From Rhodospirillaceae bacterium (GTDB taxonomy: Bacteria > Pseudomonadota > Alphaproteobacteria > Rhodospirillales > UBA2165): 64,000 nucleotides of DNA. Within the stretch, counting starts at the first letter, position 1; every line of letters starts with the position of its first letter. Of the stretch, positions 1 to 64,000 are shown one piece after another. Made by a program: the position numbers and the translations under genes. The stretch spans positions 143,065 to 207,064 of the forward strand of contig CANIGJ010000003.1 of NCBI GenBank assembly GCA_947467145.1. The letters run 5' to 3'. A model generated the notes under the pieces. That model did no database searches and was not told the DNA's origin. It worked only from the letters and a program-made list of their open reading frames with translations.

Positions 1-556
1 TCGTACGGTTTTCGCGTGCCAGCCGCTGGTCGAGGGCTTCGCGCAACTTATGGAGGTAAAGCACGTCCGAGGCGGCATAATCGAGCTGTTCCTTGGTCAG
101 CTCGTCGCGGCCCCAATCGGAGCTTTGCTGCTGTTTGGACAGATCGACGCCGAGCATCTCGCCGCACAGATCCTTCAACCCATGCCGGTCGGTATAGGTG
201 CGGGTCAGGCGCGAGGCGATTTTCGTGCAATAGACCGGCTGGCAGACGATGCCCAGATATTGCGCGATGACGGCGATATCGAAGCGGCCGAAATGGAAAA
301 TCTTGGTGACCTTGGGATCGGCGAGCAGGGCTTTCAGGTTCGGGGCGGCATATTGGCCCGCCTTGAACTGCACGATATGGCCGACGCCGTCGCCCGACGA
401 TAATTGCATCAGGCACAGACGATCGCGCAGCGGATTGAGACCGAGGGTTTCGGTATCGATGGCGACGCTGTCGCCAAAACTCAGATCGGCTGGGATGTCG
501 CCCTGATAAAGTTTGACCTGAACGGGAATGGTCGTGCCCCTCGCGGCCGTTGCAAT
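1..556 (-). CDS. Ribonuclease D-like 3'-5' exonuclease (DEDD family), 3' end runs off the window
   Basis: The minus-strand frame is open to position 1, so it is absent from the ORF track. My translation: ..GTTIPVQVKLYQGDIPADLSFGDSVAIDTETLGLNPLRDRLCLMQLSSGDGVGHIVQF..KIFHFGRFDIAV..SDWGRDELTKEQLDYAASDVLYLHKL. It carries the DEDD exonuclease motifs (AIDTE, HFGRFD, YAASDV). There is no ATG, GTG or TTG in frame after the upstream TAA, so the start (529-556) is unresolved. Confidence 0.6.
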   Translation of the reverse strand, partial: MATAARGTTIPVQVKLYQGDIPADLSFGDSVAIDTETLGLNPLRDRLCLMQLSSGDGVGHIVQFKAGQYAAPNLKALLADPKVTKIFHFGRFDIAVIAQYLGIVCQPVYCTKIASRLTRTYTDRHGLKDLCGEMLGVDLSKQQQSSDWGRDELTKEQLDYAASDVLYLHKLREALDQRLARENRT

Positions 557-640
557 GCCGGACTCTTTGGATCGTGCCGACGCTTACCGATATGACACAC
601 TTGGCGCGCGCAGGGCAAAGCAAAAAGCGTAACGGCGAGG

Positions 641-1708
641 CTATCGGCCGAGGACGGGCTCGAACACAGGAATAAGAAGGTCGGCGAGGGTTTGGTTGTA
701 CAGCGGGCCGGGATGTCCGGGGTCGGCGAAATAACCGCAGGCCCCGGCATTGATCCGGTGCTGTTCGTAATCGGCGTCGAAGGTCTCGATGCCGAGAGTG
801 CCGAGGATCGCGTTGATCGTGCCGCGATAGGGTTCGACCCCGCGCGTGAGACTGACATAGTCGTAATTCTTGAACACGATCAGGCGCGCAGCTTTAGTCG
901 CGGCCACCGCCTTGAGCTTGGCGAAATCGTCCGTCAGCTTTTTTTGCGCGACCGGATCGCCATAGATGCGGCGCTGCGTCTCAAAGGACCGCGTGAAGGC
1001 CGACGATTGCTGCACCTGCTGCTCGATGTCCGCCGGGCATTTGATGCCGCCATCCTCGCGATAAGTTTCCTCCACCACACCCGACGTGATCGCGTTGCCT
1101 TCGCCTGATCGGATGGCGTTCAAGACATTGGCGGTGAAATAAAGCGACTTCGCGTAGCGGAAGAGAAACACCTTGATCTTTTCCCAACGGCCCTCGGCAT
1201 AGTCGTTGAATAGAACGGTGGCGCCGTCGCCGTCGACCAACAGACCCAGCCGCCCGGCGCTGGCGGGATAGGGATCGTTGGCGGAGATGTCGACCAGGAT
1301 GATGTCGTAGGTCCGCTCAGGTAGCTGGCCGATGACCTGGATATAATCGCGCAGGCCATAGCCGGGTACGCCGTAATTCTCGACATCGAACCGCGTCTGC
1401 TTCGCCTGGATCAGATTGGCGAGAACGTCGCGGTCGGCGAGCCCGCTGCCGAAGGCGACCGAATCCCCGACGATGGCGATTTTGCCGCTACGCGCGGCAC
1501 CGTGCGGCACGACGCGCCGGCGATCCTCGATCTGGATGCCGCCGGAATCATGATGCGGCACCAGGCGATGCCGGGGCGCGCTAGAATAGGACGATTCGAT
1601 ATAGAGGAAATCTTGCGGCAGCACAAAAAAGCGAAAGAGCACCTCGATCGCGACCGCGCAGACCGCCACGATGAGCAGGGTGGCGCCGATTGATTTGACG
1701 CGGTTCAT
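641..1708 (-). CDS. SGNH/GDSL-type hydrolase with N-terminal membrane anchor
   Basis: Taken from ORF 641..1822 and trimmed to the ATG at 1708 (MNRVKSIGATLLIVAVCAVAI..), because the longer form overlaps the tRNA. It has a hydrophobic N-terminus and a block-I-like IAIVGDSVAFGSG motif. Confidence 0.55.
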   Translation of the reverse strand: MNRVKSIGATLLIVAVCAVAIEVLFRFFVLPQDFLYIESSYSSAPRHRLVPHHDSGGIQIEDRRRVVPHGAARSGKIAIVGDSVAFGSGLADRDVLANLIQAKQTRFDVENYGVPGYGLRDYIQVIGQLPERTYDIILVDISANDPYPASAGRLGLLVDGDGATVLFNDYAEGRWEKIKVFLFRYAKSLYFTANVLNAIRSGEGNAITSGVVEETYREDGGIKCPADIEQQVQQSSAFTRSFETQRRIYGDPVAQKKLTDDFAKLKAVAATKAARLIVFKNYDYVSLTRGVEPYRGTINAILGTLGIETFDADYEQHRINAGACGYFADPGHPGPLYNQTLADLLIPVFEPVLGR

Positions 1709-1772
1709 GACGCGCACCGGACCCGCGCCATGCCGAGCTGGGCGTTTGGTCCGAACGACGATTTCAATGAAT

Positions 1773-1859
<87 letters not shown>

Positions 1860-2011
1860 GTTCCAAATCCGGGCCGAAGCCCGTGGAGGGAAGGGTCGTA
1901 CTCGGGCAGGCTCGGCGGGTCAAGTCCCAGCGAACGAATGGGCGGGGATTGCCCGCGGCCCGCCGAGGCCGTACATCCTGGGACCAAGCAAATTCAACCG
2001 GGAGGGTCGCT

Positions 2012-2560
2012 ATGCCCCGCATCACCATGTTGGCCGATAAATCGCAGCTGCCGGCCGAACAACACGCCGAATTCGATCACATCACCGAGGTTCTGCACGG
2101 TGTGCGCGGGCCGTTCCAGATTCTGCTGCACAGCCCCGGCCTGGCCGAAAAGGTCATGGAGGCCGGCGCCCAGGTCCGTCTCGGTTCCAAGCTGACGATG
2201 GTCGAGCGCACGCTCGTCATCCTGGCGGTCGCGCGCGAAAAGGATGCGCGCTACGAATGGGCCGCCCATGTGAAGAACGGCCGCAATGCCGGCATGCGCG
2301 AAGAAGCCATCGATGCGATCAAGCACCGCAAGGACGTGAACGGGCTCACGCCCGACGAACGCGACATCATCACCTTCGTGCGTCAGTACCTGCGCAGCAA
2401 CAAGGTCGAGGACGCTCTGTTCAACGATCTGGTCAAGCGCCGGGGCGAACGCTTCGTGGTCGAGATCGCGGCGACGCTTGGACAATATCAATATATTGCG
2501 ACCATGAACGGCATCTTCGGCGTCGAGCCGGCGGCCGATGCGGATCAACTGCCCGTTTAA
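2012..2560 (+). CDS. Carboxymuconolactone decarboxylase (AhpD-like) family protein
   Basis: ORF 1730..2560 trimmed to the ATG at 2012, which is preceded by GGAGGG at 2001-2006; the upstream part overlaps the tRNA. The sequence MPRITMLADKSQLPAEQHAEFDHITEV...ERTLVILAVAREKDARYEWAAHV resembles the CMD-family core. Confidence 0.7.
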   Translation: MPRITMLADKSQLPAEQHAEFDHITEVLHGVRGPFQILLHSPGLAEKVMEAGAQVRLGSKLTMVERTLVILAVAREKDARYEWAAHVKNGRNAGMREEAIDAIKHRKDVNGLTPDERDIITFVRQYLRSNKVEDALFNDLVKRRGERFVVEIAATLGQYQYIATMNGIFGVEPAADADQLPV

Positions 2561-2597
2561 CTGGCGGTCTGATATACTTGCGATCTGACGTTAAGGG

Positions 2598-3554
2598 GTG
2601 AGTGACATGACGGGTATGACCGGCAAGTTGGTGACGGTGTTCGGCGGCTCCGGCTTCATCGGACGCCATCTGGTGCGTCGTTTGGCCGAACAGGGCCACA
2701 CGATCCGCGTCGCCGTGCGCAGTCCGGACGAGGCGCTGTACCTCAAGGTCATGGGACGTGTCGGTTACATCGTTCCCATCGCGGCGAATGTCACGGATGA
2801 AGCCTCGGTGGCGCGCGCCGTCGCGGGATCGGATTGGGTCGTCAATCTCGTCGGTATCCTGGCCGAAGGCGGCGGTAACCGCTCGTTCGAACGCGTGCAT
2901 GTGTTGGGTGCGGCCAACGTCGCCAAGGCTGCCGCGGCGGCCGGCGTGTCGCGCCTGGTTCATGTTTCCGCCCTCGGCGCCTCCGAAACCTCGCCCGCCA
3001 AATACGGCAAAAGCAAAGCCAAGGGCGAGGCCGCCGTGCAGGCAGCCTTCCCCGGTGCGGTCATTCTGCGTCCGTCGGTCGTCTTCGGGCCCGAGGACGG
3101 CCTGTTCAATATGTTCGCTTGCATGGCAAAATTTTCGCCGGTGCTGCCGGTCATCGATACCAGCTTCCAGCCGGTCTATGTCGGCGATGTCGCCGATGCG
3201 ATCGTGGCCGGGCTGACGCATGACGATGCACTCGGCGGCACGTTCGAGCTCGGCGGGCCGGAAGTTGCCAGCGGGCGGCGCATGATGGAACTTGTGCTGA
3301 AGTACACCGCGCGCAAGCGCACCTTGGTGACGGTGCCGTTCTGGATCCTGGCGCTCGAGGGACTGATCCTGCAGTTCGCGCCGGGTAAGCTGCTGACCGC
3401 CGATCAGGTCTTGATGCTGCATGCGCCGAACGTGGTGAGCGCGGGTGCGAAGACGTTGGCCGATCTCGGCGTCCAGCCGACGCCGATGGATGTGATCCTG
3501 CCGACCTATCTCAATCGGTTCCGCTTGCCGGTGCGCCCAGGCTTGGCGCGATAA
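2598..3554 (+). CDS. NAD(P)-binding SDR, complex I NDUFA9 (39 kDa subunit)-like protein
   Basis: N-terminal Rossmann motif VFGGSGFIGRHLV and a YGKSK (YxxxK) catalytic motif. The length (318 aa) and overall pattern are typical of alphaproteobacterial NDUFA9-like proteins. Confidence 0.75.
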   Translation: MSDMTGMTGKLVTVFGGSGFIGRHLVRRLAEQGHTIRVAVRSPDEALYLKVMGRVGYIVPIAANVTDEASVARAVAGSDWVVNLVGILAEGGGNRSFERVHVLGAANVAKAAAAAGVSRLVHVSALGASETSPAKYGKSKAKGEAAVQAAFPGAVILRPSVVFGPEDGLFNMFACMAKFSPVLPVIDTSFQPVYVGDVADAIVAGLTHDDALGGTFELGGPEVASGRRMMELVLKYTARKRTLVTVPFWILALEGLILQFAPGKLLTADQVLMLHAPNVVSAGAKTLADLGVQPTPMDVILPTYLNRFRLPVRPGLAR

Positions 3555-3574
3555 GGGCCTCGCTCGATAAGGCT

Positions 3575-5296
3575 TTAGCCGGTTTCATCCTCGAACGTAT
3601 CGGGCCGATGATGTTGGCCACGCGCGGCGGCTAACGCATCCTCGATCGTCGGTTTGAATTGCACGCGCGGCGGCCGCACGTCATGGGCCTTCAGCACCCG
3701 TCGTAATGCAGGCGCTGCCCCCGTGATCATCAGTCTGATGCCGGCCTGTTCGGCCTTGCGCGCGAAGCCGTCGATGGTGACGGCGCCGGTCGAATCCAGA
3801 AACGGGACCGACGACAGATCGAGCACCAGCGTTTTGCCGGCATCGGCGACACGGTCGAGCACCGCGATCACCTTCGACGCGGCGCCGAAAAAGAACGCGC
3901 CGGAAATGCGGTAGACGAGAATATCGGGATCGCTCGCCAATGATGCGTCGTAGCGTTCGCGCGCCTCTGCACCGTCCGGTAAGTCGGGGGGAAACAACGG
4001 TGCGTGCGTTTGAATCTCGATCGCCTGCGCCATGCGACTGAGGAACAGCAGCACGCCGATGGCGAAGCCGATCAGGATACCGGCCGTCAGATCGTAGAAG
4101 ACGGTCAATAGGAAGCTTGCCAACAGAACCACGGCGTCGCCGCGCGACGCGCGCAGCAGCACGGCGAATTCGTGTTTCTCCGCCATGTTCCAGGCGACAG
4201 TGACGAGCACGGCCGCCAAGGCTGCCAACGGGATGTAACCGGCGAGCGATGCCGCGAAGACCATGAAGGCAAGCAGGAACGCCGCATGCAGCATGCCCGC
4301 GATCGGGCCGATGGCGCCGGCGCGCACATTGGTTGCGGTGCGCGCGATGGTGCCGGTGGCGCACAGGCCGCCGAACAAAGCTGCCCCCATATTGGCGATG
4401 CCTTGCGCGACCAGTTCGCAGTTCGAGCGATGCCTGCGCCCGGTCATCCCGTCGGCGACGACGGCGGACAGCAAGGATTCGATGGCGCCCAGAAGCGCGA
4501 TGGCAAACGCATCGGGCAAAACGGCGGCGATGCGGGCCAGGCTGAGATCGGGCAGGTGTGGCGTCGGCAACGTATTGGGAATGCCGCCGAATCGGCTGGC
4601 GATGGTTTCCACCGGCAGAGCGAACGCCCAGGTCGCGGCGGCGGACAGGGCGACCGCGATCAGCATGCCGGGCACGCGCGGGCCGATCTTGCGGCACAAT
4701 ACGATGAGCGTCATCACGGCAAGTGCGACGACGATGGCGATCGGATTGGCGCTGGAGATCGCCGCGCCAAGCGCTTGCAGTTTGGCGACAAGCGGTCCGG
4801 GTTCCGGTCCATCGAGCGTGAGGCCGAAAAAATCCCTGAGCTGACTCGCCGCGATGATGACCGCGATGCCGGCGGTGAAGCCGACGGTGACGGGGAAGGG
4901 GATGAACTTGATATAGGTGCCGATGCGCAACGCGCCGCCGATCGTCAGCATGATACCGGCGAGAAACGTCGCCAGTAGGAAACCGTCGAAGCCCTGGCGT
5001 TGAATGATGGCGGCGACCAGCACGATAAAGGCGCCGGCCGGGCCGCCGATCTGGAAGCGGCTGCCGCCAAAGGCCGAAATCAGAAAGCCGCCGACGATGG
5101 CGGTATAAAGGCCGCGCTCCGGCGAGGCGCCGGACGCAATTGCGATGGCGAGCGACAGCGGCAATGCGACAATGGCGACGGTCAGTCCCGCGACCGCATC
5201 GGCGCGCAGTTCCTTGAGGCCGTAGCCTTCACGCCAGACAGTGATGAGCTTGGGCGTGAACAGATCGGCGGAGTTGGGTTCGGGCGCGTTCGGCAT
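3575..5296 (-). CDS. SulP family inorganic anion transporter with C-terminal STAS domain
   Basis: 573 aa with many TM segments. The N-terminal motif LRADAVAGLTVAIVALPLSLAIAIASG is SulP-typical. The C-terminal about 120 aa (ILVYRISGAFFFGAA...LDLSSVPFLDSTG) is STAS-like. Confidence 0.85.
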   Translation of the reverse strand: MPNAPEPNSADLFTPKLITVWREGYGLKELRADAVAGLTVAIVALPLSLAIAIASGASPERGLYTAIVGGFLISAFGGSRFQIGGPAGAFIVLVAAIIQRQGFDGFLLATFLAGIMLTIGGALRIGTYIKFIPFPVTVGFTAGIAVIIAASQLRDFFGLTLDGPEPGPLVAKLQALGAAISSANPIAIVVALAVMTLIVLCRKIGPRVPGMLIAVALSAAATWAFALPVETIASRFGGIPNTLPTPHLPDLSLARIAAVLPDAFAIALLGAIESLLSAVVADGMTGRRHRSNCELVAQGIANMGAALFGGLCATGTIARTATNVRAGAIGPIAGMLHAAFLLAFMVFAASLAGYIPLAALAAVLVTVAWNMAEKHEFAVLLRASRGDAVVLLASFLLTVFYDLTAGILIGFAIGVLLFLSRMAQAIEIQTHAPLFPPDLPDGAEARERYDASLASDPDILVYRISGAFFFGAASKVIAVLDRVADAGKTLVLDLSSVPFLDSTGAVTIDGFARKAEQAGIRLMITGAAPALRRVLKAHDVRPPRVQFKPTIEDALAAARGQHHRPDTFEDETG

Positions 5297-5365
5297 CGCA
5301 ATACTTCCGCAGGGGCACTAGCGTTATCCGCCCCCGGCACGTGCGAAGCAACTCGGTAAGACCCC

Positions 5366-5752
5366 TTAGGACGCAGACCCGTTATGTTCGGGAAGCATCG
5401 TCATGTTGGCGAGGATCAGCCCGGCGTAATCGGCGAGGAACACGGAGCCTTTGAGCGTGCGTTGCACGAGCACGCTGCGCCGGTCGTCCTCGTCCACCTT
5501 GCGGCGCACGAAATCGAGCTGACCGAGCCGGTCGAGCGCGCGCGTCACGGCTGGTTTGGAAATATTCAGATCGCCGGACAGCCCGCGCACCGTATGCGGC
5601 GCCGGTTGGGTATAGACGATCAGCAGGATCGCCATTTGCCGGGTCGACAGATCGGGCTGATCGCGCCGCACCCCTTCGACGATGGTGCGCCGCCATAGCT
5701 CCAGGGCCTGGGCGGGCTTCACGGCGGGTGTGGAGGGAATGACGGGATCCAT
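5366..5752 (-). CDS. MarR family transcriptional regulator
   Basis: 128 aa with a winged-HTH pattern: LSTRQMAILLIV...VRGLSGDLNISKPAVTRALDRLGQLDFVRRKVDEDDRRSVLV. Confidence 0.75.
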   Translation of the reverse strand: MDPVIPSTPAVKPAQALELWRRTIVEGVRRDQPDLSTRQMAILLIVYTQPAPHTVRGLSGDLNISKPAVTRALDRLGQLDFVRRKVDEDDRRSVLVQRTLKGSVFLADYAGLILANMTMLPEHNGSAS

Positions 5753-5836
5753 GCGGCTCTTTAATTCATTACGCTATCGAACCGTTTTAGGCGCGATTCG
5801 CGTAAAAACCAATGGGCTGTCTGAGCCGAAGCGGAC

Positions 5837-6556
5837 TTATTTTTTGCCGCTGCTTTTGGCTTTTTCTTGCGTCTTGTCGGGGGCGGCCCCTTTGCCTTGG
5901 GAGAACTGCTTCACCAGGTCGGCGCCGGCCTTGTCCATCTTGGACGCGGTATCGAAATCGCGTTTGGCGAGATCGGTTTTGCCCAGCTCATTGTAGATAT
6001 GGCCGCGGAAGGCATAGAGGAACGAATCCTTGCTGACCGTGCCGATGGCGACATTCAGATCGTTCAGCGCCTCAGGCAATTTGTCGATGGCATAAAGATT
6101 GAGGGCGCGCTGGCGGCGATATGCGCCGATATGCGGCGCCAGCTCGATCGCATAGTCGATGTCCTTCAGTGCCGAGCCCGCGAGATCGAGATCGAGTAGG
6201 GATTGCGAGCGAAGATTCAGAACGAGGGCGCGTGCCGCGCGGTTCAGCGGATCGTCGTCCTTCCTTTCCATGAGCTCGAAGGCTTTGGTGAAATCCTCGA
6301 CCGCCAAGGCGCTTTTCTTCAGCATGAAAAACGAATTGCCGCGCATGAAGAACAGATCGGCACGCTGCGCCTTGCTGCGCGTCGGCTTTTCCGTGTCTTC
6401 CTCGATGGCGAGGGCGAAATACATCGCCGCGCCTTCGTAGTCTTCCTTGGAAAACGCGACGCGGCCGCTTTGTTCGGGACTTTCGGTCTGGGCAATGGAC
6501 GGCGTGCCCGCTAGGGCGAGCAGGATCACGAGGAGAGTCGCTAAGAATTTTGTCAT
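5837..6556 (-). CDS. Secreted TPR-repeat protein
   Basis: ORF 5837..6811 trimmed to the ATG at 6556 (MTKFLATLLVILLALAGTPSIAQ, a signal peptide). It has repeated A..YF.LA/..A..D...AIEL TPR-like units and a Lys-rich tail. The ATG overlaps the stop of the upstream peptidase gene (ATGA). Confidence 0.65.
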   Translation of the reverse strand: MTKFLATLLVILLALAGTPSIAQTESPEQSGRVAFSKEDYEGAAMYFALAIEEDTEKPTRSKAQRADLFFMRGNSFFMLKKSALAVEDFTKAFELMERKDDDPLNRAARALVLNLRSQSLLDLDLAGSALKDIDYAIELAPHIGAYRRQRALNLYAIDKLPEALNDLNVAIGTVSKDSFLYAFRGHIYNELGKTDLAKRDFDTASKMDKAGADLVKQFSQGKGAAPDKTQEKAKSSGKK

Positions 6557-7923
6557 GCGAAGCGCGCTTTGATCGTCTCGAAACAGGCGCGCACGGTTTG
6601 CGCTTCGCCACCTTCGGGACGGCCCGGCCGGTTCGACTGGTTCCACGCGATCATGTCGACATGTGCCCACGGGATGTTGGGGCCGACGAATTCCTGCAGG
6701 AACAAGGCGGCGGTGATGGCGCCGGCGAAACCGCCTTCCGGTGCATTGGTGATGTCGGCGGTTTTGGCGTCGATCATCTTGCGATAGCCGGGCCACAGCG
6801 GCAGGCGCCACATCGGATCTTGCACGCGCAGGCCGTCCTTCAACAATTGATCGGCCAATACATCGTCGTTGCAGAAGAGTGCCGGAAGGTCTGCCCCCAA
6901 TGCGACGCGCGCCGCACCGGTGAGGGTCGCGAAATCGATCAGCAGATCGGGCTTCTCGCTGGAGGCTTCCGCCAATGCATCGGCCAGGATGACGCGGCCT
7001 TCCGCATCGGTGTTGCCGATCTCGATGGTCTTGCCGGAGCGCGCGCGGATGACATCAAGCGGCCGCACCGCATTGCCTGCGATGGCATTCTCGACCGCCG
7101 GGATCAGCACGCGTAGCCGCACCTTCAACCCTGCCGCCATGATGGCGTTAGCGAGTGCAAGGATATTCGCGCCGCCGCCCATGTCCTTCTTCATGTTCTT
7201 CATGCCCGACGCGGGTTTGATGTCGAGCCCGCCGGTATCGAAGCACACGCCCTTGCCGCAAAGCGTCAGCTTCGGCGCATCGGCATCGCCCCATACGATA
7301 TCGATCAGGCGCGGCGCTTCGGTGCTGGCGCGCCCGATGGCATGTATGGCGGGATAATTGTTCTTCAGCAGATCGTCGCCGACGATAGTGGAAAAGCCTG
7401 CGTTGTGACGACGCGCCAGATCGCCGGCCGCTTCGGCCAGTTCGGCCGGGCCCATATCCTCGGTCGGCGTGTTGATCAGGTCGCGCGCTAGCAGGATGCC
7501 ATCGAGCATCGCCTGCACGTCGTCCTTGGTGCTGGCCTTGGGCCACACCAGGCTAGCTTGCGGCGCGGCGGCTTCCTTGTAGCGGTCGAAGGCGTAGGCG
7601 CCGAGGCCCCAGGCAAGCGCCGCCCGGTTGGCGTCTTCGGCGCTCAACGCCGTCGTCAGTTCGTAGGTGCCCTTCGGCAGATCGCGCGAACCGTTGCCGA
7701 AGCTCCACATGCCGTCGGTCGCCGAGGTGCCGATCGCGGCGCCGGCGAGTTTGCCGTCCATGCCCGGGATCAGGCAGACCTTGCCCGAGCCGGCTTCGAA
7801 CCCGGTGGACTCGACCCAGGCTTTCGCCGGCCCGGGCAAACCGGATTTCCAATCGGCGAGCTTGTCCTTGCTCACCGCGTGCAGCGGAATGGCGCCCGTC
7901 GCGTTGTCGGTTAGAACTTTCAT
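6553..7923 (-). CDS. M17 family leucyl aminopeptidase (PepB-like)
   Basis: 456 aa with the M17 signature blocks GKGVCFDTGGLDIKP, MKKDMGGGA, NTDAEGRVILADAL and ATLTGAA. Confidence 0.85.
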   Translation of the reverse strand: MKVLTDNATGAIPLHAVSKDKLADWKSGLPGPAKAWVESTGFEAGSGKVCLIPGMDGKLAGAAIGTSATDGMWSFGNGSRDLPKGTYELTTALSAEDANRAALAWGLGAYAFDRYKEAAAPQASLVWPKASTKDDVQAMLDGILLARDLINTPTEDMGPAELAEAAGDLARRHNAGFSTIVGDDLLKNNYPAIHAIGRASTEAPRLIDIVWGDADAPKLTLCGKGVCFDTGGLDIKPASGMKNMKKDMGGGANILALANAIMAAGLKVRLRVLIPAVENAIAGNAVRPLDVIRARSGKTIEIGNTDAEGRVILADALAEASSEKPDLLIDFATLTGAARVALGADLPALFCNDDVLADQLLKDGLRVQDPMWRLPLWPGYRKMIDAKTADITNAPEGGFAGAITAALFLQEFVGPNIPWAHVDMIAWNQSNRPGRPEGGEAQTVRACFETIKARFA

Positions 7924-7933
7924 GGTCTATCTC

Positions 7934-8650
7934 CTAACGACCAGCGCGGCGGCTGAAATATTCCCAGATGCGCGGAAAGACGAAGGACGTCACCTCGGGG
8001 TCGATCTGGCCGTCGATCTCGCCCTTGCTCAAATATGTGACCTCGCCGCCGATGGTCAGCGCGTCCAATTGCTGGCGCGCCGCGATCTGCAGATAGATCG
8101 AACTGATCACGGCGTCCTCGATCGTGGTTCCCGCCGCGGTGGCGCCATGGCCGCGCATCATGACCATGCGGTTGTTTGCCAGTTTCTTCGCGAGATCGCC
8201 GCCCTGGTCCATGTTGGTTACCAGCAGGTTGGTGTTGGGGCCGAACTTGTCGCGGATGTCCCATAGCGGGATGTCATGCCCGATCACGGCGGTCGTGTGC
8301 ATCAGCGGGCGGATCGGCGTCTTGGTCGTGCTGAAGGTGACGACCGGATAAGCATGGTGATGCACGACGCTCGTCACATCTGGGCGCGCCTTATAGATCG
8401 CGCCATGGATGAAGCGCTCGGCGTAGGGCTTCATGCCGCCTCTATCGTCGATGCAGGCGCCGTCCAGGGTGTATTCCAGGATATCGGCGCTTTCGACCAG
8501 TTCCGGGCTGCGCGAACGCGACAGTAGGTAGCGTTCCGGGTCGCTCGGATGGCGCATGCTGACATGGCCGAAGCCGTCCACAACTTCTTCTTTCGCCAGG
8601 ATACGGTTGGCGGTGACGATCTTTTCGATGGTATCGGTCAGAATGGACAT
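7934..8650 (-). CDS. Class II aldolase/adducin family protein
   Basis: 238 aa. GFGHVSMRH near the N-terminus, the later VVHHHAYPVV motif and MRGHGATAAG match the class II aldolase/adducin fold pattern. It lies 10 nt upstream of the peptidase gene. Confidence 0.8.
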   Translation of the reverse strand: MSILTDTIEKIVTANRILAKEEVVDGFGHVSMRHPSDPERYLLSRSRSPELVESADILEYTLDGACIDDRGGMKPYAERFIHGAIYKARPDVTSVVHHHAYPVVTFSTTKTPIRPLMHTTAVIGHDIPLWDIRDKFGPNTNLLVTNMDQGGDLAKKLANNRMVMMRGHGATAAGTTIEDAVISSIYLQIAARQQLDALTIGGEVTYLSKGEIDGQIDPEVTSFVFPRIWEYFSRRAGR

Positions 8651-8768
8651 GCGCTCGGGAATCCCATTTTTGCGTTACGGAGCATGAAGCTTGTCCGCGA
8701 GTTCGACAAGCCGCCCTCAGGACTTCTACGGGGGTTGAAAGTCTGCGCACAGGTGCAAAAATAGGGAC

Positions 8769-10070
8769 ATGAGCACAAGCCCTTACGTCATCGACGAGCC
8801 CGAGCGCCTCACCTTCCGGGTCAACCGCCGCACCCTAGTGGACGAACAGGTGCTGGCCGAGGAACGCCGGCGCATTTTTGACACCTGTTGGATCTATGTC
8901 GGCCACGATTCGGAACTGCGGGCCCCCGGCGATTTCCGCACCCGTACGGTGTGCGGCCGGCCCTTGATCTTTTCCAAGGGCTCGAACGGCGAGGTTCGCG
9001 TTTTCCTGAATTCCTGCCGCCATCGCGCCGCCACGGTCTGCCGCGAGAGCGAGGGCAACGCCAAGCGCCACGTCTGCTTCTATCACGGCTGGGTCTACGA
9101 CGCGGACGGCAACCTTGCGATCGTTCCGGGCAAGGAAAGTTATCCGCCGAATTTCGATCAATCGAAATTCGGCCTGCAGCAAGTGCCGCGCGCCGAACAG
9201 TATCGCGATTTCTGGTTCGTCAATTTCGATCCGAACGCCATGCCGCTTACCGATTACCTCGCGGGTGCGAAGGAATATATCGATCTCGTCGTTGACCAGT
9301 CGCCGTCCGGCAAGATGGAACTGATCCAGGGCACGCAAGAATACGACATCGCGGCTAACTGGAAGTTGCTGGTCGAAAATTCCTTCGACGATTACCACCT
9401 GCTCAGCACGCATGCGACCTGGCTCAAATATCTCAAGGATTCCGGCGTCGAGATGCAGGCGCCGGCGGCCGGGCATCTGCTGCCCGCGCACGGCATCGGC
9501 AAGGAACTCGGCAATGGTCACGCCGTGATCGACAATATCAATTTCCGCGGCCGTCCCGTCGCGCGCTGGATTCCGCTGTATGGCGAAGCGGCCAAGCCGG
9601 AGATCGCCGCCATCCGCGCCGAGCTTGTTGCCCGCCTGGGCGAGGATCGCGCGGCGCGTGTCGCCGACACCAACCGCAATCTCGTCGTCTTCCCGAACCT
9701 CGTGATCAATGACGGCTCGGCCGTCACTATACGCACTTTTCATCCGATCGCCGCCGACAAGATGCGCGTCACCGCCTGGGCGCTCGGCCCGCAGGAGGAA
9801 AGCGCATCGGCGCGTGCACGCCGCCTCGACAGTTTCCTCACCTTCTACGGCCCCGGCGGATTTGCGACGCCGGACGATGTCGAAGCGTTGGAATGCGTGC
9901 AGTCGGGTCTGCGCACATGGCAGGAAATCCAGTGGTCGGAACTGTCGCGCGGCATCGACAAGACGGGCGAGCAGCTCAACACCGACGAACTGCATCTGCG
10001 CGCTTTCTGGCGCCAGTGGGACAAGCATATGATGGGGGGGCTCGACAGCCTACCGAAGGCCGCCGAATGA
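8769..10070 (+). CDS. Aromatic ring-hydroxylating dioxygenase, alpha subunit (Rieske 2Fe-2S)
   Basis: Rieske motif CRHRAATVC...CFYHGWVY. The C-terminal catalytic domain has NSFDDYHLLSTH (mononuclear Fe ligand region). 433 aa. Confidence 0.85.
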   Translation: MSTSPYVIDEPERLTFRVNRRTLVDEQVLAEERRRIFDTCWIYVGHDSELRAPGDFRTRTVCGRPLIFSKGSNGEVRVFLNSCRHRAATVCRESEGNAKRHVCFYHGWVYDADGNLAIVPGKESYPPNFDQSKFGLQQVPRAEQYRDFWFVNFDPNAMPLTDYLAGAKEYIDLVVDQSPSGKMELIQGTQEYDIAANWKLLVENSFDDYHLLSTHATWLKYLKDSGVEMQAPAAGHLLPAHGIGKELGNGHAVIDNINFRGRPVARWIPLYGEAAKPEIAAIRAELVARLGEDRAARVADTNRNLVVFPNLVINDGSAVTIRTFHPIAADKMRVTAWALGPQEESASARARRLDSFLTFYGPGGFATPDDVEALECVQSGLRTWQEIQWSELSRGIDKTGEQLNTDELHLRAFWRQWDKHMMGGLDSLPKAAE

Positions 10071-10549
10071 CCATCGCACGATCTGAAGTCGAAGACTTCC
10101 TGTACGCGGAAGCAGCGCTGCTCGACGAATGGCGCTTGGACGATTGGCTCGGCCTGCTGACGCCGGACTGCGTCTATCGCGTGCCGCCGAATGACAAGCC
10201 CGATGGGGCCGCTGCCAACACGCTCTACATCATCTCGGACGATATGGAGCGCATCAAGGCGCGCATCGTGCGTCTCAAAAGCCGCAACGCGCATGCCGAA
10301 TATCCGCATTCGCGCACGCGCCGTCTGATCACCAATGTTCGCATCGTCGCATCGGACGAGGTGAGCGCGACGGTCGCCGCGAATTTCGTGATCTATCGGT
10401 TCCGGCGCGAAGAAAAAATTCGCGAATATGTCGGCACGTATCACTTCAAGCTGGCGCGCGTCGGCAAGGATCTGAAGCTTGCCGAACGTATCGTCAAACT
10501 GGATGCGATGGAACTCGCCAGCCTCGGCAGTGTGAGCTTCATCCTTTAA
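10067..10549 (+). CDS. Aromatic ring-hydroxylating dioxygenase, beta subunit (NTF2/SnoaL-like fold)
   Basis: ORF 9893..10549 trimmed to the ATG at 10067, which overlaps the alpha-subunit stop (ATGA). MTIARSEVEDFLYAEAALLDEWRLDDWLGLLTPDCVY is the typical beta-subunit N-terminus. Confidence 0.8.
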   Translation: MTIARSEVEDFLYAEAALLDEWRLDDWLGLLTPDCVYRVPPNDKPDGAAANTLYIISDDMERIKARIVRLKSRNAHAEYPHSRTRRLITNVRIVASDEVSATVAANFVIYRFRREEKIREYVGTYHFKLARVGKDLKLAERIVKLDAMELASLGSVSFIL

Positions 10550-10578
10550 ATCAAAAAAATCATCGACAGGAGCGGCGC

Positions 10579-11994
10579 ATGGACGGCGAGAACGTAGACC
10601 TCATCTGTATCGGGGCGGGGTTCGCCGGGCTCACCGCCGCGCTGCGCGCCCGCCAGCTCGGCCTGTCGGTCATTGTGCTCGAACGCCAGTCCGAGCCGAA
10701 GCAATACAACAATTCGCGCATCACGACCGGCGTCTTCCATGTCGCGTCCAACGACGTGCGCTTAGGGCCTGAAAAACTGATCGAAGCGATCAATATCGAA
10801 ACGCAGAACTACGCCAAGCCCGATCTGGTGCGTGCGATTGCCGAGAACGCCGCGCGCGTTGTCGATTGGCTCAAGGAACAAGGCGTCAGTATCGAACACG
10901 AAACCAGCATGGCCTATGTCGCCGGGCGCGCGCATCTTGTGCTGACGCCGGCACGCGCCATGCGTGCCGGGCTCGATTGGCACGGCAAGGGCGGGGATCG
11001 CACGCTCGGCGTGCTCGAGGACAAGCTGATCGATCTCGGCGGGCGTATCTTGCGCGGCGTCGAGGTCGCGAAACTGGTGATGGCCGAAGGCGTGTGCGTC
11101 GGGCTCGATGCGCGTCATGACGGACATATGCTGCGCTTCGGCGCCAAAGCCGTAGTGGTGGCCGACGGCGGCTTCCAGGCCAACCTCGCCATGCTGAAAG
11201 ATACGGTGACGCCGCAACCCGACCGCATCAAGGTGCGCGCCACGCCATCGGGGACGGGCGACGGTATCCGCATGGCGCGCGATGTCGGTGCGCGCATCAC
11301 CGAGGTCGGCGCGTTCTACGGCCATATCCAGGCGCGCGAGGCGATGCACGACGATCGCCTGTGGCCTTATCCCAATATCGATATCGCGGCGACCGGCTCG
11401 ATCGTGGTCGATGGGTCGGGCAACCGCTTCGTCGACGAAGGGCGCGGCGCGGTGTTCATCACCAATGCGATCGCCAAGCTCGCCGATCCGCTGTCCGCCT
11501 CGGTCGTGCTCAGTCGCAAGATCTGGGACGAGGTGGCGACGCAAGGCGTCTCGCCGCCCAATCCCGAACTGACCAAGAACGGCGGCGTATTGATCGAGGG
11601 CGCCGACCTCGCCACCATCGCGCGCACCATCGATGTGCCAGGTGCGGCACTCGCTGCGACCATCGCCAATTACAACGCGGCGGTAAAAAGCCGCGCCATC
11701 GATCGGCTCACGCCGATCCGCACGGAGAAGAAAGCCAAGGCGCATGTCATCGAAGCACCTTACTGCGCGATCAAGGTCTGTGCCGGCGTGACCAACACGA
11801 TGGGCGGCATCGATATCGATGCCGATGCCCATGTCCTGGCGGACGACGGCAAGCCGATCCCCGGCCTCTACGCGGCGGGTTCGACCACCGGCGGGCTCGA
11901 GGGCGGGCCGAATGTCGGTTATGTCGGCGGTATCGTGAAGGCCTTCGTATTGGGCCTATGTGCCGGCGAGGCCGCCGCGCGCGATAGCAGATAA
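10579..11994 (+). CDS. FAD-binding flavoprotein of the fumarate reductase/succinate dehydrogenase/KstD-like superfamily
   Basis: N-terminal dinucleotide motif DLICIGAGFAGLTAAL..VLER and a C-terminal GLYAAGSTTGG FAD-contact motif. 471 aa. Confidence 0.75.
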   Translation: MDGENVDLICIGAGFAGLTAALRARQLGLSVIVLERQSEPKQYNNSRITTGVFHVASNDVRLGPEKLIEAINIETQNYAKPDLVRAIAENAARVVDWLKEQGVSIEHETSMAYVAGRAHLVLTPARAMRAGLDWHGKGGDRTLGVLEDKLIDLGGRILRGVEVAKLVMAEGVCVGLDARHDGHMLRFGAKAVVVADGGFQANLAMLKDTVTPQPDRIKVRATPSGTGDGIRMARDVGARITEVGAFYGHIQAREAMHDDRLWPYPNIDIAATGSIVVDGSGNRFVDEGRGAVFITNAIAKLADPLSASVVLSRKIWDEVATQGVSPPNPELTKNGGVLIEGADLATIARTIDVPGAALAATIANYNAAVKSRAIDRLTPIRTEKKAKAHVIEAPYCAIKVCAGVTNTMGGIDIDADAHVLADDGKPIPGLYAAGSTTGGLEGGPNVGYVGGIVKAFVLGLCAGEAAARDSR

Positions 11995-12131
11995 GCGAGG
12001 CGGGCGACGAATTCGGAAAAGATCGAAACATATCTCCTCGACGGAGCCCCAGCCAATGCTGCTACTGGGTCGATGCCAGGGCAGACAGAAGGTGCTGGAC
12101 CGATCGGACCAAATTCTTCGGGGAGAATGAT

Positions 12132-12488
12132 GTGAGGAAACTTGCTCTTCTAGCCGTTCTTTTGTTGGCGGGCTGTCAGACGGCAGGCGGCGCCATGCGC
12201 GACCAAGTTGGCAATACATATCCAGAGGCTTGCCGAGGCGAATTGATCTGCACGCCGACTGGCTTCAACGGGGATGAGGACTGTGCGCTCGCGGGCAAAA
12301 AAATACAGGTTCAAACCGTAGAGAGTCGCTTTTTGACCAAAGGTTATTTGGCCGAATTTACCCCGGGCGGCATTGCGATGATTTCTTCTGGTCTTTCGGG
12401 TTGGAAAAGGAGCGACGCAATACGCCATGAGGCCTGCCATGCAGTCGCAGGTGAGTGGCATCCTAATTCAAGGGTCGAACTGAAATGA
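12132..12488 (+). CDS. Small lipoprotein with HExxH (metzincin-like HEACHAVAGEWH) motif
   Basis: GTG start after GGGGAGA. Lipobox LLLAGC (MRKLALLAVLLLAGCQ). The C-terminal RHEACHAVAGEWH contains HExxH plus a downstream G..H. The gene sits in a lower-GC segment. Confidence 0.5.
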   Translation: MRKLALLAVLLLAGCQTAGGAMRDQVGNTYPEACRGELICTPTGFNGDEDCALAGKKIQVQTVESRFLTKGYLAEFTPGGIAMISSGLSGWKRSDAIRHEACHAVAGEWHPNSRVELK

Positions 12489-12764
12489 GACAAGACTCCA
12501 TCTTCGACAGCATCAAGAACGTCGCGCTTGACGAGCCGGGCAGAGCCGATCACGAGGTCAAAGAGGTTTGAGCCCGAAATACATCATGCTTCGTAAATTG
12601 AATTAAATAGGCGCGCACGAGCGAAGCGGTGGCGCGCGGCGTCAATGGCAACCGGCGCATTTTGATCGCCCTCGCTCGCGCCGATGCGTTGAGAATGTCA
12701 TCGTTCGATGCCACAATGTGCGCCGATCGCGGCGTCCCGGGCGTATTCGGGCAGGAGAGGACAA

Positions 12765-14018
12765 ATGAATAAAAGCAACGATGTACCGGCCCTGGTATTC
12801 AGCCATTTCGGGGTGTTCTGCCACGATGTGGCGGCGCTTGAGGATTTCTATACCCGGGTCATGGGCTTCGCGGTCAGCGATTGCGGCCATGTCCATGCCG
12901 GCCCGGTCGAATTCGACATGTCCTTCATGACGCGGCGCCCGTGGGAGCATCATCAGCTCGTCATCGCCGGCGGCCGACCGCAGGCTCTGCCCTCCACCGT
13001 CAACCAGATTGGCTTCCTGGCGCCGAGCCTCGCCGAATTGCGCCGTATCAAGGCGCGCCTGGAAAAAGAACCGGGCGTCACTGGTATCGAAGCGGCCGAT
13101 CACGGCATCTCCTGGACGCTGTATTTCGTCGATCCGCAGGGCAATCGCATCTCGGCGTCGGTGAACACCGGCTGGTATGTGCCGCAGCCGGCCTATTGGC
13201 CGCTCGATCTTGCCTGGACGGATTCTGAAATCGTCCGCCAGACCGAGGCGCAGTGCCGTGCCACCCCGGGCTTCATGAACCGCGATGCGTGGCGCGACGA
13301 GACGCACAAGGTGCTGGCGTCGATGAACCGTCTCGCCAGCCAAGCGACGCCGAGTGTCGATGCCAAGATCACCTCGACCGAAAGCGTGTTCCGCCGCCCG
13401 GTCGGTACGACCGCGCCGGCCGATGCGTTCCCGCGCCTCGCCATGCATCAGGTCGGCATCTATGTCGCCGACATGGACAAGCTGCAGGCGTTTTATGAAA
13501 AGACCTTGGGCTATCTCGTGACCGGCAAGGGCCGCCTGCCCGCCGTCGGCTCGCAACCGGCCGCCGACGTCGTGTATCTGACGCGCGATCCCAATCAGGT
13601 GGCGCAACTGATCTTGGTATCAGGGCGCGACGCCAAGGTGAAATCAAGCGTCAACCAGATCACTTTCCGCGTGCCCGATATCGCGACCTTGCGCGGCATC
13701 AATGAAGCGCTGCGCACGATCCCGGGCTGCGCCAATTTCCGCCCGATCAATCACGGCAATTCCTACTCGCTCTATTGCGACGATCCGGAAGGCAACGCGC
13801 TCGAGATTTCGTTCGAATCGGAATATTACATTCCGGCGCCGATCGCCTGGCCGCTCGATTTCGGCATGGACGATGCAACCTTGCTCAAGCATGTGTCGGA
13901 TCGTGTCCATGCAACGCCGGGCTTCATGCCGCGTGCCGAATGGAAGGCGCGCTCGCGCGCCGAACTTGTCGCTTCGGGCCGTATCGAGGCCGAAGACCTC
14001 GTCGAGCATCTGTATTAG
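12765..14018 (+). CDS. Internally duplicated VOC (glyoxalase/extradiol dioxygenase) family protein
   Basis: ORF 12708..14018 trimmed to the ATG at 12765, which follows GGAGAGGA. Two homologous halves each have a VOC-like module plus a conserved tail (Y[VI]P.P..WPLD....ATPGFM.R..W). Confidence 0.7.
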   Translation: MNKSNDVPALVFSHFGVFCHDVAALEDFYTRVMGFAVSDCGHVHAGPVEFDMSFMTRRPWEHHQLVIAGGRPQALPSTVNQIGFLAPSLAELRRIKARLEKEPGVTGIEAADHGISWTLYFVDPQGNRISASVNTGWYVPQPAYWPLDLAWTDSEIVRQTEAQCRATPGFMNRDAWRDETHKVLASMNRLASQATPSVDAKITSTESVFRRPVGTTAPADAFPRLAMHQVGIYVADMDKLQAFYEKTLGYLVTGKGRLPAVGSQPAADVVYLTRDPNQVAQLILVSGRDAKVKSSVNQITFRVPDIATLRGINEALRTIPGCANFRPINHGNSYSLYCDDPEGNALEISFESEYYIPAPIAWPLDFGMDDATLLKHVSDRVHATPGFMPRAEWKARSRAELVASGRIEAEDLVEHLY

Positions 14019-14021
14019 AAG

Positions 14022-14894
14022 ATGAGGATCGTCCGATACGCTCTCGGCAGTGAAGCACGACTTGGGTTGCTGCTGTCCGACGACCGAGTCGCCGAATTGC
14101 CAGGCAACGACGATCTCGTCGCCTGGCTGCAGGCCGGCAAGCCGACGCAAAGCGCGTTTGCGCGCCCGCTGGCCGATTGCAAGTTGCTGGCTCCGGTGGC
14201 GCGGCCCAGCAAAATCATTGCGGTCGGGCGCAACTACCGTTCCCACAATCGCGAAATGTCGGCCGGCGATGGGCGTTTCCCCAATGTCGTGCCATCGGCC
14301 TGGATCAAGGCGACATCGACTCTTGCGGGTGCCTTCGACGACGTTGTGAAACCGCGCGCGACCCAGAAACTGGATTACGAAACCGAGCTGGCCGTGGTCA
14401 TCGGCAAGCGCTGCCGTCATGTGCACGAAGACGACGCTGTTTCGGTAATCGCGGGCTATACCGTCGCGTCAGACATCACGGCGCGCGATGTCGTCGCCAT
14501 CGAACGGGCCGAGGGCAACCAGCTCCTGGGCAAGATGTTCGATACCTTCTGCCCGATGGGGCCCTGGTTCGTCACCGCCGACGAAGTTCCCGATCCCATG
14601 AACTTGTCCTTGATCACACGCGTCAACGGCGAAGTGCGTCAGGAGTCGAACACCGCCAACATGATCTGGCCGATTGCCAAACTGATCGCGTACGTCTCGC
14701 AGATGACCTTGGAAGCGGGCGATATCATCCTGACCGGCACGCCATCGGGCGTCGCCATGGGACGAAAGGCCGGCGACTGGTTCTTGCAGGCGGGCGACGT
14801 GTTGGAATCCGAACTCGGCGGTATCGGCGTCATGCGCAACCGCATCGTTGACGCTGCGGATCAGCCCACCAGTTGGGACTGGGCGAAGGCCTAA
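14022..14894 (+). CDS. Fumarylacetoacetate hydrolase (FAH) family protein
   Basis: 290 aa. KIIAVGRNYRSH, ELAVVIGK, ARD..., MIWPIAKLIAYVSQMTLEAGDIILTGTPSGV are the FAH-family C-terminal domain blocks. It starts 3 nt after the VOC gene. Confidence 0.85.
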   Translation: MRIVRYALGSEARLGLLLSDDRVAELPGNDDLVAWLQAGKPTQSAFARPLADCKLLAPVARPSKIIAVGRNYRSHNREMSAGDGRFPNVVPSAWIKATSTLAGAFDDVVKPRATQKLDYETELAVVIGKRCRHVHEDDAVSVIAGYTVASDITARDVVAIERAEGNQLLGKMFDTFCPMGPWFVTADEVPDPMNLSLITRVNGEVRQESNTANMIWPIAKLIAYVSQMTLEAGDIILTGTPSGVAMGRKAGDWFLQAGDVLESELGGIGVMRNRIVDAADQPTSWDWAKA

Positions 14895-15535
14895 GCGGCC
14901 GCCAGTTTCCGGCTCGAAAGTGCGCTGACCGCAATCACCAGTCCGATCGCCACCGCGTGGATGGCCAGATCGATCACGGTCACGTCGAACGGGTGGAAGA
15001 ATTGCAGCAGGAATGCGGCAATCCCGGCGACACCGAGACCGCCCATGGCGGCGACCGAGGCCGGGGCGAGCGGCTTCGCGTGCAGTAGCATCCACGACAA
15101 GACGAGACCGAGTGGGATGCTCGTGCCCAGCAGGATCAGGAAACATTCCGTGCTTTCGGCGAGATCGGTCGGCGTGCCCGCGATCCAGCCTTGCAGGCAA
15201 CCGAGCCCGGTGGTGGCCAACCATGTGGCCAGCGCGGGCAGGGGCAGCAGCGCCCAGGCGCGACTGCGATCGGGCAGGCTCATTTCGAACGCGGCCACGA
15301 CCGCCAGCAGGCCGGTCGCGAGCGTGGCGGTCAACTCGACCATCTGACGCACATCGTGCGCGCGGCCGATGAAGGCGGACGTATCGGCAAACGCGGCAAT
15401 TATGCCGCCGGACCCGATCGCCACGCAGCCCAGCCAGGCCGCCGCGCGCATCAGGGGATGGCGCAGGCGATGGACGGGCCCGGCATCGGCGCTCAGCCGC
15501 GCGATCAATTGATCGGTCGTATCACTCATCGTCAC
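14891..15535 (-). CDS. nrsF: NrsF family (DUF1109) membrane anti-sigma factor for sigma F
   Basis: 214 aa. The N-terminus DQLIARLSADAGPVHRL is followed by about 6 TM segments, with conserved Cys in GLGCLQGW and STECFLIL. The start overlaps the stop of the ECF sigma gene by 14 nt. Confidence 0.8.
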   Translation of the reverse strand: MTMSDTTDQLIARLSADAGPVHRLRHPLMRAAAWLGCVAIGSGGIIAAFADTSAFIGRAHDVRQMVELTATLATGLLAVVAAFEMSLPDRSRAWALLPLPALATWLATTGLGCLQGWIAGTPTDLAESTECFLILLGTSIPLGLVLSWMLLHAKPLAPASVAAMGGLGVAGIAAFLLQFFHPFDVTVIDLAIHAVAIGLVIAVSALSSRKLAAA

Positions 15536-16100
15536 CCCGACTTCCTTTCAGGCGCGCCCGCAGTGTTTTTATGGCGCGATGCACATTGACCTTGAGGGCC
15601 GCGATGGACTTGCCGCTGACCTGCGATGCTTCGCGCAGCGACAGGTCCCGCACCTTCAAAAGCTCAATGGCCTCGCGTTGTCCTTCGGGCAGGGCGGCAA
15701 TCGCGGCGCCTAGTCCGGAGGCTTGCACGGTCAGCTCCGTGTCCTTGTTCGCTCCAGGATCGGCAAAGGTTTCATAGGCGACGTCGTCCGCGGTCTCGAC
15801 CGCGGCAATCCGCCCGCGCCGCCGGATCGCATCGATCGACCGCCGCCGCGCGATGGTAGCCAACCAGGCATCGAACGGGCGGGCCGGATCGTAGGTATGC
15901 CGGACGCGATGCACCGTCAGCAGGACGTCCTGCACGACATCTTCGATGCGATCTCGGCGATGCTGGCGCGCGACCACGGTGCGGATGAAGGGCACGGCTG
16001 CGCGCAACAGCTGCTCATAGGCCGCGCGGTCGCCGTCCTGGGCGGCCTGCATCAGCCGCGACCAGTTTTCGCGATTTGTGTTGTCGCCCTGTGTAACCAT
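15522..16100 (-). CDS. sigF: ECF RNA polymerase sigma factor (SigF-type)
   Basis: ORF 15522..16295 trimmed to the ATG at 16100 (MVTQGDNTNRENWSRLMQAAQDGDRAAYEQLL..). It has region 2 (DVVQDVLLTVHR..FDAWLATIARRRSIDAIRRR) and region 4 (LPEGQREAIELLKVRDLSLREASQVSGKSIAALKVNVHRA). It is co-transcribed with nrsF. Confidence 0.85.
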   Translation of the reverse strand: MVTQGDNTNRENWSRLMQAAQDGDRAAYEQLLRAAVPFIRTVVARQHRRDRIEDVVQDVLLTVHRVRHTYDPARPFDAWLATIARRRSIDAIRRRGRIAAVETADDVAYETFADPGANKDTELTVQASGLGAAIAALPEGQREAIELLKVRDLSLREASQVSGKSIAALKVNVHRAIKTLRARLKGSRGDDE

Positions 16101-16117
16101 TCCCGAAACCACGCGAA
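16091..16117 (+). promoter_or_regulatory. Candidate ECF (sigma F-type) promoter upstream of the bufferin precursor gene
   Basis: TGTAACC (16091-16098) followed 15 nt later by CGAA (16114-16117), about 63 nt upstream of the bufA ATG. From memory, the Caulobacter sigma F promoter is GTAACC..CGAA-like. The consensus and spacing need checking. Confidence 0.4.
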
Positions 16118-16179
16118 CAAACAGATACGGGCGGCCATTCGGACGCCCGCGCAATGTCAGCATAACTGGAGAGACACAG

Positions 16180-16464
16180 ATGCAAAAGGTTTCCACCAAA
16201 GGCGCTCTGCTCGCCGCGTCCGCTTTCGCGACTTTCGCTGTGATGGCCGCCGTTTCGCCGTCCAAGGCCGGCCCCGCGCCGGAGCCGACCTTCAAGGCCG
16301 AGAAGTGCTATGGCGTCGCCGCCTCGGGCCAAAACGATTGCGCGTCGGCGGGCAGCAATTCCTGCGCCGGGACCGCGACCAAGGCGAGCGACCCGAAGGC
16401 CTGGATCTATGTGCCGGCCGGGACGTGCACCAAGATTCAGGGCGCCACTCTGAAGGCGATGTAA
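16180..16464 (+). CDS. bufA: DUF2282 / BufA1-type bufferin precursor peptide (Sec signal peptide + Cys-containing core)
   Basis: ORF 16078..16464 trimmed to the ATG at 16180, which follows TGGAGAGA. MQKVSTKGALLAASAFATFAVMAAVSPSKA is a signal peptide. The core EKCYGVAASGQNDCASAGSNSCAGTATKASDPKAWIYVPAGTCTKIQG has the four Cys in the DUF2282 pattern. Confidence 0.85.
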   Translation: MQKVSTKGALLAASAFATFAVMAAVSPSKAGPAPEPTFKAEKCYGVAASGQNDCASAGSNSCAGTATKASDPKAWIYVPAGTCTKIQGATLKAM

Positions 16465-16485
16465 TCGGATCGGTGCGGGGCGGTC

Positions 16486-17328
16486 ATGTTGGACACTTCG
16501 GCGGTACATGCTGGCGCTCTGGTCGGAATCGGCCTGCGCGGACCGCATCTGGTCGAATTGCCGCGACGCCGCCCCGCGCTCGATTTCGTCGAAGTCCATG
16601 CCGAGAACTATATGGATTTCGGGCCGGCGTTCGATCGACTGATGGACGTGCGGCGCGACTACCCCGTCAGTCTGCATGGTGTCGGACTATCGCTGGGCAG
16701 CGCCGATGGGCTCGATGCGCGACATCTCGCGCGCTTCCGCGATCTGATCGCGCGTATCGATCCGATTCTTGTCTCCGAACATCTCGCCTGGTGCATCGCG
16801 GGCGGCGTCTATCTGAATGATTTGCTGCCGCTTCCCTATACCGAAGAAGCGCTTGACCTCGTCGCGCGCAATGTTGCGCGGGCACAGGAGGCGCTCGGCC
16901 GTCGTTTGCTGGTCGAAAATCCGTCGCGTTATCTCAACTTCGCCCATTCGCCGATTCCCGAAGCGGAGTTCTTAGGCGCACTGGTGGTGCGCACCGGCTG
17001 CGCTATTCTCTGCGACATCAATAATATCGTCGTGAGCGCGCATAATGTCGGCGAAGACGCGAGCGCTTATCTTGAGAAACTGCCACGCGCAGCGGTGCAG
17101 GAAATTCACCTGGCGGGACATAGCGTTCAGTCGATCGATGGGCGAACCATCCTGATCGACGATCACGGATCGCCGGTCAGTGATGAGGTCTGGCGGTTAT
17201 ACGCGCGCGCCCGGCAGACATTCGGCGCCGTGCCGAGCTTGATCGAACGCGATCGCAATCTGCCGCCGCTCGATGAATTGTTGGCCGAAGCCGATCGCGC
17301 AAGAGTTGATCATGCTCTCGCTGCTTGA
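16486..17328 (+). CDS. bufB: DUF692 / MNIO (multinuclear non-heme iron oxidative) enzyme, BufB-type
   Basis: 280 aa with a TIM-barrel DUF692 pattern: GIGLRGPH...DFVEVHAENYM...LHGVGLSLGS...VSEHLAW...LVENPSRYL...DINNI.VSAHN...EIHLAGH...LIDDHG. It starts 21 nt after bufA. Confidence 0.88.
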   Translation: MLDTSAVHAGALVGIGLRGPHLVELPRRRPALDFVEVHAENYMDFGPAFDRLMDVRRDYPVSLHGVGLSLGSADGLDARHLARFRDLIARIDPILVSEHLAWCIAGGVYLNDLLPLPYTEEALDLVARNVARAQEALGRRLLVENPSRYLNFAHSPIPEAEFLGALVVRTGCAILCDINNIVVSAHNVGEDASAYLEKLPRAAVQEIHLAGHSVQSIDGRTILIDDHGSPVSDEVWRLYARARQTFGAVPSLIERDRNLPPLDELLAEADRARVDHALAA

Positions 17329-18082
17329 AATCCAAACGGCATTCGCCGGCGCCTTGTTATATGACGGCGCCGCCGATCTTGGGGACTGGCTGCGCGACGA
17401 CGGCATTGCCGCCACTGCGCGGATCGACATCTATCGCAACAATATGCAGGCCTCGCTGAGCGCGGCACTCGGCGAGATGTTCCCGGTCATCCGCCGTCTC
17501 GTCGGCGATGGCTTCTTTGCCTACGCGACCCATGAATTCGTCAGCCAGCATCCGCCGGTTTCGCCCTGCGTGGCCGATTACGGCGCGGGCTTCGCCGACT
17601 TCCTGTCTGCCTTTGCACCATGCTGTGAATTGCCCTATCTGCCTGATGTCGCGCGCTTCGAACGATTGCTGCACGACGCCGCGCGCTGTGCCGATGCGCC
17701 TCCACTCGATGCGTCGGCGCTCGCTGGGATCGACGCATCGGATGCTGGGCGTCTGGTTTTCACGCTCCAGCCGTCGCACGGCTATCTCTGTTCGCCGTGG
17801 CCGGTGACGGCGATCTGGCGCGTCAATCAGGATGGCCGCGATGGCGCGGTCGATCTGCAGGGTGGCGGCGTCCTGGTCGAGGTCTGCCGCCCCGACGGCA
17901 TTGTCGAGTTCCGTGAATTGCCTCCAGCGGATTTTGCCTTTCGCGCCGCGTTGGCCGGTGCCGCAACATTTGCCGATGCGCTGGTGGCCGCGTCCGATCG
18001 CGACGCCGCGTTCGATGTCGCCGCCGCCTTGGCCGAATTGTTGGCCGATCGCGCCATCACTGGCGTTCGGCTTATGGAGTGA
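17312..18082 (+). CDS. bufC: DUF2063 domain protein, BufC-type MNIO partner
   Basis: ORF 17273..18082 trimmed to the ATG at 17312 (MLSLLEIQTAFAGALL...IDIYRNNMQASLSAALGEMFPVIRRLVGDGFFAYATHEFVSQHPP). This is the conserved DUF2063 N-terminal region. It overlaps bufB by 17 nt. Confidence 0.8.
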   Translation: MLSLLEIQTAFAGALLYDGAADLGDWLRDDGIAATARIDIYRNNMQASLSAALGEMFPVIRRLVGDGFFAYATHEFVSQHPPVSPCVADYGAGFADFLSAFAPCCELPYLPDVARFERLLHDAARCADAPPLDASALAGIDASDAGRLVFTLQPSHGYLCSPWPVTAIWRVNQDGRDGAVDLQGGGVLVEVCRPDGIVEFRELPPADFAFRAALAGAATFADALVAASDRDAAFDVAAALAELLADRAITGVRLME

Positions 18083-18089
18083 AAGACCG

Positions 18090-18518
18090 ATGCCCAACTT
18101 AGCAACGCTGTTCGCCGATCTCGAACGATTCCCGCTGTCGATTCTGCAATTCCTGTTCAGAGTGTCGATCGGGTTGGTGTTCTGGTATTCGGGCCTGACC
18201 AAGATCGCGAGCTGGCCGACCACGATCCTTTTGTTCCGGGACGAATACGCCGTTCCGCTTCTGCCGCCGGAGCTCGCCGCGACCTTTGCGACCGCCGTTG
18301 AATTAAGCTGTCCGGTCCTGCTGCTCTTCGGATTGGCGACGCGTCTCGCGACCTTGCCGCTGATCGGCATGACCCTGGTGATCCAGATGTTCGTCTATCC
18401 GGAATCCTGGAGCGTCCATTTGATGTGGATGGCGATCTTGGTGTTCATCCTGACGCGTGGCCCGGGTGCGCTGTCGATCGATCATTGGATCGCGCGTTCG
18501 ATACGGCCGAACGTCTAA
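18090..18518 (+). CDS. DoxX family membrane protein (fourth gene of the bufferin-type operon)
   Basis: ORF 17832..18518 trimmed to the ATG at 18090. 142 aa with 4 predicted TM segments. FLFRVSIGLVFWYSGLTKI... is the DoxX N-terminal motif. It starts 7 nt after bufC. Confidence 0.8.
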   Translation: MPNLATLFADLERFPLSILQFLFRVSIGLVFWYSGLTKIASWPTTILLFRDEYAVPLLPPELAATFATAVELSCPVLLLFGLATRLATLPLIGMTLVIQMFVYPESWSVHLMWMAILVFILTRGPGALSIDHWIARSIRPNV

Positions 18519-18539
18519 CGCGGGCATAGATTGTCTATG

Positions 18540-19352
18540 TTAAGACGTGGTGCGTTTGCGCGGACGTTTCGGCGCGACCTTGGGATAATTGACGGCCGTT
18601 TGGTGCACGTGGTGACCCATCAGGTCGGCCGCTTCGGCGGCTTTGCCCTTTTCGATGAGCTGTAAAATCTGCTCGTGAATTTTCTGAATGCGTTTGCGCG
18701 CCGACAGCGTCAGCTCGACGTCGTCGCGCCGGGTCACCAGACGCAAGGCGCGAAACAGCGAACTCAACACCGGATTCTGCGTGCTCTTGGCGACGCAGAC
18801 ATGGAATGCAAGGCCGTTGTCCTGGAACGCATGTACGGAGCCGATCAGATCGGCGCCGTCCTGCACGATCGCATGTAACTCCTTGATATTGTCGGCAGTG
18901 CGGCGCTGGGCGGCGAGGCGGGCGGCCGTCATCTCGATGACATGTTGCATCTCGAATATCTGCGGCAGGTTCACATCCGCTAGTTTAAACTGTACCGCCA
19001 ACGCCTCGGCGAAACTGTCTGGGTGTCCTTCGGCGATCCAGGCCCCACCTTTCGCCCCTGAGCGAACCTCGATGATGCCAAGACCCTGCAGCGATTGCAG
19101 CGCCTCGCGTGCGGTGCGCCGCCCGACCTTGAATTTTTCTACAAGCGTACTTTCCGAGCCGAGAAAATCGCCGGGACGAAGCAGGTCCTCGAAAAGCTGG
19201 CTCTTGACGTGGGCGACAAGCGCATCCGACGCCCGAGATGACGATTGCGGTTCGAATTCGAGCGGCGAAGAGATCTTGGGGCGGCTTTTTCGCAAAGGCT
19301 GGGTCCGATGGCGACAACGATACGATTGGCGGAAACTATCGTGTTTTCGCAA
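18540..19352 (-). CDS. GntR/FadR family transcriptional regulator
   Basis: N-terminal wHTH LRPGDFLGSESTLVEKFKVGRRTAREALQSLQGLGIIEVRSGAKGGAWI plus an all-helical FCD-like C-terminal domain. The start is uncertain: TTG at 19352, or an in-frame TTG at 19292. Confidence 0.75.
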   Translation of the reverse strand: MRKHDSFRQSYRCRHRTQPLRKSRPKISSPLEFEPQSSSRASDALVAHVKSQLFEDLLRPGDFLGSESTLVEKFKVGRRTAREALQSLQGLGIIEVRSGAKGGAWIAEGHPDSFAEALAVQFKLADVNLPQIFEMQHVIEMTAARLAAQRRTADNIKELHAIVQDGADLIGSVHAFQDNGLAFHVCVAKSTQNPVLSSLFRALRLVTRRDDVELTLSARKRIQKIHEQILQLIEKGKAAEAADLMGHHVHQTAVNYPKVAPKRPRKRTTS

Positions 19353-19420
19353 ATATTCAAACGCTGGTCCGGGACGGCGACCCAGATTCAGCTAGTGTCC
19401 GTATTTGTCGCCTGCTAAAG

Positions 19421-19436
19421 ATGTCATATATGACAT
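19421..19436. promoter_or_regulatory. Perfect 16-bp palindrome ATGTCATATATGACAT, candidate GntR-family operator
   Basis: It reads identically on both strands. It contains the GT-N-AC core typical of GntR/FadR operators. It lies in the divergent intergenic region between the regulator and the Rieske oxygenase gene, just upstream of AAGGAGG (19444-19450). Confidence 0.45.
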
Positions 19437-19457
19437 ATATAAAAAGGAGGCCTCGTC

Positions 19458-20765
19458 ATGACGTCGGCGCGCGATAACGAAACTCTCACGTCGGTCGGTC
19501 CCGGCACACCGATGGGCGAATTGATGCGGCGCTATTGGGTTCCGGCTGCGCTCTCCAGCGAGGTGACCAAAGACGGCGATCCGTTGCGGCTTAAATTGCT
19601 ATGCGAGGACCTGATCGCGTTTCGCGATTCGTCAGGCCGCGTCGGCGTGATGGATCATCGCTGCCCGCATCGTTGTGCCTCCTTGTTCTTCGGGCGCAAC
19701 GAAGAAGGTGGTATCCGTTGCGTCTATCACGGCTGGAAGTTCGACGTCGACGGCAACTGCACCGACATGGCAAATGTGCCGCCGCACCAGGATTTCAAGC
19801 ACAAGGTTCATGCCAAGGCCTATCGCGCCGAAGAACGCGCTGGCCTAATCTGGGTCTATATGGGCGATCAGGCGCGCGTGCCGGCCCTGCCTGATCTGGA
19901 GGTGTTGCAACTGGACGCCGACGCGGTGGGAATCGATGTGTTTCAGCGCGAATGTAATTGGTTGCAGGCGCTCGAAGGCGACATCGATACATCCCACGTC
20001 GATTTCTTGCACGGCGGAACGCGTACGGTCGATGATTTTCCGCCGGACGATCCGCGCCGCTACGGCGCGATCCATCGCGATCCGGAATACACGATTGCGG
20101 AAACGGACTGGGGTACGATGTATGGCGCCCATCGCCCCGCCGATCAGGGACGGCGCTATTGGCGTGTCGCCCATTTCCTGTTTCCGTTTTGGACGATGAC
20201 GCCGGCAGGCGTTTTCGACACCTATATCCATGCGCGCGCCTGGGTGCCGATGGACGATCACCACACCATGGGCTTTGGTCTATCGAAAAAGGGATCGCGC
20301 CTGACGGCGATCGGCAACGCCAAGCAGGGCATTGCGCTTCACGTCGAGGAACGCTTACCCAATACCACCGACCGGTTCGGCCGGTGGCGCTTTGCTGCCA
20401 ACGCGCGCAACGATTACCGGATCGATCGCGCTGCCCAACAATCGCAAATCTATAGCGGCATCACCGGCATCACGCTGCAGGACCAGGCGATGACCGAAAG
20501 CATGGGAGAGGTCGTTGATCGTTCGCTGGAACATCTGGCGCCGAGCGATCGCATGATTGCCGTGACGCGCCGTCGGCTTTTGTTTGCTGCTCAAGCCTTG
20601 CAGAAAGACGCCGTGGCACCTCCCGGCGCCGATGAGCCCGGTGTGTTTCATGGCGCACGTGGCGGCTATTACCTGGCGCCGGAAAATGCCGAATGGCAGG
20701 ATTTTTATAAAGAAAGACTCACCTCGGTACGCCGCCAAGCCAGCTCCGCCGCAGCGGCGGAATAA
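19458..20765 (+). CDS. Rieske (2Fe-2S) non-heme iron oxygenase, alpha-only (phthalate/VanA/PobA-like family)
   Basis: Rieske motif CPHRCASLFFG...CVYHGWKF. The catalytic domain has NWLQALEGDIDTSHVDFLH (Fe ligands). No beta subunit follows. There is a strong RBS. Confidence 0.85.
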   Translation: MTSARDNETLTSVGPGTPMGELMRRYWVPAALSSEVTKDGDPLRLKLLCEDLIAFRDSSGRVGVMDHRCPHRCASLFFGRNEEGGIRCVYHGWKFDVDGNCTDMANVPPHQDFKHKVHAKAYRAEERAGLIWVYMGDQARVPALPDLEVLQLDADAVGIDVFQRECNWLQALEGDIDTSHVDFLHGGTRTVDDFPPDDPRRYGAIHRDPEYTIAETDWGTMYGAHRPADQGRRYWRVAHFLFPFWTMTPAGVFDTYIHARAWVPMDDHHTMGFGLSKKGSRLTAIGNAKQGIALHVEERLPNTTDRFGRWRFAANARNDYRIDRAAQQSQIYSGITGITLQDQAMTESMGEVVDRSLEHLAPSDRMIAVTRRRLLFAAQALQKDAVAPPGADEPGVFHGARGGYYLAPENAEWQDFYKERLTSVRRQASSAAAAE

Positions 20766-20808
20766 AGCAATAATCAAGTATAATCCTACAGGGAAGATCG
20801 GACCAACC

Positions 20809-22353
20809 ATGCTCACATTCGCATATCGACTGACGGTCTGCGCCGTCGCACTTGTCATGTCGGCGACACCGGGCTTCGCGCAGAAATCCAAGGATACCTT
20901 CCGCCAATTGCATGCGCAGGCGATTGCGACGCTCGATCCGTATCTCGATCCGCGGCCCGAAGTGTATTTCGCCAGCGAGATGCCGTTCGACCGATTGATC
21001 ATGCTGGACGAAGGGGCCGAGAAATTCGTCGGCAATCTTGCGCGATCCTGGGCCCGCCCCGATACCAAGACGATCGAGATGGAGTTGCGTGACGACGTCA
21101 CCTGGAGCGACGGACAGAAATTCACGGCGGACGACGTTATTTATACGCTGGGGTATCTGTCCAATCCGAAGTCGAATTTTCGCTTCGCGAGCGATTACGA
21201 CTGGATCGAGCGCGTCGAGAAGCTCGGGCCGCACAAGATTAGGATCGTCGCATCGCGTACTGTTCCTTACGACCTGGCGCGGCTAGGTGGATACACCTTT
21301 ATGTTTCCTCAGCACGTTCACGGGCCGCTTGAGTCCAAGCAGGATTTTGGCCGTGCTCCCGTTGGAACCGGCCCGTACAAAATCGTGCAGGTCGACAAGA
21401 ACACGGGAATTCGTGCGGAAAAGCGTACCGACCATGTCCACGCCAATAACGTAAAGAAGTCGCCATCGATTAAAAATGTGGTTCTGCGCGGTGTGCCGGA
21501 CCGGGGAACGCGCGTCGCCGAGCTTTTGGCCGGCAATGTTGATGCGATCCACGACGTCTCGCCCGATCAGGCCGAAGATTTGGCCAAGTCGCCGCAATTG
21601 GCCATGACGGTGACACTTCCCTTCGCCTATCAATACATGATGATCGATATGAAGGGGCGCAGCGGTGTGGCTCCGCTTAAGGACAGGCGCGTGCGGGCCG
21701 CGATACTGCACGCGATCGATCCGGAGGCGATCAACATAATGATCGGCGGAAAGTCCGTTAGCCTGACGCGCCCGCCGGCGCTGTGCCACCCGATGCAGCT
21801 TGGCTGCGACTATTCGCTCGAAACGCCGAAGTTCGACCGGGCGAAGGCGCGCGGCCTTTTGGCCGAGGCCGGCGTCCCATCCGGTTTCGACGTCGCGATC
21901 ACGACGAACAGTCTCGCCGGAAAGGATATCGCCGAGGTCGTGGCCGGTCAGCTGCGTGCGATTGGCATCCGCGCCAACGTCGACCCGCAAACCTTTGCCG
22001 CCTATCGCCAACTGCAGAGCGACGGCAAGATCAATATGATGATTTCTGGCTGGGGCGGCGGTGGGTTGCCAGATGTCGGCGGCACGCTTGATTTCCTGTT
22101 CGAGGGCGGCTCGCGCGATTATCACGGCGTGCCCGGTTGGGTTGAAGCCGCGCAGAAGGCCAACACTGAAAACGACGATCGGGCGCGACGCGCCATCGTG
22201 AAAAAACTTTTCGACGAGGTAACGACGGAAGGTTATATCGTGCCGATGGCGCCGATCCCGCGCTTTTGGATGCATACCCGTGAGGTCAAGATCGCGACGC
22301 CCAGCAGCTTCAATGCCTACGGTGCGGATGCATGGGGCTTTTCGTGGGAGTAG
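20809..22353 (+). CDS. ABC transporter substrate-binding protein, family 5 (peptide/nickel/opine type)
   Basis: ORF 20584..22353 trimmed to the ATG at 20809 (MLTFAYRLTVCAVALVMSATPGFAQ, a signal peptide). The length (about 514 aa) and the WSDGQKFTADDV.YT motif are typical of SBP_bac_5. There are no adjacent permease or ATPase genes. Confidence 0.8.
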   Translation: MLTFAYRLTVCAVALVMSATPGFAQKSKDTFRQLHAQAIATLDPYLDPRPEVYFASEMPFDRLIMLDEGAEKFVGNLARSWARPDTKTIEMELRDDVTWSDGQKFTADDVIYTLGYLSNPKSNFRFASDYDWIERVEKLGPHKIRIVASRTVPYDLARLGGYTFMFPQHVHGPLESKQDFGRAPVGTGPYKIVQVDKNTGIRAEKRTDHVHANNVKKSPSIKNVVLRGVPDRGTRVAELLAGNVDAIHDVSPDQAEDLAKSPQLAMTVTLPFAYQYMMIDMKGRSGVAPLKDRRVRAAILHAIDPEAINIMIGGKSVSLTRPPALCHPMQLGCDYSLETPKFDRAKARGLLAEAGVPSGFDVAITTNSLAGKDIAEVVAGQLRAIGIRANVDPQTFAAYRQLQSDGKINMMISGWGGGGLPDVGGTLDFLFEGGSRDYHGVPGWVEAAQKANTENDDRARRAIVKKLFDEVTTEGYIVPMAPIPRFWMHTREVKIATPSSFNAYGADAWGFSWE

Positions 22354-22360
22354 CTTGGCG

Positions 22361-22988
22361 TCAGCGCGTCGGCAGCACCTGGCCGACATAGGCCGAACAG
22401 CCGACGACGATGCCCATGGCGAGCATGTGAATCCCCCAATCGCCGAGATTCATTTCGAAGCCATGGAAAAACTGTAACAGGGCGACAGCCGCCGACGAGA
22501 TGGCCAAACCGGCCATGGCGGACGCCGACCAGCCGAGATGCGCGCGGTGGAGGCGGAGCAGTGGGAACAGCAGCAGGGCAATCGGGATGCTGGTCGCCAG
22601 GATGAACAGGAAGCAATCCGGGCTATGACCGTAGAGTAGCTGCTCGGCCGGCTTGTCGAGCGGAACGTCGATGCCAATAGCTCACCGTCAGGGCCTGCCA
22701 GACGACGAACAGCACGAGCGGGGTCACGCGCCACCGCAAGGTGCGCCCGCGGACATGGATGCGGAAGGCGGCGACCGCTGCGGCCGCGCTCGTCAGGACG
22801 GCGCCCAGCAATTCCAGCCGTTCTTCGGGGTCATGCAGGGCGCGATCGATCAGATGGGGCTTGGCGAAAAACAAGACGAACAAACCCGCCGCCCCGGCCA
22901 GCACAGCCAGAACGCTTAGGGCGCTTAACAGCGGCGCCGAGCCAACAAAAAGGGCAAGGGCGCCGGGGCGCTTGCCTGTCTCGCTCAA
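22361..22988 (-). pseudogene. Frame-interrupted orphan NrsF (DUF1109) paralog
   Basis: Two frames together align to the NrsF at 14891-15535. The upstream ORF (22623..22988) gives ..LELLGAVLTSAAAAVAAFRIHVRGRTLRWRVTPLVLFVVWQALTV. My translation of the frame that is open from 22681 down to the TGA at 22361 gives AIGIDVPLDKPAEQLLYGHSPDCFLFILATSIPIALLL...LLQFFHGFEMNLGDWGIHMLAMGIVV. A 1-nt shift is needed near 22680. Confidence 0.6.
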
Positions 22989-23082
22989 GTTGACGGTCTT
23001 TCTAAGATGAGGCCTGTCTAGACAGGAAAATAGCGACTCGGCCCAGCTTTGACGAGAGACGGATTACCCGGGGGTCGGGGGG

Positions 23083-23120
23083 CAAAACGAAAGCCCGCCA
23101 CTGGGGTCAGTGACGGGCTT
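23083..23120 (-). terminator. Rho-independent terminator downstream of the LigB-type dioxygenase gene
   Basis: Minus strand: AAGCCCGTCACTGACCCCAGTGGCGGGCTT followed by TCGTTTTG. The GC-rich stem-loop lies 26 nt after the stop at 23146. Confidence 0.6.
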
Positions 23121-23145
23121 CGGTTCGATCCGAGACGGTCTGCGG

Positions 23146-24162
23146 TTACTGCCAGGTGGCAAACGCCATGGCGTTGCCGGTGCCCGCTTCGGAGCGGTAG
23201 CACGGCACGTAATCGAGCAGGTTCATTTCGTAGTTCGTGGTCGACAGAACGCCCAAGGTCGCGATCCAGTTCTTGGTCTCCGACGTGCCCGAATTGAAGA
23301 TGATGTTGGGCTCGCTGATGATCGTCTTATAGTCGCGGGTCTGCATCGCCTTCAGCATCTTGCGGTCCCACGCCTCGTCGATGACGAAGTGCGACAGCCC
23401 ACCCGACGCCACGACCAGCACGCGCTTGTCGCTGTCCCACTTCTGGATGCCGCGGCTGATCGCCTGGCCCAGCTCGAAGCAGCGCTTCGGCGTCGGCTGG
23501 TTGGGCGGGAAGAAGGTGTTGATCAGCACCGGCACCAGCGGGATCGCCTTGTCCTTCAGGATGCGGCGATAGATGAAGGTGACCGCATGGCCGATGCCGC
23601 GCGGGCCTTCCGGGCCTTCCGGCACCTTTTCCGATGCGGTGACGTCGAATTCCGACTCCATGCATTCGGCGACGATGGTGTTGGCGAGATCGGGCACGCA
23701 GTCGTACCAGGTATCGACCGGTGTATGGCGCGACGCTTCGACGAGCTGCACCGCGGGGTCCTTGTGCGCGTGCTTGGCGGCTTCGTAGCCCGTGTTCAGC
23801 ACCTTGTCGCCGGAGAAGATCGAATAACTCGGCTGCACGTCGTCGAAGAACCATTCATGCTGGTCATCGCCGATCAGCACGATCACATCGGGTTTCATCT
23901 TCTGGACGGTTTCGCCCAGCTTATCGAGCGCCACCTGGCAGCGGTTGAACCGTTCGGCGCGCACGTCGGGCAGGATTTCCTTCTCGAAATGCTCCTGCTC
24001 GCTGTTGCGCTTGGCGAGTAGCTGCGGGAAATCGTACACGCCGCCGCGGAAATGGTGCTCTTTCAGGTTGCGGTCGAAATTGGCGCGCAGCGGCCATTGT
24101 TCCGCGGGGAGAATAAGCAGTGGCCCGTGGGACGATCCCATCCCGCCGACGATCTTTGCCAT
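23146..24162 (-). CDS. Class III extradiol ring-cleavage dioxygenase (LigB family)
   Basis: ORF 23146..24222 trimmed to the ATG at 24162, which follows AAGGAAAG. MAKIVGGMGSSHGP... and later VLVVASGGLSHF are LigB-family hallmarks. 338 aa. Confidence 0.75.
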   Translation of the reverse strand: MAKIVGGMGSSHGPLLILPAEQWPLRANFDRNLKEHHFRGGVYDFPQLLAKRNSEQEHFEKEILPDVRAERFNRCQVALDKLGETVQKMKPDVIVLIGDDQHEWFFDDVQPSYSIFSGDKVLNTGYEAAKHAHKDPAVQLVEASRHTPVDTWYDCVPDLANTIVAECMESEFDVTASEKVPEGPEGPRGIGHAVTFIYRRILKDKAIPLVPVLINTFFPPNQPTPKRCFELGQAISRGIQKWDSDKRVLVVASGGLSHFVIDEAWDRKMLKAMQTRDYKTIISEPNIIFNSGTSETKNWIATLGVLSTTNYEMNLLDYVPCYRSEAGTGNAMAFATWQ

Positions 24163-24309
24163 GACGCGACTTTCCTTTGAATGATTCTCAATAAGAGTTG
24201 GCGCAAAAAATGACAGGATCAACGAAGTCCGTCAATCGGCGGGCCTTGACCGCGATCAAGGCCGCCCGCGCGGCCTTGGCCCATGCTAGAGTCCTGAAAC
24301 TCTGGGGAT

Positions 24310-24867
24310 TTGGTCGTGCCTTTGTTCAATTCCATCGACCGTTATGGCGCTATGGCTCGGACCCTTCACTGGGCCACCGCGCTCCTGGTCGGGGCCGCTT
24401 GGCTGCTGGGGCAGATCGGCGAGGATATCGGCGGCCACGGCCCGCGTGCTGCGGGGCTTATCGCGCATGTCATGGTTGGCCTCGCCGTACTCGTGACGTT
24501 GACCCTACGCGTCGGCTGGCGCCTTATCGACACGCCGCCGCCGGCCGAGGCGACACCGCTTGGTTCTCTCGCGGATCGCGCCGCGGGCCTCGTCCATTAC
24601 CTACTGCTGTTTCTTCTGCTAGCCGCGCCCCTCGCCGGAGTGGCGTACCAGTTCGCGCGCGGTGAGCCGTTGTACCTGTTCGGATTTGCCGAGATCGCCT
24701 CGCCCCTGACTTTGTCGCGCGATGTCGCGCGCGGCATCAAGGAACTGCATGAGGCTTTTGCCAACGCGCTCCTGGTCCTGGCATTGCTGCACGCGCTGGC
24801 GGCGCTGGGTCATCATTGGATCTTGCGCGACCGCGTGCTGAAGCGGATGTGGCCGTTTTCCGATTGA
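24310..24867 (+). CDS. Cytochrome b561 family protein
   Basis: 185 aa with 4 TM segments. The conserved His positions are RTLHWATALLV, AHVMVG, HEAFANALLVLALLHALAALGHH. Confidence 0.75.
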   Translation: MVVPLFNSIDRYGAMARTLHWATALLVGAAWLLGQIGEDIGGHGPRAAGLIAHVMVGLAVLVTLTLRVGWRLIDTPPPAEATPLGSLADRAAGLVHYLLLFLLLAAPLAGVAYQFARGEPLYLFGFAEIASPLTLSRDVARGIKELHEAFANALLVLALLHALAALGHHWILRDRVLKRMWPFSD

Positions 24868-24870
24868 CGG

Positions 24871-26091
24871 CTAGAGCGCCGCGTAATCGACGGGTTGAGC
24901 GATATCGATGCGCTTGCCGGCGGGAGGCATCGGGTATTTAAGCCCCGTCGCGCAATTGAACAGCAGGGCACGCTCGCCCGGATCGATACGGCCCGTCTTC
25001 AGTTCCTTCTTGTAGGCGGCGTAGGTCGCGGCTCCTTCCGGGCACATTAGCACGCCGTCGCTTTGTGCGACCTCCGCCAGTCCCGCCGCGATCTCGTCGT
25101 CATCGACCGCGGTGGCGAACCCATTCGAGGCGCGCACGGCGCGCAGGATCAGGAAATCGCCGACGGCGGCGGGCACCCGGATGCCGGCGGCATATGTATG
25201 GGCATCTTCCCAGCGCTTGGCGAATTCCTCGCCTTGTTCGAACGCGCGCACCATCGGCGCGCACCCGGCGGCCTGCACCGCGACCATGCGTGGACGTTTC
25301 TTGCCGATCCAGCCGATTTGGCCCAATTCCTCGAAAGCTTTCCACATGCCGATCAGGCCGGTGCCGCCGCCGGTCGGGTAGAGGATCACATCGGGGACCT
25401 CCCAGCCCAATTGCTCGGCCAATTCGAGTCCCATCGTTTTCTTGCCTTCGATGCGATAAGGCTCCTTTAGGGTCGAAGTATCGAACCAGTTCATGATGTC
25501 CTTGCCGGCGCCGACGATCTTGCCGCAATCGTCGATCAGGCCGTTGACCAGATAGGTCCGCCCGCCTTGCAGGGCGATCTCGCGCACATTCACTTCCGGT
25601 GTGTCGTCGGGGCAGAAAATATAGGTCTCGATGCCGGCGCGTGAGCAGTATGCCGCGAGGGCCGCACCCGCATTGCCGTTGGTCGGCATTGCCATGCGGG
25701 TCACGCCCAATTCCTTGGCCATCGCGACGGCGAGCGCCAGGCCGCGTGCCTTGAACGAACCGGTCGGCAAGCGGCCCTCGTCCTTGACCAGCAGCTCGGC
25801 GGCACCCAGACGCTTGGCGGTTCGCTCGAGCGGCAGAATAGGCGTCATGACCTCGCCAAGGCGCACGACGTTCTCGGCGCGTCGCACGGGCAGGAATTCG
25901 CGGTAGCGCCAGAATTCCGGCAGGCGTGCCGCGATGGCGGCTTTGGTCACACTCTTGGCCAGTGACTCGAGGTCATAGCGCACGAGCAAAGGCTTGCCGG
26001 CCTTGGATAGGCCCTGAAGTGTGTCGGCGGGATAACGTTCGCCAGTCAGGCTGCATTCGAGATGCGTGACGAAAGTCGGCGTTTCAACCAT
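24871..26091 (-). CDS. Threonine synthase family PLP-dependent enzyme
   Basis: 406 aa. The PLP-lysine motif is LPTGSFKARGLA, with a GNAGAALAAY and PTGGGTGLIG glycine-rich loop. It is of the short threonine synthase type. Confidence 0.8.
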   Translation of the reverse strand: MVETPTFVTHLECSLTGERYPADTLQGLSKAGKPLLVRYDLESLAKSVTKAAIAARLPEFWRYREFLPVRRAENVVRLGEVMTPILPLERTAKRLGAAELLVKDEGRLPTGSFKARGLALAVAMAKELGVTRMAMPTNGNAGAALAAYCSRAGIETYIFCPDDTPEVNVREIALQGGRTYLVNGLIDDCGKIVGAGKDIMNWFDTSTLKEPYRIEGKKTMGLELAEQLGWEVPDVILYPTGGGTGLIGMWKAFEELGQIGWIGKKRPRMVAVQAAGCAPMVRAFEQGEEFAKRWEDAHTYAAGIRVPAAVGDFLILRAVRASNGFATAVDDDEIAAGLAEVAQSDGVLMCPEGAATYAAYKKELKTGRIDPGERALLFNCATGLKYPMPPAGKRIDIAQPVDYAAL

Positions 26092-26291
26092 TGCGACGCT
26101 CCAAGGTTACGATGTGCGCGCCGTAGCATATTGATCCGGCGCGGTGATTGGGAATCCTACTTACCCGTGTCGTTGAAGAGCGCAAACCCCTTTCAATTGC
26201 CTTGAGAACGAATCAGAGACATTTTCGCCAAGTATAAAAACGCTGGCGATAACAATCGGCCATAAGGCCATGTTCTTGAGGAGTACGCAGA

Positions 26292-27206
26292 ATGTCCGCT
26301 CGTAACGCGGTCCCGGCGCTCGCGGATGCGATCGGCGTCGAAGACAGATTCAATCTCGCCTTCTCACGATTGTTCACTTACCTGTCTCCCAAGGAAACGA
26401 AAGCGCTGCTATCGCGCGCCACCTTGATCGAATGCGAGCCGGGTGAGTTCATCGTCTATGAGGGCGCCTCCGCCTCCGCGCTGTTCGTCATCGTCGAAGG
26501 CGAGGCGAAGGTTCTCAAACGCGAATATACGCAACGCCATCATGAGAAGATGATCGAACTCGCGCGCCTCGGCCTGGGCTCGATCATCGGCGAGATGTCG
26601 TTCTTGGACGGCGACGTCGCCAGCGCTTCGGTGATGGCCGATCGGCCGACCAAGCTCTACCGCATCGATCTCAAGGTGATTTTCGATCTGATCGAACATT
26701 CGCCGGAATTCTCGACCAATTTCTACCGCTCGCTCGCCGGCATCCTGTCACGCCGCCTGCGCGTCGCGAACGCCGTGCTGACCACGTCGCAGGAAGTACG
26801 CTCGGTCGCGGCCAAGGATCATCATCGCATTTTCGTTGTGGACGACGATCCCGAGGTCCTCAAATTCATCACCTTGTTCCTGGAAAGCGCCGGGCACAGC
26901 GTGCGCTCCTCCACCAGCCCAATCGAAGGGCTCTCGCTGATCAAGCAGTTCCGGCCCGATATGGTGCTGACCGATCTGATGATGTCGGGCATGAACGGCT
27001 TGGATTTCTGCCGCGAGCTGCGCCGCCACGCCGAATATACCGCGATGAAGATCGTCATGATGTCGGTGCGCCCGGAAGCCTATTGGACCGGTGAATCGCT
27101 CGATGCCGGCGCGGACGGTTTCATCATGAAGCCGCTTAATCCGGAAACCATCGTCTCGCAGATCGAACGGGTGATGGCGACCAACCATACGGCGCGCGCG
27201 GCCTAA
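26292..27206 (+). CDS. Cyclic nucleotide-binding-like domain fused to a C-terminal response-regulator receiver domain
   Basis: The N-terminal CAP_ED-like part is GEFIVYEGASASALFVIVEGEAKV...GSIIGEMSFLDGDVASASVMA. The C-terminal REC part is IFVVDDDPEV...PDMVLTDLMMSGMNG...KIVMMS...GADGFIMKP. Confidence 0.75.
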   Translation: MSARNAVPALADAIGVEDRFNLAFSRLFTYLSPKETKALLSRATLIECEPGEFIVYEGASASALFVIVEGEAKVLKREYTQRHHEKMIELARLGLGSIIGEMSFLDGDVASASVMADRPTKLYRIDLKVIFDLIEHSPEFSTNFYRSLAGILSRRLRVANAVLTTSQEVRSVAAKDHHRIFVVDDDPEVLKFITLFLESAGHSVRSSTSPIEGLSLIKQFRPDMVLTDLMMSGMNGLDFCRELRRHAEYTAMKIVMMSVRPEAYWTGESLDAGADGFIMKPLNPETIVSQIERVMATNHTARAA

Positions 27207-27274
27207 ACGGCCGTTCGGCCAACCGTATGGTCTGAGCGCTGGACGGATGGGGTGGCGGACGATAGCGTCCTGCC

Positions 27275-27967
27275 ATGACCTCAGATCACAATGTTAAGGT
27301 CCGCACGGCGGGCGCGCTCAAATCCGGCATGGCCAAAAGCGTGGACGCCTTCAAGGCTGCGCATGGCTGGGCCTTTGCGCCCAGTTTCACGCACGGCCCC
27401 CATATCGAAGACGAACTCGCGCGCCAGGACTGCGACGCCGATATCGTCGGCCTGATGGACGACGCGATCGCTGGCGGCATCGCACGCGGCTGGCTCGCGT
27501 CCCGCCGCGTACCCATCGGCTCGATCCAGATCGGGGTCGCGATCCGCGACGGCGCCGAACGGCCGGATATATCCAACATGGACCTGTTCACCGCGGCGTT
27601 GCGCGGTGCCGATACCTTGATCTATACGACCGCGGCCAGCGGCGAATATATGGCGGGCGTGCTCACCAAGATGGGCTTCATCCGCCGCTTTGAGGACAAA
27701 ACCGTGCGCTATTCAAGCGGTGCCGAGGTCAATGCGCGCCTGGCGGCCGGCAAGGCGAAGCACGAAATCGCCTTCGGTGTCGCGACCGAATTCCTGTCCA
27801 ATCCCAAGGTCGTCTATCTCGGCCCCTTGCCCGCCGAGATTCAATATCCGTCGCCCTACGAGTTCGCCGCCCTGGCGGGACGCGACAGCGACGATGTGCG
27901 CCTGGTCCTTGATTTCCTCGCCACCCCGCAGGCCTGCGAGATCTTCGCCTCGACGGGCATCGACTAA
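27275..27967 (+). CDS. Periplasmic-binding-protein-like (ModA/SBP_bac_11-like) protein without a signal peptide
   Basis: 230 aa with a type II PBP-like pattern (..IVGLMDDAI...IGSIQIGVAIRDG...LIYTTAASGEY...IAFGVATEF...). The N-terminus MTSDHNVKVRTAGALKSG is not hydrophobic. Confidence 0.55.
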   Translation: MTSDHNVKVRTAGALKSGMAKSVDAFKAAHGWAFAPSFTHGPHIEDELARQDCDADIVGLMDDAIAGGIARGWLASRRVPIGSIQIGVAIRDGAERPDISNMDLFTAALRGADTLIYTTAASGEYMAGVLTKMGFIRRFEDKTVRYSSGAEVNARLAAGKAKHEIAFGVATEFLSNPKVVYLGPLPAEIQYPSPYEFAALAGRDSDDVRLVLDFLATPQACEIFASTGID

Positions 27968-27987
27968 ATTCCTCTAGGAGAGTTCAC

Positions 27988-28932
27988 GTGATCTATATCG
28001 GCACGGATGAGGTCAAACGCCTCGTCAATATTCAGGACGCCATCGATTCACTTGAGGCGAGTTTCAAGAACTGGAGCGACAAGGCGACCGCGAACCTGCC
28101 GCGCCGCCGTTTGAAGGTCGATGGCGCCGGGCTGAATGTCATGGCGGGCGCGATCCCGGGCTCCGATTATTTCGGCTATCGCGCCTACTTGCCGAAGATC
28201 GGCTACAACGCACTGATCCTGCTGTCGCTGAAAGAGAAAGCGCCGGTGGCGATGATCGATCTCAATTGGGCCTCCACGACACGCACCGGTGCCGCGACCG
28301 GTGTCGCCACGCGCTACATGGCGCGCGCAGATGCCAAGCAGCTCGCCGTCATCGGCACCGGGCGTCAATCGCCCGACCAGATCCGCGCCGTGGCGCTGGT
28401 ACGCAAGCTCGACCGCATCACCGTGTTCAGCCGCGACGCCGCCAAGCGTGACGCCTTTGCCAAAAAGATGCAGGACGAACTGGGCGTGACGACGGTGGGC
28501 GCGGCCTCCGCCGAAGCCTGTCTCGACGGCGCTGATATCGTCGTGGCCGCCACCAATTCTACCGTGCCGGTGCTCAAGGGTGCGTGGCTGAAGCCCGGCA
28601 TGCATGTGAACGGTATCGGGGCGAACGGGCTGGAGCGCATCGAACTCGATGACGATTGCGTGCTGCGCGCCGACCAAATTGTAACGGATCAGGTCGAACA
28701 GGCGAAGATTGAGGCGGCCGCCCTGGTGCGGCTCGCCTCCGTCGGCAAGCTCGATTGGTCCAATGTCGTCGAATTGGGTGAGATCGTCGAGGGCACGGTG
28801 CCGACGCGGACGTCGCCGGAGCAGATCACCTTGTTCCATTCGCTGGGCATCGCGTTCGAAGATGTCGCCTTCGGCGCGATGATTTATGAACGCGCCAAGA
28901 AGGAAGGCCTCGGCAAGCCGATGCCGCTCTGA
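27988..28932 (+). CDS. Ornithine cyclodeaminase / mu-crystallin family protein
   Basis: GTG start. 314 aa. LTTRTGAATGVATRYMAR, the Rossmann motif LAVIGTGRQS and VNGIGAN are OCD/mu-crystallin signatures. Confidence 0.8.
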   Translation: MIYIGTDEVKRLVNIQDAIDSLEASFKNWSDKATANLPRRRLKVDGAGLNVMAGAIPGSDYFGYRAYLPKIGYNALILLSLKEKAPVAMIDLNWASTTRTGAATGVATRYMARADAKQLAVIGTGRQSPDQIRAVALVRKLDRITVFSRDAAKRDAFAKKMQDELGVTTVGAASAEACLDGADIVVAATNSTVPVLKGAWLKPGMHVNGIGANGLERIELDDDCVLRADQIVTDQVEQAKIEAAALVRLASVGKLDWSNVVELGEIVEGTVPTRTSPEQITLFHSLGIAFEDVAFGAMIYERAKKEGLGKPMPL

Positions 28933-29061
28933 CGTGTGTTTGGTGACATGTGGTCATTGGGCGACGGGGTACTGAATCCATTTTGCATCGATCCGCCCTT
29001 GGGTTAGGGTTTTGCTGCGTGGCGCGCGGCACTTGCCGCAGGTTCTGGAGTATCGAGACCG

Positions 29062-29568
29062 ATGGCCCAACGGGACGACGATCTGACGCGCACGCCCTCA
29101 CTGCCTGATGAACTGATTCCCAATGTGCGCAGAGGCCTCGGCGGCCTCGTGTTTCACAAGCTCGATGCCGCCGATTGGCAGAACCTGTTCGCCAACGGCC
29201 AGACGAGGATCTATCGCGACGGCGAATATATCTGCCGCGAAGGCGACGAGGGTGATTCGCTGTTTTTCGTCGCCGATGGCGAGGTGCGCGTCCTGGCGCG
29301 TACCCTCGGCGGCAGCGGCGCACCCTTCGAATTGGCGCGGCTGGCCGCCGGTAGCGTGTTCGGCGAAATGTCGTTCCTCGACCGGGCCAAGATCAGCGCC
29401 ACCGTTGCCGCCGACGGTCAGGTCGAAATCGTGCGCCTATACACCAAGGATATCGAACGTCTGATCGCCGACGATCCGGACTTCGGGCTGCGCTTTTATC
29501 GCTCGCTCGCGGTCACTCTGTCGCGGCGCCTGCGCGGCGCCAATCGCCTGATCAGCGAAGGATCGTAG
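29062..29568 (+). CDS. Stand-alone cyclic nucleotide-binding-like domain protein
   Basis: 168 aa. GEYICREGDEGDSLFFVADGEVRV...GSVFGEMSFLDRAKISATVAA. The C-terminal helix FYRSLAVTLSRRLRGAN is paralogous to FYRSLAGILSRRLRVAN in the 26292 gene. Confidence 0.75.
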   Translation: MAQRDDDLTRTPSLPDELIPNVRRGLGGLVFHKLDAADWQNLFANGQTRIYRDGEYICREGDEGDSLFFVADGEVRVLARTLGGSGAPFELARLAAGSVFGEMSFLDRAKISATVAADGQVEIVRLYTKDIERLIADDPDFGLRFYRSLAVTLSRRLRGANRLISEGS

Positions 29569-29663
29569 ACCTAATCAATAGTCGTTGCCCATGAAGTCAT
29601 TGACTGAGGCATTGTTCGCCTAGCTCCGATCCCCTAAAACGGAGGGGAACAAGGAGAGGGTGT

Positions 29664-31154
29664 ATGAGCGATCTCGATGCTGACGTTATCGTCGTAGGTG
29701 CCGGCAATGCCGCCATGTGTGCGGCGCTCGCCGCCAACGACCAGGGTGCGAAGAAAATCATTCTGCTGGAAGCGGCCCCCGAAGAAGAATCGGGCGGCAA
29801 CAGCCGCTACACGGCGGGCCTGTTCCGCATTCCCTACGACGATCTCGATCAACTCAAGCGCATCATCCCGGACATTTCGGCCGAGGAAGAGAAGAACACC
29901 GACTTCAGCCAATATCGCAAAGAAGATTTCTACGACGATATGGGGCGCATCACGCAGTTCCGCGCCAATCCCGATCTCGTCGAACAATTGGTCGAACAGG
30001 CCCAAGACACCGCCGTATGGATGCGCGGCCACGGCGTGCGCTTCCTGCCGGCCTATGGGCGTCAGGCCTTCAAGCATGAAGGCAAGTTCAAGTTCTGGGG
30101 CGGCGCGCATATCGAAGCGTCGGGCGGCGGACCGGGCCTCGTCGAATCGCTGACCAAGGAGGTCAACAAGAAGGGCCTCGAGATTCGCTACCGCACGCGC
30201 GGCAGCCGCCTGATCGTCGAGGGCGGCAAAGTCACCGGCGTCGTCGCGGTGAAGGACGGCCAGGAGATCGAACTGCGCGCGCGCTGCGTCGTGCTGGCGA
30301 GCGGCGGGTTCGAGGCGAATTCGGAATGGCGCACCCGCGCCATGGGCCCGGGCTGGGACCTCGCCAAGGTGCGCGGCACGCGCTTTAACATGGGCGGCGG
30401 CATCAAGATGGCGCTCGATATCGGCGCGATGCCTTACGGCAACTGGTCGGGCGCACATGCGGTCGGCTGGGACCGCAACGCGCCCGAGTTCGGCGATCTC
30501 GAGGTCGGCGACAATTTCCAGAAGCATTCCTATCCGTTCGGCATCATCGTCAATATGAACGGCGAACGCTTCGTCGACGAAGGCGCCGATTTCCGCAACT
30601 ACACCTATGCGAAATACGGCCGCGCCGTGCTTGAACAGCCGGGCCAGTTCGCCTGGCAGGTGTTCGATTCCAAGGTCACGCATCTGCTGCGCGACGAATA
30701 CCGCATCAAGCAGATCACGAAAGTCACGGCGAACACGCTCGAAGAATTGGCGAAGAAGCTCGACGACGTCGATCCCGCCGGTTTCATGCGCGAGGTCACG
30801 GCTTATAACGCCGCCGTGCGCACCGACATCACGTTCAATCCGAACGTGAAGGACGGCCGCCACACCGAAGGCTTGCGTGTGCCGAAATCGAACTGGGCAA
30901 ACAAGCTCGATGCGCCGCCGTATGAGGCCTATGCCATCACCTGCGGCATCACCTTCACCTTCGGCGGTCTGCAGATCGAACCGACGACGGGCCGCGTGCT
31001 CGATACCGGTGGCGAAGCCATCCCCGGCCTGTATGCCGCCGGCGAATTGGTCGGCGGGTTGTTCTATTTCAACTATCCGGGCGGCTCGGGCCTCGTGTCC
31101 GGTTCGGTCTTCGGCAAGATCGCCGGCACGGCTGCGGGCACCTACGGACGATAA
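29664..31154 (+). CDS. FAD-dependent flavoprotein, TcuA (tricarballylate dehydrogenase)-like
   Basis: 496 aa. DVIVVGAGNAAMCAALAA, GGNSRYT and the C-terminal GLYAAGELVGG are present. The overall pattern is that of TcuA-type FrdA-superfamily flavoproteins. No TcuB-like partner is present. Confidence 0.75.
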   Translation: MSDLDADVIVVGAGNAAMCAALAANDQGAKKIILLEAAPEEESGGNSRYTAGLFRIPYDDLDQLKRIIPDISAEEEKNTDFSQYRKEDFYDDMGRITQFRANPDLVEQLVEQAQDTAVWMRGHGVRFLPAYGRQAFKHEGKFKFWGGAHIEASGGGPGLVESLTKEVNKKGLEIRYRTRGSRLIVEGGKVTGVVAVKDGQEIELRARCVVLASGGFEANSEWRTRAMGPGWDLAKVRGTRFNMGGGIKMALDIGAMPYGNWSGAHAVGWDRNAPEFGDLEVGDNFQKHSYPFGIIVNMNGERFVDEGADFRNYTYAKYGRAVLEQPGQFAWQVFDSKVTHLLRDEYRIKQITKVTANTLEELAKKLDDVDPAGFMREVTAYNAAVRTDITFNPNVKDGRHTEGLRVPKSNWANKLDAPPYEAYAITCGITFTFGGLQIEPTTGRVLDTGGEAIPGLYAAGELVGGLFYFNYPGGSGLVSGSVFGKIAGTAAGTYGR

Positions 31155-31158
31155 AACG

Positions 31159-32055
31159 ATGAGCGACCTCGCCGTCGATCTCGTTCTCGATGCGCATGCC
31201 ACACTGGGCGAAGGCCCGGTGTGGAGCACCGACGAACAGCGGCTCTATTGGGTCGACATCATGAAGAACGAGATCCACCGCACCGATCCGGCGAGCGGAA
31301 AGGATGAGGTGCGCGATCTGGGCGAGCAAGTCGGCAGTCTCGGCTTGCGCGCGCACCCCGATGCCAAGGGCAATCTCGTCGCGGCGTTGCGCTCGGGTTT
31401 CTATTACGTGGATTTCGCGAGCGGCACGAAAACCTTCATCTGCGATCCGGAAAACAAGCCGAACAACCGCATGAACGACGGGCGCTGCGATCCGTACGGC
31501 GCGTTCTGGGCGGGCACGATGCTGGATCCGTCCGACCGCAAGACGCGCACGGGATCGATCTGGCGTCTGGCACCGGACGGTACGGCGTCGATGAAGGTCG
31601 ACGATATTGGCGTATCCAACGGCATCGCCTTCGATGCCGAGCGCCACTATTTCTACTGCGCCGACACCTTTGCCGATGTTCAGACGGTGTGGCGCTTCGA
31701 TCACGATCCGGACACGGGCGCGATCTCCAACCGCCGTATCTTTTTCACCGCGCACGAACTGCCGGGCCGGCCCGATGGTGCCTGCGTCGATGTCGAAGGC
31801 TGCTATTGGGTGGCGCTGACGAGCTGCTGGTCGGTGGCGCGCTTCACGCCCGACGGCAAGCTCGACCGCCTGATTAAAACGCCGGTGCAGAAGCCGACCA
31901 TGTGCGTCTTCGGCGGCGCCGATATGTCGACGCTATTCATCACCTCGATGGGCTTTGGCTATCTGCCGCAGGCGGAGGGGCAGCCGCATGCGGGCGGTCT
32001 GTTCGCTTGCCGCCCTGGCGTGATGGGTGTCGCGGACGGCAAGTTTAGAGGCTGA
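31159..32055 (+). CDS. SMP-30/gluconolactonase/LRE family protein
   Basis: ORF 30877..32055 trimmed to the ATG at 31159. LGEGPVWSTDEQRLYWVDI, NDGRCDPYGAFWAGTM, SNGIAF and PDGACVD are the beta-propeller lactonase motifs. It starts 4 nt after the flavoprotein gene. Confidence 0.8.
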   Translation: MSDLAVDLVLDAHATLGEGPVWSTDEQRLYWVDIMKNEIHRTDPASGKDEVRDLGEQVGSLGLRAHPDAKGNLVAALRSGFYYVDFASGTKTFICDPENKPNNRMNDGRCDPYGAFWAGTMLDPSDRKTRTGSIWRLAPDGTASMKVDDIGVSNGIAFDAERHYFYCADTFADVQTVWRFDHDPDTGAISNRRIFFTAHELPGRPDGACVDVEGCYWVALTSCWSVARFTPDGKLDRLIKTPVQKPTMCVFGGADMSTLFITSMGFGYLPQAEGQPHAGGLFACRPGVMGVADGKFRG

Positions 32056-32058
32056 CTT

Positions 32059-33566
32059 TTATTGCGGCTTGCCGAAATCCTCGGCGGCGATGGCGAAATT
32101 AAGCGAGTCGGCGTCGCGGATGGCGAAGCTGGTGATGCCGACCAGATTGCCGCTCGCATCGAACAGGCCGCCGCCCGACGAGCCGGGCGAAATCGGCGCC
32201 GTCGTCTGCACGACCTGCATGCCGTCGAGTTTGCGCAGGCCCGACACGATCCCCTGGCCGAGCGTGTTCTCGAGCCCGTGCGGCGAGCCGATGGACACCA
32301 CCGCCTCGCCGACCTTCAGGCTGTCGAAGGCGCGCACGGTCCGCGCATAGCTCTGCAAGGATTTCTCCACCGCGAGGATGCAGCGATCGGTGCCGGGCGA
32401 AGCGGAGGCGAGTGTCGCCGGGCGGATATCCTTGCCCTGTTTGACTACGATCGAGCGCGCGTCCTCGACGATATGACAATTGGTGATCAGCCGGTGCGGG
32501 CCGATGGCGACCGCTGAGCCTTGCGAAATGGAACCGCGCGGCTCGCTCGCCACGGCGATGGTCCACACGTGCTTGCTCGCGCGTTCGAAAATTTCGGACG
32601 CGGCGAGCGGCGTGTCCGCTTTCGCGGCCGTGCGGTCGAACGCGATCAATTGCCATTGCGGCATCGACGGCGACGGCGTCCCCATGCGCGGCGCCCGGCT
32701 GGCGCTTTCCGTCTGCGGCCGCGCTTCGATCATCGTGCTGGCGGGTGGTGCGACGAGATCGGGCTCGCTGTTCGTTGGGCGCCACCGCGCCACGGCGCCG
32801 GCCGCTTGTTGGATGTAGCGTGTCGGCAAAGCGCGTTCCATGTTGGCTTTGAGGATCGGCAGGCGGCCGGGCAGGCAGGTTTCCGTGACGAAGCCGGCCG
32901 GTGGCGTGATGCCGGCGGGGGCGCGCGTCAGCGAATGAATCTCCGATAGGCGCGCGGTGCTGCCGCTCTGGCCGAGCAGCAGCCAGAAATACGCCTTGTC
33001 CAATTCTTCTCGCCGAGGCTGCCGTCGTAATAGGCGTTCGCCAGAAAGGCCTGGGCATGGCAATTGTTCTGTTCCGCCGTCTGGGTGATCAAGGTGCGCG
33101 CTTCGGGTACGTTGGTCGTCCACAGACGGGACGCCTGCAGCAGGCGAGCCCATTGCGCGCCACCGGCCAGCGCCGCGTCGAGCGTCTTGGCGGCGGCGGT
33201 CTGATCGGCGGCGAGCGGCGCTTTGCCGAAATAATAGGAATCGTACATCGCGCGCAGCGCCTTGCCGTTGCCCCAGGCAGCGGCATCTTCCGTCCATTGC
33301 AGGGCGGCGGCCGGATCGGGTTTTTGCGCGAGATAACTTGCCACCGCCATGGCGACGTCGCCGTTGCGGCGCTCGCTGGCGCGCTGCGAGCAGCCCACGA
33401 GATTGGCTTCCACGACATAGTCGCACGACGCCAGAGCGTAATCGGGCAGTTGGCTCGTGCGCACGTTTCCCGTCGGCAGGCCGCAGGCGCCGAGTATACC
33501 CGCGCTCACTGCGCCGATCGTGATTCGTCCCCAAAGACGCACGTAATCGCTCCCTATCCCTCGCAT
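32059..33566 (-). pseudogene. Sel1-repeat lipoprotein fused to a trypsin-like (S1/S1C) serine protease; reading frame interrupted near 33005
   Basis: Frame 1 (32928..33566) has the lipobox ILGAC plus Sel1-like repeats, then degenerates into an Arg-rich tail. Frame 2 (part of ORF 32059..33534) continues ..ELDKAYFWLLLGQSG.. (Sel1-like), a Pro-rich linker, and a protease with ITNCHIV, DRCILAV and GSSGGGLF (the His/Asp/Ser triad). If the genes are split, the protease could start at the ATG at 32841. Confidence 0.5.
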
Positions 33567-33601
33567 AGGATAACCGCCTGGGTGCGGCGCTTCAAATGGA
33601 C

Positions 33602-34252
33602 TCAGTGGGTGTGGTTGTGGCCATGATCATGGCTGGGCGCGGCGTTCTGCCGCAATTCTTCGCGACTTTGGCGGATGATCTGCACTGCCGACCAGAAGAA
33701 CAGGCTCGCCATGATGGCCGCGACGATCAGATCGGGCCAGGCGGTCGTCGTGCCCCAGACGGCCAGCGCCGCGATCATCACCGCGACATTGCCGATGGCG
33801 TCGTTGCGCGAGCACAGCCAGACCGAGCGCACGTTGGCATCGCCTTCGGCGTAACGCATGAGCAGCAACACGCTGGCGACATTGGCGACGAGCGCCAGCG
33901 CACCGATCATGCCCATGATGTCGGCCTTTGGCACGCCGAGGATGAACACCTGATAGATGGTGGAGCCCAGCACCCACACCGCCATGATGGCGAGGCTGAT
34001 CCCTTTCAACAACGCGGCGGTGGCGCGCGTTTTGGTGGGTGCGCCGATGACGGCGAGGCTCAAGCCATAGGTCGCGGCGTCCCCTAGGAAATCGAGCGCG
34101 TCGGCGCGCAGCGCCTGCGACTCGGCGAAGGCGCCGGCCAGCACCTCGACCACGAACATGGCGGCATTGATGGCGACGACCAGCCAGAGGCGGCGTTTGT
34201 AATCGTCCGACACGCCGTTGAATTGGGTTTCGTGGTGGCAGTGAGCGCTCAC
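33602..34252 (-). CDS. Cation diffusion facilitator (CDF) family metal efflux protein, short form
   Basis: 216 aa with 6 TM segments. It has the CDF TM2/TM5 metal-site motifs (ALRADALDFLGDAATY; CSRNDAIGNVAV), a His-rich N-terminus (HCHHE) and a His-rich C-terminus (HDHGHNHTH). There is no C-terminal cytoplasmic domain. Confidence 0.8.
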   Translation of the reverse strand: MSAHCHHETQFNGVSDDYKRRLWLVVAINAAMFVVEVLAGAFAESQALRADALDFLGDAATYGLSLAVIGAPTKTRATAALLKGISLAIMAVWVLGSTIYQVFILGVPKADIMGMIGALALVANVASVLLLMRYAEGDANVRSVWLCSRNDAIGNVAVMIAALAVWGTTTAWPDLIVAAIMASLFFWSAVQIIRQSREELRQNAAPSHDHGHNHTH

Positions 34253-34294
34253 GACTTGGCTTTCCTTGGGCCCTTTAAATCCCGCGACCCTCAG

Positions 34295-34325
34295 ACCATA
34301 TTCCCTACAGTGACTATAGGTTCAA
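34295..34325 (-). promoter_or_regulatory. MerR-type promoter with 19-bp spacer and dyad operator, driving the CDF gene
   Basis: Minus strand: TTGAAC (34325-34320), a 19-nt spacer CTATAGTCACTGTAGGGAA, then TATGGT (34300-34295). The spacer holds an imperfect dyad CCTAcAGTgACTaTAGG (34304-34320). This is the classic MerR-family architecture. Confidence 0.6.
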
Positions 34326-34335
34326 GAGGTTTGTA

Positions 34336-34767
34336 ATGGCGGAATTGTCCATCGGCGAATTGGCCCGGCGCACCGGCTGCAACATCCAGACGATCCGCTA
34401 TTACGAACAGATCGGCCTGGTGGCCGCTCCGCCCCGCACCGAGGGCGGGCAGCGCCGTTATGGTGCGGGCGCGGTGCAGCGTTTGGGCTTCATCCGCCAT
34501 GCGCGCGATCTCGGTTTCGACATCGCCGCCATCCGTTCGCTGATCGCGCTGGCGGGCGAACCCGACCGGCCGTGCGAGGATGCCGACCGCATCGCGCGCG
34601 CGCAGTTGGAGTCCGTGAAATCGAAAATCGCCGGTTTGAAGCTGTTGCAGAAAGAGTTGGAGCGCATGCTGCACAATTGCGCGCACGGCACGATCTCCGA
34701 CTGCCGCGTCGTTGAAACGCTCGGCGATCATGCATTGTGCGCACACGAGACGCACGCGCACGCCTAA
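34336..34767 (+). CDS. MerR family heavy-metal-responsive transcriptional regulator
   Basis: 143 aa. HTH motif IGELARRTGCNIQTIRYYEQIGL, a coiled-coil dimerisation helix, and C-terminal Cys/His ligands (C..HGTISDC...CAHETHAH). Confidence 0.85.
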   Translation: MAELSIGELARRTGCNIQTIRYYEQIGLVAAPPRTEGGQRRYGAGAVQRLGFIRHARDLGFDIAAIRSLIALAGEPDRPCEDADRIARAQLESVKSKIAGLKLLQKELERMLHNCAHGTISDCRVVETLGDHALCAHETHAHA

Positions 34768-35462
34768 CTGTTCGAGGCCGCCTGCGCTTTCGCGGGCAAA
34801 GGAAAGAAGGTGACGAATTTTTTGGCGAGCGCCAGATCGCCATCGACCTTCAGCATGTTCTTATCGATCATCGCCGTGAGTGGCATGCCGCTGTAAAGCG
34901 CTGCGGCCAGCAGGCGCGCGGTACCGGTGAAGACCGCATCGGCGCCGTCGTGCGGGCCACGTTCAAGCTCCAGGCGACCGTCGGCGATGCGGCCGACGAA
35001 ACTCTCGTCCTCCAACTGGAAGCCGATGCTGCCGGCAAAGCCTTTGGTGCGTGCGCCGTCGAACATTGTGCGCATCGATAGCATGATCGAGACGGAACTG
35101 ACCGGCCGCGTCGGGTCATGCATGGGTGAACGCGCCGCCCACTTGCCCAAGGTGCGGATCACCGGCTCGCTTTCGTAACCCCATTCGGTGAGTTCGTAGA
35201 CCTGGCTTGCCGCGGGTGGCGGCAGCTTGCGCTTCACCAACAGGCCGGAGGCTTCCAACCCTTCGAGCCGTTGGGTCAGGACGTTCGCGCTGATGCCGGG
35301 CAGGCTGTCGCGCAGATCGCTGAACCTTTTGGGGCCGAACAACAATTCACGCATGACCAGCAGCGCCCAGCGTTCGCCGACTAGATCGAGGGCATGGGCT
35401 ATGCCGCAGGCATCGTCGTAGAGGCGGTGTTTTTCTTTCTTAGTTATTTTTTGTAACTTCAT
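34764..35462 (-). CDS. HxlR family transcriptional regulator with C-terminal SCP2-like extension
   Basis: CGIAHALDLVGERWALLVMRELLFGPKRFSDLRDSLPGISANVLTQRLEGLEASGLL is the HxlR wHTH. It is followed by an extension of about 120 aa. Confidence 0.75.
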   Translation of the reverse strand: MKLQKITKKEKHRLYDDACGIAHALDLVGERWALLVMRELLFGPKRFSDLRDSLPGISANVLTQRLEGLEASGLLVKRKLPPPAASQVYELTEWGYESEPVIRTLGKWAARSPMHDPTRPVSSVSIMLSMRTMFDGARTKGFAGSIGFQLEDESFVGRIADGRLELERGPHDGADAVFTGTARLLAAALYSGMPLTAMIDKNMLKVDGDLALAKKFVTFFPLPAKAQAASNS

Positions 35463-35552
35463 AGTTGCTTTTTATAACTCATCTGGGTAGAACCGTCAAA
35501 TCCGGGGCGCAGCCGACCCTGAACGCCCGGAACATGCTCAAGGAGGAACAAG

Positions 35553-36017
35553 ATGTCCCAGAAATCCCAAACCAAACCCAAAATGATCTTTGTGAACATC
35601 CCTGTCACCGATCTTGCCCGTTCGGTTGCCTTCTATGAAGCGGTGGGTGCGACCAAGAACCCGCAATTCAGCGACAATACCGCCGCCTGCATGGTGTTCT
35701 CGGACACCATCCATGTGATGCTGCTGACGCACGACAAGTTCAAGGTCTTCTGCACCAAGAAGATCATCGACGCGAAAACCAGCGTCGAGGCGCTGTTCTG
35801 CATGTCGGAAAACAGCAAGGACGAGGTCGATACCACGGTCGACAAGGCCTGGGCGGCTGGCGGTAAAGCCGATCCGACGCCGAAGCAGGATTACGGCTTC
35901 ATGTACGGCCGCAGCTTCGAAGATCCCGATGGCCATATCTGGGAAGTGATGTGGATGGACGTCGAAGCGGCACAAAAGGCCATGGCCGAATGCGCCGACC
36001 AGACGGCGGCAGCCTGA
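35553..36017 (+). CDS. VOC (glyoxalase/bleomycin resistance) family protein
   Basis: 154 aa. IFVNIPVTDLARSVAFYEAVG ... YGRSFEDPDGHIWEVMW is the typical VOC beta-alpha-beta-beta-beta module. Confidence 0.7.
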   Translation: MSQKSQTKPKMIFVNIPVTDLARSVAFYEAVGATKNPQFSDNTAACMVFSDTIHVMLLTHDKFKVFCTKKIIDAKTSVEALFCMSENSKDEVDTTVDKAWAAGGKADPTPKQDYGFMYGRSFEDPDGHIWEVMWMDVEAAQKAMAECADQTAAA

Positions 36018-36019
36018 TC

Positions 36020-36526
36020 ATGGCCAACGATAATCTACCGGCCTGCCTGTGGTATGACGGCCAAGCGGAAGAAGCGGCCAACTTCTACGTCGCGACCTTC
36101 ACGGCCGGCGGCCGGCAAGCCGCCATCACCGACGAACTGCGCTGGGGCGAGGTCCGTCCCGAGCCGCATAAGGATGCCGCAGTCGGCAGCATCCTCACGG
36201 TGAGTTTCGAACTGGAAGAGCGGCCCTTCGTGGCACTCAATGGCGGGCCGCATTTCAAGTTCACTCCCGCCGTCTCGTTCATGGTGCTCTGCACAACCCA
36301 GAAGGAGATCGATCACTTCTGGACCGCGCTGCAGGCGGACGGTGGCCAGCCCAGCCAATGCGGTTGGCTCAACGATCGCTTCGGCCTGTCGTGGCAGGTT
36401 TGCCCGCGCCAACTGCTGGACATGCACAAAAGTCCCGATCGCGCGGCGGCCGACCGCGCGATGAAGGCGATGATGGGTATGGTGAAGCTCGACCTCGCCG
36501 CGCTGGAGAAAGCCTTCAAGGGCTGA
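36020..36526 (+). CDS. VOC superfamily protein of the PhnB / 3-demethylubiquinone-9 3-methyltransferase-domain type
   Basis: ORF 35951..36526 trimmed to the ATG at 36020. LWYDGQAEEAANFYV...FVALNGGP.FKFTPAVSF.V.C..Q.EID.FW..L....QCGWL.D.FGLSWQV is the conserved pattern of this family. Confidence 0.7.
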   Translation: MANDNLPACLWYDGQAEEAANFYVATFTAGGRQAAITDELRWGEVRPEPHKDAAVGSILTVSFELEERPFVALNGGPHFKFTPAVSFMVLCTTQKEIDHFWTALQADGGQPSQCGWLNDRFGLSWQVCPRQLLDMHKSPDRAAADRAMKAMMGMVKLDLAALEKAFKG

Positions 36527-36554
36527 TTCAATAATTGGAAAATTGTTCCACGTG

Positions 36555-36590
36555 AAACAGGGCCATCATGAGTGGCCCTGTTTTCGTTTC
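36555..36590. terminator. Bidirectional rho-independent terminator between convergent genes
   Basis: An 11-bp perfect stem AAACAGGGCCA / TGGCCCTGTTT with a 7-nt loop, then TCGTTTC on the plus strand and TTTCAC on the minus strand. It lies between the stop at 36526 (+) and the stop at 36602 (-). Confidence 0.65.
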
Positions 36591-36601
36591 AGCAGGTCGG
36601 A

Positions 36602-37270
36602 TCAGAAATCCAGATCGGTGTAATGCTTGGCGGGCGGCAGGCCGGGAATGCGGTCGGCCAGCACGGCGCGCATGCTAGGGCGCGACTTGATGCGCATGTA
36701 CCAGGTCTTGGCGACCGGATGATCGGCCCACGGCACATCGCCCAGATAATCGATGCACGAGATATGCGCTGCCGCCGCAATATCGGCGAACGACAGCTCG
36801 TCGCTCGCCAGCCAGTGACGGCGCTCGGCGAGGAAGGTGATGTAGGCGAGATGGGTGTGGATGTTTTTCTGCGCCGCGCGAATCTCGCGGCTGTCGGGCT
36901 CGCCCAAACCGAGAAAGCGTTTCATCACCTTTTCATTTATTAGGCGATCGCTGACCTCGCGATCGAACTTGCGGTCGAACCAGCCGACCAGGCGGCGCAC
37001 CTCGGCGCGTTCGTGCGGCGTGCGCCCGCCGAGATTGGGAGTGGGTTCCTGCTCTTCGAGGTACTCGCAGATCGCCCAGGATTCGGCGAGCACGGTGTTA
37101 TCGGGCTCGACTAGCACCGGAACCTCGCCGGCCGGATTGAGCGCCAGAAAATCGCGACGGCGGTCCCACACCCGTTCGACGTTCATCTCGAACGGGAGTT
37201 TCTTCTCCGCAAGCACGATGCGGACCTTACGCGAAAATGGCGAGAGCCACAGATGATAAAGCGTACGCAT
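36602..37270 (-). CDS. Glutathione S-transferase family protein
   Basis: 222 aa. The N-terminal thioredoxin-like part is LYHLWLSPFSRKVRIVLAEKKL...NPAGEVPVL....L.ES.AI.EYL. The C-terminal domain is helical. Confidence 0.8.
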   Translation of the reverse strand: MRTLYHLWLSPFSRKVRIVLAEKKLPFEMNVERVWDRRRDFLALNPAGEVPVLVEPDNTVLAESWAICEYLEEQEPTPNLGGRTPHERAEVRRLVGWFDRKFDREVSDRLINEKVMKRFLGLGEPDSREIRAAQKNIHTHLAYITFLAERRHWLASDELSFADIAAAAHISCIDYLGDVPWADHPVAKTWYMRIKSRPSMRAVLADRIPGLPPAKHYTDLDF

Positions 37271-37393
37271 GCACGGGTGGTTATAGCCCGCGTCGCAGGC
37301 GGATCAATAGTGCGACGTGCGCGCGGCCTATAGCGATGATCCAGGCTTCCCCCGCTACGCGAACCGGTTTATTGCTGCATCCGCCTTCTCGGA

Positions 37394-38230
37394 GTGAGGA
37401 CCGCTTTTCCCGTGCCGTTCGTTCATATACTCGTCCTCGCGGCAGTTCAGGGGCTGACGGAATTCCTGCCGGTCTCGTCGTCCGGCCATCTCCTGCTCGT
37501 TCCCTATTTTATGGGTTGGTCGGACCAGGGCCGCATCATCGATGTGGCCATGCATATCGGCACCTTGCTGGCCGTCGTGATCTATTTCTGGCGCGATGTG
37601 TTCAGCATGACCCGCGCATTGGGCCGCAGCTTCACGCTGGCCGCGCGCGGCCGCCCGATGGACAGGGAATTTTGGCTGATCCTGAAACTGATCGTCGCCA
37701 GCATTCCGGCGGTCGCGGCCGGTGTGGCGATCGAACATTATTTCCCGGATGGCATGCGCGACATTTCCATCGTCGCCTGGACGACGATCATCTTCGCCAT
37801 TCTGCTCTATGCGGCCGACAAGATGTTCATGACCATCCGCCGCATGGAACATATCTCGTATCTCGGCGCGTTTTTTGTCGGCTGCTTCCAGGCGCTGGCG
37901 CTGATCCCGGGCACCAGCCGTTCAGGTGCGACCATGACGGCGGCGCGCATCCTGGGTGTCGAGCGTTCCGAAGCGGCGCGCTTCTCGTTCCTGATGGCGA
38001 TCCCGACCATCCTCGGCGCCGGCTTGCTCGAAGGCTACAAGCTCTATAAGTCGGGCGACATGACCCTGCTTCACGATGCCGTGATCGGCGGTATGCTCGC
38101 CTTTGTCTTCGGCCTCGCCGCCATCGCCTTCATGATGGCGTGGTTGCGCCGCGCGAGCTTTACACCCTTCGTCGTGTATCGGCTGTGTCTGGGTGCGCTG
38201 CTGATGTGGATCGTCTACGGCGCGGCTTAA
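37394..38230 (+). CDS. uppP: Undecaprenyl-diphosphate phosphatase
   Basis: GLTEFLPVSSSGHLLL and GTSRSGATMTAA are the two BacA/UppP signature motifs. The start could be the GTG at 37394 or at 37412. Confidence 0.88.
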   Translation: MRTAFPVPFVHILVLAAVQGLTEFLPVSSSGHLLLVPYFMGWSDQGRIIDVAMHIGTLLAVVIYFWRDVFSMTRALGRSFTLAARGRPMDREFWLILKLIVASIPAVAAGVAIEHYFPDGMRDISIVAWTTIIFAILLYAADKMFMTIRRMEHISYLGAFFVGCFQALALIPGTSRSGATMTAARILGVERSEAARFSFLMAIPTILGAGLLEGYKLYKSGDMTLLHDAVIGGMLAFVFGLAAIAFMMAWLRRASFTPFVVYRLCLGALLMWIVYGAA

Positions 38231-39850
38231 TTATTCCGCTGGGGCTTCCGCCCGGGCGGGGCCACGACGCTGGCCGCCTCGCGCATGACCGCCCTCCACC
38301 TCGCGTCCACCCTTCAAGAAACAGATCGGCACCAGCGCCAGGGTTGCGACCGCCGCGATCAGCAGGAACGAATCGCGGAACGCGAACATCTGCGCCTGTG
38401 CATAAACCGCCTGTCCCAGAAATTGCAGCGCCAGCGGATCGATCGCACCGTCCGGCACGCCGGTGAGCCCGCCCTGCGACAGCAGAATGCGCATGCGTTC
38501 GAACAGATCGAAGGTAGCGGCGTTGGATTCGGTCTGCGTCGCGGTCAAGGCCGCGCTGTGGAACATGGTGCGATCCTCGAGCACCACGGCGATGACATTG
38601 ACGCCGAACGCGCCGCCCAACTGGCGAATGAAATTGATCGCACCCGATCCCTGCACCAGCATATCGGGCGGCAGAGCGCGGAGGCCCGTGACGTTGAGAT
38701 TGGGAAAGATACAGGCCACACCAACGCGCGCGACGATCAACCACATCGCGAAGGTCCAGAACGGCGTGTTGGTGTCCGCACCCGCGTTGAGGAAATTGGC
38801 ATAGGCGACCATGACGAAGCCGATGAAGACGAGCGCGCGGCGATAGCCGAGATCGCCGAGCCGGCCGAACACCACCGAGCCCAATGCCATGCACAGGCCG
38901 GCCGGGATCTGCATGGCGCCGGCGAGTGTCGGCGTGTAACCCTGCACCAGCTGCACGAACAGCGGTGTCGTATAGAACGACGTGAACAGCGACGCGCCCA
39001 TCACCGCCGCGATGATGGTGACGATGGCATAGGCCGGAATGGTGAACAGCCGTAGATTCAGCAGCGGGTTCGGATAGACATATTCCCAGGCGAGGAAGCC
39101 GACGAAGGCCACGCCGGCGATGGCGAACAGGCTGAGGATGAAGTCCGATTGCCAGCCCTCGCGGATGCCGTGCGACAGCGCCGTCATGAAGGAAAAGGTG
39201 AAGGTGACCAGCAGGATGAAGCCGATCCAGTCGAACGGCGTGCGTGCGACATTCGGATCGCGCGGCTTGAGCAGGAACGATCCCATGATGCCGGCGAGGA
39301 TGCAGAACGGCACCGGGAACAGCAGCACCGCATGCCAGTCGAACGCATCGATGGCGACGCCGCCGAAATAGGGCCCCAAGGACGGCGCCATGATCGAGCC
39401 GATGCCGAACACGCCCATCGCCTTGCCGCGTTCGTTGGCGGGGAAGGCTTCGAAGATCGTCACCATGGTCAGCGGCTGGATCATGCCGGTCGCCGTGCCC
39501 TGCACGATGCGGGCGGCAATCACCATTTCGATGCTGTCGGCCGAGACCCCCATGAAGGAGCCGATCACGAAGATTGTCATGGCGAGCTGATAGGTGCCGC
39601 GCCGGCCCAATTGGCGCACGAACCAATCGGCCATCAACATTGCCGTCGTCGTTGCGGCGAGGAAGCCCGAGGCCAGCCATTGCGCGGTGTCCTGGCCGAC
39701 GCCGAACGCGCCCATCACGCCAGGAATGGCGACGTTGACGATGGTGGTGGCGAGGATTGTCGAAATCGCGCCGATGGTGACGGTGATCGTCACCAGCCAG
39801 CGGTTGGGTGCGAAGGGCGCGGGTATGGCTCCGTTCGCGGGTTCAGCCAC
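38231..39850 (-). CDS. DHA2-family MFS multidrug efflux transporter (EmrB/QacA type, 14 TM)
   Basis: ORF 38231..40138 trimmed to the GTG at 39850, 3 nt after the HlyD-family stop; the longer form overlaps that gene. It has VNVAIP..M, the MFS motifs LGRRGTYQL and a pattern of about 14 TM segments. Confidence 0.85.
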   Translation of the reverse strand: MAEPANGAIPAPFAPNRWLVTITVTIGAISTILATTIVNVAIPGVMGAFGVGQDTAQWLASGFLAATTTAMLMADWFVRQLGRRGTYQLAMTIFVIGSFMGVSADSIEMVIAARIVQGTATGMIQPLTMVTIFEAFPANERGKAMGVFGIGSIMAPSLGPYFGGVAIDAFDWHAVLLFPVPFCILAGIMGSFLLKPRDPNVARTPFDWIGFILLVTFTFSFMTALSHGIREGWQSDFILSLFAIAGVAFVGFLAWEYVYPNPLLNLRLFTIPAYAIVTIIAAVMGASLFTSFYTTPLFVQLVQGYTPTLAGAMQIPAGLCMALGSVVFGRLGDLGYRRALVFIGFVMVAYANFLNAGADTNTPFWTFAMWLIVARVGVACIFPNLNVTGLRALPPDMLVQGSGAINFIRQLGGAFGVNVIAVVLEDRTMFHSAALTATQTESNAATFDLFERMRILLSQGGLTGVPDGAIDPLALQFLGQAVYAQAQMFAFRDSFLLIAAVATLALVPICFLKGGREVEGGHARGGQRRGPARAEAPAE

Positions 39851-39852
39851 GA

Positions 39853-41037
39853 TCAGCGGCCCGGCACGACAACGCTGATTTCCACCATCATGCCGGGGCG
39901 CAGCATGTCGCCGGCCTCTTCGACCTTCACCTTGATGGGAAGACGCTGCACGATTTTGGTGAAATTGCCGCTCGGATTGGGATTGGGCAACAATGCGTAT
40001 TGGCTGGTCGCACTCGATCCGATATGCGTCACCTTGCCGGTGAAGGCGCGATCGGGATAGGCGTCCACCGTCACCTTCACGGTCGCTCCCATGGCGATCT
40101 TGCGGACATCGGTCTCGCGCACATTGGCGTCGATCCAAACGTCATCGGGATTGTGCAGCAGCATCAGGCGCTGGCCGGGCCGCACGAACTCGCTCGGATT
40201 GAGGAACAGCTTATCGACCACGCCGTCGATCGGGCTGACGATAGTGCGATCCGCGATCTCCAAGCGCTGCTGATCCTGGATCGCGTTCAGGCGTTCTTCT
40301 TCCGCGATCAATTGCTCGATACGGCGTTGCAGCACGATGCTCTGCTGGCGTGCGGCTTCGGCCTCGGACAATTGCGCTTCGGCGACGGCCAGCTCGGCCG
40401 TCGTCTGGGCGAGCTTCTCGCTCGCGTCCTTCAGATCGGCGGCGGCTTTCTCCAGCGCCTGCGATGAGACCACCTTGTTGGCGGCCAGCGACTGGATGCG
40501 ATTGTATTCGGATCGCACGAATTCGTTGCGCGAACGCGCGCCTTGGACGCCGGCGCGACCGCCGGCGACGCGATGACGTTGCGCTTCGAGCCGGTGCGTG
40601 GTCTGCGCTTCGCTCATGGTCAGTTCGGCCGAGAGCGTTTCGCGCTGCGCGCGCAACTCGGCAACCTGCGCGATCAGTTCGGCGAGTTTCAATTGCGGGC
40701 CGCGCGAATCGATCTCGACCAGCACGTCGCCCTTTTTCACTTTCTGGCCTTGGCTGACGGGTATGCGCGTCGTCCAGCCGTCGAAGCGCGAGGCGACCGC
40801 GATCATGTCGGCGGCGACGCGGGCGTCTTCTTCGCTCACATGGTCGAAGCGATGCTGCAGCCAGGTATAGCCCCAGATGCCGAGGCCGAGCACGAGGACC
40901 GCGACGACGCCGATCTTGATCTTGAGCGCGCGGTCGAAATTGATCATGCGGCGGCGGCGCAATTGTTCGCCGAGCGAGACCGGGCCGCTCGATCCTTCGG
41001 GAGCGCGGAGAATGACTGTCCGGTCGGGGCGTATCAT
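39853..41037 (-). CDS. HlyD/EmrA family membrane fusion protein
   Basis: 394 aa with a single N-terminal TM segment, a long coiled-coil (AELRAQRETLSAEL..., AELAVAEAQLSEAEAARQQ), and lipoyl and beta-barrel motifs (I.SPIDGVV, G....V). Confidence 0.85.
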   Translation of the reverse strand: MIRPDRTVILRAPEGSSGPVSLGEQLRRRRMINFDRALKIKIGVVAVLVLGLGIWGYTWLQHRFDHVSEEDARVAADMIAVASRFDGWTTRIPVSQGQKVKKGDVLVEIDSRGPQLKLAELIAQVAELRAQRETLSAELTMSEAQTTHRLEAQRHRVAGGRAGVQGARSRNEFVRSEYNRIQSLAANKVVSSQALEKAAADLKDASEKLAQTTAELAVAEAQLSEAEAARQQSIVLQRRIEQLIAEEERLNAIQDQQRLEIADRTIVSPIDGVVDKLFLNPSEFVRPGQRLMLLHNPDDVWIDANVRETDVRKIAMGATVKVTVDAYPDRAFTGKVTHIGSSATSQYALLPNPNPSGNFTKIVQRLPIKVKVEEAGDMLRPGMMVEISVVVPGR

Positions 41038-41522
41038 TCGGCTTCCCCGATCTTGGTTTCCGCGTTGGCGCGTAAGCGATCGAACACTGCGAGGCAGGTG
41101 CGGATTTCGGTGTCGGTGCTGCCTTCCAGCAGTTGGGCGCGCACCTCGTCGGCGATGGCCATGACTTCGTTGTTGCGGGCACGCCCTTCGGCGGTCAGAT
41201 GCAGGGTCTTGCCGCGCCGGTCGTTGGCGGCGGCGCGCCGTTCGATCAGGCCGTCCTTTTCGAGATTGTCGAGCAGGCGGACCAAGGACGGCCCTTCGAT
41301 GCCGATGGCGATGGCCAGGTCCTTTTGCAGGATGCCGTCGCCCATATGGTTGAGATGGAACAGGGTGCGCCAGGTCGATTGCGACAGGCCGGTGGGGCGC
41401 AACGATTCGTCGAGCACCCGGCGCCAGCGATGCGCCATCTGGACCAGTCTCAGGCCGAATTCATGGGATAGCGAAGAGGCAGAGGGATTGGCGGGGCTGC
41501 CGCCAGCATCGGGACCGGGCAT
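41034..41522 (-). CDS. MarR family transcriptional regulator (EmrR-like, first gene of the efflux operon)
   Basis: 162 aa. LSQSTWRTLFHLNHMGDGILQKDLAIAIGIEGPSLVRLLDNLEKDGLIERRAAANDRRGKTLHLT. Its stop overlaps the emrA-like ATG (ATGA). Confidence 0.8.
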   Translation of the reverse strand: MPGPDAGGSPANPSASSLSHEFGLRLVQMAHRWRRVLDESLRPTGLSQSTWRTLFHLNHMGDGILQKDLAIAIGIEGPSLVRLLDNLEKDGLIERRAAANDRRGKTLHLTAEGRARNNEVMAIADEVRAQLLEGSTDTEIRTCLAVFDRLRANAETKIGEAE

Positions 41523-41610
41523 CTATGCGGTGTCGCTAATAATTAGGACGCTATCTATTAAGCGCCTCTTTGATCCGGGCGACAAGTCATAAAAGAATCA
41601 TAAAAGACGG

Positions 41611-43233
41611 TCAGCGCGCGACGACACCCGTCTCGTCGGCCTCGATCTCGAAGGCCGCCTTCATGAGGGCCTGGGTATAGGGCTCCTTCGGATTTTCGAT
41701 CACCGCCTCCGCCGGGCCGGATTCGACCACGATGCCTTTGCGCAACACGACGATGTCATGGGCGAGGGCCCGTACGACTTTTAGATCATGGCTGATGAAC
41801 AGATAGGCGAGGCGGTGCTTCACTTGCAGGTCGCGGAACAGCTCGACGATCTGCGCCTGCACGGTCATGTCGAGGGCACTTGTCGGCTCGTCCAGCACCA
41901 TCAATTTCGGCTTTAGGACGAGCGCGCGCGCCACGCAAATGCGCTGACGCTGGCCACCGGAAAATTCGTGCGGATAACGATCCATCGTCGTCGGATCGAG
42001 GCCGACTTCATGGAGTGCCGCCCCGACCAGTTCGCGCCGCGCGGCGTAATCGCCGCCGAGCCCGTGCACCAGCAAGCCTTCCTCGACGATCTGGAAGACC
42101 GACAGGCGCGGCGAAAGTGAGCCGAACGGATCCTGAAACACGATCTGCATATCGGCGCGCAACGGGCGCATCTGTGCCCATGACAGGTTCTGAATCGGCT
42201 GGCCGTCGAAAATGATTTCGCCGGTTGAACTTTCGAGCCGAAGCAACGCCCGCGCCAACGTCGATTTGCCCGAACCGGATTCGCCGACGATTCCCAGGGT
42301 CTCGCCTTCGCGTAAACTTAGCGACACGCCGTCCACCGCTTTGATGTGGCCGACAACGCGGCGCACCACGCCCTTCTTGATCGGGAACCACACGCGCAAA
42401 TCGGTGGCGCGTAGGATTTCCTTCGCATCGGCCGGAATCGGATCGGGCCGGCCCTTGGGCTCGGATCCCAACAGGCGCTTCGTATAGGGATGCTGCGGGT
42501 CGGTGAAGATCTGTTCGGTCGGACCGGTTTCGACGATCTGCCCGTTGGTCATGACATGCACGGTATCGGCCATGCGCCGCACGATGCCGAGATCATGGGT
42601 GATCAGGATCAGTGCCATGCCGAGCTTCTGCGTCAGCTCCTTCAAGAGTTTCAGCACCTGCGCCTGGATGGTGACGTCGAGCGCGGTGGTCGGCTCGTCG
42701 GCGATGAGGATTTCCGGATCGTTGGCCAATGCCATGGCGATCATGATGCGTTGTTGCTGCCCGCCGGAGAATTCCTGCGGCAACGCGTGCAGGCGCTCCT
42801 TGGCCTCGCCGAGGCCGACGAGATCGAGCAGTTCTTCGACCCGAGCCTGCGCCTTACGCTTGTCGAGATGTTTGTGGATATGCAGGACTTCGCTGATCTG
42901 CTCGCCGATGGAATGCAGCGGGTTCAGCGAATTGATCGGTTCCTGGAAGATCATGGCGATGCGGTTGCCGCGGATGCGCCGCATATCCTCGTCGGTGGCG
43001 CGCATCAGATCGGCGCGATCGAAGCGGATCTGGCCGGACGGATGCCACGCCGTCGGATAGGGCAGCAGCTTCAGAATCGACAGCGCGGTAACCGATTTAC
43101 CCGATCCGGATTCGCCGACGATGCCGATGGTCTGGCCTCGTTCGAGATCGAACGAGATGCTTTTGACGGCCTTCACCTCGTTCGGCACCTGACCGAAGCT
43201 CACCGACAGATTGCGGATTTCGAGCAAGGCCAT
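41611..43233 (-). CDS. yejF: ABC transporter ATP-binding protein with two fused ATPase domains (YejF-type)
   Basis: ORF 41611..43272 trimmed to the ATG at 43233 ([11 protein letters not shown]), 1 nt after the upstream permease stop. It has two Walker A motifs (GESGSGKS twice), two LSGGQ-type signatures ([16 protein letters not shown]) and two Walker B motifs. Confidence 0.85.
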
Positions 43234-43234
43234 G

Positions 43235-44275
43235 TCAGTTCCTAAACGTCTTGCGCGGGTCGAGCGCGTCACGCACGGCCTCGCCGATGAAGACGAGCAG
43301 ACTGAGCATCAGAGCCGTGACGATGAAGGCGGAGATGCCGAGCCACGGCGCTTGCAGGTTGTTTTTGCCCTGGTTTAGCAGTTCGCCGAGCGAGGCCGAA
43401 CCGGGCGGCAGGCCGTAGCCGATGAAGTCGAGCGCGGTGAGCGAACTGATCGCCCCGCTCAGAATGAAGGGCAAGAACGAAAGCGTGGCGACGACGGCGT
43501 TCGGCAGGATGTGTTTGAACATCACGTGGCGGTCCGATTGTCCGAGGGCGCGCGCCGCCAGCACGAAGGTCAGGTTGCGGGCGCGCAGGAACTCCGCGCG
43601 CACGACGCCGATCAAGCCCATCCAGCCGAAGACCAGCATGATCGCCAGCAATAACCAAAACGACGGCTCGAAGAACGAAGCCAGGATGATCAGGATGAAC
43701 AGCTGCGGCATGCTGCTCCAGATTTCGATGAAGCGCTGGAACAACAGATCGGTCAGTCCACCATAATAACCCTGCACCGCCCCCGCCGCGATGCCGATCA
43801 CCGACGACAAGATCGTCAAGGTCAGGCCGAATAGGATGGAAATGCGAAAGCCGTAGATCACCCGCGCCGTCACGTCGCGCGCCTGATCGTCGGTGCCGAG
43901 CCAGTTCCTGGCGGTCGGCGGCGAGGGCGAAGGTGCGCCCAGATCGTGCACGACGCTGTCATAGCTGTAGGGGATGATCGGCCAGACCATCCAGCCTTTG
44001 TCCTTGATCAGCTTCTGCACTTCGGGATCGTGGTATTCGGCTGCGGTTTCGAAGATGCCGCCGAAGGTGGTTTCGGGATAATCGACCGCGACGGGAACAT
44101 AGAAATGTCCGTCGTAGCGCACGAGGATCGGCTTATCGTTGGCGATCAACTCGGCGCACAGGCTGAACACGAACAGCGCCATGAAAATCCAGAACGACCA
44201 ATGGCCGCGCCGGTTCGCCTTGAAGTTCGCAAGACGGCGCCGATTGATCGGGCTGAGGGTGAAATCGTGCGCCAT
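43235..44275 (-). CDS. yejE: ABC transporter permease (YejE-type, oligopeptide family)
   Basis: 346 aa with an N-terminal extension and TM segment (WSFWIFMALFVFSL). WLGTDDQARDV and the EAA-loop region ARALGQSDRHVMFKHILPN are typical of DppC/YejE. Confidence 0.8.
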   Translation of the reverse strand: MAHDFTLSPINRRRLANFKANRRGHWSFWIFMALFVFSLCAELIANDKPILVRYDGHFYVPVAVDYPETTFGGIFETAAEYHDPEVQKLIKDKGWMVWPIIPYSYDSVVHDLGAPSPSPPTARNWLGTDDQARDVTARVIYGFRISILFGLTLTILSSVIGIAAGAVQGYYGGLTDLLFQRFIEIWSSMPQLFILIILASFFEPSFWLLLAIMLVFGWMGLIGVVRAEFLRARNLTFVLAARALGQSDRHVMFKHILPNAVVATLSFLPFILSGAISSLTALDFIGYGLPPGSASLGELLNQGKNNLQAPWLGISAFIVTALMLSLLVFIGEAVRDALDPRKTFRN

Positions 44276-44278
44276 GGG

Positions 44279-45382
44279 TTAGACCTTGCGCGCCTCGAAA
44301 TCGATGCGGGGATCGACGATGTGATACATCACGTCGCCGAGGATGCCCATGAGCAGGCCGAGCAGGGTGAAGATATAAAGGGTCGCGAACACAACGGGAT
44401 AGTCGCGATTCACGACGGCTTCGAAGCCGAGCAGACCGAGCCCATCGAGCGAGAAGATCAGTTCGATCAGCAAGGAGCTGCCGAACAGAATGCCGATAAA
44501 GGCGCTGGGAAAGCCCGCGATCACGATCAACATGGCGTTGCGGAAGATGTGGCCGTAGAGGATGCGCTTTTCCTCGAGCCCCTTGGAGCGCGCGGTCAGC
44601 ACATATTGCTTGTTGATCTCTTCGAGGAACGAATTCTTGGTGAGGATGGTGAGCGAGGCGAAGCCGCCGATCACCATCGCGCTGATCGGCAGCACCATGT
44701 GCCACAGATAATCCAATACCTTCATGACGGTGTTGAGATCGTGCCAATCGGGCGAGACGAGCCCGCGCAGTGGAAAGATATTGAAGAAACTGCCGCCGGC
44801 GAACAGCACGACCAGCAAGACGGCGAACAGGAAGGACGGGATCGCATTGCCGATGATGACGATGACGCTGGTCCAGATATCGAAGCCGGATCCGTCGCGC
44901 ACCGCCTTCATGATGCCGAGCGGGATCGAGATCAGGTAAACGAGCAGGGTCGTCCAGATGCCGATGGAGATGGACACCGGCATCTTCTCGATCACCAGAT
45001 CGACGACGCTGCGGTTCTGATAGAAGCTCTGGCCGAAATCGAACTTCAGATAGTCGCGCACCATGAGATAGAAGCGCTCATGCGCCGGCTTGTCGAAGCC
45101 GTATTGTTTTTCGAGTTCTTGGATCAGTTTGGGGTCGAGGCCGCGCGCACCGCGATACTGGCTGTTATTGGCTTGGTTGCCGGACCGTTGGCCGCCTTGC
45201 GCCTGCTCGCCGCCCCCGCCTGAAACGCGCGCGGTTGCATCCACGGCCGTGCCTTGGATGCGCGCGATGGCCAGTTCGACCGGTCCGCCCGGTGCGAATT
45301 GAATGAAGACGAAATTGGTCAGCAGGATGATGAACAAGGTCGGGATGACGAAGAGCAGACGTCGGATGATGTAGGCTGTCAT
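44279..45382 (-). CDS. yejB: ABC transporter permease (YejB-type, oligopeptide family)
   Basis: 367 aa. MTAYIIRRLLFVIPTLFIILLTNFVFIQ is the DppB/YejB N-terminus. The EAA loop is ARSKGLEEKRILYGHIFRNA. Confidence 0.8.
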   Translation of the reverse strand: MTAYIIRRLLFVIPTLFIILLTNFVFIQFAPGGPVELAIARIQGTAVDATARVSGGGGEQAQGGQRSGNQANNSQYRGARGLDPKLIQELEKQYGFDKPAHERFYLMVRDYLKFDFGQSFYQNRSVVDLVIEKMPVSISIGIWTTLLVYLISIPLGIMKAVRDGSGFDIWTSVIVIIGNAIPSFLFAVLLVVLFAGGSFFNIFPLRGLVSPDWHDLNTVMKVLDYLWHMVLPISAMVIGGFASLTILTKNSFLEEINKQYVLTARSKGLEEKRILYGHIFRNAMLIVIAGFPSAFIGILFGSSLLIELIFSLDGLGLLGFEAVVNRDYPVVFATLYIFTLLGLLMGILGDVMYHIVDPRIDFEARKV

Positions 45383-45401
45383 CGCGGGCTAGCGTGCCGT
45401 T

Positions 45402-47246
45402 CTATTTCTTCTGAGCGTCGCGGGAACGCAATGCTTTATCCGTCGCCGGATCGATCCACCAGGCGGTGAAACCGAGGCCGTATTTCGGCGTCGTTTCGGG
45501 CCGGCCAAACTTATCCCAATAGGCGAGCCAATAGGCGCGCAGGTGGAATTGCGGAATCATATAGTGATTCCAGAGCAGGACGCGGTCCAGGGCGCGGGTG
45601 CGCGCGATCAGCTGTTCGCGATCGGGTGCGGCGATCACCAGATCGATCAGCTTGTCGATGGCGGGATCCTGAATGCCGACGACGTTGCGCCCGCCCGGAT
45701 CCTTGGCCGAGTCCGAGCCCCAGAAATCGCGCTGCTCATTGCCGGGCGACAGGGACTGGCCGACCGATTGCACGATCATGTCGAAATCGTATGAATCGGT
45801 GCGCGCCTGATATTGCGCGGTATCGACCGTGCGCACGCTCGCCTGGATGCCGAGACGTTCGAGGTTCTTGGTGAAGGGCAGCACGATGCGTTCGAATTCC
45901 GGCGAATTGAGCAGGATCTCGAAGGTGAATTGTTTTTTGGTTTTGTCGTTCAGCAGCTTGCCGTTGACGACCGACCAGCCGGCTTCCTTGAGCAGGGTCT
46001 GCGCCTTGCGCAGGCTTTCGCGGATATTGCCCGATCCGTCATTCACCGGCAGCTCGTAGGCCGTGGTGAAAACTTCCGGTGGGATCTGGCCGCGCAACGG
46101 TTCCAGGATTTTCAATTCGTCCGGTGAAGGCAGGCCGCTCGACGCCAGTTCCGAATTCGAGAAGTAACTCGTGGTGCGCGCATAGAGCCCATAGAACAGG
46201 TTCTTATTGGTCCATTCGAAATCGAAGGCGTAGCCGAGCGCCTGGCGCACGCGCTTGTCCTGGAACAAATCCTTGCGGGTGTTGAAGGCAAAGCCCTGCA
46301 TGCCCGTCGGATTTTCGTGTTTGACTTCGATCTTCTTGAATTGGCCAGCCGACAACGCGGGTGACTCGTAACTCGTCGCCCAGGCGCGCGACGAATTCTC
46401 GCGGCGGAAATCGTAATCGCCCGCCTTGAACGCTTCGAGCGCGATAGTGCCGTCGCGATAATAGTCGTAGCGCATCTGATCGAAATTATATCGCCCCTTG
46501 TTGATGGCCAGATCGGCGCCCCAGTAATCCTTCACGCGCTCGTAGGTGATGCTGCGCCCGGATTCGAATTCCTTGATCTTGTAGGGGCCGCTGCCGAGCG
46601 GCGGCTCCATCGTCGTCTCGTCGAATGTGCGGTTCGCCCAATAATGTTTCGGCAGGATCGGCAGCTGGCCGATGATCAGCGGCAGCTCGCGGTTCTCGCT
46701 GTCGGGCACGAAGCTGAACTTCACCGCGCGCTCGCCCGTCTTCTCGACCTTGATGACGTCCTTGTAATAGAAGCGGAAGAACGGCTGGCCCTTTTCCTTC
46801 AGCGTCTCGAAGCTCCAGATTACATCGTCGGCGGTGATCGGCTTGCCGTCATGCCACTTGGCTTGCGGGCGCAAGGTGAACGCGACCCAGGAACGATCGT
46901 CCGGCACTTCGATGGTTTCGGCGATCAGGCCGTACTCGCTGAAGGATTCGTCTTCCGAACTTTCCATCAGGGTTTCGAAGATCTGATCGATGCCGGCGGC
47001 GGGCACGCCCTTCAGGGTGTAGGGATTGAACGTCGAATAGGTGTTGCCGACGGCGGAGAGACGAATGCTGCCGCCCTTGGGCGCATTCGGGTTCACATAG
47101 TCGAAATGGGTGAAGTTCTTCGCGTATTTCGTCTCGCCATGCATGGCGAAGCCGCCGACGGGTTCGGCGAATGCCGCGATGGAGAAGAGGACGGTGGCGC
47201 AGGCAAGCGTGCCGACAAGGGTGACGGTGCGAAGTGAGCCGCGCAT
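45402..47246 (-). CDS. yejA: Extracellular solute-binding protein, family 5 (YejA-type)
   Basis: ORF 45402..47294 trimmed to the ATG at 47246, which follows GGAGAGGAA. The signal peptide is MRGSLRTVTLVGTLACATVLFSIAAFA. At about 614 aa it is the first gene of the yejABEF-like operon. Confidence 0.8.
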   Translation of the reverse strand: MRGSLRTVTLVGTLACATVLFSIAAFAEPVGGFAMHGETKYAKNFTHFDYVNPNAPKGGSIRLSAVGNTYSTFNPYTLKGVPAAGIDQIFETLMESSEDESFSEYGLIAETIEVPDDRSWVAFTLRPQAKWHDGKPITADDVIWSFETLKEKGQPFFRFYYKDVIKVEKTGERAVKFSFVPDSENRELPLIIGQLPILPKHYWANRTFDETTMEPPLGSGPYKIKEFESGRSITYERVKDYWGADLAINKGRYNFDQMRYDYYRDGTIALEAFKAGDYDFRRENSSRAWATSYESPALSAGQFKKIEVKHENPTGMQGFAFNTRKDLFQDKRVRQALGYAFDFEWTNKNLFYGLYARTTSYFSNSELASSGLPSPDELKILEPLRGQIPPEVFTTAYELPVNDGSGNIRESLRKAQTLLKEAGWSVVNGKLLNDKTKKQFTFEILLNSPEFERIVLPFTKNLERLGIQASVRTVDTAQYQARTDSYDFDMIVQSVGQSLSPGNEQRDFWGSDSAKDPGGRNVVGIQDPAIDKLIDLVIAAPDREQLIARTRALDRVLLWNHYMIPQFHLRAYWLAYWDKFGRPETTPKYGLGFTAWWIDPATDKALRSRDAQKK

Positions 47247-47328
47247 AGTGTTCCTCTCCGTTTCACGCATTGTGGTGGTGGGTGGCCGCAGCAATCAAGC
47301 CCTTGAGCCGAGGCTATTTTGTGGCGGA

Positions 47329-48108
47329 CTAGCCTTGGAGTAGCGCCAGGGCCTGGGCATGGAGCGCCGGATCGCCCGCCGCCAGCACGCGGCCGACCGG
47401 ATCGAGGGTCAGGGGCTTGCCCTGCCAATCGGTGATCTTGCCGCCGGCCCCTTCGACGATCGGCACCAGCGCGCACCAATCGTAGGGTTTGAGCGAGGCT
47501 TCGCAGACCAGATCGGCCCAGCCCGACGCGAGCAGGCCATAGGCATAACAATCAGCGCCATAGAGCGGGAATTTGACGGCCGCCGCGAGGCGGTTATAGG
47601 CGGCCTCGTCGGGGCCGACGAACATCTGCGGCGTGGTCGCGTACATCCAGGCCTCGGTGAGGGCCGCGCAGGCGCGCGTCTTGATCGGCTGACCGTTGAA
47701 GCGGGCTGGCTGACCGGCCACGCCGACCCAGCGCTCATTCAGCACCGGCTGGTCGATGATGCCGAGGACGGGCGTGCCGCGATGGGTGAGCGCGATCAGG
47801 GTGCCGAACAGCGGCTTGCCGGTGACGAACGATTTGGTGCCGTCGATGGGGTCGAGCACCCAGACATATTCGGCATCGATGCGGTCCGCGCCATGTTCCT
47901 CGCCGAGGATGCCGTGATCGGGCGCTTCCTTGGCGATGATGGCGCGCATCGCGGCTTCGCTGTCGCGATCGGCGATGGTGACGGGGCTGGCGTCGGCCTT
48001 GTCGAGGATCGCAGCGCCACTGCGGAAGTGGCGCTTGATGATCGGACCCGCCGCATCGGCGAGCCGGTGTGCCAGATCGAGAAACGCGCCGGGTGTCTGC
48101 TCAGCCAC
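47329..48108 (-). CDS. hisN: Inositol monophosphatase family protein, probable histidinol-phosphatase
   Basis: 259 aa. The IMPase motifs are LGEEHG, WVLDPIDGTKSFVTG and WDWCALVPIVEGAGG. The pattern matches alphaproteobacterial HisN as I remember it. Confidence 0.65.
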   Translation of the reverse strand: MAEQTPGAFLDLAHRLADAAGPIIKRHFRSGAAILDKADASPVTIADRDSEAAMRAIIAKEAPDHGILGEEHGADRIDAEYVWVLDPIDGTKSFVTGKPLFGTLIALTHRGTPVLGIIDQPVLNERWVGVAGQPARFNGQPIKTRACAALTEAWMYATTPQMFVGPDEAAYNRLAAAVKFPLYGADCYAYGLLASGWADLVCEASLKPYDWCALVPIVEGAGGKITDWQGKPLTLDPVGRVLAAGDPALHAQALALLQG

Positions 48109-48128
48109 GGCCCGCTCGCGCGCTGGCG

Positions 48129-48662
48129 TTATTGCGGCAGCGGCTTGGGTGCGTCGGACAGGCTGTTCAGATATTTGATCACGGCGGCGCGTTCCGAGCC
48201 GCTCGACAGGCCGGCGAAAGCCATCTTGGTGCCGGGCGCGTAGGTCGCCGGCTTGGTCAGGAACGCTTCGAGGTCTTCGGCCGACCAGGGGCCGTCTTTC
48301 TTCTTCATCGCGTCCGAATAGGCGAAGCCCTGCGCATGGGCATGCGGGCCGCCATAAACGTCGAACAGGTTCGGGCCGACTTTGTTAGCCTGGCCTTTTT
48401 CGAAGGTGTGGCAGGAGACGCACTTCTTGGCGACGGTCTTGCCCTTCTCGATATCGGCCGAGGCAAGGCGGATGGGCAGCGGCTCGACCGGTTCCGGGGC
48501 ACCCTTGGGGCCGGCGGTGGCGGCGGCCATTTCGGTGCCGCCATGGGATTCGGCAGGCTCGACCGGCGGAATCAGGAAGTTGCCGAGTGCGTTGACGCCC
48601 CAGAGCAGCCACAGGGCCACCAGGATGGAGCCCAGAAAATTATTGGTACCTTTACCCCACAT
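48129..48662 (-). CDS. Membrane-anchored class I cytochrome c (CycM-like)
   Basis: It has an N-terminal TM anchor (LGSILVALWLLWGV), a Pro/Ala linker, the heme motif CVSCHTF and the distal PGTKMAF Met ligand region. Confidence 0.8.
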   Translation of the reverse strand: MWGKGTNNFLGSILVALWLLWGVNALGNFLIPPVEPAESHGGTEMAAATAGPKGAPEPVEPLPIRLASADIEKGKTVAKKCVSCHTFEKGQANKVGPNLFDVYGGPHAHAQGFAYSDAMKKKDGPWSAEDLEAFLTKPATYAPGTKMAFAGLSSGSERAAVIKYLNSLSDAPKPLPQ

Positions 48663-48790
48663 CGGCCGGATTCCTCAGACTTCGGTTCGCCTGCGTCGAG
48701 TGTATAGCGTTTGGCGCGCGTCCTGTACAGCGGGGGTCGCAGGGTCTAAAAGAACGCGATTCCGAACCCGGATTCAGAGGCTTAGGACCC

Positions 48791-49651
48791 ATGGGCGACG
48801 CTACCAAGGCAATCGCGTTTCAAGGCGATATCGGCGCCAATTCCGATCTGGCCTGCCGGCGCGTCTATCCGGGCCTGACGCCGCTGCCCTGCACCACGTT
48901 TGAGGATATGTTCGCCGCCGTCCGCGAGGGCCGGGCCGATCTCGCCATGGTGCCAATCGACAATTCGGTGGCCGGCCGGGTGGCCGATATCCACCATTTG
49001 CTGCCCGAATCCGGTTTGCACATTATTGGTGAGCATTTTCAACGGGTTGAGCACCAGTTGCTGGCCGTCAAAGGCGCCAAGCTGGCCGATCTCAAATACG
49101 TCCACAGCCATGTCCATGCGCTCAATCAGTGCCGCAACACGATCCAGTCCCTGGGCCTGATCGCGACGGTCAATGTCGATACCGCGGCGGCCGCGCGCGA
49201 AATCGCCGACCGGGGCCAGAAGGAACATGCCGCCATCGCGTCCGAACTGGCGGGCGAGATCTATGGCCTGGATTGCCTGCGCCCCAATATGGAAGACGCC
49301 GAGCACAACACGACGCGCTTCCTGATCATGTCGCGCGAGCCCAAAGAAGCCGGCCCCGATTCGGGCGACGTGGTGACCAGTTTCGTCTTCCGCGTCCGCA
49401 ACGTGCCGGCGGCGCTTTATAAGGCGCTCGGCGGTTTCGCGACCAACGGCGTCAATATGACTAAGCTGGAAAGCTATCTCGTCGGTGGCGGTTTCATCGC
49501 GGCGCAATTCTATGCCGAGGTCGACGGTCATCCGAGCCACGCCAACATGCGTCACGCGCTCGAAGAACTCGATTTCTTCTCGCGTGAAGTCCGCATCCTC
49601 GGCGTCTATCCGGCGCATCCGTTCCGCAAGCAGCAAAGCGTGGCGGAGTAG
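48791..49651 (+). CDS. pheA: Prephenate dehydratase
   Basis: 286 aa. IAFQGDIGANSD, VPIDNSVAGRV, the TRF motif NTTRFLIM and an ACT domain with ESYLVGG / F.AEVDGH. Confidence 0.85.
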   Translation: MGDATKAIAFQGDIGANSDLACRRVYPGLTPLPCTTFEDMFAAVREGRADLAMVPIDNSVAGRVADIHHLLPESGLHIIGEHFQRVEHQLLAVKGAKLADLKYVHSHVHALNQCRNTIQSLGLIATVNVDTAAAAREIADRGQKEHAAIASELAGEIYGLDCLRPNMEDAEHNTTRFLIMSREPKEAGPDSGDVVTSFVFRVRNVPAALYKALGGFATNGVNMTKLESYLVGGGFIAAQFYAEVDGHPSHANMRHALEELDFFSREVRILGVYPAHPFRKQQSVAE

Positions 49652-49659
49652 CCCGCATC

Positions 49660-50073
49660 ATGGTTTTCGCCGGGATCAATTATCTCGCTATCGTCATTGC
49701 GGCCCTCTCCAGCTTCGGCTTCGGTGCGCTCTATTACATGTCCTTGGCGAAACCGTGGATGGCCGCGCTCGGCAAAACCGCCGACGAGATGAAGGCGAAT
49801 TCATCCAAGACGCCGTTCATCGTCACGATCGTCAGCGAACTGATCATCGCCTGGGTGTTGGCGGGCGCACTCGGTCATCTCGGCCCAGGCCAAGTCACCC
49901 CGCGCAACGGCATGATCACCGGCTTCATCCTGTGGGCCGGTTTCGTGATTACGACCATGGCGGTCAATCACGCCTATGAAGGGGCGAAGCGCACGCGCAC
50001 GCTCATCGACGGCGTGCACTGGCTTGGCGTGTTGCTGCTGCAGGGCTTGGTGATCGGCTTCTTCGGCGTTTAG
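49660..50073 (+). CDS. DUF1761 family membrane protein
   Basis: 137 aa with 4 TM segments. INYLAIVIAALSSFGFGALYY..LAKPWM is the DUF1761-like N-terminus as I recall it. Confidence 0.6.
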   Translation: MVFAGINYLAIVIAALSSFGFGALYYMSLAKPWMAALGKTADEMKANSSKTPFIVTIVSELIIAWVLAGALGHLGPGQVTPRNGMITGFILWAGFVITTMAVNHAYEGAKRTRTLIDGVHWLGVLLLQGLVIGFFGV

Positions 50074-50124
50074 CTGCTCCTCGTCGTCATTTCCGCGTAT
50101 GGCGGTATGACGTAGAGTGTCGGA

Positions 50125-50826
50125 ATGGAAATCGCGCTCGTTGATGGGCGTCGTAGTGCGCCTCAGCCTCGCTTAACTGGGCATTGCCCGGTCTGTGGCT
50201 CGATTGTCATCGCTAAATGTGGGACACAGCGCACATGGCATTGGTCCCATAAGGGCGAGCGATCATGCGATCCTTGGTGGGAAGAAACGGAATGGCATGT
50301 CTCTTGGAAGAGCTGCTTCCCGCAGGATTGGCGCGAGATTATTCACACTGCGCTGGACGGTGAAAAGCATATCGCGGATGTGAAGCTAGCGGACGGTCGC
50401 GTCCTCGAATTTCAGCATTCGGCGATTTCCGAAGAAGAACGACAATCGCGCGAAGCATTTTACGGATCGATGATCTGGATTGTGGATGGACGTCGGCGCA
50501 AACGTGACATTCAGACGTTCCAAACGACGCTGCACCAAACGAGTCGAGATCCCTTGGTCTATTCGGGATACAAAGAAGACTGTGCCCTGTTGCGCGATTG
50601 GGTGGGGCGTCCGGTGCATGTCGTCTTCGATCTGGGCGATCGGAAGGAAGACGTTGCAGCATTTGGTGCGACCGTTCTGTGGCAGCTTCATCCCGACCCC
50701 CAGGGGCAGGTGATCCTAACGCCGATCCCCAAGAAGGTTCTTATCGATATGTTGCACAAGGGTACTGCATTGCGGCATCTCCGCCGCACGCAGGCTCCAG
50801 CACCCAGACCTATTCGGCGCTTTTAG
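50125..50826 (+). CDS. CoiA-like competence/nuclease family protein
   Basis: 233 aa. The N-terminal Zn-ribbon-like part is CPVCGSIVIAKCG..R.WHWSH. It continues with ETEWH..WK, then HIADVKLADGRVLEFQHS (a PD-(D/E)xK-like D...E.Q motif). The gene is in a lower-GC segment. Confidence 0.6.
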   Translation: MEIALVDGRRSAPQPRLTGHCPVCGSIVIAKCGTQRTWHWSHKGERSCDPWWEETEWHVSWKSCFPQDWREIIHTALDGEKHIADVKLADGRVLEFQHSAISEEERQSREAFYGSMIWIVDGRRRKRDIQTFQTTLHQTSRDPLVYSGYKEDCALLRDWVGRPVHVVFDLGDRKEDVAAFGATVLWQLHPDPQGQVILTPIPKKVLIDMLHKGTALRHLRRTQAPAPRPIRRF

Positions 50827-51740
50827 CCCTCGTTCAACCAGCTATCGATCAGCCAGCGCGAGATCGAATAGGCCGGCGGCGGCAGCACGTTGTCGGTATT
50901 CGACATGGCGCGCACTTCGTCGCGCGTGCACCATTTGGCTTCGACTAACTCTTCGTCGATGCAATCGATCTCGGTCGTGACGGCGCGGGCGCGGAAACCC
51001 AGCATGATCGACGCCGGGAATGGCCAGGGCTGCGAGGCCTGATAGGTCTCGTCTATCGTCACGATGCCGGATTCTTCGTAGACCTCGCGCCGCACCGCCT
51101 GTTCCAAGGTTTCGCCCGGCTCGACGAAACCGGCGAGCGTGGAGAAGCGTAGGCCCTGGAAGCGCTTGTTACGCCCGAGCAGGCATTTGTCGCCGTCGGG
51201 ATGGGTGACCAGCATGATCACGGCGGGATCGGTGCGCGGGAAATGATGCTTGCCGCAGGCCTCGTTGAGGCAGACGCGCTCATGTCCGCCCTTGCCGGGT
51301 TTGGTGGCCGAACCGCAGACGCCGCAGAACTGATGCGTGCGGTGCCAGAAAGCCAGTGCACGGCCATAGGCGAGCTTGCCGGCTTCGACCTGATCGAGAT
51401 TGGAGGCGAGTTTGCGCAGATCCTCGAACATGGAACCGGCGGGCAGCGGCAGTTGCGTTGGATCTTCGTGATTCGACAGATCGATCGCGTAATAGGCCAC
51501 GCCATTGTCGAGCCCGAGGAACACTGTGCACGACGCGGCGTCGCACAGGGCCTGCGCGTTGCCCGCATCCACGAACACTGCTTGCGGCTGCGCACCGGCC
51601 ATCACCAGCGATTGATCGCGCCAGATCGGCACGATGCGCGTTTCGCTCGTCCCTGCATGGGCGCCGGACCAATCGGAGTCGCGACGCAGATGCGCCGCGC
51701 GGTCGATTTTGATGCCGTCGAAATAGAAGCGGAAGGTCAT
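50823..51740 (-). CDS. nudC: NAD(+) diphosphatase (NADH pyrophosphatase)
   Basis: Zinc ribbon FCGVCGSAT...CLNEACGKHHFPR. The Nudix box is GFVEPGETLEQAVRREVYEESGI. It also has the NudC-specific SQPWPFPAS motif. Confidence 0.85.
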   Translation of the reverse strand: MTFRFYFDGIKIDRAAHLRRDSDWSGAHAGTSETRIVPIWRDQSLVMAGAQPQAVFVDAGNAQALCDAASCTVFLGLDNGVAYYAIDLSNHEDPTQLPLPAGSMFEDLRKLASNLDQVEAGKLAYGRALAFWHRTHQFCGVCGSATKPGKGGHERVCLNEACGKHHFPRTDPAVIMLVTHPDGDKCLLGRNKRFQGLRFSTLAGFVEPGETLEQAVRREVYEESGIVTIDETYQASQPWPFPASIMLGFRARAVTTEIDCIDEELVEAKWCTRDEVRAMSNTDNVLPPPAYSISRWLIDSWLNEG

Positions 51741-51902
51741 GGGGATGTTAAATCACTCGGGCTGGCCCTACGCAATGTCATGGGCAATGTCGTGCGCAAT
51801 GTACGGGTGCGAACCCATTGCCCGGACGGGCGAATCATCCCTATATGCGACCTATATATTATGCTGCCTAAACCGCAGGCCAAAGAGCGCCGCCGCGAGC
51901 AA

Positions 51903-52493
51903 ATGGACGGTACCGTGCCTCATCTTGTTGGGTCTTTGCGCCGGGTTGCGGCGATTTTCACCTTGGCTGGTTCTTTGGCAGGGTCCTTGCTGCTGGGCGC
52001 CTGTTCGGGCCTGGTCGGTTCCGGCGACGTCTACGAATACGTCAATGTCAAAGGCACGGTCCTCAAACCGCAGGAAATCATCGACGCCGTCGATTGGGAC
52101 CAGGCGCTGGTGTTCGAAATCGACATCCGCCAGAACGAATTCCGCCCGATGATCGTCCACCTGTTCCAGGGTGAGCCCTATATCATGGTGATCGAGAACC
52201 GCGACGACGAGGAACATCTGTTCGCGGCACCCGAATTCTTCAAGACGACGGCGATCCGCAAGGTCGTGACCGAAAAAGAAGAGATCAAGGGCGTCAACCT
52301 GATCGCGCTGAACCTCAAGCCCGGCGAGATCAAGGAAGTCCATTTCGTGCCGGTGCGCGACGGCTGGTACGATTTCGAAGGCGGCGAGCCGTCCGGCCCG
52401 TTCCCCGGCCTGTTTTTCACCGGGTTCTACAACTCACCCTTCAGCCGTGGCGCACGCATGGGCATGATCGGCTCGTTTGTGGTCGAGCAATAA
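51903..52493 (+). CDS. Putative lipoprotein with cupredoxin-like domain (function unknown)
   Basis: The 3' part of ORF 51201..52493; upstream of it, that ORF is antisense to nudC. The start is the ATG at 51903 or 51861. The lipobox is SLLLGAC. The pattern F.P..IHL..G....+VI.N.D...H.F resembles cupredoxin-like domains. Confidence 0.5.
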   Translation: MDGTVPHLVGSLRRVAAIFTLAGSLAGSLLLGACSGLVGSGDVYEYVNVKGTVLKPQEIIDAVDWDQALVFEIDIRQNEFRPMIVHLFQGEPYIMVIENRDDEEHLFAAPEFFKTTAIRKVVTEKEEIKGVNLIALNLKPGEIKEVHFVPVRDGWYDFEGGEPSGPFPGLFFTGFYNSPFSRGARMGMIGSFVVEQ

Positions 52494-52553
52494 CGCGGCT
52501 TAGCAGGCTTAATGGCTTGCAAATCCTCCCCTGCGACCTGATATAGTTTCCTT

Positions 52554-52648
52554 GGGAGGCCGGCAGTGGACGGCTTGCTCGCCAACCCGGTCAGGTCCGG
52601 AAGGAAGCAGCCGTAACGAGTTTCGGCCGGGTCGTTGTCCGGTCTCCC
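52554..52648 (+). ncRNA. ffs: Signal recognition particle RNA (small bacterial 4.5S type)
   Basis: It contains the universally conserved domain IV sequence GGTCAGGTCCGGAAGGAAGCAGCC (52589-52612). The flanking arms GGGAGGCCGG / CCGGTCTCCC pair to close the hairpin. It lies directly upstream of dnaX, as in many alphaproteobacteria. The ends are accurate to about 5 nt. Confidence 0.85.
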
Positions 52649-52679
52649 ACTTCTCTCCCGCTCCAGCACACGGCTCGCC

Positions 52680-54545
52680 ATGAGTGAATCCGCAGAATCG
52701 ACCTCGAAGGACGCCTCTGCCGGCTATCGCGTGCTGGCGCGCAGCTATCGCCCGTCCAATTTCGATACCCTGATCGGCCAGGATGCGATGGTGCGCACGC
52801 TCACCAACGCGTTCGAATCCGGCCGCCTGGCGCACGCCTTCGTGCTGACCGGGGTGCGCGGTGTCGGCAAGACCACCACCGCGCGTATTATTGCCCGCGC
52901 CCTCAATTGCATCGGCCCCGACGGCAAGGGTGGGCCGACCATCACGCCGTGCGGCGTGTGCGATATGTGCCGTTCCATCGCCGAGGATCGCCTCGTCGAC
53001 GTGATCGAAATGGACGCCGCGTCGAACACCGGTGTCGACAATATGCGCGAGCTTATCGACGGCGTGCGCTATCGCCCGGTGGCAGCCCGCTACAAGGTCT
53101 ACATCATCGACGAAGTGCACATGCTGTCGAAGGGCGCGTTCAACGCGCTGCTCAAGACGCTCGAAGAGCCGCCGGCGCACGTGAAGTTCATTTTCGCGAC
53201 GACCGAAATCCGCAAGGTGCCCGTCACCGTGCTGTCGCGCTGCCAGCGCTTCGATCTGCGCCGCGTCGATGTCGAAACCTTGATGACTTATTTCACGTCG
53301 GTGGCGGAACGCGAAGGCGCGAAGGTCGAAGAAGGTGCGATCCGCTTGATCGCGCGCTCGGCCGACGGTTCGGTGCGCGACGGTATGAGCCTGCTCGACC
53401 AGGCGATCGCGGTCGGCGCCGGCGAAGGCAAGCTGCTCACCGAAGGCGCGGTGCGCGATATGTTGGGCCTGGCCGACCGCGCGCGTTCGTTCGATATTTT
53501 CGAGCTGGTGATGGGCGGCGATGCGCAGGGCGCCATCAAGACCTTGGCCGAGGATTACGCCGCCGGCGCCGATCCGTTGATCCTGCTGCAAGACGTGCTC
53601 GATGTCGTGCATTGGGTGACGCGCTTGAAGGTCGCACCCAGTGCCGCCGACGATGCGATGGTGGCTGAGCTCGATCGCGTGCGCGGCAAGGCGCTGGCCG
53701 AAAAATTGTCGATGGGCGAATTGACGCGTGCCTGGCAGATGTTGCTGAAAGGCGTGCGCGAGGCGCAAGCCGCACCGGCGCCGCTGCAAGCCGCCGAGAT
53801 GATCCTGATCCGCCTCGCGTATCTGACCGATCTGCCGACGCCGGCCGATGCGGCCAAGGCGCTTGCGGGTGCAACCGTCTCTGCGCCCAATCCATCCGCA
53901 CCGTCGCGTCCATCGGGTGGGGCAGGACCTGCACCATCATCCTCTATGAGTTCCGCGCAATCGCGGACCACCATGCCGCAAGGGACAACGCATGGCGCGC
54001 CGACCGCGATGGCGCGCGCCGTCGCCCCGCAACCGCATATCGAGGCCGCGCCGCAGGTTGAGTTACGCAGTTTCGCCGACGTGATCGAACTGGCCCAGAC
54101 ACACGGCGAAGCCGTGCTGCGCGCCGAATTGATGCGCGCGATCCATCTGGTGTCGTTCCGCACCGGCCATATCGAAGTTCGTTTGACCGAAGGCGCGCCG
54201 CGCGACCTGCCGAACCGCATCAGCCGGTTTCTCGGCAATGTCACCGGCGCACGTTGGATGGTCGAGGTCGCGCAAAGCGGCGGCGCCGATACGGTTGGCG
54301 AACAGATGGATGCGCAGGTGCGCAGCAAGCGTGAGGACGTGAAACGCCATCCGTTGGTGCAATCGATCCTGCAGGCCTTTCCCGGCGCGGAGCTGGAACA
54401 GGTGAAGCAGATCGGCCCGGTGGCTTTGCCGGCCGCCTTTGCCACACCGGCACCGGGGCCGCGCCCCGATGCCGAACCGGGTGACGACGATTACGGCGAA
54501 GATAATTATATCGACGTCGATCCCGCCGGCGATCTCGATCTATGA
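52680..54545 (+). CDS. dnaX: DNA polymerase III subunit gamma/tau
   Basis: ORF 52635..54545 trimmed to the ATG at 52680, because the longer form overlaps the SRP RNA. YRVLARSYRPSNFDTLIGQD, the Walker A motif GVRGVGKTTTARI, the Zn module CGVCDMC, and the DEVHML and SRC motifs are all present. Confidence 0.9.
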   Translation: MSESAESTSKDASAGYRVLARSYRPSNFDTLIGQDAMVRTLTNAFESGRLAHAFVLTGVRGVGKTTTARIIARALNCIGPDGKGGPTITPCGVCDMCRSIAEDRLVDVIEMDAASNTGVDNMRELIDGVRYRPVAARYKVYIIDEVHMLSKGAFNALLKTLEEPPAHVKFIFATTEIRKVPVTVLSRCQRFDLRRVDVETLMTYFTSVAEREGAKVEEGAIRLIARSADGSVRDGMSLLDQAIAVGAGEGKLLTEGAVRDMLGLADRARSFDIFELVMGGDAQGAIKTLAEDYAAGADPLILLQDVLDVVHWVTRLKVAPSAADDAMVAELDRVRGKALAEKLSMGELTRAWQMLLKGVREAQAAPAPLQAAEMILIRLAYLTDLPTPADAAKALAGATVSAPNPSAPSRPSGGAGPAPSSSMSSAQSRTTMPQGTTHGAPTAMARAVAPQPHIEAAPQVELRSFADVIELAQTHGEAVLRAELMRAIHLVSFRTGHIEVRLTEGAPRDLPNRISRFLGNVTGARWMVEVAQSGGADTVGEQMDAQVRSKREDVKRHPLVQSILQAFPGAELEQVKQIGPVALPAAFATPAPGPRPDAEPGDDDYGEDNYIDVDPAGDLDL

Positions 54546-54567
54546 TCTTTCAGTTGAGTTGGATGCG

Positions 54568-54891
54568 ATGAAAAATCTCGGCCAAATGATGCGCCAAGCG
54601 CAGGAAATGCAGGAACGTCTCGCCCAGATGCAGGCGAACATGGCGGAACTGCAAGTGACCGGCACGGCCGGCGGCGGTCTGGTCGAAGTGACCGTGACCG
54701 GCAAGACCGAAGCCAAGCGCGTGCACATCGATCCGTCTTTGCTAAACGGCAGCGAGGCCGGTGTGCTCGAAGATCTGTTGGTCGCCGCGTTCAACGATGC
54801 GCGCGGCAAGGTCGAGGTGCAGATGGCCGAGCGCATGTCCGAACTGACCGGTGGCCTGCCGCTGCCGCCGGGCTTCAAGCTGCCGTTTTAA
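54568..54891 (+). CDS. ybaB: YbaB/EbfC family nucleoid-associated protein
   Basis: ORF 54439..54891 trimmed to the ATG at 54568. MKNLGQMMRQAQEMQERLAQMQ...GGGLVEVTVTG......+ID is the YbaB signature. 107 aa. Confidence 0.88.
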   Translation: MKNLGQMMRQAQEMQERLAQMQANMAELQVTGTAGGGLVEVTVTGKTEAKRVHIDPSLLNGSEAGVLEDLLVAAFNDARGKVEVQMAERMSELTGGLPLPPGFKLPF

Positions 54892-54897
54892 TCACGG

Positions 54898-55506
54898 ATG
54901 GCCGTCTCCGACATCGATCGGCTGGTGCAGATGCTGGCCAAGTTGCCGGGACTCGGCCCCCGTTCGGCGCGCCGCGCCGCACTGTTCCTGCTGACGCGCA
55001 AGGAGCAGGTTCTATCGCCGCTGGCGGATGCGCTGGCGCGGGCCGCGCAAACCGTGCGGATGTGTTCGACCTGTCACAATTTGGATACGACCGATCCGTG
55101 CGCCGTCTGCGCGAACCCGCTGCGCGACGGTGGTTTGATCTGCGTCGTCGAACAGGTCGCGGATCTGTGGGCGATCGAACGCACCAGTTCGTTCCGCGGG
55201 CGCTATCACGTGTTGGGTGGGGTGTTGTCGCCGCTCGACGGTGTCGGGCCGGACGATCTCGCCATCTCGGACCTCGTCGAACGGGTGAAAAGCGGCACGG
55301 TTAATGAAGTCGTGCTGGCGACCAGCGCCACGGTCGATGGCCGCACCACGGCGCACTACATCGCGGACCGTCTTACTGGTATTCAAGTGGCGGGTGCTGC
55401 AGTCGAGATCACTGCGCTGGCGCGCGGCATTCCTGTCGGCGGCGAACTCGATTACCTCGACGACGGCACCTTGGCTTCGGCGCTCAAGGATCGCCGCGCG
55501 GTTTAA
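54898..55506 (+). CDS. recR: Recombination protein RecR
   Basis: LAKLPGLGPRSARRAA (HhH), the C4 zinc finger CSTCHNL....CAVC, and a Toprim domain VCVVEQVADLWAIE. Confidence 0.9.
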   Translation: MAVSDIDRLVQMLAKLPGLGPRSARRAALFLLTRKEQVLSPLADALARAAQTVRMCSTCHNLDTTDPCAVCANPLRDGGLICVVEQVADLWAIERTSSFRGRYHVLGGVLSPLDGVGPDDLAISDLVERVKSGTVNEVVLATSATVDGRTTAHYIADRLTGIQVAGAAVEITALARGIPVGGELDYLDDGTLASALKDRRAV

Positions 55507-55512
55507 CTCAGA

Positions 55513-55770
55513 TCAAGGCTGGTTGTTGCGCAAGGTGTCGGTGACGATGCGCCGCGTCCGCGCCTCATCCTTGGCGCGATAGACCACGATCAGCGCCCAG
55601 GCGACGGCGATCACCCACATCGGAAAGGTCACCGGGCTGGCGAGGCTCAACGTGCCGATGAACAACAGGCCGGTGACGACGAACAGGATGAAGTTGAGGA
55701 TCGCCTGGAACCAGGCGCCGACCATCAAAAGGGCGAGCGGCGGAAAGACGAGGGCGACGAGATAAAGCAT
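55513..55770 (-). CDS. Small integral membrane protein (2-3 TM), function unknown
   Basis: 85 aa and strongly hydrophobic (MLYLVALVFPPLALLMVGAWFQAILNFILFVVTGLLFIG...) with a basic C-terminal tail. The family was not recognised with confidence. Confidence 0.5.
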   Translation of the reverse strand: MLYLVALVFPPLALLMVGAWFQAILNFILFVVTGLLFIGTLSLASPVTFPMWVIAVAWALIVVYRAKDEARTRRIVTDTLRNNQP

Positions 55771-55885
55771 CTGACGGGTCCCATATTGGCGCGACGTAAA
55801 ATATATTTAGCGCGGTTCGTATATAATGCTAGGGATACGCGTAAATTCCCCGTTACTTATTTATGGGGCTGGGCAGGGTAGGGAT

Positions 55886-56134
55886 ATGCCAACAAACGTC
55901 GTCGGAACCATTATCAAGCTGCTGATCGCGTCCTTGATCGTCGGTGTCATCCTGAGCTGGATGGACCTGGATGCGATGGGCTTTCTGCGTTGGATCGGCC
56001 ATTCGTTCAGCGACATCGTCGCTTTCTTCGGCGAATTCGCGCGCTGGGCGCTGGGCCCGATCCTGGTCGGCGCCGTGCTGGTGGTGCCGATCTGGCTGAT
56101 CTTCTTCCTGATCGGCAGAGCCAGAGGAAGGTAA
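55886..56134 (+). CDS. Small membrane protein, function unknown
   Basis: ORF 55826..56134 trimmed to the ATG at 55886, which follows GGGTAGGGA. 82 aa with two hydrophobic segments (IIKLLIASLIVGVILSW; ILVGAVLVVPIWLIFFLIG). Confidence 0.45.
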   Translation: MPTNVVGTIIKLLIASLIVGVILSWMDLDAMGFLRWIGHSFSDIVAFFGEFARWALGPILVGAVLVVPIWLIFFLIGRARGR

Positions 56135-57559
56135 TTACTCCGCCGCGTCGCGGCTCGCGTCGCGCAGCAGCGGCAGCTCGTCGTCAGCTTCGCTGAGCAG
56201 GGACGCAGGCAGCGCCTTGTTGGTCTTGGCGCCCATATCCTTCAACTGTTCGACCTGACGCACGATGTTGCCGGGCCCGCTGGACAGCTGCTTCACACTT
56301 TCGGTATAGCTGTCCTTGGCGCGGTCGAGATGCGTGCCGACCTTTTCGAGGTTTTGTGCGAAGCCGACGAACTTGTCGTAGAGCAGCCCGGCGCGCTTGG
56401 CGATCTCGTCCGCATTGCGGTTGCGTCGCTCGACCTGCCACAGATTGCTGATGGTGCGCAGCGCGATCATCAGGGTCGTCGGCGTGGCGATCTGCACATT
56501 GCTTTCGATGGCATAGCCGGTCAACGCCGCATCGTTCTGTAACGCGGCGGCAAGCGCTCCTTCGATCGGCACGAACATGATGACGTAATCGAGGTTGGAT
56601 CCGGCGGCGGTCTGGTAATCCTTGCCGCTCAGGATTTTGATATGCGCGCGTAAAGATGTGAGATGCGCCTTCAAGTGCGCTGCGCGTTCCAGCTCTTCGG
56701 CGACGTTGCAGTAATTCTCGAACGCGGTCAGCGAGACCTTGGAATCGATCACCACACGCTGGCCGTTGGGCAGGTTGACGATGACGTCGGAGCGCACGCG
56801 CCCGCCGTCGACCGCGTGACTGGTCTGCGTGATGTATTCCTCGCCCGCGCGTAATCCTGAGCGTTCGAGGATACTTTCCAGGATCATTTCGCCCCACGCC
56901 CCTTGGGTCTGCGTTTCGCCTTTGAGCGCGCGGGTCAGGTTTGTCGTCTCCGTCATCATCTGCGTGCTGGTCTGGGTCAGGCCCTTGATCTGCTCGGCCA
57001 GGGTGATGCGTTCGCGATTGCTTTCGGTATGCGCGGTGTGCAGCGATTTCTGGAATTCCTCCAGTCGCGTGCGCAGCGGCGTCAGCAGGACATTCATCTG
57101 CTCCTTGTTCTGCTCGGCGAAGGTGACCGAGTGGCCCTTCATGATTTCCTGCGACAGGGCCTGGAATTCCAGTTTCATTTCCTGGCGCGCGGCGTTCAGC
57201 AACGCGAGTTTCTCTTCGGCCTGTTTGCGCTCCTGCGCCAGGCTTTCGCCCAGCTTGGCATGACGCGCGTTCAGCTCGCTGAGTTCGCGGGCAACCTCGT
57301 CGCGCTGGCGGATGGCCGTATCGCGCTCGGTTTTGATCTCGGCGGCGCGGTTGTCCGCATTGCGCAGATTGGCTTCGGCGATCTCGGCCTTGGTGCGGTG
57401 TTCGTGGGCGATGGAGGTCAGGCGCGCGATCTCGGCCTGCTGGGCCAGGTCGGCCCGTTCGGTGTCGGCGAGGGCCGCTTCGGCGCCTTTCCAGCGCCAC
57501 GCGAAAAAGGCCGCCGCCGCCAAGGCCAGGACCGCCAGACCACCCAAGAAAAGTTCCAT
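56135..57559 (-). CDS. rmuC: DNA recombination protein RmuC
   Basis: ORF 56135..57628 trimmed to the ATG at 57559, which follows GGAGGAA. It has an N-terminal TM segment, a long coiled-coil and a C-terminal RmuC nuclease-like domain (GAWGEMILESILE...DYVIMFVPIEGA). Confidence 0.85.
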   Translation of the reverse strand: MELFLGGLAVLALAAAAFFAWRWKGAEAALADTERADLAQQAEIARLTSIAHEHRTKAEIAEANLRNADNRAAEIKTERDTAIRQRDEVARELSELNARHAKLGESLAQERKQAEEKLALLNAARQEMKLEFQALSQEIMKGHSVTFAEQNKEQMNVLLTPLRTRLEEFQKSLHTAHTESNRERITLAEQIKGLTQTSTQMMTETTNLTRALKGETQTQGAWGEMILESILERSGLRAGEEYITQTSHAVDGGRVRSDVIVNLPNGQRVVIDSKVSLTAFENYCNVAEELERAAHLKAHLTSLRAHIKILSGKDYQTAAGSNLDYVIMFVPIEGALAAALQNDAALTGYAIESNVQIATPTTLMIALRTISNLWQVERRNRNADEIAKRAGLLYDKFVGFAQNLEKVGTHLDRAKDSYTESVKQLSSGPGNIVRQVEQLKDMGAKTNKALPASLLSEADDELPLLRDASRDAAE

Positions 57560-57699
57560 ATTCGTTCCTCCGCCCGCCATCCTGCCCGAGCGGCCGAAAT
57601 CGATCAATTTGGGGTGCAAAACCCGCATAATTCCGGGGAAATCTTGACCAGGTGCCAGCGCTGGCCTATCTCCATCCGCGAATCGAGGATTTTAGGTTC

Positions 57700-58221
57700 A
57701 TGGCCCAGCTCTCCATCATCGTGGCACCCGATCCGCGCCTCAACCAGCCTTGCGAAAAGGTTGTGTCGGTGGACGCCGATCTCGTGCGCCTGATGGACGA
57801 CATGCTGGAGACCATGTACGCCGCCCCCGGCATCGGCCTCGCCGCCCCCCAGGTCGGCGTGCTCAAGCGCATCGTCGTGATCGACGTGTCGAAAGACCCG
57901 GACCACCCCAAACCGATGCAGCTCGTGAACCCCGAGATCGTGTGGGCATCGGACGAGCTGAGCGATTACGAGGAAGGCTGCCTGTCCTTGCCCGATCATT
58001 ATTCGCAGGTGACGCGCCCGGCGCGTGTGCGCGTGCGCTACATGGACCGCACAGGCGAGACGCAGGAGATCGAAGCCGACGGCCTACTCGCGGTTTGTTT
58101 GCAGCACGAGATGGATCATCTCGAAGGCGTGCTGTTCGTCGATCACATTTCCAAGCTCAAGCGCAACGTGATCCTGCGCAAACTTCAGAAATCCAAGAAG
58201 CAGGCGATGGTCGACGCCTAG
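57700..58221 (+). CDS. def: Peptide deformylase
   Basis: ORF 57652..58221 trimmed to the ATG at 57700. The three PDF motifs GIGLAAPQVG, EGCLSLP and QHEMDHLEG are present. Confidence 0.9.
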   Translation: MAQLSIIVAPDPRLNQPCEKVVSVDADLVRLMDDMLETMYAAPGIGLAAPQVGVLKRIVVIDVSKDPDHPKPMQLVNPEIVWASDELSDYEEGCLSLPDHYSQVTRPARVRVRYMDRTGETQEIEADGLLAVCLQHEMDHLEGVLFVDHISKLKRNVILRKLQKSKKQAMVDA

Positions 58222-58240
58222 CGACCCGAAAGGCCCGCGC

Positions 58241-59161
58241 ATGACACACCGTCTTCGCGTCGCCTTCATGGGCACGCCCGATTTTTCCGTTCCGGCACTC
58301 ACGGCCCTGATCGATGCCGGTCACGAGATCGTCTGCGTCTATTCACAGCCGCCGCGCCCGGCCGGGCGCGGGCAGAAGGAACGCCCGTCCGCGGTGCATG
58401 CGGCGGCCGTGGAACGTGGCATCGATGTGCGCACGCCGGTCTCGTTGAAGACGGTGGAGGCGCTGGCGGACTTCGCCGCCCTTAATTTGGATGTCGCGGT
58501 CGTCGTCGCTTACGGGCTGATTCTACCCAAAGCGATCCTGGCGGCGCCGCGTTTGGGCTGTCTCAATATTCACGCCTCCTTGTTGCCGCGCTGGCGCGGC
58601 GCGGCGCCGATCCAACGCGCGATCCTGGCGGGCGATGCCGAGACGGGCGTGACCATCATGCAGATGGACGAAGGCCTCGATACCGGCGCCATGCTGCTGA
58701 CCCGCAAGTTGCCGATCACGGCCGCCACGACGGCGGGCAGCTTGCACGATGCGCTGTCGGACCTCGGCTCACAGATGATCGTCGAAGCGCTCGACAATAT
58801 TGAAACGCTCAAGCCGATGCCGCAGCCGGCGGATGGCGTGACGTATGCTGCCAAGATCACGCGCGACGAAGCCAAGATCGATTGGACCAAAAGTGCGGTC
58901 GAGATCGATCGTCAGGTGCGGGGCTTTGCGCCGGTGCCGGGGGCGTGGTTCCAGAACGGTAATGACCGGATCAAGATCCTCGCGGCGACGCCGGCCAAGG
59001 CGAAGGGCGAACCTGGAACGGTGATCGATGCGCTGCCGACTATCGCATGCGGTGAGGGCGGCTTGATCCTGACGCGCGTGCAGCGCGAAGGCAAAGGCCC
59101 GATGGCCATCGGCGATTTCCTGCGCGGCTACGCGCTGCCGCCCGGAACGAAACTGGGCTGA
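58241..59161 (+). CDS. fmt: Methionyl-tRNA formyltransferase
   Basis: RVAFMGTPDFSVPAL, NIHASLLPRWRGAAPIQRAI, and a C-terminal Fmt domain. It is located between def and truA. Confidence 0.9.
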   Translation: MTHRLRVAFMGTPDFSVPALTALIDAGHEIVCVYSQPPRPAGRGQKERPSAVHAAAVERGIDVRTPVSLKTVEALADFAALNLDVAVVVAYGLILPKAILAAPRLGCLNIHASLLPRWRGAAPIQRAILAGDAETGVTIMQMDEGLDTGAMLLTRKLPITAATTAGSLHDALSDLGSQMIVEALDNIETLKPMPQPADGVTYAAKITRDEAKIDWTKSAVEIDRQVRGFAPVPGAWFQNGNDRIKILAATPAKAKGEPGTVIDALPTIACGEGGLILTRVQREGKGPMAIGDFLRGYALPPGTKLG

Positions 59162-59162
59162 T

Positions 59163-59906
59163 ATGGCGCGCTGGAAACTCACCATCGAATATGACGGCAC
59201 CGACTTTGTCGGCTGGCAGCGCCAGCTCAATGGCATGAGTGTGCAGCAGGCGATCGAAGAGGCGATCTTTGCGTTCTGCGGTGAACAATGCGTGCTACAT
59301 GCGGCTGGGCGCACCGATGCGGGCGTGCACGCTTTCGGTCAAGTGGCTCACGTGGACATCGTCAAGGACACCGATGCCAACGTCATACGCAATGCGCTGA
59401 ATTTCCATCTGCGGTTCCATCGCGTCTCGATCTTGGCGGTCGAGGGCGTGAGCGATGAGTTCCACGCGCGTTTCAGCGCGATCCAGCGCGCCTATTTCTA
59501 TCGCATTCTCGATCGCCGTCCGCCGCCGGCGCTGAAAAAAGGGCGCGTATGGTGGATCGCCATGCCACTCGACGTTGCGGCGATGCATGCGGCGGCGCAG
59601 CTGCTGCCCGGCAAGCGCGACTTTTCGACCTTCCGCGCCGCCAATTGTCAGGCCGATGGGCCGGTGAAGACGCTCGACGTGCTGACGGCGGAACGTATCG
59701 GCGAAGAGATCCATATCCGCGCGCGGGCGCGCTCGTTCCTTTATCACCAGGTGCGCAACATGGTGGGCTCGCTCAAGATGGTCGGCGAGGGGAAGTGGAG
59801 CCTCGACGATTTCGTTGCAGCGCGCGATGCCGCCGACCGCACGCTCGGCGGGCCGACCGCGCCGCCCGAAGGCTTGTATCTCACCGACGTGGTCTATCCC
59901 GCATGA
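59163..59906 (+). CDS. truA: tRNA pseudouridine(38-40) synthase
   Basis: W.LTIEYDGTDFVGWQRQ, the catalytic AGRTDAGVHA motif, and SFLYHQVRNMVG. Confidence 0.9.
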   Translation: MARWKLTIEYDGTDFVGWQRQLNGMSVQQAIEEAIFAFCGEQCVLHAAGRTDAGVHAFGQVAHVDIVKDTDANVIRNALNFHLRFHRVSILAVEGVSDEFHARFSAIQRAYFYRILDRRPPPALKKGRVWWIAMPLDVAAMHAAAQLLPGKRDFSTFRAANCQADGPVKTLDVLTAERIGEEIHIRARARSFLYHQVRNMVGSLKMVGEGKWSLDDFVAARDAADRTLGGPTAPPEGLYLTDVVYPA

Positions 59907-61285
59907 CCCTGCGCCTGCCGCAGATTGTCGTTATTGCCGCCGCCATCGCGGGCGCGATCTTTCTGCTGATGCCGGTGCCGGCGGGGATGAACCCGGTGAT
60001 GATGCGCGCCGCCGCCGTGATCGTGGTGGCGCTGGGCATCTGGTCGACTGGCGCGATGCCGTCCTATTTCGGTTCGTTGCTGTTCCTGTTCGCTTCCATG
60101 GTGCTCGTTGTCGCCCCCGCACCCATCGTGTTTTCGGGCTTTCACGCGGGTGCGACCTGGCTGGTGTTCGGCGGCCTCGTGATCGGGCTCGCCGTCCAGC
60201 GCACCGGCCTCGACGTGCGCTTGGTGCGCGGCATGCTCGATCTATTCCCGCGCTCCTATCTCGCACTCACCTACGGCATTTTCGCCGGCGGCACGGCGAT
60301 GACCCTGGTGGTGCCGTCGGCGTCGGGCCGCGTCGCCCTCATCGTGCCCGTCGTCATGGCGCTCGCCGGCAAGCTTGGCTTCGGTGCCGATTCCAAAGGC
60401 CGCACCGGCTTGGTGATGGCCGCGACCATGGGCACCATGACGCCGGGCTTTTCGATCCTGCCGGCCAATGTGCCGAACATGGGGCTCTATGGCGCGGTCG
60501 AAAGCATCTACGGCATTCATCTGACGTTTGCCGATTATACGTTGTTGAATTTTCCGGTGCTCGGCATTGCCGCACTGATTTTCTATCCGCTGATCATCTG
60601 GGCGCTGTTCCGCGAAGTCCCGGTGCAGGACGATACGCACGAAGCCGCTGCACCGTGGAGTGCCACTGAACTTCGCCTGTCCGCGATCCTGCTGCTGGCG
60701 CTGGCCTTGTGGGTGACCGATCGTTGGCATGGCGTGTCGCCTGCCTGGGTGGCGCTCGGTGCGGCGCTGTTGATGGTCACGCCACGCGTCGGTGCGTTGC
60801 CGATCCCCGCATTGGCTCGCGATCTCGATTACGGGCCGGTGCTGTTCGTCGCCGGCATCATCGGTTTAGGCGCGGTGGTGACCAGCACGGGCCTCGGCGA
60901 ATTGGTCGCCGGGCATGTGTTGGGTTTGGTGCCGTTGGCGCCGGGGCACGATGCGCTCAATTTCGCGATCATCACCGCGGTTGGCATGGTGGTCGGCTTG
61001 ATCACGACGTTGCCGGCGCAGCCTTCGGTGATCGTGCCCTTGGCACAGCATATGGCCGATGCGGCGGGCTGGCCGTTGATGAGCGTGCTGCTGGCGCCCA
61101 CGGCGAGCTGGTCGGTCTTTCCGTTCTATTATCAGACGCCGCCGGTGGTGCTGGCCGTCGCACTCGCCAATCTGCGCATCGGACGCGTCACGGCGCTGCT
61201 CTGCGCCTATATGATCTTCGCACTCATATTCGTCCTGCCGCTCCACTATCTGTGGGGCCGCGCACTCGGTTATTTCGGCGGCTAG
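59903..61285 (+). CDS. SLC13/DASS (ArsB/NhaD superfamily) anion permease
   Basis: ORF 59549..61285 trimmed to the ATG at 59903, which overlaps the truA stop (ATGA). About 460 aa and polytopic. The two halves look like an inverted repeat, with ...SNTA-like hairpin regions (VPSASGRV; LPAQPSVI). The family call is by pattern only. Confidence 0.65.
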   Translation: MTLRLPQIVVIAAAIAGAIFLLMPVPAGMNPVMMRAAAVIVVALGIWSTGAMPSYFGSLLFLFASMVLVVAPAPIVFSGFHAGATWLVFGGLVIGLAVQRTGLDVRLVRGMLDLFPRSYLALTYGIFAGGTAMTLVVPSASGRVALIVPVVMALAGKLGFGADSKGRTGLVMAATMGTMTPGFSILPANVPNMGLYGAVESIYGIHLTFADYTLLNFPVLGIAALIFYPLIIWALFREVPVQDDTHEAAAPWSATELRLSAILLLALALWVTDRWHGVSPAWVALGAALLMVTPRVGALPIPALARDLDYGPVLFVAGIIGLGAVVTSTGLGELVAGHVLGLVPLAPGHDALNFAIITAVGMVVGLITTLPAQPSVIVPLAQHMADAAGWPLMSVLLAPTASWSVFPFYYQTPPVVLAVALANLRIGRVTALLCAYMIFALIFVLPLHYLWGRALGYFGG

Positions 61286-61920
61286 ACTTTAGACGAAGGG
61301 CGCGCCGAAATCTGATCGCACCAGCGTTGCAGATTCTTGTGGCTCTCAGGGATGGCGATCTTCTGGCGCTTGGCGAAATCAATCGCAATAAGCGCGGTGA
61401 TGTCCGCGACCGAATAGATATCGGCGCCGACGAATTCGCTTTCAGCCAGACGCTTATCCAGAAAATCGTGCACCCAGGCGATGCGTTTGCGCCCGCGTTC
61501 GGCCAGCGCCGGGATCTGCTCGAACGAAATCGGACCGGTGAGGCCGCGATCCTTCATGCCGGGCGCGGTGTTGCGCAGCATCTCGGCGCCGCCGATGAAG
61601 CCGTCCCATTCGCAACGATGTTCCCACATGGCGATGACGCCCGCTTCCTTCGCGTTGCGGCCCATGAGCGGCGGCTCGGGGAAGGCCGCTTCGAGATAGC
61701 GGCAGCAGGCGATGGATTCCGAAATGCAGGTGCCGTCGTCGAGTTCGAGCGCCGGCACCGTGCAATGCGGATTGATGCGCGCGAATTCGGGCGTGAAATG
61801 CTGCCCGCCGCGCAGATCCACCTGCACGATCTCGATCTTATCCAACAAGCCCTTTTCCGCGATGAAGATGCGCACGCGGCGCGGGCTGGGGGCGGGCTGG
61901 CAATCGTAGAATTTGATCAT
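61282..61920 (-). CDS. Glutathione S-transferase family protein
   Basis: 212 aa. The N-terminal part is KFYDCQPAPSPRRVRIFIAEKGL....NP...VPALELDDGT.ISES.AI.RYLE. The C-terminal domain is a helical GST domain. Confidence 0.8.
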   Translation of the reverse strand: MIKFYDCQPAPSPRRVRIFIAEKGLLDKIEIVQVDLRGGQHFTPEFARINPHCTVPALELDDGTCISESIACCRYLEAAFPEPPLMGRNAKEAGVIAMWEHRCEWDGFIGGAEMLRNTAPGMKDRGLTGPISFEQIPALAERGRKRIAWVHDFLDKRLAESEFVGADIYSVADITALIAIDFAKRQKIAIPESHKNLQRWCDQISARPSSKV

Positions 61921-61925
61921 CGGAG

Positions 61926-62570
61926 TTATTCCGCGTCGGGTTGGTTCTCAGGTGCCGCTTTGATGAAGGCCGGATGTTTCAGGCAGGCCTGTTCGATCTT
62001 CAGCACGGTCGGAAAGGCATCGTAGCTGATCTTGAACATGCGCCCGTTGGCGAGCTGCGGGATCAGGCAGGCATCGGCCATGCTCGGCGTATCGCCATGG
62101 CTGAAGGCACCGGTCGCTGGATTGTTGGCGACGAGGGCTTCGTAGGCTTCGAGGCCGAGATGGATCCATTTCTCGATCCAGGTCCGCATGCCGTCGGCAC
62201 CGCCCTTCAGATCGTCGCGCACATAATTGCGCACCCTCAGATTATTGATGGGGTGGATGTCGCAGGCGATGATGTTGGCCAGCGCACGCACGCGCGCCCG
62301 GCCGGCGGCATCCTTCGGCAGGATCGGCGCACCCGGCTTGGTTTCCTCGATATATTCCATGATCGCCATGGATTGGGTGAGCTTGAGATCGCCGTCGATC
62401 AAGGTCGGCACCAGCTTCTGCGGATTGATCGCGGCATATTCGGGTTTGAGCTGCTCACCGCCGTTACGCGTCAGATGCACGAAGGTCTGTTCGTACTCGA
62501 GCCCTTTGATATTGAGGGCGATGCGCGTGCGATAGGCGGCGCCGGAACGGAAATAATCGTAAAGCTTCAT
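61926..62570 (-). CDS. maiA: Maleylacetoacetate isomerase (zeta-class GST)
   Basis: MKLYDYFRSGAAYRTRIALNIKGL...INPQKLVPTLIDGD..LTQSMAIMEYIEE is the zeta-class signature (SSxxxRxRIAL-like). Confidence 0.8.
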   Translation of the reverse strand: MKLYDYFRSGAAYRTRIALNIKGLEYEQTFVHLTRNGGEQLKPEYAAINPQKLVPTLIDGDLKLTQSMAIMEYIEETKPGAPILPKDAAGRARVRALANIIACDIHPINNLRVRNYVRDDLKGGADGMRTWIEKWIHLGLEAYEALVANNPATGAFSHGDTPSMADACLIPQLANGRMFKISYDAFPTVLKIEQACLKHPAFIKAAPENQPDAE

Positions 62571-62590
62571 ATGAATGGGTCTCTTCTAAT

Positions 62591-62926
62591 CTAACGCGGC
62601 AGCTTATCGATCTTGGCGGCGAGGATGAAATCATTCTCGTGCAGACCGTGGATCTTGTGGGTGTAGGTTCGGACCGTGCAATGGCCCCAGCCGAATTCGA
62701 TCTCCGGATGATGGCCCTCAGCCTCGGCGACCGCGCCGACCTTGTCGACGAAGGCCAACGCCTCCTTAAAATCAGGAAAGGTGAAGCTACGGCGGATGTC
62801 GTGGGCATCGGGCGATAAGGTCCAGGCCGGGACCTGTTCCATCAGTTTCTTGGCCTCGGTATCGGTCAGCGGCGGAATGCCGCCACGGCACGGAACGCAG
62901 GTTTTGGCGGTCAGATCGTCGGCCAT
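62591..62926 (-). CDS. phhB: 4a-hydroxytetrahydrobiopterin dehydratase (PCD/DCoH)
   Basis: 111 aa. F.F.DF..A..F...VA..AE...HHPEI...W..V...+.TH...GL...DF..A..ID is the PCD pattern. Confidence 0.85.
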   Translation of the reverse strand: MADDLTAKTCVPCRGGIPPLTDTEAKKLMEQVPAWTLSPDAHDIRRSFTFPDFKEALAFVDKVGAVAEAEGHHPEIEFGWGHCTVRTYTHKIHGLHENDFILAAKIDKLPR

Positions 62927-63021
62927 GGTTGCTCCTTACGCGGGCAATGTCTTGAGCTTCGTATTCGATCATATAAGTTTGGTCCAGAAAACACCGCCGC
63001 ATCCGATCGGAGCTACCTGCC

Positions 63022-64000
63022 ATGAGCGAAGCCTATATTTGCGATGCCGTCCGTACGCCGATCGGCCGCTATGCCGGCGCGCTGTCCAAGCTGCGGCCCG
63101 ACGATCTGGCCACCGTGCCGCTGAAGGCGCTGATGGCGCGTAACCCGGGCGTCGACTGGGGCCAGATCGACGACGTGATCATGGGCTGCGTCAATCAGGC
63201 GGGCGAGGACAACCGTAACGTCGCGCGCATGGCGCTGCTGCTGGCCGGCCTGCCCGACCGCGTACCCGGGGTCACCGTGAATCGCTTGTGCTCCTCCGGC
63301 TTGCAGGCCGTCGGTATGGCCGCGCACGCCATCAAGGCGGGCGAAGCCGATCTGATGATCGCCGGCGGTGTGGAAAGCATGTCGCGCGCCCCTTTCGTGA
63401 TGCCGAAGTCGGACAGCGCTTTCGGCCGCGATATGCAGGTTTATGACACCACCATCGGCTGGCGCTTCATCAATCCCAAGATGGAACAGATGTACGGCGT
63501 CGACGCCATGGGCGAGACGGCGGAGAACGTCGCGCAGGATTACCAGATCAGCCGCGCCGATCAGGACGCCTTTGCGGTGCGCAGTCAGGACAAGGCGTTG
63601 GCGGCGCAAGCCAACGGCATGCTCGCGCGCGAGATCGTTCCCGTCATGGTGCCGGGCCGTAAGGGCGAGGAAACCAGCGTGGCCGTGGACGAACATCCGC
63701 GCGCCGGCACGACGATCGAGACCTTGGCCAAATTGAAGCCCGCCTTTCGCAAGGACGGCACGGTGACGGCCGGCAATTCGTCGGGCGTCAATGACGGCGC
63801 CTGCGCCATGATCGTCGCCTCCGAGGCTGCCGTGAAGGCGCATGGCCTGACGCCGCGCGCGCGTGTGCTTGGCATTGCGGCGGCCGGTGTGGCGCCCCGC
63901 GTCATGGGCATCGGCCCCGTTCCCGCAACGCAAAAACTTTTGGCGCGGCTCAAGCTGACCATGAAGGACATCGACCTGATCGAACTGAACGAGGCCTTTG
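63022..64000 (+). CDS. Acetyl-CoA C-acyltransferase / 3-oxoadipyl-CoA thiolase-type (3' end runs off the window)
   Basis: The frame is open to the window edge, so it is not in the ORF track. MSEAYICDAVRTPIGRYAGALS..., the active-site motif NRLCSSGLQAV, and GNSSGVNDGA. It is PcaF/PaaJ-like. Confidence 0.85.
   Translation, partial: MSEAYICDAVRTPIGRYAGALSKLRPDDLATVPLKALMARNPGVDWGQIDDVIMGCVNQAGEDNRNVARMALLLAGLPDRVPGVTVNRLCSSGLQAVGMAAHAIKAGEADLMIAGGVESMSRAPFVMPKSDSAFGRDMQVYDTTIGWRFINPKMEQMYGVDAMGETAENVAQDYQISRADQDAFAVRSQDKALAAQANGMLAREIVPVMVPGRKGEETSVAVDEHPRAGTTIETLAKLKPAFRKDGTVTAGNSSGVNDGACAMIVASEAAVKAHGLTPRARVLGIAAAGVAPRVMGIGPVPATQKLLARLKLTMKDIDLIELNEAF

Follow-up and report, generated by a model that had tools for sequence, protein, structure and literature searches.

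The 64-kb stretch of DNA analyzed here, referred to as the window, contains a segment of lower GC content (11995-12764) flanked by two genes that belong to an aromatic-catabolism operon, and this segment encodes a 118-aa protein with a lipobox and a C-terminal HExxH motif. This locus raises the questions of whether the protein is a very small zinc peptidase and whether the segment has been acquired from elsewhere. The first-pass annotation of the window proposed that the segment is a horizontally acquired insert and that its product is either a metzincin-like peptidase of exceptionally small size or simply a metal-binding lipoprotein.

The lipoprotein gene

The gene for the 118-aa lipoprotein precursor is located at 12132-12488 on the forward strand. 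It starts with GTG, and a Shine-Dalgarno-like sequence, GGGGAGA, is present at 12120-12126, 5 nt upstream. The GTG start, with this ribosome-binding site, is supported by the alignment of the relatives of this protein from residue 1. The gene call in the database began at an internal ATG (Met22), dropping the signal peptide. The signal peptide and the lipobox LLLAGC are encoded at 12132-12176 on the same strand (MRKLALLAVLLLAG followed by C), with Cys15 encoded at 12174-12176 and Gln at position +2. The lipobox pattern [LVI][ASTVI][GAS]C is found in this region (MRK-LALLAVLLL-AG-C15), and the Pfam LPAM_1 model gives a score of 15.7 bits, under the cut-off of 20. The C-terminal sequence of the protein is RHEACHAVAGEWH. 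The HExCHxxxGxWH motif in this region represents a putative zinc site, H99-E100-A-C102-H103-A-V-A-G107-E-W109-H110, which is encoded at 12426-12461 on the forward strand and is assigned from its conservation and from its location at the end of a predicted helix and in the following turn. A beta-hairpin insertion at approximately residues 38-54 (LICTPTGFNGDEDCALA, encoded at 12245-12293 on the forward strand) is recognized from the alignment and from the predicted strands 38-42 and 49-53. This insertion, with an extra pair of cysteines (C40 and C51), is shared by the window protein with a few close relatives but is absent from the other members.

The 118-aa open reading frame almost certainly represents a real gene, as the first-pass annotation held when it placed the lipobox and the C-terminal motif at these positions. 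The evidence consists of its alignment with a family of 58 relatives, the invariant residues shared with them, the AlphaFold2 (AF2) models of its product, and its GC3 and codon usage, all of which are described below. A 610-bp metagenome contig in ENA, which is 100% identical to positions 11972-12581 of the window, carries a 97-aa call of the same gene. This contig is the only further record of the sequence; it derives from the same organism and does not count as independent. The first-pass annotation also pointed out a 28-aa open reading frame that overlaps the stop codon of the lipoprotein gene as ATGA. This reading frame is present in the open reading frame listing (12485-12571, forward strand), but its interpretation as a gene does not find support, because similarity stops at the lipoprotein gene. 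It has no conserved counterpart beside the family members, and a tblastx comparison of the insert with the family loci detects similarity only inside the 118-aa open reading frame, leaving the 28-aa open reading frame and both flanks unsupported. The 28-aa open reading frame is too short for compositional inference.

Relatives of the protein and their conservation

A word-indexed protein search with the window protein returns only the protein itself, and an alignment-based search returns 13 proteins, none of which is named. An exhaustive HMMER search of 1.84 billion cluster representatives identifies 58 relatives with E<=1e-3, of which nine reach E<=1e-10. These relatives are full-length and colinear with the window protein, are aligned over residues 1-110, and range in size from 77 to 187 aa, nearly all of them being 90-125 aa long. 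In an alignment of 56 sequences, D24, C34, H99, C102, H103 and H110 are conserved in all 56, and E100 (54/56), G107 (54/56), W109 (55/56), P31 (55/56) and G27 (52/56) are nearly invariant. Two of the 56 members lack the Glu, and an extended member, P0063, lacks C102. The consensus of the family consists of a signal peptide with a lipobox, the sequence DQxGNxYPxxCRGDLS, a variable beta region and the sequence IxIxxxLxGWxxxDxxRHExCHxxAGxWH, after which the protein ends. The C-terminus is located 0-10 residues past the third His in most relatives and eight residues past it in the window protein. Some relatives contain 6-10 extra residues ahead of GxWH, and a simple lipobox pattern is found in 37 of the 56. 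The first-pass annotation named a lack of conservation of the HExxH motif within a non-peptidase fold as one observation that would speak against its proposal; the motif is instead well conserved, with both His residues kept in 56/56 and the Glu in 54/56 members.

None of the 56 members reaches a family in Pfam, NCBIfam or PADLOC, and the defence-system models of PADLOC give no family-level match. In PHROGs, the members match weakly two families of unknown function only. A sub-threshold match to an 'Rz-like spanin' was also obtained in PHROGs, but it spans residues 1-28 only, which is the signal-peptide region, and identity with a spanin is therefore rejected. No paper describing lipoproteins with HExxHxxxGxxH as a family is found in full-text searches of the literature. 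The family, with 58 representatives among 1.84 billion, is rare and uncharacterised and lies outside the curated libraries. Its rarity is also indicated by the results for mobile elements, because a tblastn search against 50,697 records of cultured phages (INPHARED) and 72,556 plasmids (PLSDB) gives no match, and a scan of IMG/VR gives no confirmed relative.

A scan of metagenomes yields three loci of the family, and the genomic contexts of six relatives in total are readable. All six, from metagenomes or MAGs, are phage-like or lie at the edge of an integrated element. One relative (L011) is encoded between an early operon with Erf, NinB and DUF968 genes and an HNH endonuclease gene. A P22-type gene, a NikA-like family and families known only from PHROGs are found near two others (L009 and L010), and genes for an endolysin and holin-like membrane proteins near a further one (L013). 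Of those remaining, P0061 adjoins a phage integrase gene at a junction with housekeeping genes, P0060 is located among an MT-A70 methyltransferase gene and small open reading frames, and P0043 lies within a run of small open reading frames. The GC content of the family gene tracks that of its own surroundings at these loci, from 44% to 65%. From these six metagenomic or MAG contexts, the family is best read as an accessory gene of the phage type, a 'moron'. A role of the family in the envelope in relation to phages is a tentative extension of this reading, with the odds against it.

Predicted fold and resemblance to zincins

When the family alignment is supplied, AF2 predicts the structure of the precursor with a pLDDT of 91.3 and a pTM of 0.79, and that of the mature domain with values of 88.2 and 0.81, respectively. 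The model contains strands at residues 38-42, 49-53, 56-63, 74-76 and 81-85 and a single helix at residues 90-106, for which the pLDDT is above 90. The helix carries H99-E-x-x-H103 and is preceded by strands 74-76 and 81-85, and G107-x-W-H110 is located in the turn that follows it. Thus, HExxH lies on an alpha-helix in the model and its His pair and Glu are conserved in the alignment, as is characteristic of zincins. No structured region is predicted after residue 110, and the model contains neither a backing helix nor a C-terminal subdomain. To our knowledge, both are present in all zincins with solved structures. The monomer may have no active-site cleft, because these two elements are absent from the model.

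Comparison of the model with PDB entries by Foldseek, with and without the signal peptide, gives no significant match over the whole fold. The only matches of high probability are local ones to IrrE/PprI, with a probability of 0.82-0.93 and an rmsd of 2.0 A over 47-49 residues, at E values of 0.2-0.5. Among the predicted viral structures of BFVD, the top matches are phage proteins of 90-130 aa (probability 0.96-1.0, E 0.02-0.3), several of which are named IrrE-like, PolyVal or metallopeptidase. A profile search of 177,635 PDB sequences gives a single match, which is not significant, to selecase MJ1213 (4QHF; E 1.4-1.7). Its alignment spans the motif and the strand before it without a shift in register (HErCHvvaGeWH / HELLHLKYGKYH). 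A search seeded with a fragment of selecase gave one relative, the YgjP-like protein P0067, and hhalign, applied to this relative alone, gives an E value of 7.7e-4 and a probability of 25% over 38 columns, with the motif in register. A few members match the Pfam families Peptidase_M78 and SprT-like weakly, below the thresholds. The match to Peptidase_M78 (PF06114) is found in 3/56 members, with a best E value of 0.0073, and is absent from the window protein, and none of the 56 members matches PF01863 (YgjP-like) at E<=0.1. Across the PDB profile search, hhalign, Foldseek and Pfam, there is no significant match to any characterised peptidase. In the model, the motif, where conservation within the family is highest, is located in a strand-loop-helix element of the zincin type, and the rest of the fold is without a solved counterpart.

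H99, H103 and H110 probably constitute a zinc site. Whether the protein is also an active peptidase is a question on which we regard the chances as even. The near-invariant Glu argues for catalysis over metal binding alone, because zincins do not use this residue to bind the metal. The alternative that the protein is a non-catalytic lipoprotein, which was the fallback of the first-pass annotation, is a serious rival. According to this alternative, the protein binds Zn or Cu for a structural purpose or as a periplasmic buffer, or it binds a receptor without proteolysis in the manner of Llp and Cor. The absence of the backing helix and of the lower subdomain of zincins from the predicted fold, together with the lack of a whole-fold match by Foldseek, is consistent with it, and the invariant residues D24, C34 and C102 could add metal ligands. 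A small membrane-anchored protein encoded at accessory positions of phages also resembles known exclusion lipoproteins such as Llp of T5. Against it stand the conservation of the Glu of HExxH in 54/56 members and the agreement of the strand-loop-helix element and the G-x-aromatic-H turn with the catalytic cores of both selecase and the enzymes of the IrrE type, and no sequence match to an annotated exclusion protein is found in PHROGs. We consider this alternative the less probable one, at roughly one chance in four. From the zincin-type site, the selecase-like spacing, the export and lipidation signals and the reduced predicted fold, the protein is best regarded as a probable minimal zincin.

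Composition of the segment and its borders

The GC content of the segment 11995-12764 is 55.8%, as compared to 62.2% for the 64-kb window. Only 0.55% of the 770-bp windows within the 64 kb have a GC content as low as this, and the 770-bp stretch with the lowest GC content of all starts at 12011 and overlaps the segment. The hand counts of the first-pass annotation are exact on recount: G+C accounts for 255 of the 480 nt at 12121-12600 (53.1%) and for 38.3% of 12301-12360. The low-GC part can be narrowed to 11995-12600 (52-57%), since 12601-12764 is native-like (62.2%). The GC contents of the 118-aa open reading frame at the three codon positions are 0.58, 0.50 and 0.53, the last of which compares with GC3 values of 0.78-0.80 for the four adjoining genes. 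When codon usage is evaluated with a log-odds score trained on 34 native genes, the 118-aa open reading frame deviates from these genes with z = -9.4, and its score is lower than those of all 307 chunks of 118 codons taken from native genes. This deviation is far beyond chance. The windowed GC content and the codon usage, which the first-pass annotation proposed as checks, therefore both set the segment and its gene apart.

The left border of the insert is formed by the native gene for a FAD_binding_2 flavoprotein of 471 aa (10579-11994, forward strand; Pfam E 3e-49, GC3 0.80), which is followed by a 5' spacer with a GC content of 56.9% (11995-12131, forward strand). On the other side of the lipoprotein gene, a 3' low-GC tail (12489-12600, 51.8%) contains no recognisable feature; it has no Rfam match and no terminator-like site on the forward strand. 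A spacer of native-like GC content (12601-12764, forward strand) follows, which contains a sigma-70-like site, TTGAGA-17-CACAAT, at 12689-12717 and a ribosome-binding site, GGAGAGG, upstream of the next gene. This gene, which forms the right border, encodes a VOC/extradiol-dioxygenase-type protein of 417 aa with two Pfam Glyoxalase domains (12765-14018, forward strand). There is no Rfam match within the insert. The window contains no terminal inverted or direct repeats of the segment, no target-site duplication and no second copy of it, the matches obtained being short and at chance level, and neither a phage gene nor an integrase gene nor terminal repeats flank the gene copy in the window.

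Gain of the segment in this lineage

The gene cluster was sought in one genome per species, and the closest one is that of a MAG of Caenispirillum bisanense (L001). The order of genes in L001 is the same as that in the window: Rieske alpha, Rieske beta, flavoprotein, VOC, FAH, NrsF-like and ECF sigma. The amino acid sequence identities across these seven syntenic genes are 69-87% (80% for the flavoprotein and 87% for the VOC protein). In L001, the stop codon of the flavoprotein gene and the start codon of the VOC gene are separated by 21 nt, and the 118-aa gene is absent. Nucleotide homology to L001 ends at approximately 11972-11990, within the last codons of the flavoprotein gene, and returns at 12781, so that neither the 5' spacer nor the native-like spacer at 12601-12764 has a counterpart in L001. 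The first-pass annotation anticipated that the flavoprotein and VOC genes would adjoin without the insert in related genomes, and this is the arrangement in L001. This result indicates that the segment was gained in the lineage of the window, because the two genes are only 21 nt apart in the closest available genome. The polarity of gain versus loss is read from composition and from this one close comparator. In other lineages, junctions of this aromatic-catabolism operon carry other acquisitions. In L001, a 178-aa open reading frame on the minus strand separates the Rieske beta gene from the flavoprotein gene, and in L004 the flavoprotein and VOC genes are separated by a gene for a TauD-family dioxygenase.

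The segment 11995-12764 is very probably of foreign origin, as the first-pass annotation proposed: its gene is an extreme outlier in GC3 and codon usage, L001 has a spacer of 21 nt in its place, and the relatives are found in DNA of phages or integrative elements. It is very improbable that the segment is instead ancestral and has been lost from the Caenispirillum genome, or that the open reading frame is a chance frame in a decaying spacer. The dependence on a single close syntenic comparator, the absence of mobile-element scars at the flanks and the native GC content of the last 164 nt leave some room for this explanation. However, the GC3 and codon usage of the gene fall well beyond what is seen in native genes, whereas amelioration would have brought an old resident closer to them; the relatives are located on mobile DNA; and in other lineages this operon has acquired other genes at its junctions. 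In addition, the open reading frame retains every invariant residue of the 58-member family, which excludes a chance frame. The insertion is an ordinary horizontal transfer: a single accessory gene, apparently unrelated to the catabolic pathway, has entered the operon at a junction of its genes.

Proposed explanation

We propose, with a probability of roughly 0.6 for the reading as a whole, that the segment is a foreign, phage-type moron within the operon and encodes a minimal, envelope-anchored zincin. A short foreign segment (approximately 11995-12600, possibly up to 12764) would have been inserted between two genes of the aromatic-catabolism operon of a Rhodospirillales-like bacterium, on the same strand as the operon. 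A promoter scan detects no promoter-like site upstream of the 118-aa gene. Because the gene lacks such a site and shares the orientation of the operon, it is probably transcribed by read-through from the flavoprotein gene. The spacer at 12601-12764, with its promoter-like site at 12689-12717, may restore the transcription of the downstream VOC and FAH genes. The precursor would be exported and cleaved by signal peptidase II, with the lipid anchor attached to Cys15 in the periplasm-facing leaflet of the membrane. By the +2 rule of E. coli, Gln at position +2 would direct the protein to the outer membrane.

The mature domain of about 100 residues would sit approximately eight residues from the lipid anchor and would form a minimal zincin, in which a small beta-sheet is packed on one helix. 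Zn2+ would be bound by H99 and H103 on the helix and by H110 after the turn at Gly107, and E100 would act as a general base. A disulfide bond between C34 and C102 may staple the N-terminal DQxGNxYPxxC segment to the active-site helix and may thereby take over from the backing helix and C-terminal subdomain that larger zincins possess. The most likely role of the protein would be to cleave or modify an envelope protein near the membrane, as in the destruction of a receptor or the exclusion of superinfecting phages. An enzyme acting on such a protein is favoured because the Glu is nearly invariant and because the gene is carried as a phage accessory gene. The copy in the window is probably a stranded single-gene remnant or passenger with no catabolic link. 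A still stronger version, that the family represents the smallest self-sufficient catalytic domain of zincins (about 90 residues, with one helix, a small sheet and a disulfide bond at HExCH, and with no lower subdomain), deployed by phages as a membrane-tethered periplasmic protease that would trim or destroy a receptor of the envelope, is speculative and in our view unlikely. If it were true, this version would mean enzymatic superinfection exclusion or protection of progeny.

Comparison with known systems

Metzincins share with the family the HExxH motif followed by Gly and a third His, and they are secreted. That the protein is a true but extremely reduced metzincin, as the first-pass annotation was inclined to think from this superficial likeness to HExxHxxGxxH, can nevertheless be dismissed almost entirely: the window protein (HEACHAVAGEWH) has HExxHxxxGxxH in place of the fixed spacing HExxHxxGxxH/D, its spacing is one residue longer, variable across the family and the same as that of selecase MJ1213, most members end too soon after the third His for a Met-turn or a C-terminal helix to be possible and contain no C-terminal subdomain, none of the 56 members matches a metzincin family of Pfam (M10, M12, M7 and so on) at E<=0.1, and no metzincin is among the Foldseek matches. 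Snapalysin (M7) is the smallest metzincin known to us.

Selecase (MJ1213, PDB 4QHF) and the YgjP-like proteins (PF01863) are minimal zincins akin to the 'minigluzincins'. Selecase has a total size of about 110 aa, like members of the family. Its HExxHxxxGx[aromatic]H spacing is identical to that of the family, and in both a hydrophobic I-x-I strand and a loop precede the active-site helix. The resemblance falls short of significance (E 1.4-1.7 in the profile search and a probability of 25% in hhalign), and there is no match to PF01863. Selecase is reportedly a cytoplasmic, archaeal protein with a backing helix and C-terminal helices. Unlike selecase, the family proteins appear to be exported and lipidated, are predicted to be beta-rich with one helix, end at the third His, and have an invariant Cys in HExCH. 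The proteins of the IrrE/PprI/ImmA group (Peptidase_M78) and the IrrE-like and PolyVal-like proteins of phages give the best local structural matches to the window protein, and the small IrrE-like and PolyVal-like metallopeptidases are phage-borne, as the family appears to be. These matches cover less than half of the domain, with weak E values. Unlike the family, M78 proteins are cytoplasmic regulators without a signal peptide, and their third ligand is located about 30 residues downstream, on another helix.

We know of no HExxH motif in Llp of T5, Cor or Ltp. No sequence similarity between these proteins and the family is detected in PHROGs. They are small envelope lipoproteins encoded by accessory genes of phages or prophages, as is proposed for the family, and these superinfection-exclusion lipoproteins act by binding. 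If the family is active, it may represent a novel, enzymatic kind of envelope modification encoded by phages, and its domain would be a useful minimal scaffold. The family illustrates how strongly a zincin-type metal site might be pared down, to some 95 residues in the mature protein, with a single helix and the third His at the C-terminal end.

Gene start of the lipoprotein

A 610 bp metagenome contig in ENA (L012; MEHR18-2_SAMN08331099 scaffold_916803) matches positions 11972–12581 of the window with 100% identity. The database gene call on this contig begins at Met22 of the 118-aa HExxH lipoprotein, and therefore the signal peptide is missed. This result shows, by example, a route by which this lipoprotein family becomes mis-annotated.

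Other features of the window

At 12689–12717 on the forward strand, within the spacer of native GC content immediately 5' of the VOC gene, the sequence TTGAGA-17-CACAAT, which has a TG upstream of it, is a sigma-70-like site by consensus match only. This site could offset polarity arising from the low-GC insert.

The catabolic genes are adjoined on the downstream side by a pair of genes (14891–16295, reverse strand), one for an anti-sigma-like membrane protein of the NrsF family and the other for an ECF sigma factor, and the position of this pair is kept in L001, the Caenispirillum bisanense MAG with a syntenic operon. The gene for a GntR/FCD regulator (18540–19352, reverse strand), which lies in a stretch of somewhat lower GC content, adjoins an ORF for a second Rieske-type oxygenase (19458–20765, forward strand). 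These two may form a second catabolic module.

The window contains a second island of lower GC content (approximately 54.5% at 50051–50350), in which a CoiA-like ORF of 233 aa is located (50125–50826, forward strand; Pfam CoiA_N, E 4.4e-8; CoiA_nuc weak). This ORF is a candidate for a further foreign gene besides that of the insert. A long ORF at 32059–33534 (reverse strand) is a candidate gene, the C-terminal part of which resembles a trypsin-type serine protease (…SPGSSGGGLF…), and it shares its span with several alternative frames. Rfam and ARAGORN searches of the 64-kb window detected nothing beyond the bacterial small SRP RNA (52554–52651, forward strand; 64.5 bits) and tRNA-Leu(CAG) (1773–1859, reverse strand).

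Operon junctions in relatives

The genes added at junctions of the catabolic operon differ between L001 and L004, the operon of another lineage. A P-loop-like ORF of 178 aa, for which the Pfam search gave no match, separates the Rieske beta gene from the flavoprotein gene in L001 (5263–5799, reverse strand), and a TauD-family dioxygenase gene sits between the flavoprotein and VOC genes of L004 (1421–2308, forward strand). Gene gain seems to recur at the junctions of this operon.

Follow-up and report, generated by a model that had tools for sequence, protein, structure and literature searches.

What does the block of six genes at 14891–18518 of the 64,000-nt window (the whole stretch of DNA analysed here) produce, and what switches it on? 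The first-pass annotation had read it as a bufferin-class locus under sigma F/NrsF control. We conclude that it is very probably a Buf1-type bufferin (captophorin) biosynthetic gene cluster governed by an ECF sigma-F/NrsF switch.

The bufABCD genes occupy the plus strand, divergent from the minus-strand nrsF and ECF sigma genes (Table 1). The tight packing described earlier agrees with the ORF coordinates: 21 nt separate bufA from bufB, bufB and bufC overlap by 17 nt, and 7 nt lie between bufC and bufD. All six ORFs are intact, with catalytic and substrate residues conserved, and the locus is identical and intact on several independent metagenome contigs. A Caenispirillum MAG carries the same six-gene layout, with protein identities of 53–78%. 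All six products exceed the Pfam gathering scores by far. The six-gene combination cannot be a chance one. The flanking genes belong to aromatic catabolism; no metal-resistance or copper genes adjoin the locus among the neighbours examined, and no buf2 cluster was found within the 64-kb window.

Table 1. Positions of genes and sequence signals in the window
Feature	Position	Strand	Description
nrsF	14891..15535	-	Longest ORF, GTG start at 15535, 214 aa; six-TM-type NrsF/DUF1109 anti-sigma factor
ECF sigma factor gene (SigF-like)	15522..16100	-	ATG at 16100, 192 aa; stop at 15522
Sigma-F-type motif GTAACC-N15-CGAA	16093..16117	+	Exact match; 3′ end 62 nt before the bufA ATG
Shine-Dalgarno-like GGAGAG	16168..16173	+	6 nt upstream of the bufA ATG; read from the sequence
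bufA	16180..16464	+	94 aa, bufferin-1 precursor (DUF2282/BufA1)
bufB	16486..17328	+	280 aa, MNIO (DUF692) bufferin maturase
bufC	17312..18082	+	256 aa, DUF2063 partner protein, C-terminal alpha/beta domain
bufD	18090..18518	+	142 aa, DoxX-family membrane protein
Frameshifted NrsF-like paralogue	22373..22988	-	N-terminal part in frame 22623-22988, C-terminal part in frame 22373-22627
Second sigma-F-type motif GTAACC-N16-CGAA	23124..23149	-	Exact match; shares bases with the stop codon of a LigB-like gene; the orphan NrsF paralogue lies downstream

The precursor BufA matches Pfam DUF2282 with 79 bits (cut-off 22.4), and each of its 3487 homologues carries PF10048. Cys43, Cys54, Cys62 and Cys83 are invariant in the 62 sequences compared; their spacing of 11/8/21 is that of Cys12/23/31/52 in Caulobacter BufA1 (PMC11626156). 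Residues 1–30 (16180–16269) form a predicted Sec leader with a hydrophobic h-region and an SKA|G cleavage-type site, a call made from hydropathy and motif only; the remaining core of 64 aa holds all four cysteines. In an AF2 model of moderate confidence (mean pLDDT 69.8) BufA has two strands, at residues 40–44 and 75–79.

BufB passes the NCBIfam equivalog MNIO_BufB (‘MNIO family bufferin maturase’) with 358.5 bits (cut-off 310), and scores 328 bits on Pfam MbnB_TglH_ChrH (cut-off 25). Its matches in the PDB include 3BWW (E-value 4e-35) and MbnB structures. A check of the iron ligands had been suggested for this protein; all nine MbnB-type residues are present (H64, H99, E144, D177, N180, H208, D225, H227 and E254), being the equivalents of the eight residues described as ligands in MbnB plus Asp208 of the third site. 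The NCBIfam models for MbnB, HvfB, ApyH and ChrH score BufB well under their own cut-offs (76.7 bits for the MbnB equivalog, cut-off 325). The equivalog match and the Cys spacing uphold the reading of the locus as bufferin-class.

BufC scores 80.8 bits on Pfam DUF2063 (cut-off 27.2). The top PDB matches of its AF2 model (mean pLDDT 93, pTM 0.88) in Foldseek are 3DEE (NGO1945, a DUF2063 protein) and chain A of the TglHI holoenzyme, which we take to be the partner TglI, with probability 1.00; MbnC (7DZ9_C) matches with an E-value of only 4.8. The partner-protein fold of BufC is established. BufD exceeds the Pfam DoxX cut-off (64.5 versus 23.6 bits), falls under that of the NCBIfam HvfX family (56.2 versus 80 bits) and is 71% identical to its orthologue at a related locus, L001. 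All four proposed identities (DUF2282, DUF692/MNIO, DUF2063 and DoxX) are borne out by these scores; gene identities, family membership and the conserved catalytic and substrate residues are established. The accompanying expectation that standard pipelines would return only DUF or hypothetical names is outdated: Pfam names PF10048 ‘BufA1’ and PF09836 ‘HvfC_N’, and NCBIfam 20.0 includes the BufB equivalog. In the RefSeq annotation of plasmids in PLSDB (2024 release), DUF-only naming still held.

The sigma factor exceeds the cut-offs of Pfam Sigma70_r2 (47.6 bits, cut-off 24) and Sigma70_r4_2 (35.8 bits, cut-off 25.7) and of NCBIfam sigma70-ECF (77 bits, cut-off 42.9). Its start is ambiguous. 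Gene callers choose ATG 16163 (213 aa); homology to the L001 sigma factor (74% identity), whose ORF has no room to extend upstream, and the family lengths of 179–189 aa favour ATG 16100. NrsF matches its Pfam family over residues 14–211 (49.8 bits, cut-off 26.8) and shares 69% identity with its L001 counterpart. Across 122 diverse aligned representatives, C113 and C131, both kept here, are the only Cys columns conserved family-wide; H181 is kept as well. The probable nrsF start is ATG 15529 (212 aa), which gene callers selected on identical public contigs and which matches the N-terminus of the L001 orthologue. The sigma and nrsF genes are translationally coupled with either nrsF start, as had been proposed; the 14-nt overlap given with that proposal applies only to the longest ORF (GTG 15535) and shrinks to 8 nt with the homology-supported ATG.

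The proposed link of the operon to sigma F/NrsF is borne out by the presence of the gene pair and by the motif upstream of bufA, an exact match to the Caulobacter consensus GTAACC-N16-CGAA (PMC3511200) except for its N15 spacer. Its −35 element ends on the base with which the sigma start codon begins on the opposite strand. The window contains two exact sigma-F-type motifs, with 0.07 expected. Allowing N15–N16 and at most one mismatch, the motif precedes bufA at five further loci (L001, L003, L004, L009 and L026), each with a sigma gene; upstream of bufA it is absent from L002, L006 and L025. No sigma gene was detected near L002 and L006, the two of these three loci where one was looked for. 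Six of the nine related loci (window counted), from distant taxa, hence have the motif, and all six carry a sigma gene; the motif and its co-occurrence with the sigma gene are established. Neither a sigma-F-type motif preceding the sigma gene itself nor a sigma-70-like promoter for the sigma operon was found.

The second exact motif lies upstream of an orphan NrsF paralogue. A tblastn search with NrsF detected this paralogue as two segments in different frames (combined E-value 1e-14), and its DNA has the same sequence in three contigs assembled independently; it is probably a pseudogene. L001 holds an intact orthologue at 6033–6728. The second motif may belong to the same regulon as the bufA motif. 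At L001, an analogous motif (N17) is situated upstream of the extra NrsF paralogues of that locus.

The arrangement had been likened to Caulobacter CC3252–CC3257, and the comparison holds well. The Caulobacter vibrioides buf1 genes (CCNA_03363–03366, i.e. CC3254–CC3257; product bufferin 1), together with sigF-nrsF (CC3253–CC3252), represent the same six families, with products of nearly equal size (214/179/93/280/254/150 aa for CC3252–CC3257 and 212-214/192/94/280/256/142 aa here). Each locus has a DUF2282 precursor bearing a Sec leader (predicted here) and four identically spaced Cys, a BufB-type MNIO, a DUF2063 partner, DoxX and a sigma-F-type GTAACC…CGAA promoter upstream of bufA. The promoter spacer is 16 nt in Caulobacter and 15 nt here, and the weakly autoregulated Caulobacter sigF has a sigma-F-like motif of its own, whereas the sigma gene here does not. 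The same DUF2282-DUF692-DUF2063-DoxX operon class includes the gig (gold-induced) genes of Cupriavidus metallidurans, Legionella and Bordetella (PMC11626156), whose regulators vary by species (e.g. BvgAS in Bordetella) in place of the NrsF-type ECF pair.

More distant relatives share parts of the system. Buf2 (BUF_6/12Cys) and the EGKCG-repeat captophorins (oxazolin/HvfA, fontiphorin and gonophorin) combine an MNIO with a DUF2063-type partner, Sec-exported Cys precursors, 5-thiooxazole chemistry and copper binding, to which the locus is likened. However, the precursor here has four Cys and no EGKCG repeats, while Buf2 precursors have 6 or 12 Cys; it scores 25.5 bits on the BufA2 model (cut-off 60), the HvfB, HvfC and HvfX models stay under their cut-offs, and Buf2 clusters lack sigma/NrsF and often DoxX (PMC12452194). 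Methanobactin MbnABC has a TIM-barrel multi-iron enzyme homologous to BufB and sharing its metal-site residues, and a Cys-derived heterocycle for copper binding, as is proposed here. Its partner is MbnC rather than a DUF2063/TglI-like protein, its precursor is a short leader-core peptide yielding a secreted chalkophore rather than a predicted 94-aa periplasmic Sec substrate, and its oxazolone/thioamide would contrast with a thiooxazole here. In Azospira suillum (SigF/NrsF-yedYZ-mrpX) and Bradyrhizobium (EcfF/OsrA), the gene for a six-TM NrsF-type anti-sigma factor also overlaps an ECF sigma gene divergent from the target operon, with a similar promoter motif; the target there is a methionine-rich peptide with a methionine sulfoxide reductase instead of bufABCD, and these systems respond to reactive chlorine or oxygen species.

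From Caulobacter and related work we infer the chemistry, export, copper binding and inducing signal as follows. NrsF in the membrane would keep the sigma factor inactive until envelope stress, most probably from too much copper or some other thiophilic metal, perturbs its conserved Cys113/Cys131 (and His181) face; the freed sigma factor would then use the GTAACC-N15-CGAA promoter to transcribe bufABCD. In the cytoplasm, BufB, an iron-dependent oxidase, and its partner BufC would convert the central Cys54 and Cys62 of BufA to 5-thiooxazoles, each by a four-electron oxidation. After Sec export, removal of the leader of ∼30 residues and formation of a Cys43–Cys83 disulfide, the folded 64-residue peptide would stay in the periplasm and chelate copper via the thiooxazoles, buffering metal stress; BufD would be an accessory membrane protein. 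In Caulobacter, the formation of two thiooxazoles needs both BufB1 and BufC1, and the two suffice for it; DoxX is dispensable, the Sec route serves for export, and buf1 is induced by copper and protects against it (PMC11626156).

Copper as inducer and ligand is an extrapolation from Caulobacter. SigF/NrsF systems answer different stresses in different bacteria. With the same machinery, the sigma/NrsF pair could respond mainly to cadmium, chromate, gold or an oxidant (reactive chlorine or oxygen species), and the peptide could buffer a non-copper metal or scavenge oxidant. Caulobacter sigma-F was originally described as controlling the response to chromate and cadmium (PMC3511200), in Azospira the SigF/NrsF pair detects chlorite or hypochlorite (PMC4436054), and gold and cadmium induce gig operons in other species (PMC11626156). 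Other metals are suggested by MerC-bufferin fusions (PMC12452194) and by a mer operon that adjoins a buf1 cluster in plasmids of Burkholderia glumae; no copper genes adjoin the locus here. We still consider this rather unlikely: where tested, buf1 was induced by copper and not by iron, zinc or manganese, and protected from both Cu(II) and Cu(I); every thiooxazole peptide characterised binds copper, and the Azospira regulon is yedYZ-mrpX without buf genes (PMC4436054). It is much less probable that the cysteines become the isomeric, methanobactin-like oxazolone/thioamide. BufB is homologous to MbnB with the iron-site residues kept, and the related MNIO products oxazolin and MovA were initially assigned that structure; but BufB falls far below the MbnB equivalog cut-off, bufferins absorb at ∼305 nm and not at 340/390 nm, and a 5-thiooxazole is favoured by NMR of Caulobacter Buf1 (PMC11626156), by alkylation-assisted HMBC of three MNIO-PME1 products, an assignment supported across MNIO-PME1 clusters (PMC13097082), and by a selective-labelling preprint (10.64898/2025.12.15.693703).

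That the cluster is silent or a decaying relic in its host seems improbable to a similar, slightly higher degree. The frameshift of the orphan paralogue, 4 kb away, in all assemblies and the failure to find a sigma-F motif or sigma-70-like promoter for the sigma operon would fit such decay, yet the six ORFs with their conserved residues are undamaged and identical on several independent contigs, and bufA has an exact promoter motif and a good ribosome-binding site in front of it. Older names (‘Predicted integral membrane protein (DUF2282)’, ‘Putative DNA-binding domain’) and similar ones in JGI and RefSeq would instead make the locus a membrane/regulatory operon devoid of RiPP chemistry, with a DUF2063 DNA-binding regulator and a sugar-isomerase-like DUF692 protein. 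We find this scarcely credible: the hydrophobic stretch of BufA is confined to its N-terminal leader, the structural neighbours of BufC are MNIO partners and not transcription factors with shown DNA binding, and BufB and BufC modify BufA in an in vitro reconstitution of the Caulobacter system. Published biochemistry on the orthologous system effectively refutes the older names.

Existing catalogues list thousands of Buf1 clusters, the sigma/NrsF-linked layout among them (PMC11626156, PMC12452194), and sigma/NrsF genes are typical of such clusters (PMC12452194). The locus is an ordinary intact member of this described bufferin 1 family. Unlike Caulobacter, its host is an uncultured alphaproteobacterium, Rhodospirillales-like and seen only in metagenomes. 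The product of the four-gene operon is most likely a peptide that is chemically modified, exported and able to bind copper.

The first-pass annotation read the locus at 14891–18518 as a bufferin-class operon, and this finding is correct: the BufA1 precursor, the BufB enzyme, the DUF2063 partner and the DoxX protein that define a Buf1-type gene cluster were all found. A six-frame ORF list confirmed four co-directional plus-strand genes, bufA to bufD, spaced by +21, −17 and +7 nt, and gene callers called the same four genes on public contigs with identical DNA. Each of the six products, those of the divergent sigma factor and nrsF genes included, scored well above the Pfam gathering threshold of the family proposed for it. 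GC content is slightly higher across the locus (61–67%) than in its flanks (57–62%).

Features of the buf locus and of the related motif and paralogue further along the window
Feature	Position	Strand	Remarks
nrsF	14891–15535 (longest ORF)	−	212 aa from the ATG at 15529
ECF sigma factor gene	stop at 15522; ATG at 16100 or ATG at 16163	−	192 aa or 213 aa, respectively
Putative bufA promoter motif	16093–16117	+	exact hexamer and tetramer, 15-nt spacer
bufA	16180–16464	+	94 aa, from an ATG inside a longer ORF that begins with GTG (six-frame ORF list)
bufB	16486–17328	+	280 aa
bufC	17312–18082	+	256 aa, from the ATG giving a 17-nt overlap with bufB
bufD	18090–18518	+	142 aa; begins 7 nt past bufC
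NrsF-like paralogue	about 22373–22988	−	split over two frames; tblastn with intact NrsF
Second exact sigma-F-type motif	23124–23149	−	GTAACC-N16-CGAA; upstream of the NrsF-like paralogue

The precursor BufA scored 79 bits with the Pfam DUF2282/BufA1 model (PF10048; cut-off 22.4), and every one of its 3487 homologues carries PF10048. Its length is inside the range of 80–120 aa expected of Buf1 precursors. An alignment of 62 homologues shows no variation at C43, C54, C62 and C83 or in the EKCYG and NDC motifs. Judged by hydropathy and motif heuristics, the N-terminus looks like a Sec leader: a basic n-region (K3, K7), a hydrophobic core of 18 residues (8–25, where Kyte-Doolittle means over 11 residues reach 2.2) and an SKA/G site, with family conservation starting only at P32. 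Cleavage after A30 is predicted to leave a 64-residue core with the cysteines at positions 13, 24, 32 and 53. The resulting spacings (11/8/21) are identical to those of Caulobacter Buf1 (Cys12/23/31/52), where CysII and CysIII each bear a −4.03 Da modification and CysI is linked to CysIV by a disulfide (PMC11626156). The core has a computed monoisotopic mass of 6348.01 Da when unmodified, and the predicted mature peptide one of 6337.93 Da.

An AlphaFold model of BufA built on the 62-sequence alignment is of moderate confidence (mean pLDDT 69.8; 77–87 over most of the core). Its two strands (residues 40–44 and 75–79) can be reconciled with the two-stranded sheet of BufA1 described earlier (PMC11626156). 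No homologue of BufA was found in the PDB either by sequence or by fold (best E 6.6).

BufB scored 328 bits with the Pfam model MbnB_TglH_ChrH (formerly DUF692) and 358.5 bits with the NCBIfam equivalog NF050167 (MNIO_BufB, ‘MNIO family bufferin maturase’; cut-off 310). Structures that align with it are PDB entry 3BWW (E 4e-35) and three of MbnB. Residues involved in the iron sites of MbnB are His54, His90, Glu133, Asp163, Asn166, His192, Asp208, His210 and Glu239 (PMC9060507); the alignment equivalents in BufB are H64, H99, E144, D177, N180, H208, D225, H227 and E254, all conserved. The last of these was read from the gapped alignments with 7FC0 and 3BWW, in which the ERD motifs coincide, and not from the alignment with 7TCR, because its ungapped end is shifted by 2. 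The first-pass annotation had named absence of the MNIO iron ligands from the protein encoded at 16486–17328 as a refuting observation, and this check thus did not refute its reading. One metagenome contig (L022), otherwise identical to the window, lacks 1 nt (TTGGCC to TTGCC) shortly before bufB ends, at about 2020–2030 of L022 (about 17283 of the window), which fuses bufB and bufC into a single 531-aa ORF (P0010); this could be a natural fusion of the enzyme with its partner or an assembly error.

BufC belongs to Pfam family DUF2063 (80.8 bits), and a sequence search of the PDB gave nothing meaningful, only a spurious SDR match at E 0.055. The AlphaFold model of BufC, based on 67 homologues, has a pLDDT of 93 and a pTM of 0.88. 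The Foldseek matches were led, all with probability 1.00 and over 229–273 columns, by 3DEE and by what is presumably the partner TglI, chain A of the TglHI holoenzyme; this likeness is visible in the fold and not in the sequence. Of that TglHI entry, the DUF692 chain (8HCI_D) had matched BufB. Structure 3DEE is NGO1945, a DUF2063 protein from Neisseria gonorrhoeae which PMC13097082 cites as an MNIO partner (‘PME1’). Since the fold neighbours are MNIO partners, the model identifies BufC as an MNIO partner protein rather than a transcription factor. The family score and the whole-model fold matches fit the DUF2063 partner of a Buf1 cluster, whose C-terminal domain is expected to be RRE-related. 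The core operon is completed by bufD, whose product scored 64.5 bits with Pfam DoxX; in Caulobacter DoxX is dispensable both for modification and for function (PMC11626156).

Assignment to other MNIO classes was tried and rejected. BufB is below all the other MNIO equivalog cut-offs: HvfB (231 bits vs 360), ApyH (82 vs 400), MbnB (TIGR04159; 76.7 vs 325) and ChrH (30 vs 600). Methanobactin membership is rejected by this MbnB score, by a partner that is 3DEE/TglI-like and not MbnC, and by the DUF2282 precursor. Captophorins of the Buf2 and HvfA-oxazolin (EGKCG) kinds have precursors with six or twelve cysteines or with EGKCG repeats, whereas the BufA of the window has four cysteines and is devoid of such repeats. 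They are rejected on these grounds and on the scores, since in addition to HvfB the NCBIfam models BufA2 (25.5 bits vs 60), HvfC (43.3 vs 142) and HvfX (56.2 vs 80) remained below their cut-offs; failure with the BufA2 model is expected of a Buf1-type peptide with four cysteines. On public contigs the precomputed Pfam label is already ‘BufA1’ for PF10048 and ‘HvfC_N’ for PF09836. A tblastn search detected no buf2 cluster in the 64-kb window.

The pair of ECF sigma factor and DUF1109/NrsF anti-sigma genes proposed earlier was also recovered, with both families above the Pfam thresholds (NrsF, 49.8 bits vs 26.8; Sigma70_r2, 47.6 bits; Sigma70_r4_2, 35.8 bits) and the two genes overlapping by 8–14 nt. 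For the length of the overlap, 8 nt is more likely than the 14 nt given before, because on identical public contigs the gene callers let nrsF begin with the ATG at 15529 (212 aa) and the orthologue in a Caenispirillum bisanense MAG (L001) agrees. The start of the sigma gene is ambiguous between two ATG codons. On public contigs the one at 16163 is used; this start would leave the divergent genes 16 nt apart and place the bufA promoter motif within the sigma coding sequence. The one at 16100 is favoured by homology, as the sigma ORF of L001 cannot reach as far upstream as 16163 and has an N-terminus that lines up with Met 16100; the resulting 192 aa are consistent with the lengths in Caulobacter (179 aa) and Burkholderia glumae (189 aa).

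Relatives of NrsF were collected by a HMMER search of 1.8 billion representatives, which returned 670 sequences, and 122 diverse full-length ones were aligned. Only two Cys columns are conserved among them, corresponding to C113 (93%) and C131 (100%) of the window protein; H181 is conserved in 93%. At a distance of 18 residues from each other, C113 and C131 stand on either side of one loop. Kohler et al. (2012) named C131 and C181 as the conserved cysteines of Caulobacter NrsF, a protein likewise of 214 aa, and mutated both. As far as the short contexts tell, the S-S-C-P that the mutagenic primers encode around ‘C131’ suits the second of the two conserved columns; for the context of ‘C181’ no placement was found, and position 181 of the window NrsF is His.

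The sequence bound by Caulobacter sigma-F is GTAACC-N16-CGAA (PMC3511200). The window contains two exact GTAACC-N15-17-CGAA matches against 0.07 expected, and one of them ends 62 nt 5′ of the bufA ATG, with a GGAGAG ribosome-binding site (16168–16173) in between. The last base of its −35 hexamer (16098) is shared with the sigma start codon at 16100–16098 on the minus strand. The motif precedes bufA in five other loci: L001 (N16), the related loci L003 and L004 (the latter with one mismatch), L009 from Luteibacter sp. CQ10 and L026 from a B. glumae plasmid. A sigma gene is nearby in all five. Three further related loci, L002, L006 and L025, have no motif 5′ of bufA, and no sigma gene was detected in the two covered by that search (L002 and L006). 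Of the evidence gathered in this analysis, this co-occurrence of motif and sigma gene, which extends over alpha-, beta- and gammaproteobacteria, speaks most strongly for control of bufABCD by the sigma factor. A minus-strand search allowing up to 2 mismatches found no sigma-F-type motif before the sigma gene, and a generic scan for sigma-70 promoters and terminators gave nothing above shuffled background.

The nearest species-representative locus is L001, whose BufB is 68% identical and which shares the nrsF-sigma/bufABCD layout and the upstream gene for a FAH-family hydrolase. Identical proteins are encoded on several metagenome contigs of up to 375 kb, and the closest named relative of BufC is from a ‘Rhodospirillales bacterium’ MAG. 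Megablast of the window DNA against plasmids gave no match, and there is therefore no evidence that the locus is on a known plasmid; homologues of BufB were found on 504 PLSDB plasmids. On B. glumae plasmids, such as NZ_CP100267.1 (L026; 67948–71782), the six genes are co-directional in the order sigma-nrsF-bufABCD, and a merR-merC-merA operon is located ∼0.8 kb downstream, with one DUF4148 gene between. The buf products are still annotated there as DUF2282, DUF692, ‘putative DNA-binding domain-containing’ and DoxX proteins. In Luteibacter sp. CQ10 (L009, 1103–3599) buf-like clusters stand in tandem, bufABCD being followed by a second bufB/bufC pair, with three sigma-F-type motifs: one facing the sigma gene, one before bufA and one between bufD and the second cluster.

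In the window the buf locus is flanked by genes for catabolism of aromatic or lignin-derived compounds (12708–14894 and 18540–24867). On the nrsF side are those for a two-domain glyoxalase/dioxygenase and a FAH-family hydrolase, whose gene shares its terminal 4 nt with the end of nrsF; the others encode a GntR/FCD regulator, a LigXa-like Rieske oxygenase, a family-5 solute-binding protein, a LigB-type dioxygenase and a cytochrome b561. No metal-resistance genes adjoin the locus.

With the gene set, the family membership, the catalytic and substrate residues and the promoter motif established in this analysis, the operation of the locus can be proposed by analogy with the work on Caulobacter (PMC11626156) and with PMC13097082. 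Stress would inactivate NrsF; the released sigma factor would transcribe bufABCD; BufB and BufC, acting in the cytoplasm, would turn Cys54 and Cys62 into 5-thiooxazoles by oxidation. The peptide would then be exported by Sec with removal of the leader, acquire a Cys43–Cys83 disulfide and, as a folded 64-residue peptide, bind copper in the periplasm. That the cluster is a silent relic is unlikely given the intact ORFs, the conserved residues and the exact promoter motif. Modification of the cysteines to oxazolone/thioamide is disfavoured by three independent studies (including PMC13097082), and the legacy reading as an operon for a membrane protein and a DNA-binding protein is contradicted by the BufC fold search together with published reconstitution.

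The only serious rival to the copper-binding scheme retains the same machinery and assumes a different inducing signal or metal. NrsF-type systems respond to chromate and cadmium in Caulobacter (PMC3511200) and to chlorite/hypochlorite in Azospira (PMC4436054); some bufferin clusters occur in mercury contexts (PMC12452194; the B. glumae plasmids); and the present locus sits among aromatic-catabolism rather than metal genes.

The second exact motif of the window, its only other one, overlaps the stop codon of a LigB-like gene (23146–24222); a hairpin followed by a T-run is located immediately downstream of this motif. The NrsF-like paralogue behind it is probably a pseudogene. Neither of its halves matched Pfam, and it was detected by tblastn with intact NrsF only. 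Three contigs assembled independently have the same DNA here, frameshift included, and a one-off assembly error is thus not the explanation. L001 has two intact extra NrsF paralogues directly past bufD (6033–6728 and 6794–7414, both on the minus strand), one of which is the orthologue of the frameshifted copy, and a GTAACC-N17-CGAA motif (7583–7609, minus strand) ∼170 nt upstream of the distal paralogue. It is conceivable, if rather doubtful, that the sigma-F regulon of this lineage includes extra, orphan NrsF paralogues, each with a GTAACC-N16/17-CGAA motif of its own in front. If sigma-F drives them, they would be a sigma-induced layer of anti-sigma feedback or signal integration that sets the threshold or the duration of bufferin production, and the genome of the window would be in the midst of losing it. 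No description of such a layer was found in the SigF/NrsF papers covered by this analysis. This is the only angle at the locus that is even mildly new.

Otherwise the locus is a routine new example of the well-described Buf1 family and opens no new question. Thousands of such bufferin clusters have been counted, with sigma and NrsF genes found in Buf1 and not in Buf2 clusters (PMC11626156, PMC12452194). The locus adds to the largest family of MNIO-RiPPs one more intact member, from an uncultured Rhodospirillales-like alphaproteobacterium, and supports naming the genes bufA-D and sigF-nrsF in place of DUFs. Concrete predictions follow for the mass of the core, for the residues that are modified and for the place of the promoter, and the locus confirms conservation of the sigma-F/NrsF-linked Buf1 layout, with its promoter motif, far outside Caulobacter.

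Follow-up and report, generated by a model that had tools for sequence, protein, structure and literature searches.

A probable bufferin-1-type metallophore precursor encoded in a canonical nrsF-sigF/bufABCD locus of a Stellaceae-like alphaproteobacterium

What does a 94-codon open reading frame (ORF) with a four-cysteine product, located beside a sigma factor gene in a 64,000-nucleotide stretch of alphaproteobacterial DNA (the window), encode, and where does it begin? A sequence-only reading had proposed that the product is the precursor of a bufferin. The reference for such an assignment is Bufferin 1 (BufA1; CCNA_03363/CC3254) of Caulobacter vibrioides, encoded by buf1ABCD together with sigF-nrsF (Leprevost et al., PNAS 2024, PMC11626156; Kohler et al. 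2012, PMC3511200). Re-reading and re-translating positions 16180 to 16464 reproduced exactly the ORF coordinates and sequence given in that reading, with an ATG at 16180, 94 codons, and a stop codon at 16462 to 16464. The 94-aa product, BufA, consists of MQKVSTKGALLAASAFATFAVMAAVSPSKA (signal part) followed by GPAPEPTFKAEKCYGVAASGQNDCASAGSNSCAGTATKASDPKAWIYVPAGTCTKIQGATLKAM (mature part). Several kinds of evidence indicate that bufA is very probably the precursor gene of a bufferin-1-type RiPP metallophore in a complete, canonical nrsF-sigF/bufABCD locus (Table 1).

With 3487 homologs at an E value of ≤1e-3 in a large protein collection, and a score of 79 bits against a gathering cutoff of 22.4 for Pfam PF10048 (DUF2282, now named BufA1; profile positions 2 to 51 of 53), bufA is not a chance ORF. 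The Pfam score also bears out the proposed DUF2282/BufA1 membership, and PF10048 was found on all homolog matches listed. A further remark in the sequence-only reading, that an ORF this small is easily lost, did not hold: in four independent public assemblies, the product predicted by gene finders is precisely this 94-aa protein, labeled PF10048:BufA1 by Pfam, and an exact-sequence search found the identical protein already in NCBI, ENA, and Logan.

Table 1. Features of the nrsF-sigF/bufABCD locus, in window coordinates
Feature	Coordinates	Strand	Basis
nrsF, anti-σF membrane protein (DUF1109/NrsF), 214 aa	14891..15535	-	PF06532, 49.8 bits vs cutoff 26.8
sigF, ECF sigma factor, 192 aa from ATG 16100	15522..16100	-	Sigma70_r2, Sigma70_r4_2
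σF-type promoter motif GTAACC-N15-CGAA	16093..16117	+	Match to published σF-binding sequence
Shine-Dalgarno-like GGAGAG	16168..16173	+	Read from sequence; 6 nt 5' of bufA ATG
bufA, 94-aa putative bufferin-1-type (DUF2282/BufA1) precursor	16180..16464, including stop codon	+	ORF, PF10048, homologs, public gene calls
Predicted Sec signal peptide, residues 1-30	16180..16269	+	Hydropathy, -3/-1 rule
Core peptide, 64 aa	16270..16461	+	Four invariant Cys, Buf1 spacing
Codon of C43 (CysI)	16306-16308	+	
Codon of C54 (CysII)	16339-16341	+	
Codon of C62 (CysIII)	16363-16365	+	
Codon of C83 (CysIV)	16426-16428	+	
bufB, MNIO (DUF692) bufferin maturase, 280 aa	16486..17328	+	PF05114, NF050167
bufC, DUF2063 (HvfC_N) partner protein, 256 aa	17312..18082	+	PF09836; same length on public contigs
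bufD, DoxX-family membrane protein, 142 aa	18090..18518	+	PF07681, 64.5 bits; same length on public contigs

The bufA frame is also part of a longer, uninterrupted ORF of 128 aa that begins with GTG at 16078 and ends at 16464 on the plus strand. This ORF, present in the ORF list as the sequence-only reading had described it, carries a 5' extension that overlaps the start of sigF (16100 or 16163). Although the open frame is unbroken from 16078, the 128-aa ORF is almost certainly not the actual product. The extension holds the σF promoter motif, and should therefore lie 5' of the transcript start, in addition to overlapping the sigF start. No ribosome-binding site was found at 16078, whereas GGAGAG precedes the ATG at 16180. 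The N termini of homologs align with MQK..., the 94-aa version was chosen by gene callers, and a comparable spurious 57-aa extension of CC3254 has been corrected experimentally (PMC3511200). The position of the σF motif, the ribosome-binding site, and the homolog N termini together favor ATG 16180 as the true start of bufA.

The σF motif within this extension ends 62 nt before the bufA ATG and overlaps the start codon of sigF on the opposite strand. In Caulobacter, the σF-binding sequence is GTAACC-N16-CGAA, and the transcription start of CC3254 (bufA1) was mapped to -61 (PMC3511200). The N15 spacing in the window is common to the closest relatives, and in the best 80 genomic loci from a scan of genome contigs, which underlie all counts of related loci given here, the exact motif with N15 to N17 spacing was found 5' of bufA in 39, with a median distance to the ATG of 62 nt. 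Four matches to the motif occur in the window, compared to 0.27 expected, and that of bufA alone is intergenic and correctly oriented. The matches at 4235 and 38936 have N14 spacing, lie within long ORFs, and are probably due to chance. The remaining one (23124..23149, minus strand), the window match with the published N16 spacing, is situated 135 nt upstream of a second NrsF-like ORF. It overlaps a stop codon, that of a LigB-type dioxygenase gene (23146..24222), precedes a terminator-like hairpin, and is probably a chance match as well.

On the minus strand, public gene calls begin sigF at ATG 16163. With this start, the product has 213 aa, only 16 nt separate sigF from bufA, and the bufA promoter falls inside sigF. 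Because profile positions 5 to 180 of 184 in NCBIfam PRK12512 align with sigF, the 192-aa product from ATG 16100 (MVTQGDN...) fits the profile length better. In some close relatives, tblastn similarity in the sigF frame extends upstream of 16100, probably as the antisense of conserved bufA sequence. No σF motif with up to one mismatch was found upstream of sigF on the minus strand, so sigF autoregulation is unsupported here.

The start of nrsF overlaps the end of sigF, and its product contains Cys 37, 113, and 131. Among 28 NrsF homologs encoded beside buf loci, C131 is present in all 28 and C113 in 22. The conserved sensory cysteines of Caulobacter NrsF are C131 and C181, 50 residues apart (PMC3511200), compared to 18 residues for the conserved pair here. 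With adjacent σF and NrsF genes and a GTAACC-CGAA motif, albeit of N15 spacing, the locus appears from its sequence to belong to the σF/NrsF-controlled subtype of Buf1 biosynthetic gene clusters (BGCs). The second NrsF-like (DUF1109) gene in the window (22361..22988, minus strand) has no adjoining sigma factor and is split over two frames. In a tblastn search with the window NrsF as the query, residues 27 to 109 matched in one frame and residues 127 to 211, at 40% identity, in a second (E value of 2e-16 for the two jointly). This gene looks like a frameshifted paralog or pseudogene, or the result of an assembly indel.

The N terminus of BufA has the features of a Sec signal peptide. The n-region contains K3 and K7, the h-region (approximately residues 8 to 25) comprises about 18 uncharged residues with a mean hydropathy of about 2, and the c-region (SPSKA) places Pro at -4, Ser at -3, and Ala at -1 of the predicted cleavage site, SKA|G. 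The same rule-based call, made from hydropathy and the residues at -3 and -1, gave a consistent picture in 46/46 homologs: the n-region is basic, the mean hydropathy of the h-region is >1.6, the -3/-1 residues are small, and the leader is free of Cys. The signal peptide with an A-x-A-type site recognized in the sequence-only reading thus has its features in BufA and throughout these homologs, with cleavage as a prediction. Column conservation across the 46 homologs is 0.53 for residues 1 to 30 and 0.80 for residues 31 to 94, the pattern expected when a signal peptide precedes a folded domain. The precursor length of 94 aa is inside the 80 to 120 aa expected of BufA1.

The same hydrophobic N terminus could be an uncleaved anchor, which would make BufA a small integral membrane protein. 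The legacy description of DUF2282 is "Predicted integral membrane protein," the JGI name of homologs is "uncharacterized membrane protein," and BufA does have one hydrophobic stretch of about 18 residues. However, in 46/46 homologs a Pro at -4 and small -3/-1 residues (S-K-A) come after this stretch, and for Buf1, mass spectrometry and a Bla fusion demonstrated that the precursor is exported by Sec and cut at the predicted site (PMC11626156). An uncleaved membrane anchor is therefore extremely unlikely, and an exported, cleaved precursor is the preferred reading.

The mature part of BufA contains exactly four Cys, at core positions 13, 24, 32, and 53 (43, 54, 62, and 83 of the precursor), within the motifs named in the sequence-only reading. 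That reading had proposed an alignment to the DUF2282 family, in which the Cys should fall in conserved columns. In an alignment with 46 homologs that are 50 to 86% identical to the window BufA, C43, C54, C62, and C83 are all invariant, as are 14 further columns (P32, A33, P36, E41, K42, Y44, G45, N52, D53, G64, D71, W75, P79, and G81). A mature part with exactly four Cys was found in 46/46 homologs. The sole NCBIfam match of BufA is to the BufA2 model (NF050166), at 25.5 bits and below the cutoff of 60, so the family call rests on Pfam and the alignment. Since it misses this cutoff and has four Cys rather than six or twelve, BufA is not a Bufferin 2.

A search of PDB sequences with BufA returned a chance match only (E value of 0.83). 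An AF2 model built from the 46-sequence alignment is of low confidence (mean pLDDT of 58) and so adds little; it places C43 in the first strand (residues 40 to 44), whereas C83 lies on a short turn of helix that follows the strand of residues 75 to 79. The modeled topology agrees with the published description of Buf1 and lends weak support to the assignment. The proposed modification also predicts masses. A shift of -4.03 Da on each of C54 and C62 contributes to a calculated monoisotopic mass of 6337.93 Da for the predicted modified mature peptide, compared to 6348.01 Da unmodified (-10.08 Da). As the residue after CysII is Ala and not Lys, CysI to CysIII lie on a single 26-residue tryptic peptide, CYGVAASGQNDCASAGSNSCAGTATK.

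The neighboring genes bear out the bufferin reading: bufB, bufC, and bufD come directly after bufA, and sigF-nrsF lies upstream. BufB scores 328 bits against PF05114 (MbnB_TglH_ChrH) and 358.5 bits against the NCBIfam equivalog NF050167 (MNIO_BufB), for which the cutoff is 310, and its closest solved relative is 3BWW (DUF692; E value of 4e-35). The bufB start lies 21 nt 3' of the bufA stop, and the bufC start overlaps the bufB end by 17 nt. BufC scores 80.6 bits against PF09836 (cutoff of 27.2) and is under the cutoff of NCBIfam HvfC; no PDB sequence matched BufC at an E value of ≤0.01, although 3DEE is a cited structural relative. One public assembly (ENA ERZ28613009; L084, 1228..2823, equivalent to window positions 16486..18082) encodes an identical BufA, with BufB and BufC called as a 531-aa fusion (MNIO plus HvfC_N). 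Given the 17-nt overlap in the window, a single indel would fuse bufB and bufC, and the fusion could be genuine or could stem from an error in the assembly.

Among the best 80 related loci, BufB is encoded downstream in 68, BufC in 68, BufD in 56, and a divergent SigF beside bufA in 41. The closest genomes in this set are from Stellaceae, Caenispirillum-like, and other alphaproteobacterial metagenome-assembled genomes (MAGs), and no Caulobacter is among the 80. In 12 of the 80 loci, no BufB was found within reach of BufA. These DUF2282 genes, which have no MNIO or DUF2063 gene in the fetched stretch, are at L004, L006, L008, L010, L039, L052, L061, L063, L064, L066, L070, and L071. The L064 sequence ends about 50 nt after bufA and is therefore uninformative on neighbors, and in L004 and L006 a DoxX gene directly follows the DUF2282 gene. 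Several stand-alone DUF2282 genes coexist with a complete buf cluster in the same genome; the Stellaceae MAG JBKQTR01, for instance, has three of them. A 2025 survey (PMC12452194) already describes precursors that stand alone, the presence of σF/NrsF genes in Buf1 clusters, and the status of DoxX as a core gene.

Stand-alone genes of this kind (12/80 loci, the truncated L064 among them; PMC12452194) raise the possibility that BufA is an unmodified periplasmic Cys-rich protein that binds metal or performs redox chemistry through free thiols or disulfides, with BufB and BufC inactive or acting elsewhere. In the window, however, a BufB that exceeds its equivalog cutoff is encoded 21 nt 3' of bufA, with bufC overlapping bufB and bufD close behind, and the function of Buf1 needs BufB, BufC, and modified Cys (PMC11626156). 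We consider an unmodified protein very unlikely, and a BufB- and BufC-modified bufferin remains the favored explanation.

Beyond the buf genes, the window is ordinary chromosome, with dnaX, rmuC, transporters, and aromatic-ring dioxygenases. Horizontal acquisition is not indicated, as codon-position GC and the composition profile of the buf genes are unremarkable. The genes flanking the locus (12708..14894, plus strand, and 18540..24222) are those of aromatic catabolism, not metal resistance, and encode a double glyoxalase/extradiol-type protein, an FAA hydrolase, a GntR/FCD regulator, a Rieske/LigXa_C oxygenase, and a LigB-type dioxygenase. Among the large ORFs of the window, there was no metal-resistance island, copper-resistance gene, or second MNIO cluster.

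This setting bears on the identity of the physiological signal. A genuine bufferin could have a trigger or target other than copper, such as chromate, cadmium, gold, mercury, or an oxidant (hypochlorite), acting via NrsF/σF; this would be a variant of the main explanation and not an exclusive alternative. In Caulobacter, chromate and cadmium were the inducers through which the σF regulon, with CC3254-3257 (the buf1 operon) among its members, first came to light (PMC3511200). Gold and cadmium as well as copper switch on gig operons (PMC11626156), and MerC-Buf1 fusions suggest roles with other metals (PMC12452194). An Azospira σF/NrsF system responds to hypochlorite (PMC4436054), and the window is without copper-resistance genes. 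Against these points, the phenotype and affinity (Kd of ~6e-15 M for Cu2+) of the two characterized bufferins concern copper (PMC11626156), and the window BufA retains all invariant family residues. A trigger or target other than copper is accordingly unlikely. From the aromatic-catabolism neighbors, the lack of nearby copper-resistance genes, and the σF/NrsF control, one could also propose that the bufferin serves a non-copper stress in this Stellaceae-like alphaproteobacterium, in the form of another thiophilic metal or an oxidant sensed via the NrsF Cys, a setting in which DoxX may be relevant. This more specific proposal is rather doubtful and, if true, would be a functional nuance inside a known family rather than a new kind of system.

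For the copper-buffering bufferin that we favor, a mechanism can be inferred by homology to the Caulobacter vibrioides system. In that organism, the conversion of CysII and CysIII of Buf1 to 5-thiooxazoles requires both BufB and BufC, which together suffice, and DoxX is dispensable. CysI and CysIV form a disulfide, and the product binds Cu2+ (Kd of ~6e-15 M) and Cu+ and protects against copper (PMC11626156). The sequence-only reading had stated that the outer Cys pair forms the disulfide and the central Cys are heterocyclized, in agreement with that paper. Formation of 5-thiooxazoles was later described as general to PME1-dependent MNIOs, with "captophorins" proposed as the class name and DUF2282 proteins as one precursor group (bioRxiv 10.1101/2025.11.18.689057).

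Transferred to the window, metal stress would cause NrsF to release σF, and bufABCD would then be transcribed from the GTAACC-N15-CGAA promoter. A cytoplasmic BufB-BufC complex would oxidize CysII (C54) and CysIII (C62) to 5-thiooxazoles, after which the precursor would be exported by Sec and cut by signal peptidase after Ala30. A disulfide between CysI (C43) and CysIV (C83) would stabilize the small folded protein, and the thiooxazoles would chelate Cu(I)/Cu(II) in the periplasm to buffer excess copper. The modification probably does not need BufD (DoxX). The chemistry, export, and metal binding of BufA are predictions, and the explanation as a bufferin meets no contradicting evidence.

BufA is of an already known kind, a routine member of the bufferin family with nothing atypical, and the locus adds one more canonical nrsF-sigF/bufABCD arrangement to a family of which thousands are catalogued. 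Its value lies in the prediction of a periplasmic copper-buffering peptide in the host, for which exact masses and residues are supplied, and in showing that a small bufferin precursor and its start codon are recognizable from raw sequence without tools.

Among known systems, the closest is Buf1 of C. vibrioides, in which the core Cys are residues 12, 23, 31, and 52 (PMC11626156). Comparison by the residue positions given in the text of that paper shows identical Cys spacing (11/8/21), so the bufferin reading of the four Cys matches a characterized bufferin. Ser30, Ala32, and Trp44 of Buf1, which the paper locates near the heterocycles and on the β-sheet, correspond to Ser31, Ala33, and Trp45 here at a uniform offset of +1, so both have Ser-Cys-Ala around CysIII and a Trp 13 residues beyond. 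Both precursors also belong to the DUF2282/BufA1 Pfam family and have a Sec signal peptide, and both loci have the gene order bufA-bufB (MNIO)-bufC (DUF2063)-bufD (DoxX) adjoining sigF-nrsF, with a GTAACC...CGAA σF promoter about 60 nt 5' of the start. Even the annotation artifact of a spurious N-terminal extension is common to the two. The window locus differs in its shorter core (64 aa versus 68 aa), in the residue after CysII (Ala here and Lys in Buf1), and in the promoter spacing (N15 versus N16). It is from another alphaproteobacterial lineage and is known from sequence alone.

The gig (gold-induced genes) operons of Cupriavidus metallidurans, Legionella pneumophila, and Bordetella pertussis likewise have four genes, for DUF2282, DUF692, DUF2063, and DoxX proteins, and are now considered bufferin BGCs (PMC11626156). 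They are under other regulators (e.g., BvgAS in Bordetella), in contrast to the predicted σF/NrsF control of the window locus, which is of the Caulobacter type. Bufferin 2 (BufA2, Buf_6/12Cys) and oxazolin, fontiphorin, and gonophorin (EGKCG repeats) are collectively captophorins. All are Sec exported and modified by an MNIO and a DUF2063 protein (PME1) to carry Cu-binding 5-thiooxazoles (PMC11626156; bioRxiv 10.1101/2025.11.18.689057), but these other captophorins constitute separate precursor families with six or twelve Cys or KC repeats, and the Bufferin 2 BGCs are without sigma factor and NrsF genes (PMC12452194).

Methanobactins (MbnA/MbnB/MbnC) are more distant. They too are copper-binding RiPPs with heterocycles derived from Cys by an MNIO, and BufB is distantly homologous to MbnB (E value of ~1e-10 to PDB MbnB chains). 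BufB scores 76.7 bits against the MbnB model TIGR04159, for which the cutoff is 325, and its precursor is a DUF2282 protein with a Sec signal, so the window locus does not encode a methanobactin. Methanobactins instead carry oxazolone and thioamide groups, are made with a leader peptide in place of the Sec signal and with MbnC as the partner protein, and are secreted for copper acquisition.

Follow-up and report, generated by a model that had tools for sequence, protein, structure and literature searches.

The feature described here lies on the minus strand at positions 22361-22988 of the window, by which we mean the whole 64,000-nucleotide stretch of DNA that was analysed. It is a frameshifted allele of an NrsF-like (DUF1109) paralogue, referred to below as NrsF-short. 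The surrounding genes comprise a canonical sigF-nrsF operon, a bufferin-type operon and a conserved dioxygenase gene, arranged as follows.

14891-16100, minus strand: canonical sigF-nrsF operon, with nrsF at 14891-15535 and sigF at about 15522-16100 (Pfam, NCBIfam)
16180-18518, plus strand: bufferin-type operon encoding BufA/DUF2282, an MbnB-like DUF692 protein, HvfC/DUF2063 and DoxX (Pfam of homologous loci); it adjoins the paralogue in most relatives
18540-22353, no strand assigned: GntR, Rieske/LigXa-like oxygenase and SBP_bac_5 block, lying between the buf operon and the paralogue in this lineage
22361-22988, minus strand: NrsF-short, frameshifted allele; the intact form has 208 aa, starting with TTG at 22988 and ending with TGA at 22363-22361
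23146-24162, minus strand: LigB-type class III extradiol dioxygenase, 338 aa, the conserved upstream neighbour (Pfam, NCBIfam)

The 257-aa sigF open reading frame obtained mechanically (15522-16295, minus strand) is over-extended, its homologues having 175-197 aa, and the likely start is ATG at 16100 or GTG at 16112. A weak tblastn match at 6285-6539 (E = 0.02), considered as a third NrsF remnant, falls inside a TPR-protein gene and was set aside as a chance match.

The coding information of NrsF-short is divided between two reading frames of the minus strand.

22677-22988, minus strand: codons 1-104 in frame A, encoding the N-terminal motif and TM1-TM3 (by tblastn, 99-100% identical to the corrected protein over residues 1-104; concordant with hydropathy and with the AlphaFold model of the orthologue P0001)
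22674-22675, minus strand: GG dinucleotide, one G of which is the base inserted into the Cys105 codon (TGC to TGGC), from DNA alignments with five orthologues and a sister strain
22623-22625, minus strand: premature TAG in frame A, after 17 non-native residues; product of 121 aa
22361-22672, minus strand: residues 106-208 and the stop codon in frame B, encoding the periplasmic loop with Cys125 and TM4-TM6 (tblastn; Pfam NrsF score of 23.9 bits for this part alone)

Frame A extends from the TTG at 22988 as far as the TAG at 22625-22623 (121 aa), and frame B stays open between about 22690 and the TGA at 22363-22361. The window reads TAT TGG C ATC where the five orthologues align as T-GC; besides this extra G the gene has no indel, and the comparison with the sister strain shows no other in 785 nt. 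The first-pass annotation had placed a frame switch near 22680 that a correction of 1 nt would repair, and the alignments locate it as the extra G at 22675/22674, the deletion of which restores SYCIDVPLDK. As encoded, 104 native residues are followed by 17 wrong ones and a stop, and the frame B half (residues 106-208) is out of reach of translation from the start of the gene. Periplasmic loop 2 has a cysteine on either side, and the affected codon, Cys105, specifies the first of them. The 121-aa product retains TM1-3 only and is without the conserved loop, Cys125 and TM4-6, for which reason the allele is taken to be null.

A tblastn search with the canonical NrsF of the window matched both halves, aligning 22934-22686 with residues 27-109 (33% identity) and 22627-22373 with residues 127-211 (40% identity), with a joint E value of 3e-14 for the two segments. 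The fused protein is 34% identical to the canonical NrsF (14891-15535, minus strand) over 193 aa (E = 3e-25). Homology of both halves to NrsF is thus far beyond chance and confirms the original observation that two minus-strand frames together match the canonical protein. The fused protein (208/209 aa) scores 34.2 bits against the Pfam NrsF profile (PF06532/DUF1109), covering profile positions 18-201 of 204 and exceeding the gathering threshold of 26.8 bits, which identifies the corrected sequence as an NrsF-family protein. The C-terminal half alone scores 23.9 bits, below this cut-off, and the profile gave no match to the N-terminal half alone. NCBIfam holds no model for the NrsF/DUF1109 family. 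Hydropathy analysis revealed six hydrophobic segments in the corrected protein, and the AlphaFold model of the orthologue P0001, which stands in for it here (pLDDT of 85), places helices at residues 19-41, 54-76, 83-106, 122-147, 153-171 and 181-204, in agreement with six transmembrane helices in about 210 aa. A sequence search of solved structures returned nothing relevant, and in a Foldseek search of solved structures the best match had an E value of 0.8 and none resembled the fold.

The single-base nature of the lesion, together with the intact sequence found in the sister strain, might suggest an error of sequencing or assembly in a gene that is whole in the organism. The exact LigB protein of the window is found on several public contigs, and four of these [L013 (ENA ERZ27280140), L014 (Logan ERR3761200), L015 (Logan ERR12084928) and L016 (Logan ERR12084932)] match the window with 100% identity over 4.5-13 kb. 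All four carry the extra G (GTGAGCTATTGGCATCG) within these identical flanks. Their sources are an ENA metagenome assembly and three sequencing runs, and they differ in sample or run, although perhaps not all are independent, since the ENA assembly or the record of the window itself could go back to one of the Logan runs; the frameshift allele is contained in at least two run series (ERR37612xx and ERR120849xx). The recurrence of the identical base in four further assemblies argues that it is not a sequencing error, as had been proposed among the options. Furthermore, the contigs with the intact allele differ from the window by about 1% and hence belong to another strain instead of giving a corrected version of this one, the site is a GG dinucleotide with no homopolymer run, and 14 neighbouring genes align over their full length to those of relatives without a frameshift. 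We therefore regard an indel error as very improbable.

The sister strain was reached through a LigB protein that is 99.7% identical to that of the window and is represented by ENA ERZ28612979, GCA_947472775.1 (L022), SRR6787039 and ERR3761219 (loci L021, L022, L024 and L025); ERR3761218 holds the same LigB, on a contig that stops short of the paralogue. Its DNA is 98.7-99.5% identical to the window and its gene order is the same. NrsF-short is called there as an intact protein of 208 aa that equals the corrected window sequence residue for residue, so that the intact gene which the first-pass annotation proposed looking for in related genomes exists both at about 99% nucleotide identity and in more distant orthologues. 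Over 785 nt the two strains differ by six or seven substitutions and the extra G; within the gene, four or five of the substitutions are synonymous and none is non-synonymous. By exact look-up the intact protein occurs on seven contigs and a 51-aa remnant reading frame of the broken allele, which is the representative of the 90% cluster that holds the intact 208-aa protein, on six. Both alleles are present in the run series ERR37612xx.

A gene for a cNMP-binding/response-regulator protein (26292-27206, plus strand) is whole in the window and encodes 304 aa; its counterpart in the sister strain (L021, 1957-2871) is interrupted by a nonsense mutation (window coordinate 26660, TAC to TAG). With the frameshift in one strain and the nonsense mutation in the other, each has its own null allele in a regulatory gene.

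Relative to more distant orthologues, the dN/dS of the window allele is 0.19 (0.27 for the N-terminal half and 0.09 for the C-terminal half). Pairs of intact genes give 0.19-0.29, and this equality means that there is no sign of a long decay; the orthologues themselves are under purifying selection, with a dN/dS of about 0.2. The first-pass annotation had also offered a decaying duplicate, which among its three options comes closest as far as decay is concerned. An old, long-decaying copy of the neighbouring nrsF would account for the homology to the local protein and for the location in the same island. Nevertheless, the protein shares only 34% identity with the local NrsF as against 50-77% with its orthologues from other genomes, both halves have a dN/dS of about 0.2, and the gene bears a single lesion. 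The intact allele at 99% average nucleotide identity, taken with the dN/dS values, refutes this reading, and we give it almost no credence.

Recoding of the broken gene, by a programmed +1 ribosomal frameshift or otherwise, could in principle still deliver the full-length protein. Both halves remain open and are perfectly conserved relative to the sister strain, but such conservation is expected anyway at about 1% divergence. Programmed frameshift sites are conserved, and here the shift is absent in all orthologues, including the approximately 99% identical sister strain. The local sequence, UAU-UGG-CAU, contains no shift-prone codon with a stop behind it, and frame A has no such stop close by. 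Recoding is thus extremely improbable. Taken together, these data make it highly probable, on the sequence comparisons, that the locus carries a real, very recent and strain-specific loss-of-function allele of a conserved NrsF-family paralogue, the intact product of which is predicted to be a six-TM member of a rare DUF1109 subfamily.

No sigma-factor gene is found within about 6 kb on either side of the paralogue; sigF, the window's only one, is about 6.3 kb away and is already paired with its own nrsF. The description of the gene as an orphan holds for the window to this extent, but does not characterize the gene in general. In relatives, threonine synthase is succeeded by cytochrome b561, LigB, alpha/beta hydrolase, in some cases a third DUF1109 paralogue, and NrsF-short, after which three arrangements occur.

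L007 and L020: sigF-nrsF follows directly, on the same strand
L005, L001, L010, L017/18 and L019: doxX-hvfC-mbnB-bufA follows, divergent from sigF-nrsF
L002 and L011: no sigF nearby

In seven of eight distinct, more distant relatives sigF-nrsF lies within about 3.5 kb of the orthologue, and for this reason 'orphan' misdescribes the gene. The orthologues stand upstream of sigF (L007, L020) or beside doxX (L005, L001, L010, L017, L019) and never 3' of a second sigma-factor gene. In the window and the sister strain the GntR-Rieske-SBP5 block separates the buf operon from the paralogue. LigB is 92-94% identical in the five relatives compared, L001, L002, L005, L007 and L011; a LigB gene is also called upstream of the paralogue in L019.

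Conservation varies considerably across the island. Identities between genomes are 85-95% for threonine synthase, LigB, an FAA hydrolase and a glyoxalase-type gene (to which SBP5, Rieske and GntR are added in L007) and 53-91% for the buf-operon genes and cytochrome b561; between the same genomes NrsF-short is 50-76% and canonical NrsF 69-73% identical. The GntR-Rieske-SBP_bac_5 block is found 3' of nrsF in L007 and is absent from this position in L005, L001 and L019, and its shifting location indicates that the island has been rearranged. The third DUF1109 paralogue (L005, 2565-3203; L001, 9246-9857; L020, 1004-1636) is absent from the window. It has 204-212 aa, is 27-37% identical to the other two paralogues and lies between the hydrolase gene and NrsF-short, giving three NrsF-like genes around one sigF in these relatives.

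The interval between LigB and the paralogue contains two further features.

23007-23141, minus strand: remains of an alpha/beta-hydrolase gene that has lost roughly 770 nt internally (alignment to the intact L007 hydrolase gene)
23124-23149, minus strand: exact SigF promoter motif, GTAACC-N16-CGAA, overlapping the LigB stop codon, upstream of a hairpin and of the paralogue

The 157 nt between the two genes are the two ends of the hydrolase gene. The 5' piece (23119-23084) and the 3' piece (23075-23018, with a 2-nt indel) align to the L007 gene with 32/36, 15/16 and 41/51 identities. The gene is intact in L007, L005, L001, L019 and L020, and L002 and L011 hold a different, longer remnant. Since the deletion is common to the window and the sister strain, it is older than the frameshift. 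The 5' piece folds into a strong hairpin (AGCCCGTCACTG...CAGTGGCGGGCT, with a T-rich run after it); relatives conserve this hairpin as well, within the coding sequence of their hydrolase gene. A conserved block of about 90 nt with a GTCTAGAC palindrome, 5' of the paralogue, had been considered as an operator or promoter; it is the 3' end and stop codon of the hydrolase gene and thus a remnant of the deletion.

The motif at 23149-23124 corresponds to the SigF promoter published for Caulobacter (PMC3511200) and might hint at regulation. The match uses the TAA stop codon of LigB and is not conserved in L002 and L011, where the stop is TAG; the motif is absent upstream of the orthologues, and chance alone would give about 0.4 exact matches over the length of the window. 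As a SigF promoter it was rejected, and it is probably a chance match. A SigF-type motif with a different spacing, GTAACC-N15-CGAA, occurs at 16093-16117 (plus strand), 5' of bufA and overlapping the divergent sigF start region, and an equivalent site is present in L005 and L001.

Seventeen intact homologues of the corrected protein were collected (184-216 aa, 52-77% identical), 12 of which span the whole query, the other five being N-terminally shorter calls. They align as ...SYC-(L/I)DVPLDKPAEQ... at the point where the window changes frame. An exhaustive HMMER search of 1.84 billion representatives returned essentially one strong 50%-identity cluster and a few outliers, with canonical NrsFs aligning only from about position 18 of the subfamily profile. 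Scans of the sequence collections found one locus among genome contigs and three among metagenome contigs, and these small numbers mark the subfamily as rare.

The most evident peculiarity of the subfamily is its N-terminus. In all members the match to Pfam NrsF starts at position 11-20 and scores 27-37 bits (27.3-37 for intact orthologues); in the sigma-linked NrsFs encoded by these genomes it begins at position 1, with 50-70 bits. The canonical motif DQLIARLSADAGPV is not recognisable in the paralogue, as the first-pass annotation had stated in describing an absent N-terminal segment. The protein is not truncated by decay, however: about 18-22 residues with a conserved motif of their own precede TM1, and the reduced N-terminus is common to every intact member, which makes it a trait of the subfamily. 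The P0001 model shows a disordered head and a short helix (residues 11-17) directly against TM1 (19-41), and the model of the canonical NrsF of the window (pLDDT of 87) has a helix at 4-17, a linker and TM1 at 27-49. According to these predicted models, the canonical N-terminal helix is replaced in NrsF-short by a short head of partly hydrophobic character.

Cys125 (SPDCFLF) is invariant in 22 of 22 aligned sequences drawn from the subfamily and from canonical NrsFs, and aligns with C131 of the window NrsF; in the window allele it is encoded 3' of the frameshift and is hence untranslated. Cys105 is kept in most, not all, members of the subfamily. At the position equivalent to C181 of Caulobacter NrsF, an assignment deduced from the equal length of 214 aa and the match at C131, both the paralogue subfamily and the canonical NrsFs of the clade have an invariant histidine (QFFH). 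A cysteine is present elsewhere, at the start of periplasmic loop 2, as GLGC in canonical NrsF and as SYC in the paralogue of this clade. By these sequence characteristics NrsF-short represents a rare, conserved DUF1109 subfamily that is separate from the local nrsF. A literature search on DUF1109 found no description of sigma-less NrsF paralogues of this type.

The closest characterized protein is NrsF (CC3252) of Caulobacter crescentus, the anti-sigma factor of SigF/ECF16. Cys181 of this protein is functionally important, as is C131 (PMC3511200). The frame-corrected paralogue resembles it in Pfam homology, in having about 210 aa and six TM helices, in the cysteine equivalent to C131 (C129 in Brucella) at the start of TM4 and in its sigF-nrsF-bufferin (DUF2282/DUF692/DUF2063/DoxX) neighbourhood. 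Unlike Caulobacter NrsF, it has no match to the canonical N-terminal segment (Pfam positions 1 to about 17; about 25 cytoplasmic residues), is never immediately 3' of a sigma-factor gene of its own and, by the deduced numbering, has His at the position of C181 (C179 in Brucella), as does the local NrsF of this clade; in the window the gene is, in addition, frameshifted. AbcS (B0023) of Brucella melitensis and OsrA of Bradyrhizobium japonicum share the DUF1109 family, the six TM helices and the periplasm-facing cysteines. Both are encoded directly 3' of a sigma-factor gene, and AbcS binds its sigma factor in a two-hybrid assay (PMC8315932), whereas NrsF-short has no cognate sigma-factor gene. 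Of the characteristics of ECF16 anti-sigma factors, the C131 equivalent is thus present and the second cysteine, the N-terminal segment and the adjacent sigma-factor gene are missing. The subfamily is a minor departure from the known NrsF family in which these three features of the functional class are lacking.

The allele in the window has the properties of ordinary strain-specific frameshift pseudogenes: a frame that is reproducibly broken relative to intact orthologues, a single-base insertion, an intact allele in an approximately 99% identical strain, no secondary lesions and an independent null mutation in another gene of the sister strain. It is an ordinary null allele, distinctive only in its gene family.

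The missing N-terminal segment and the missing sigma-factor gene lead us to speculate that intact NrsF-short is an accessory membrane sensor or modulator of SigF/NrsF and not an autonomous anti-sigma factor. Its gene follows LigB, with or without the alpha/beta hydrolase in between, at the edge of a sigF-nrsF-bufferin island; synteny with sigF is strong but not universal, given that L002 and L011 hold the gene with no sigF nearby. In the present strain one G was inserted into the Cys105 codon, so that translation from the TTG codon would yield 121 aa, consisting of TM1-3 and the 17 wrong residues. The loss may be part of a stepwise erosion of the hydrolase-NrsF-short module.

As an alternative to erosion, the 121-aa TM1-3 product could act as a functional decoy or dominant-negative partner of NrsF and the allele could be adaptive, for example by derepressing SigF and bufferin expression. 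The N-terminal reading frame retains its start codon and a purine-rich stretch upstream, the frameshift allele is found in several samples, and Kohler et al. (PMC3511200) raise the possibility of NrsF multimers. However, stability and expression of the fragment are hypothetical, it is without every family-shared residue of loop 2 and TM4-6, and the neighbouring hydrolase gene had already been deleted, which fits plain erosion. In addition, the nonsense mutation in another regulator gene of the sister strain implies that scattered null alleles are normal in these strains. A decoy function is therefore unlikely. Slightly less doubtful, although still rather improbable, is a more elaborate scheme in which NrsF-short would be a sigma-binding-deficient hetero-oligomer partner of NrsF (and of the third paralogue in some genomes) that tunes SigF/bufferin copper-stress sensing through its Cys-flanked loop, and in which the frameshift would be an adaptive rewiring comparable to mucA-type anti-sigma nulls instead of neutral decay. 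Its hetero-oligomer component derives solely from the possible NrsF multimers (Kohler et al., PMC3511200).

With plain loss of function as the preferred reading, the appropriate annotation for the locus is a frameshifted pseudogene, or null allele, of a paralogue in the NrsF family; it should be neither 'fixed' as a sequencing error nor listed as a novel truncated regulator. For the family, two or three DUF1109 paralogues are grouped around one sigF in some Rhodospirillales-like alphaproteobacteria, at least one subfamily being devoid of the canonical N-terminal segment. Should these additional copies act on NrsF as modulators, ECF16 signalling and the control of bufferin (copper-stress) operons would each gain a further level. 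The intact and null alleles in strains that are about 99% identical provide a natural pair with which this idea of modulation may be tested.
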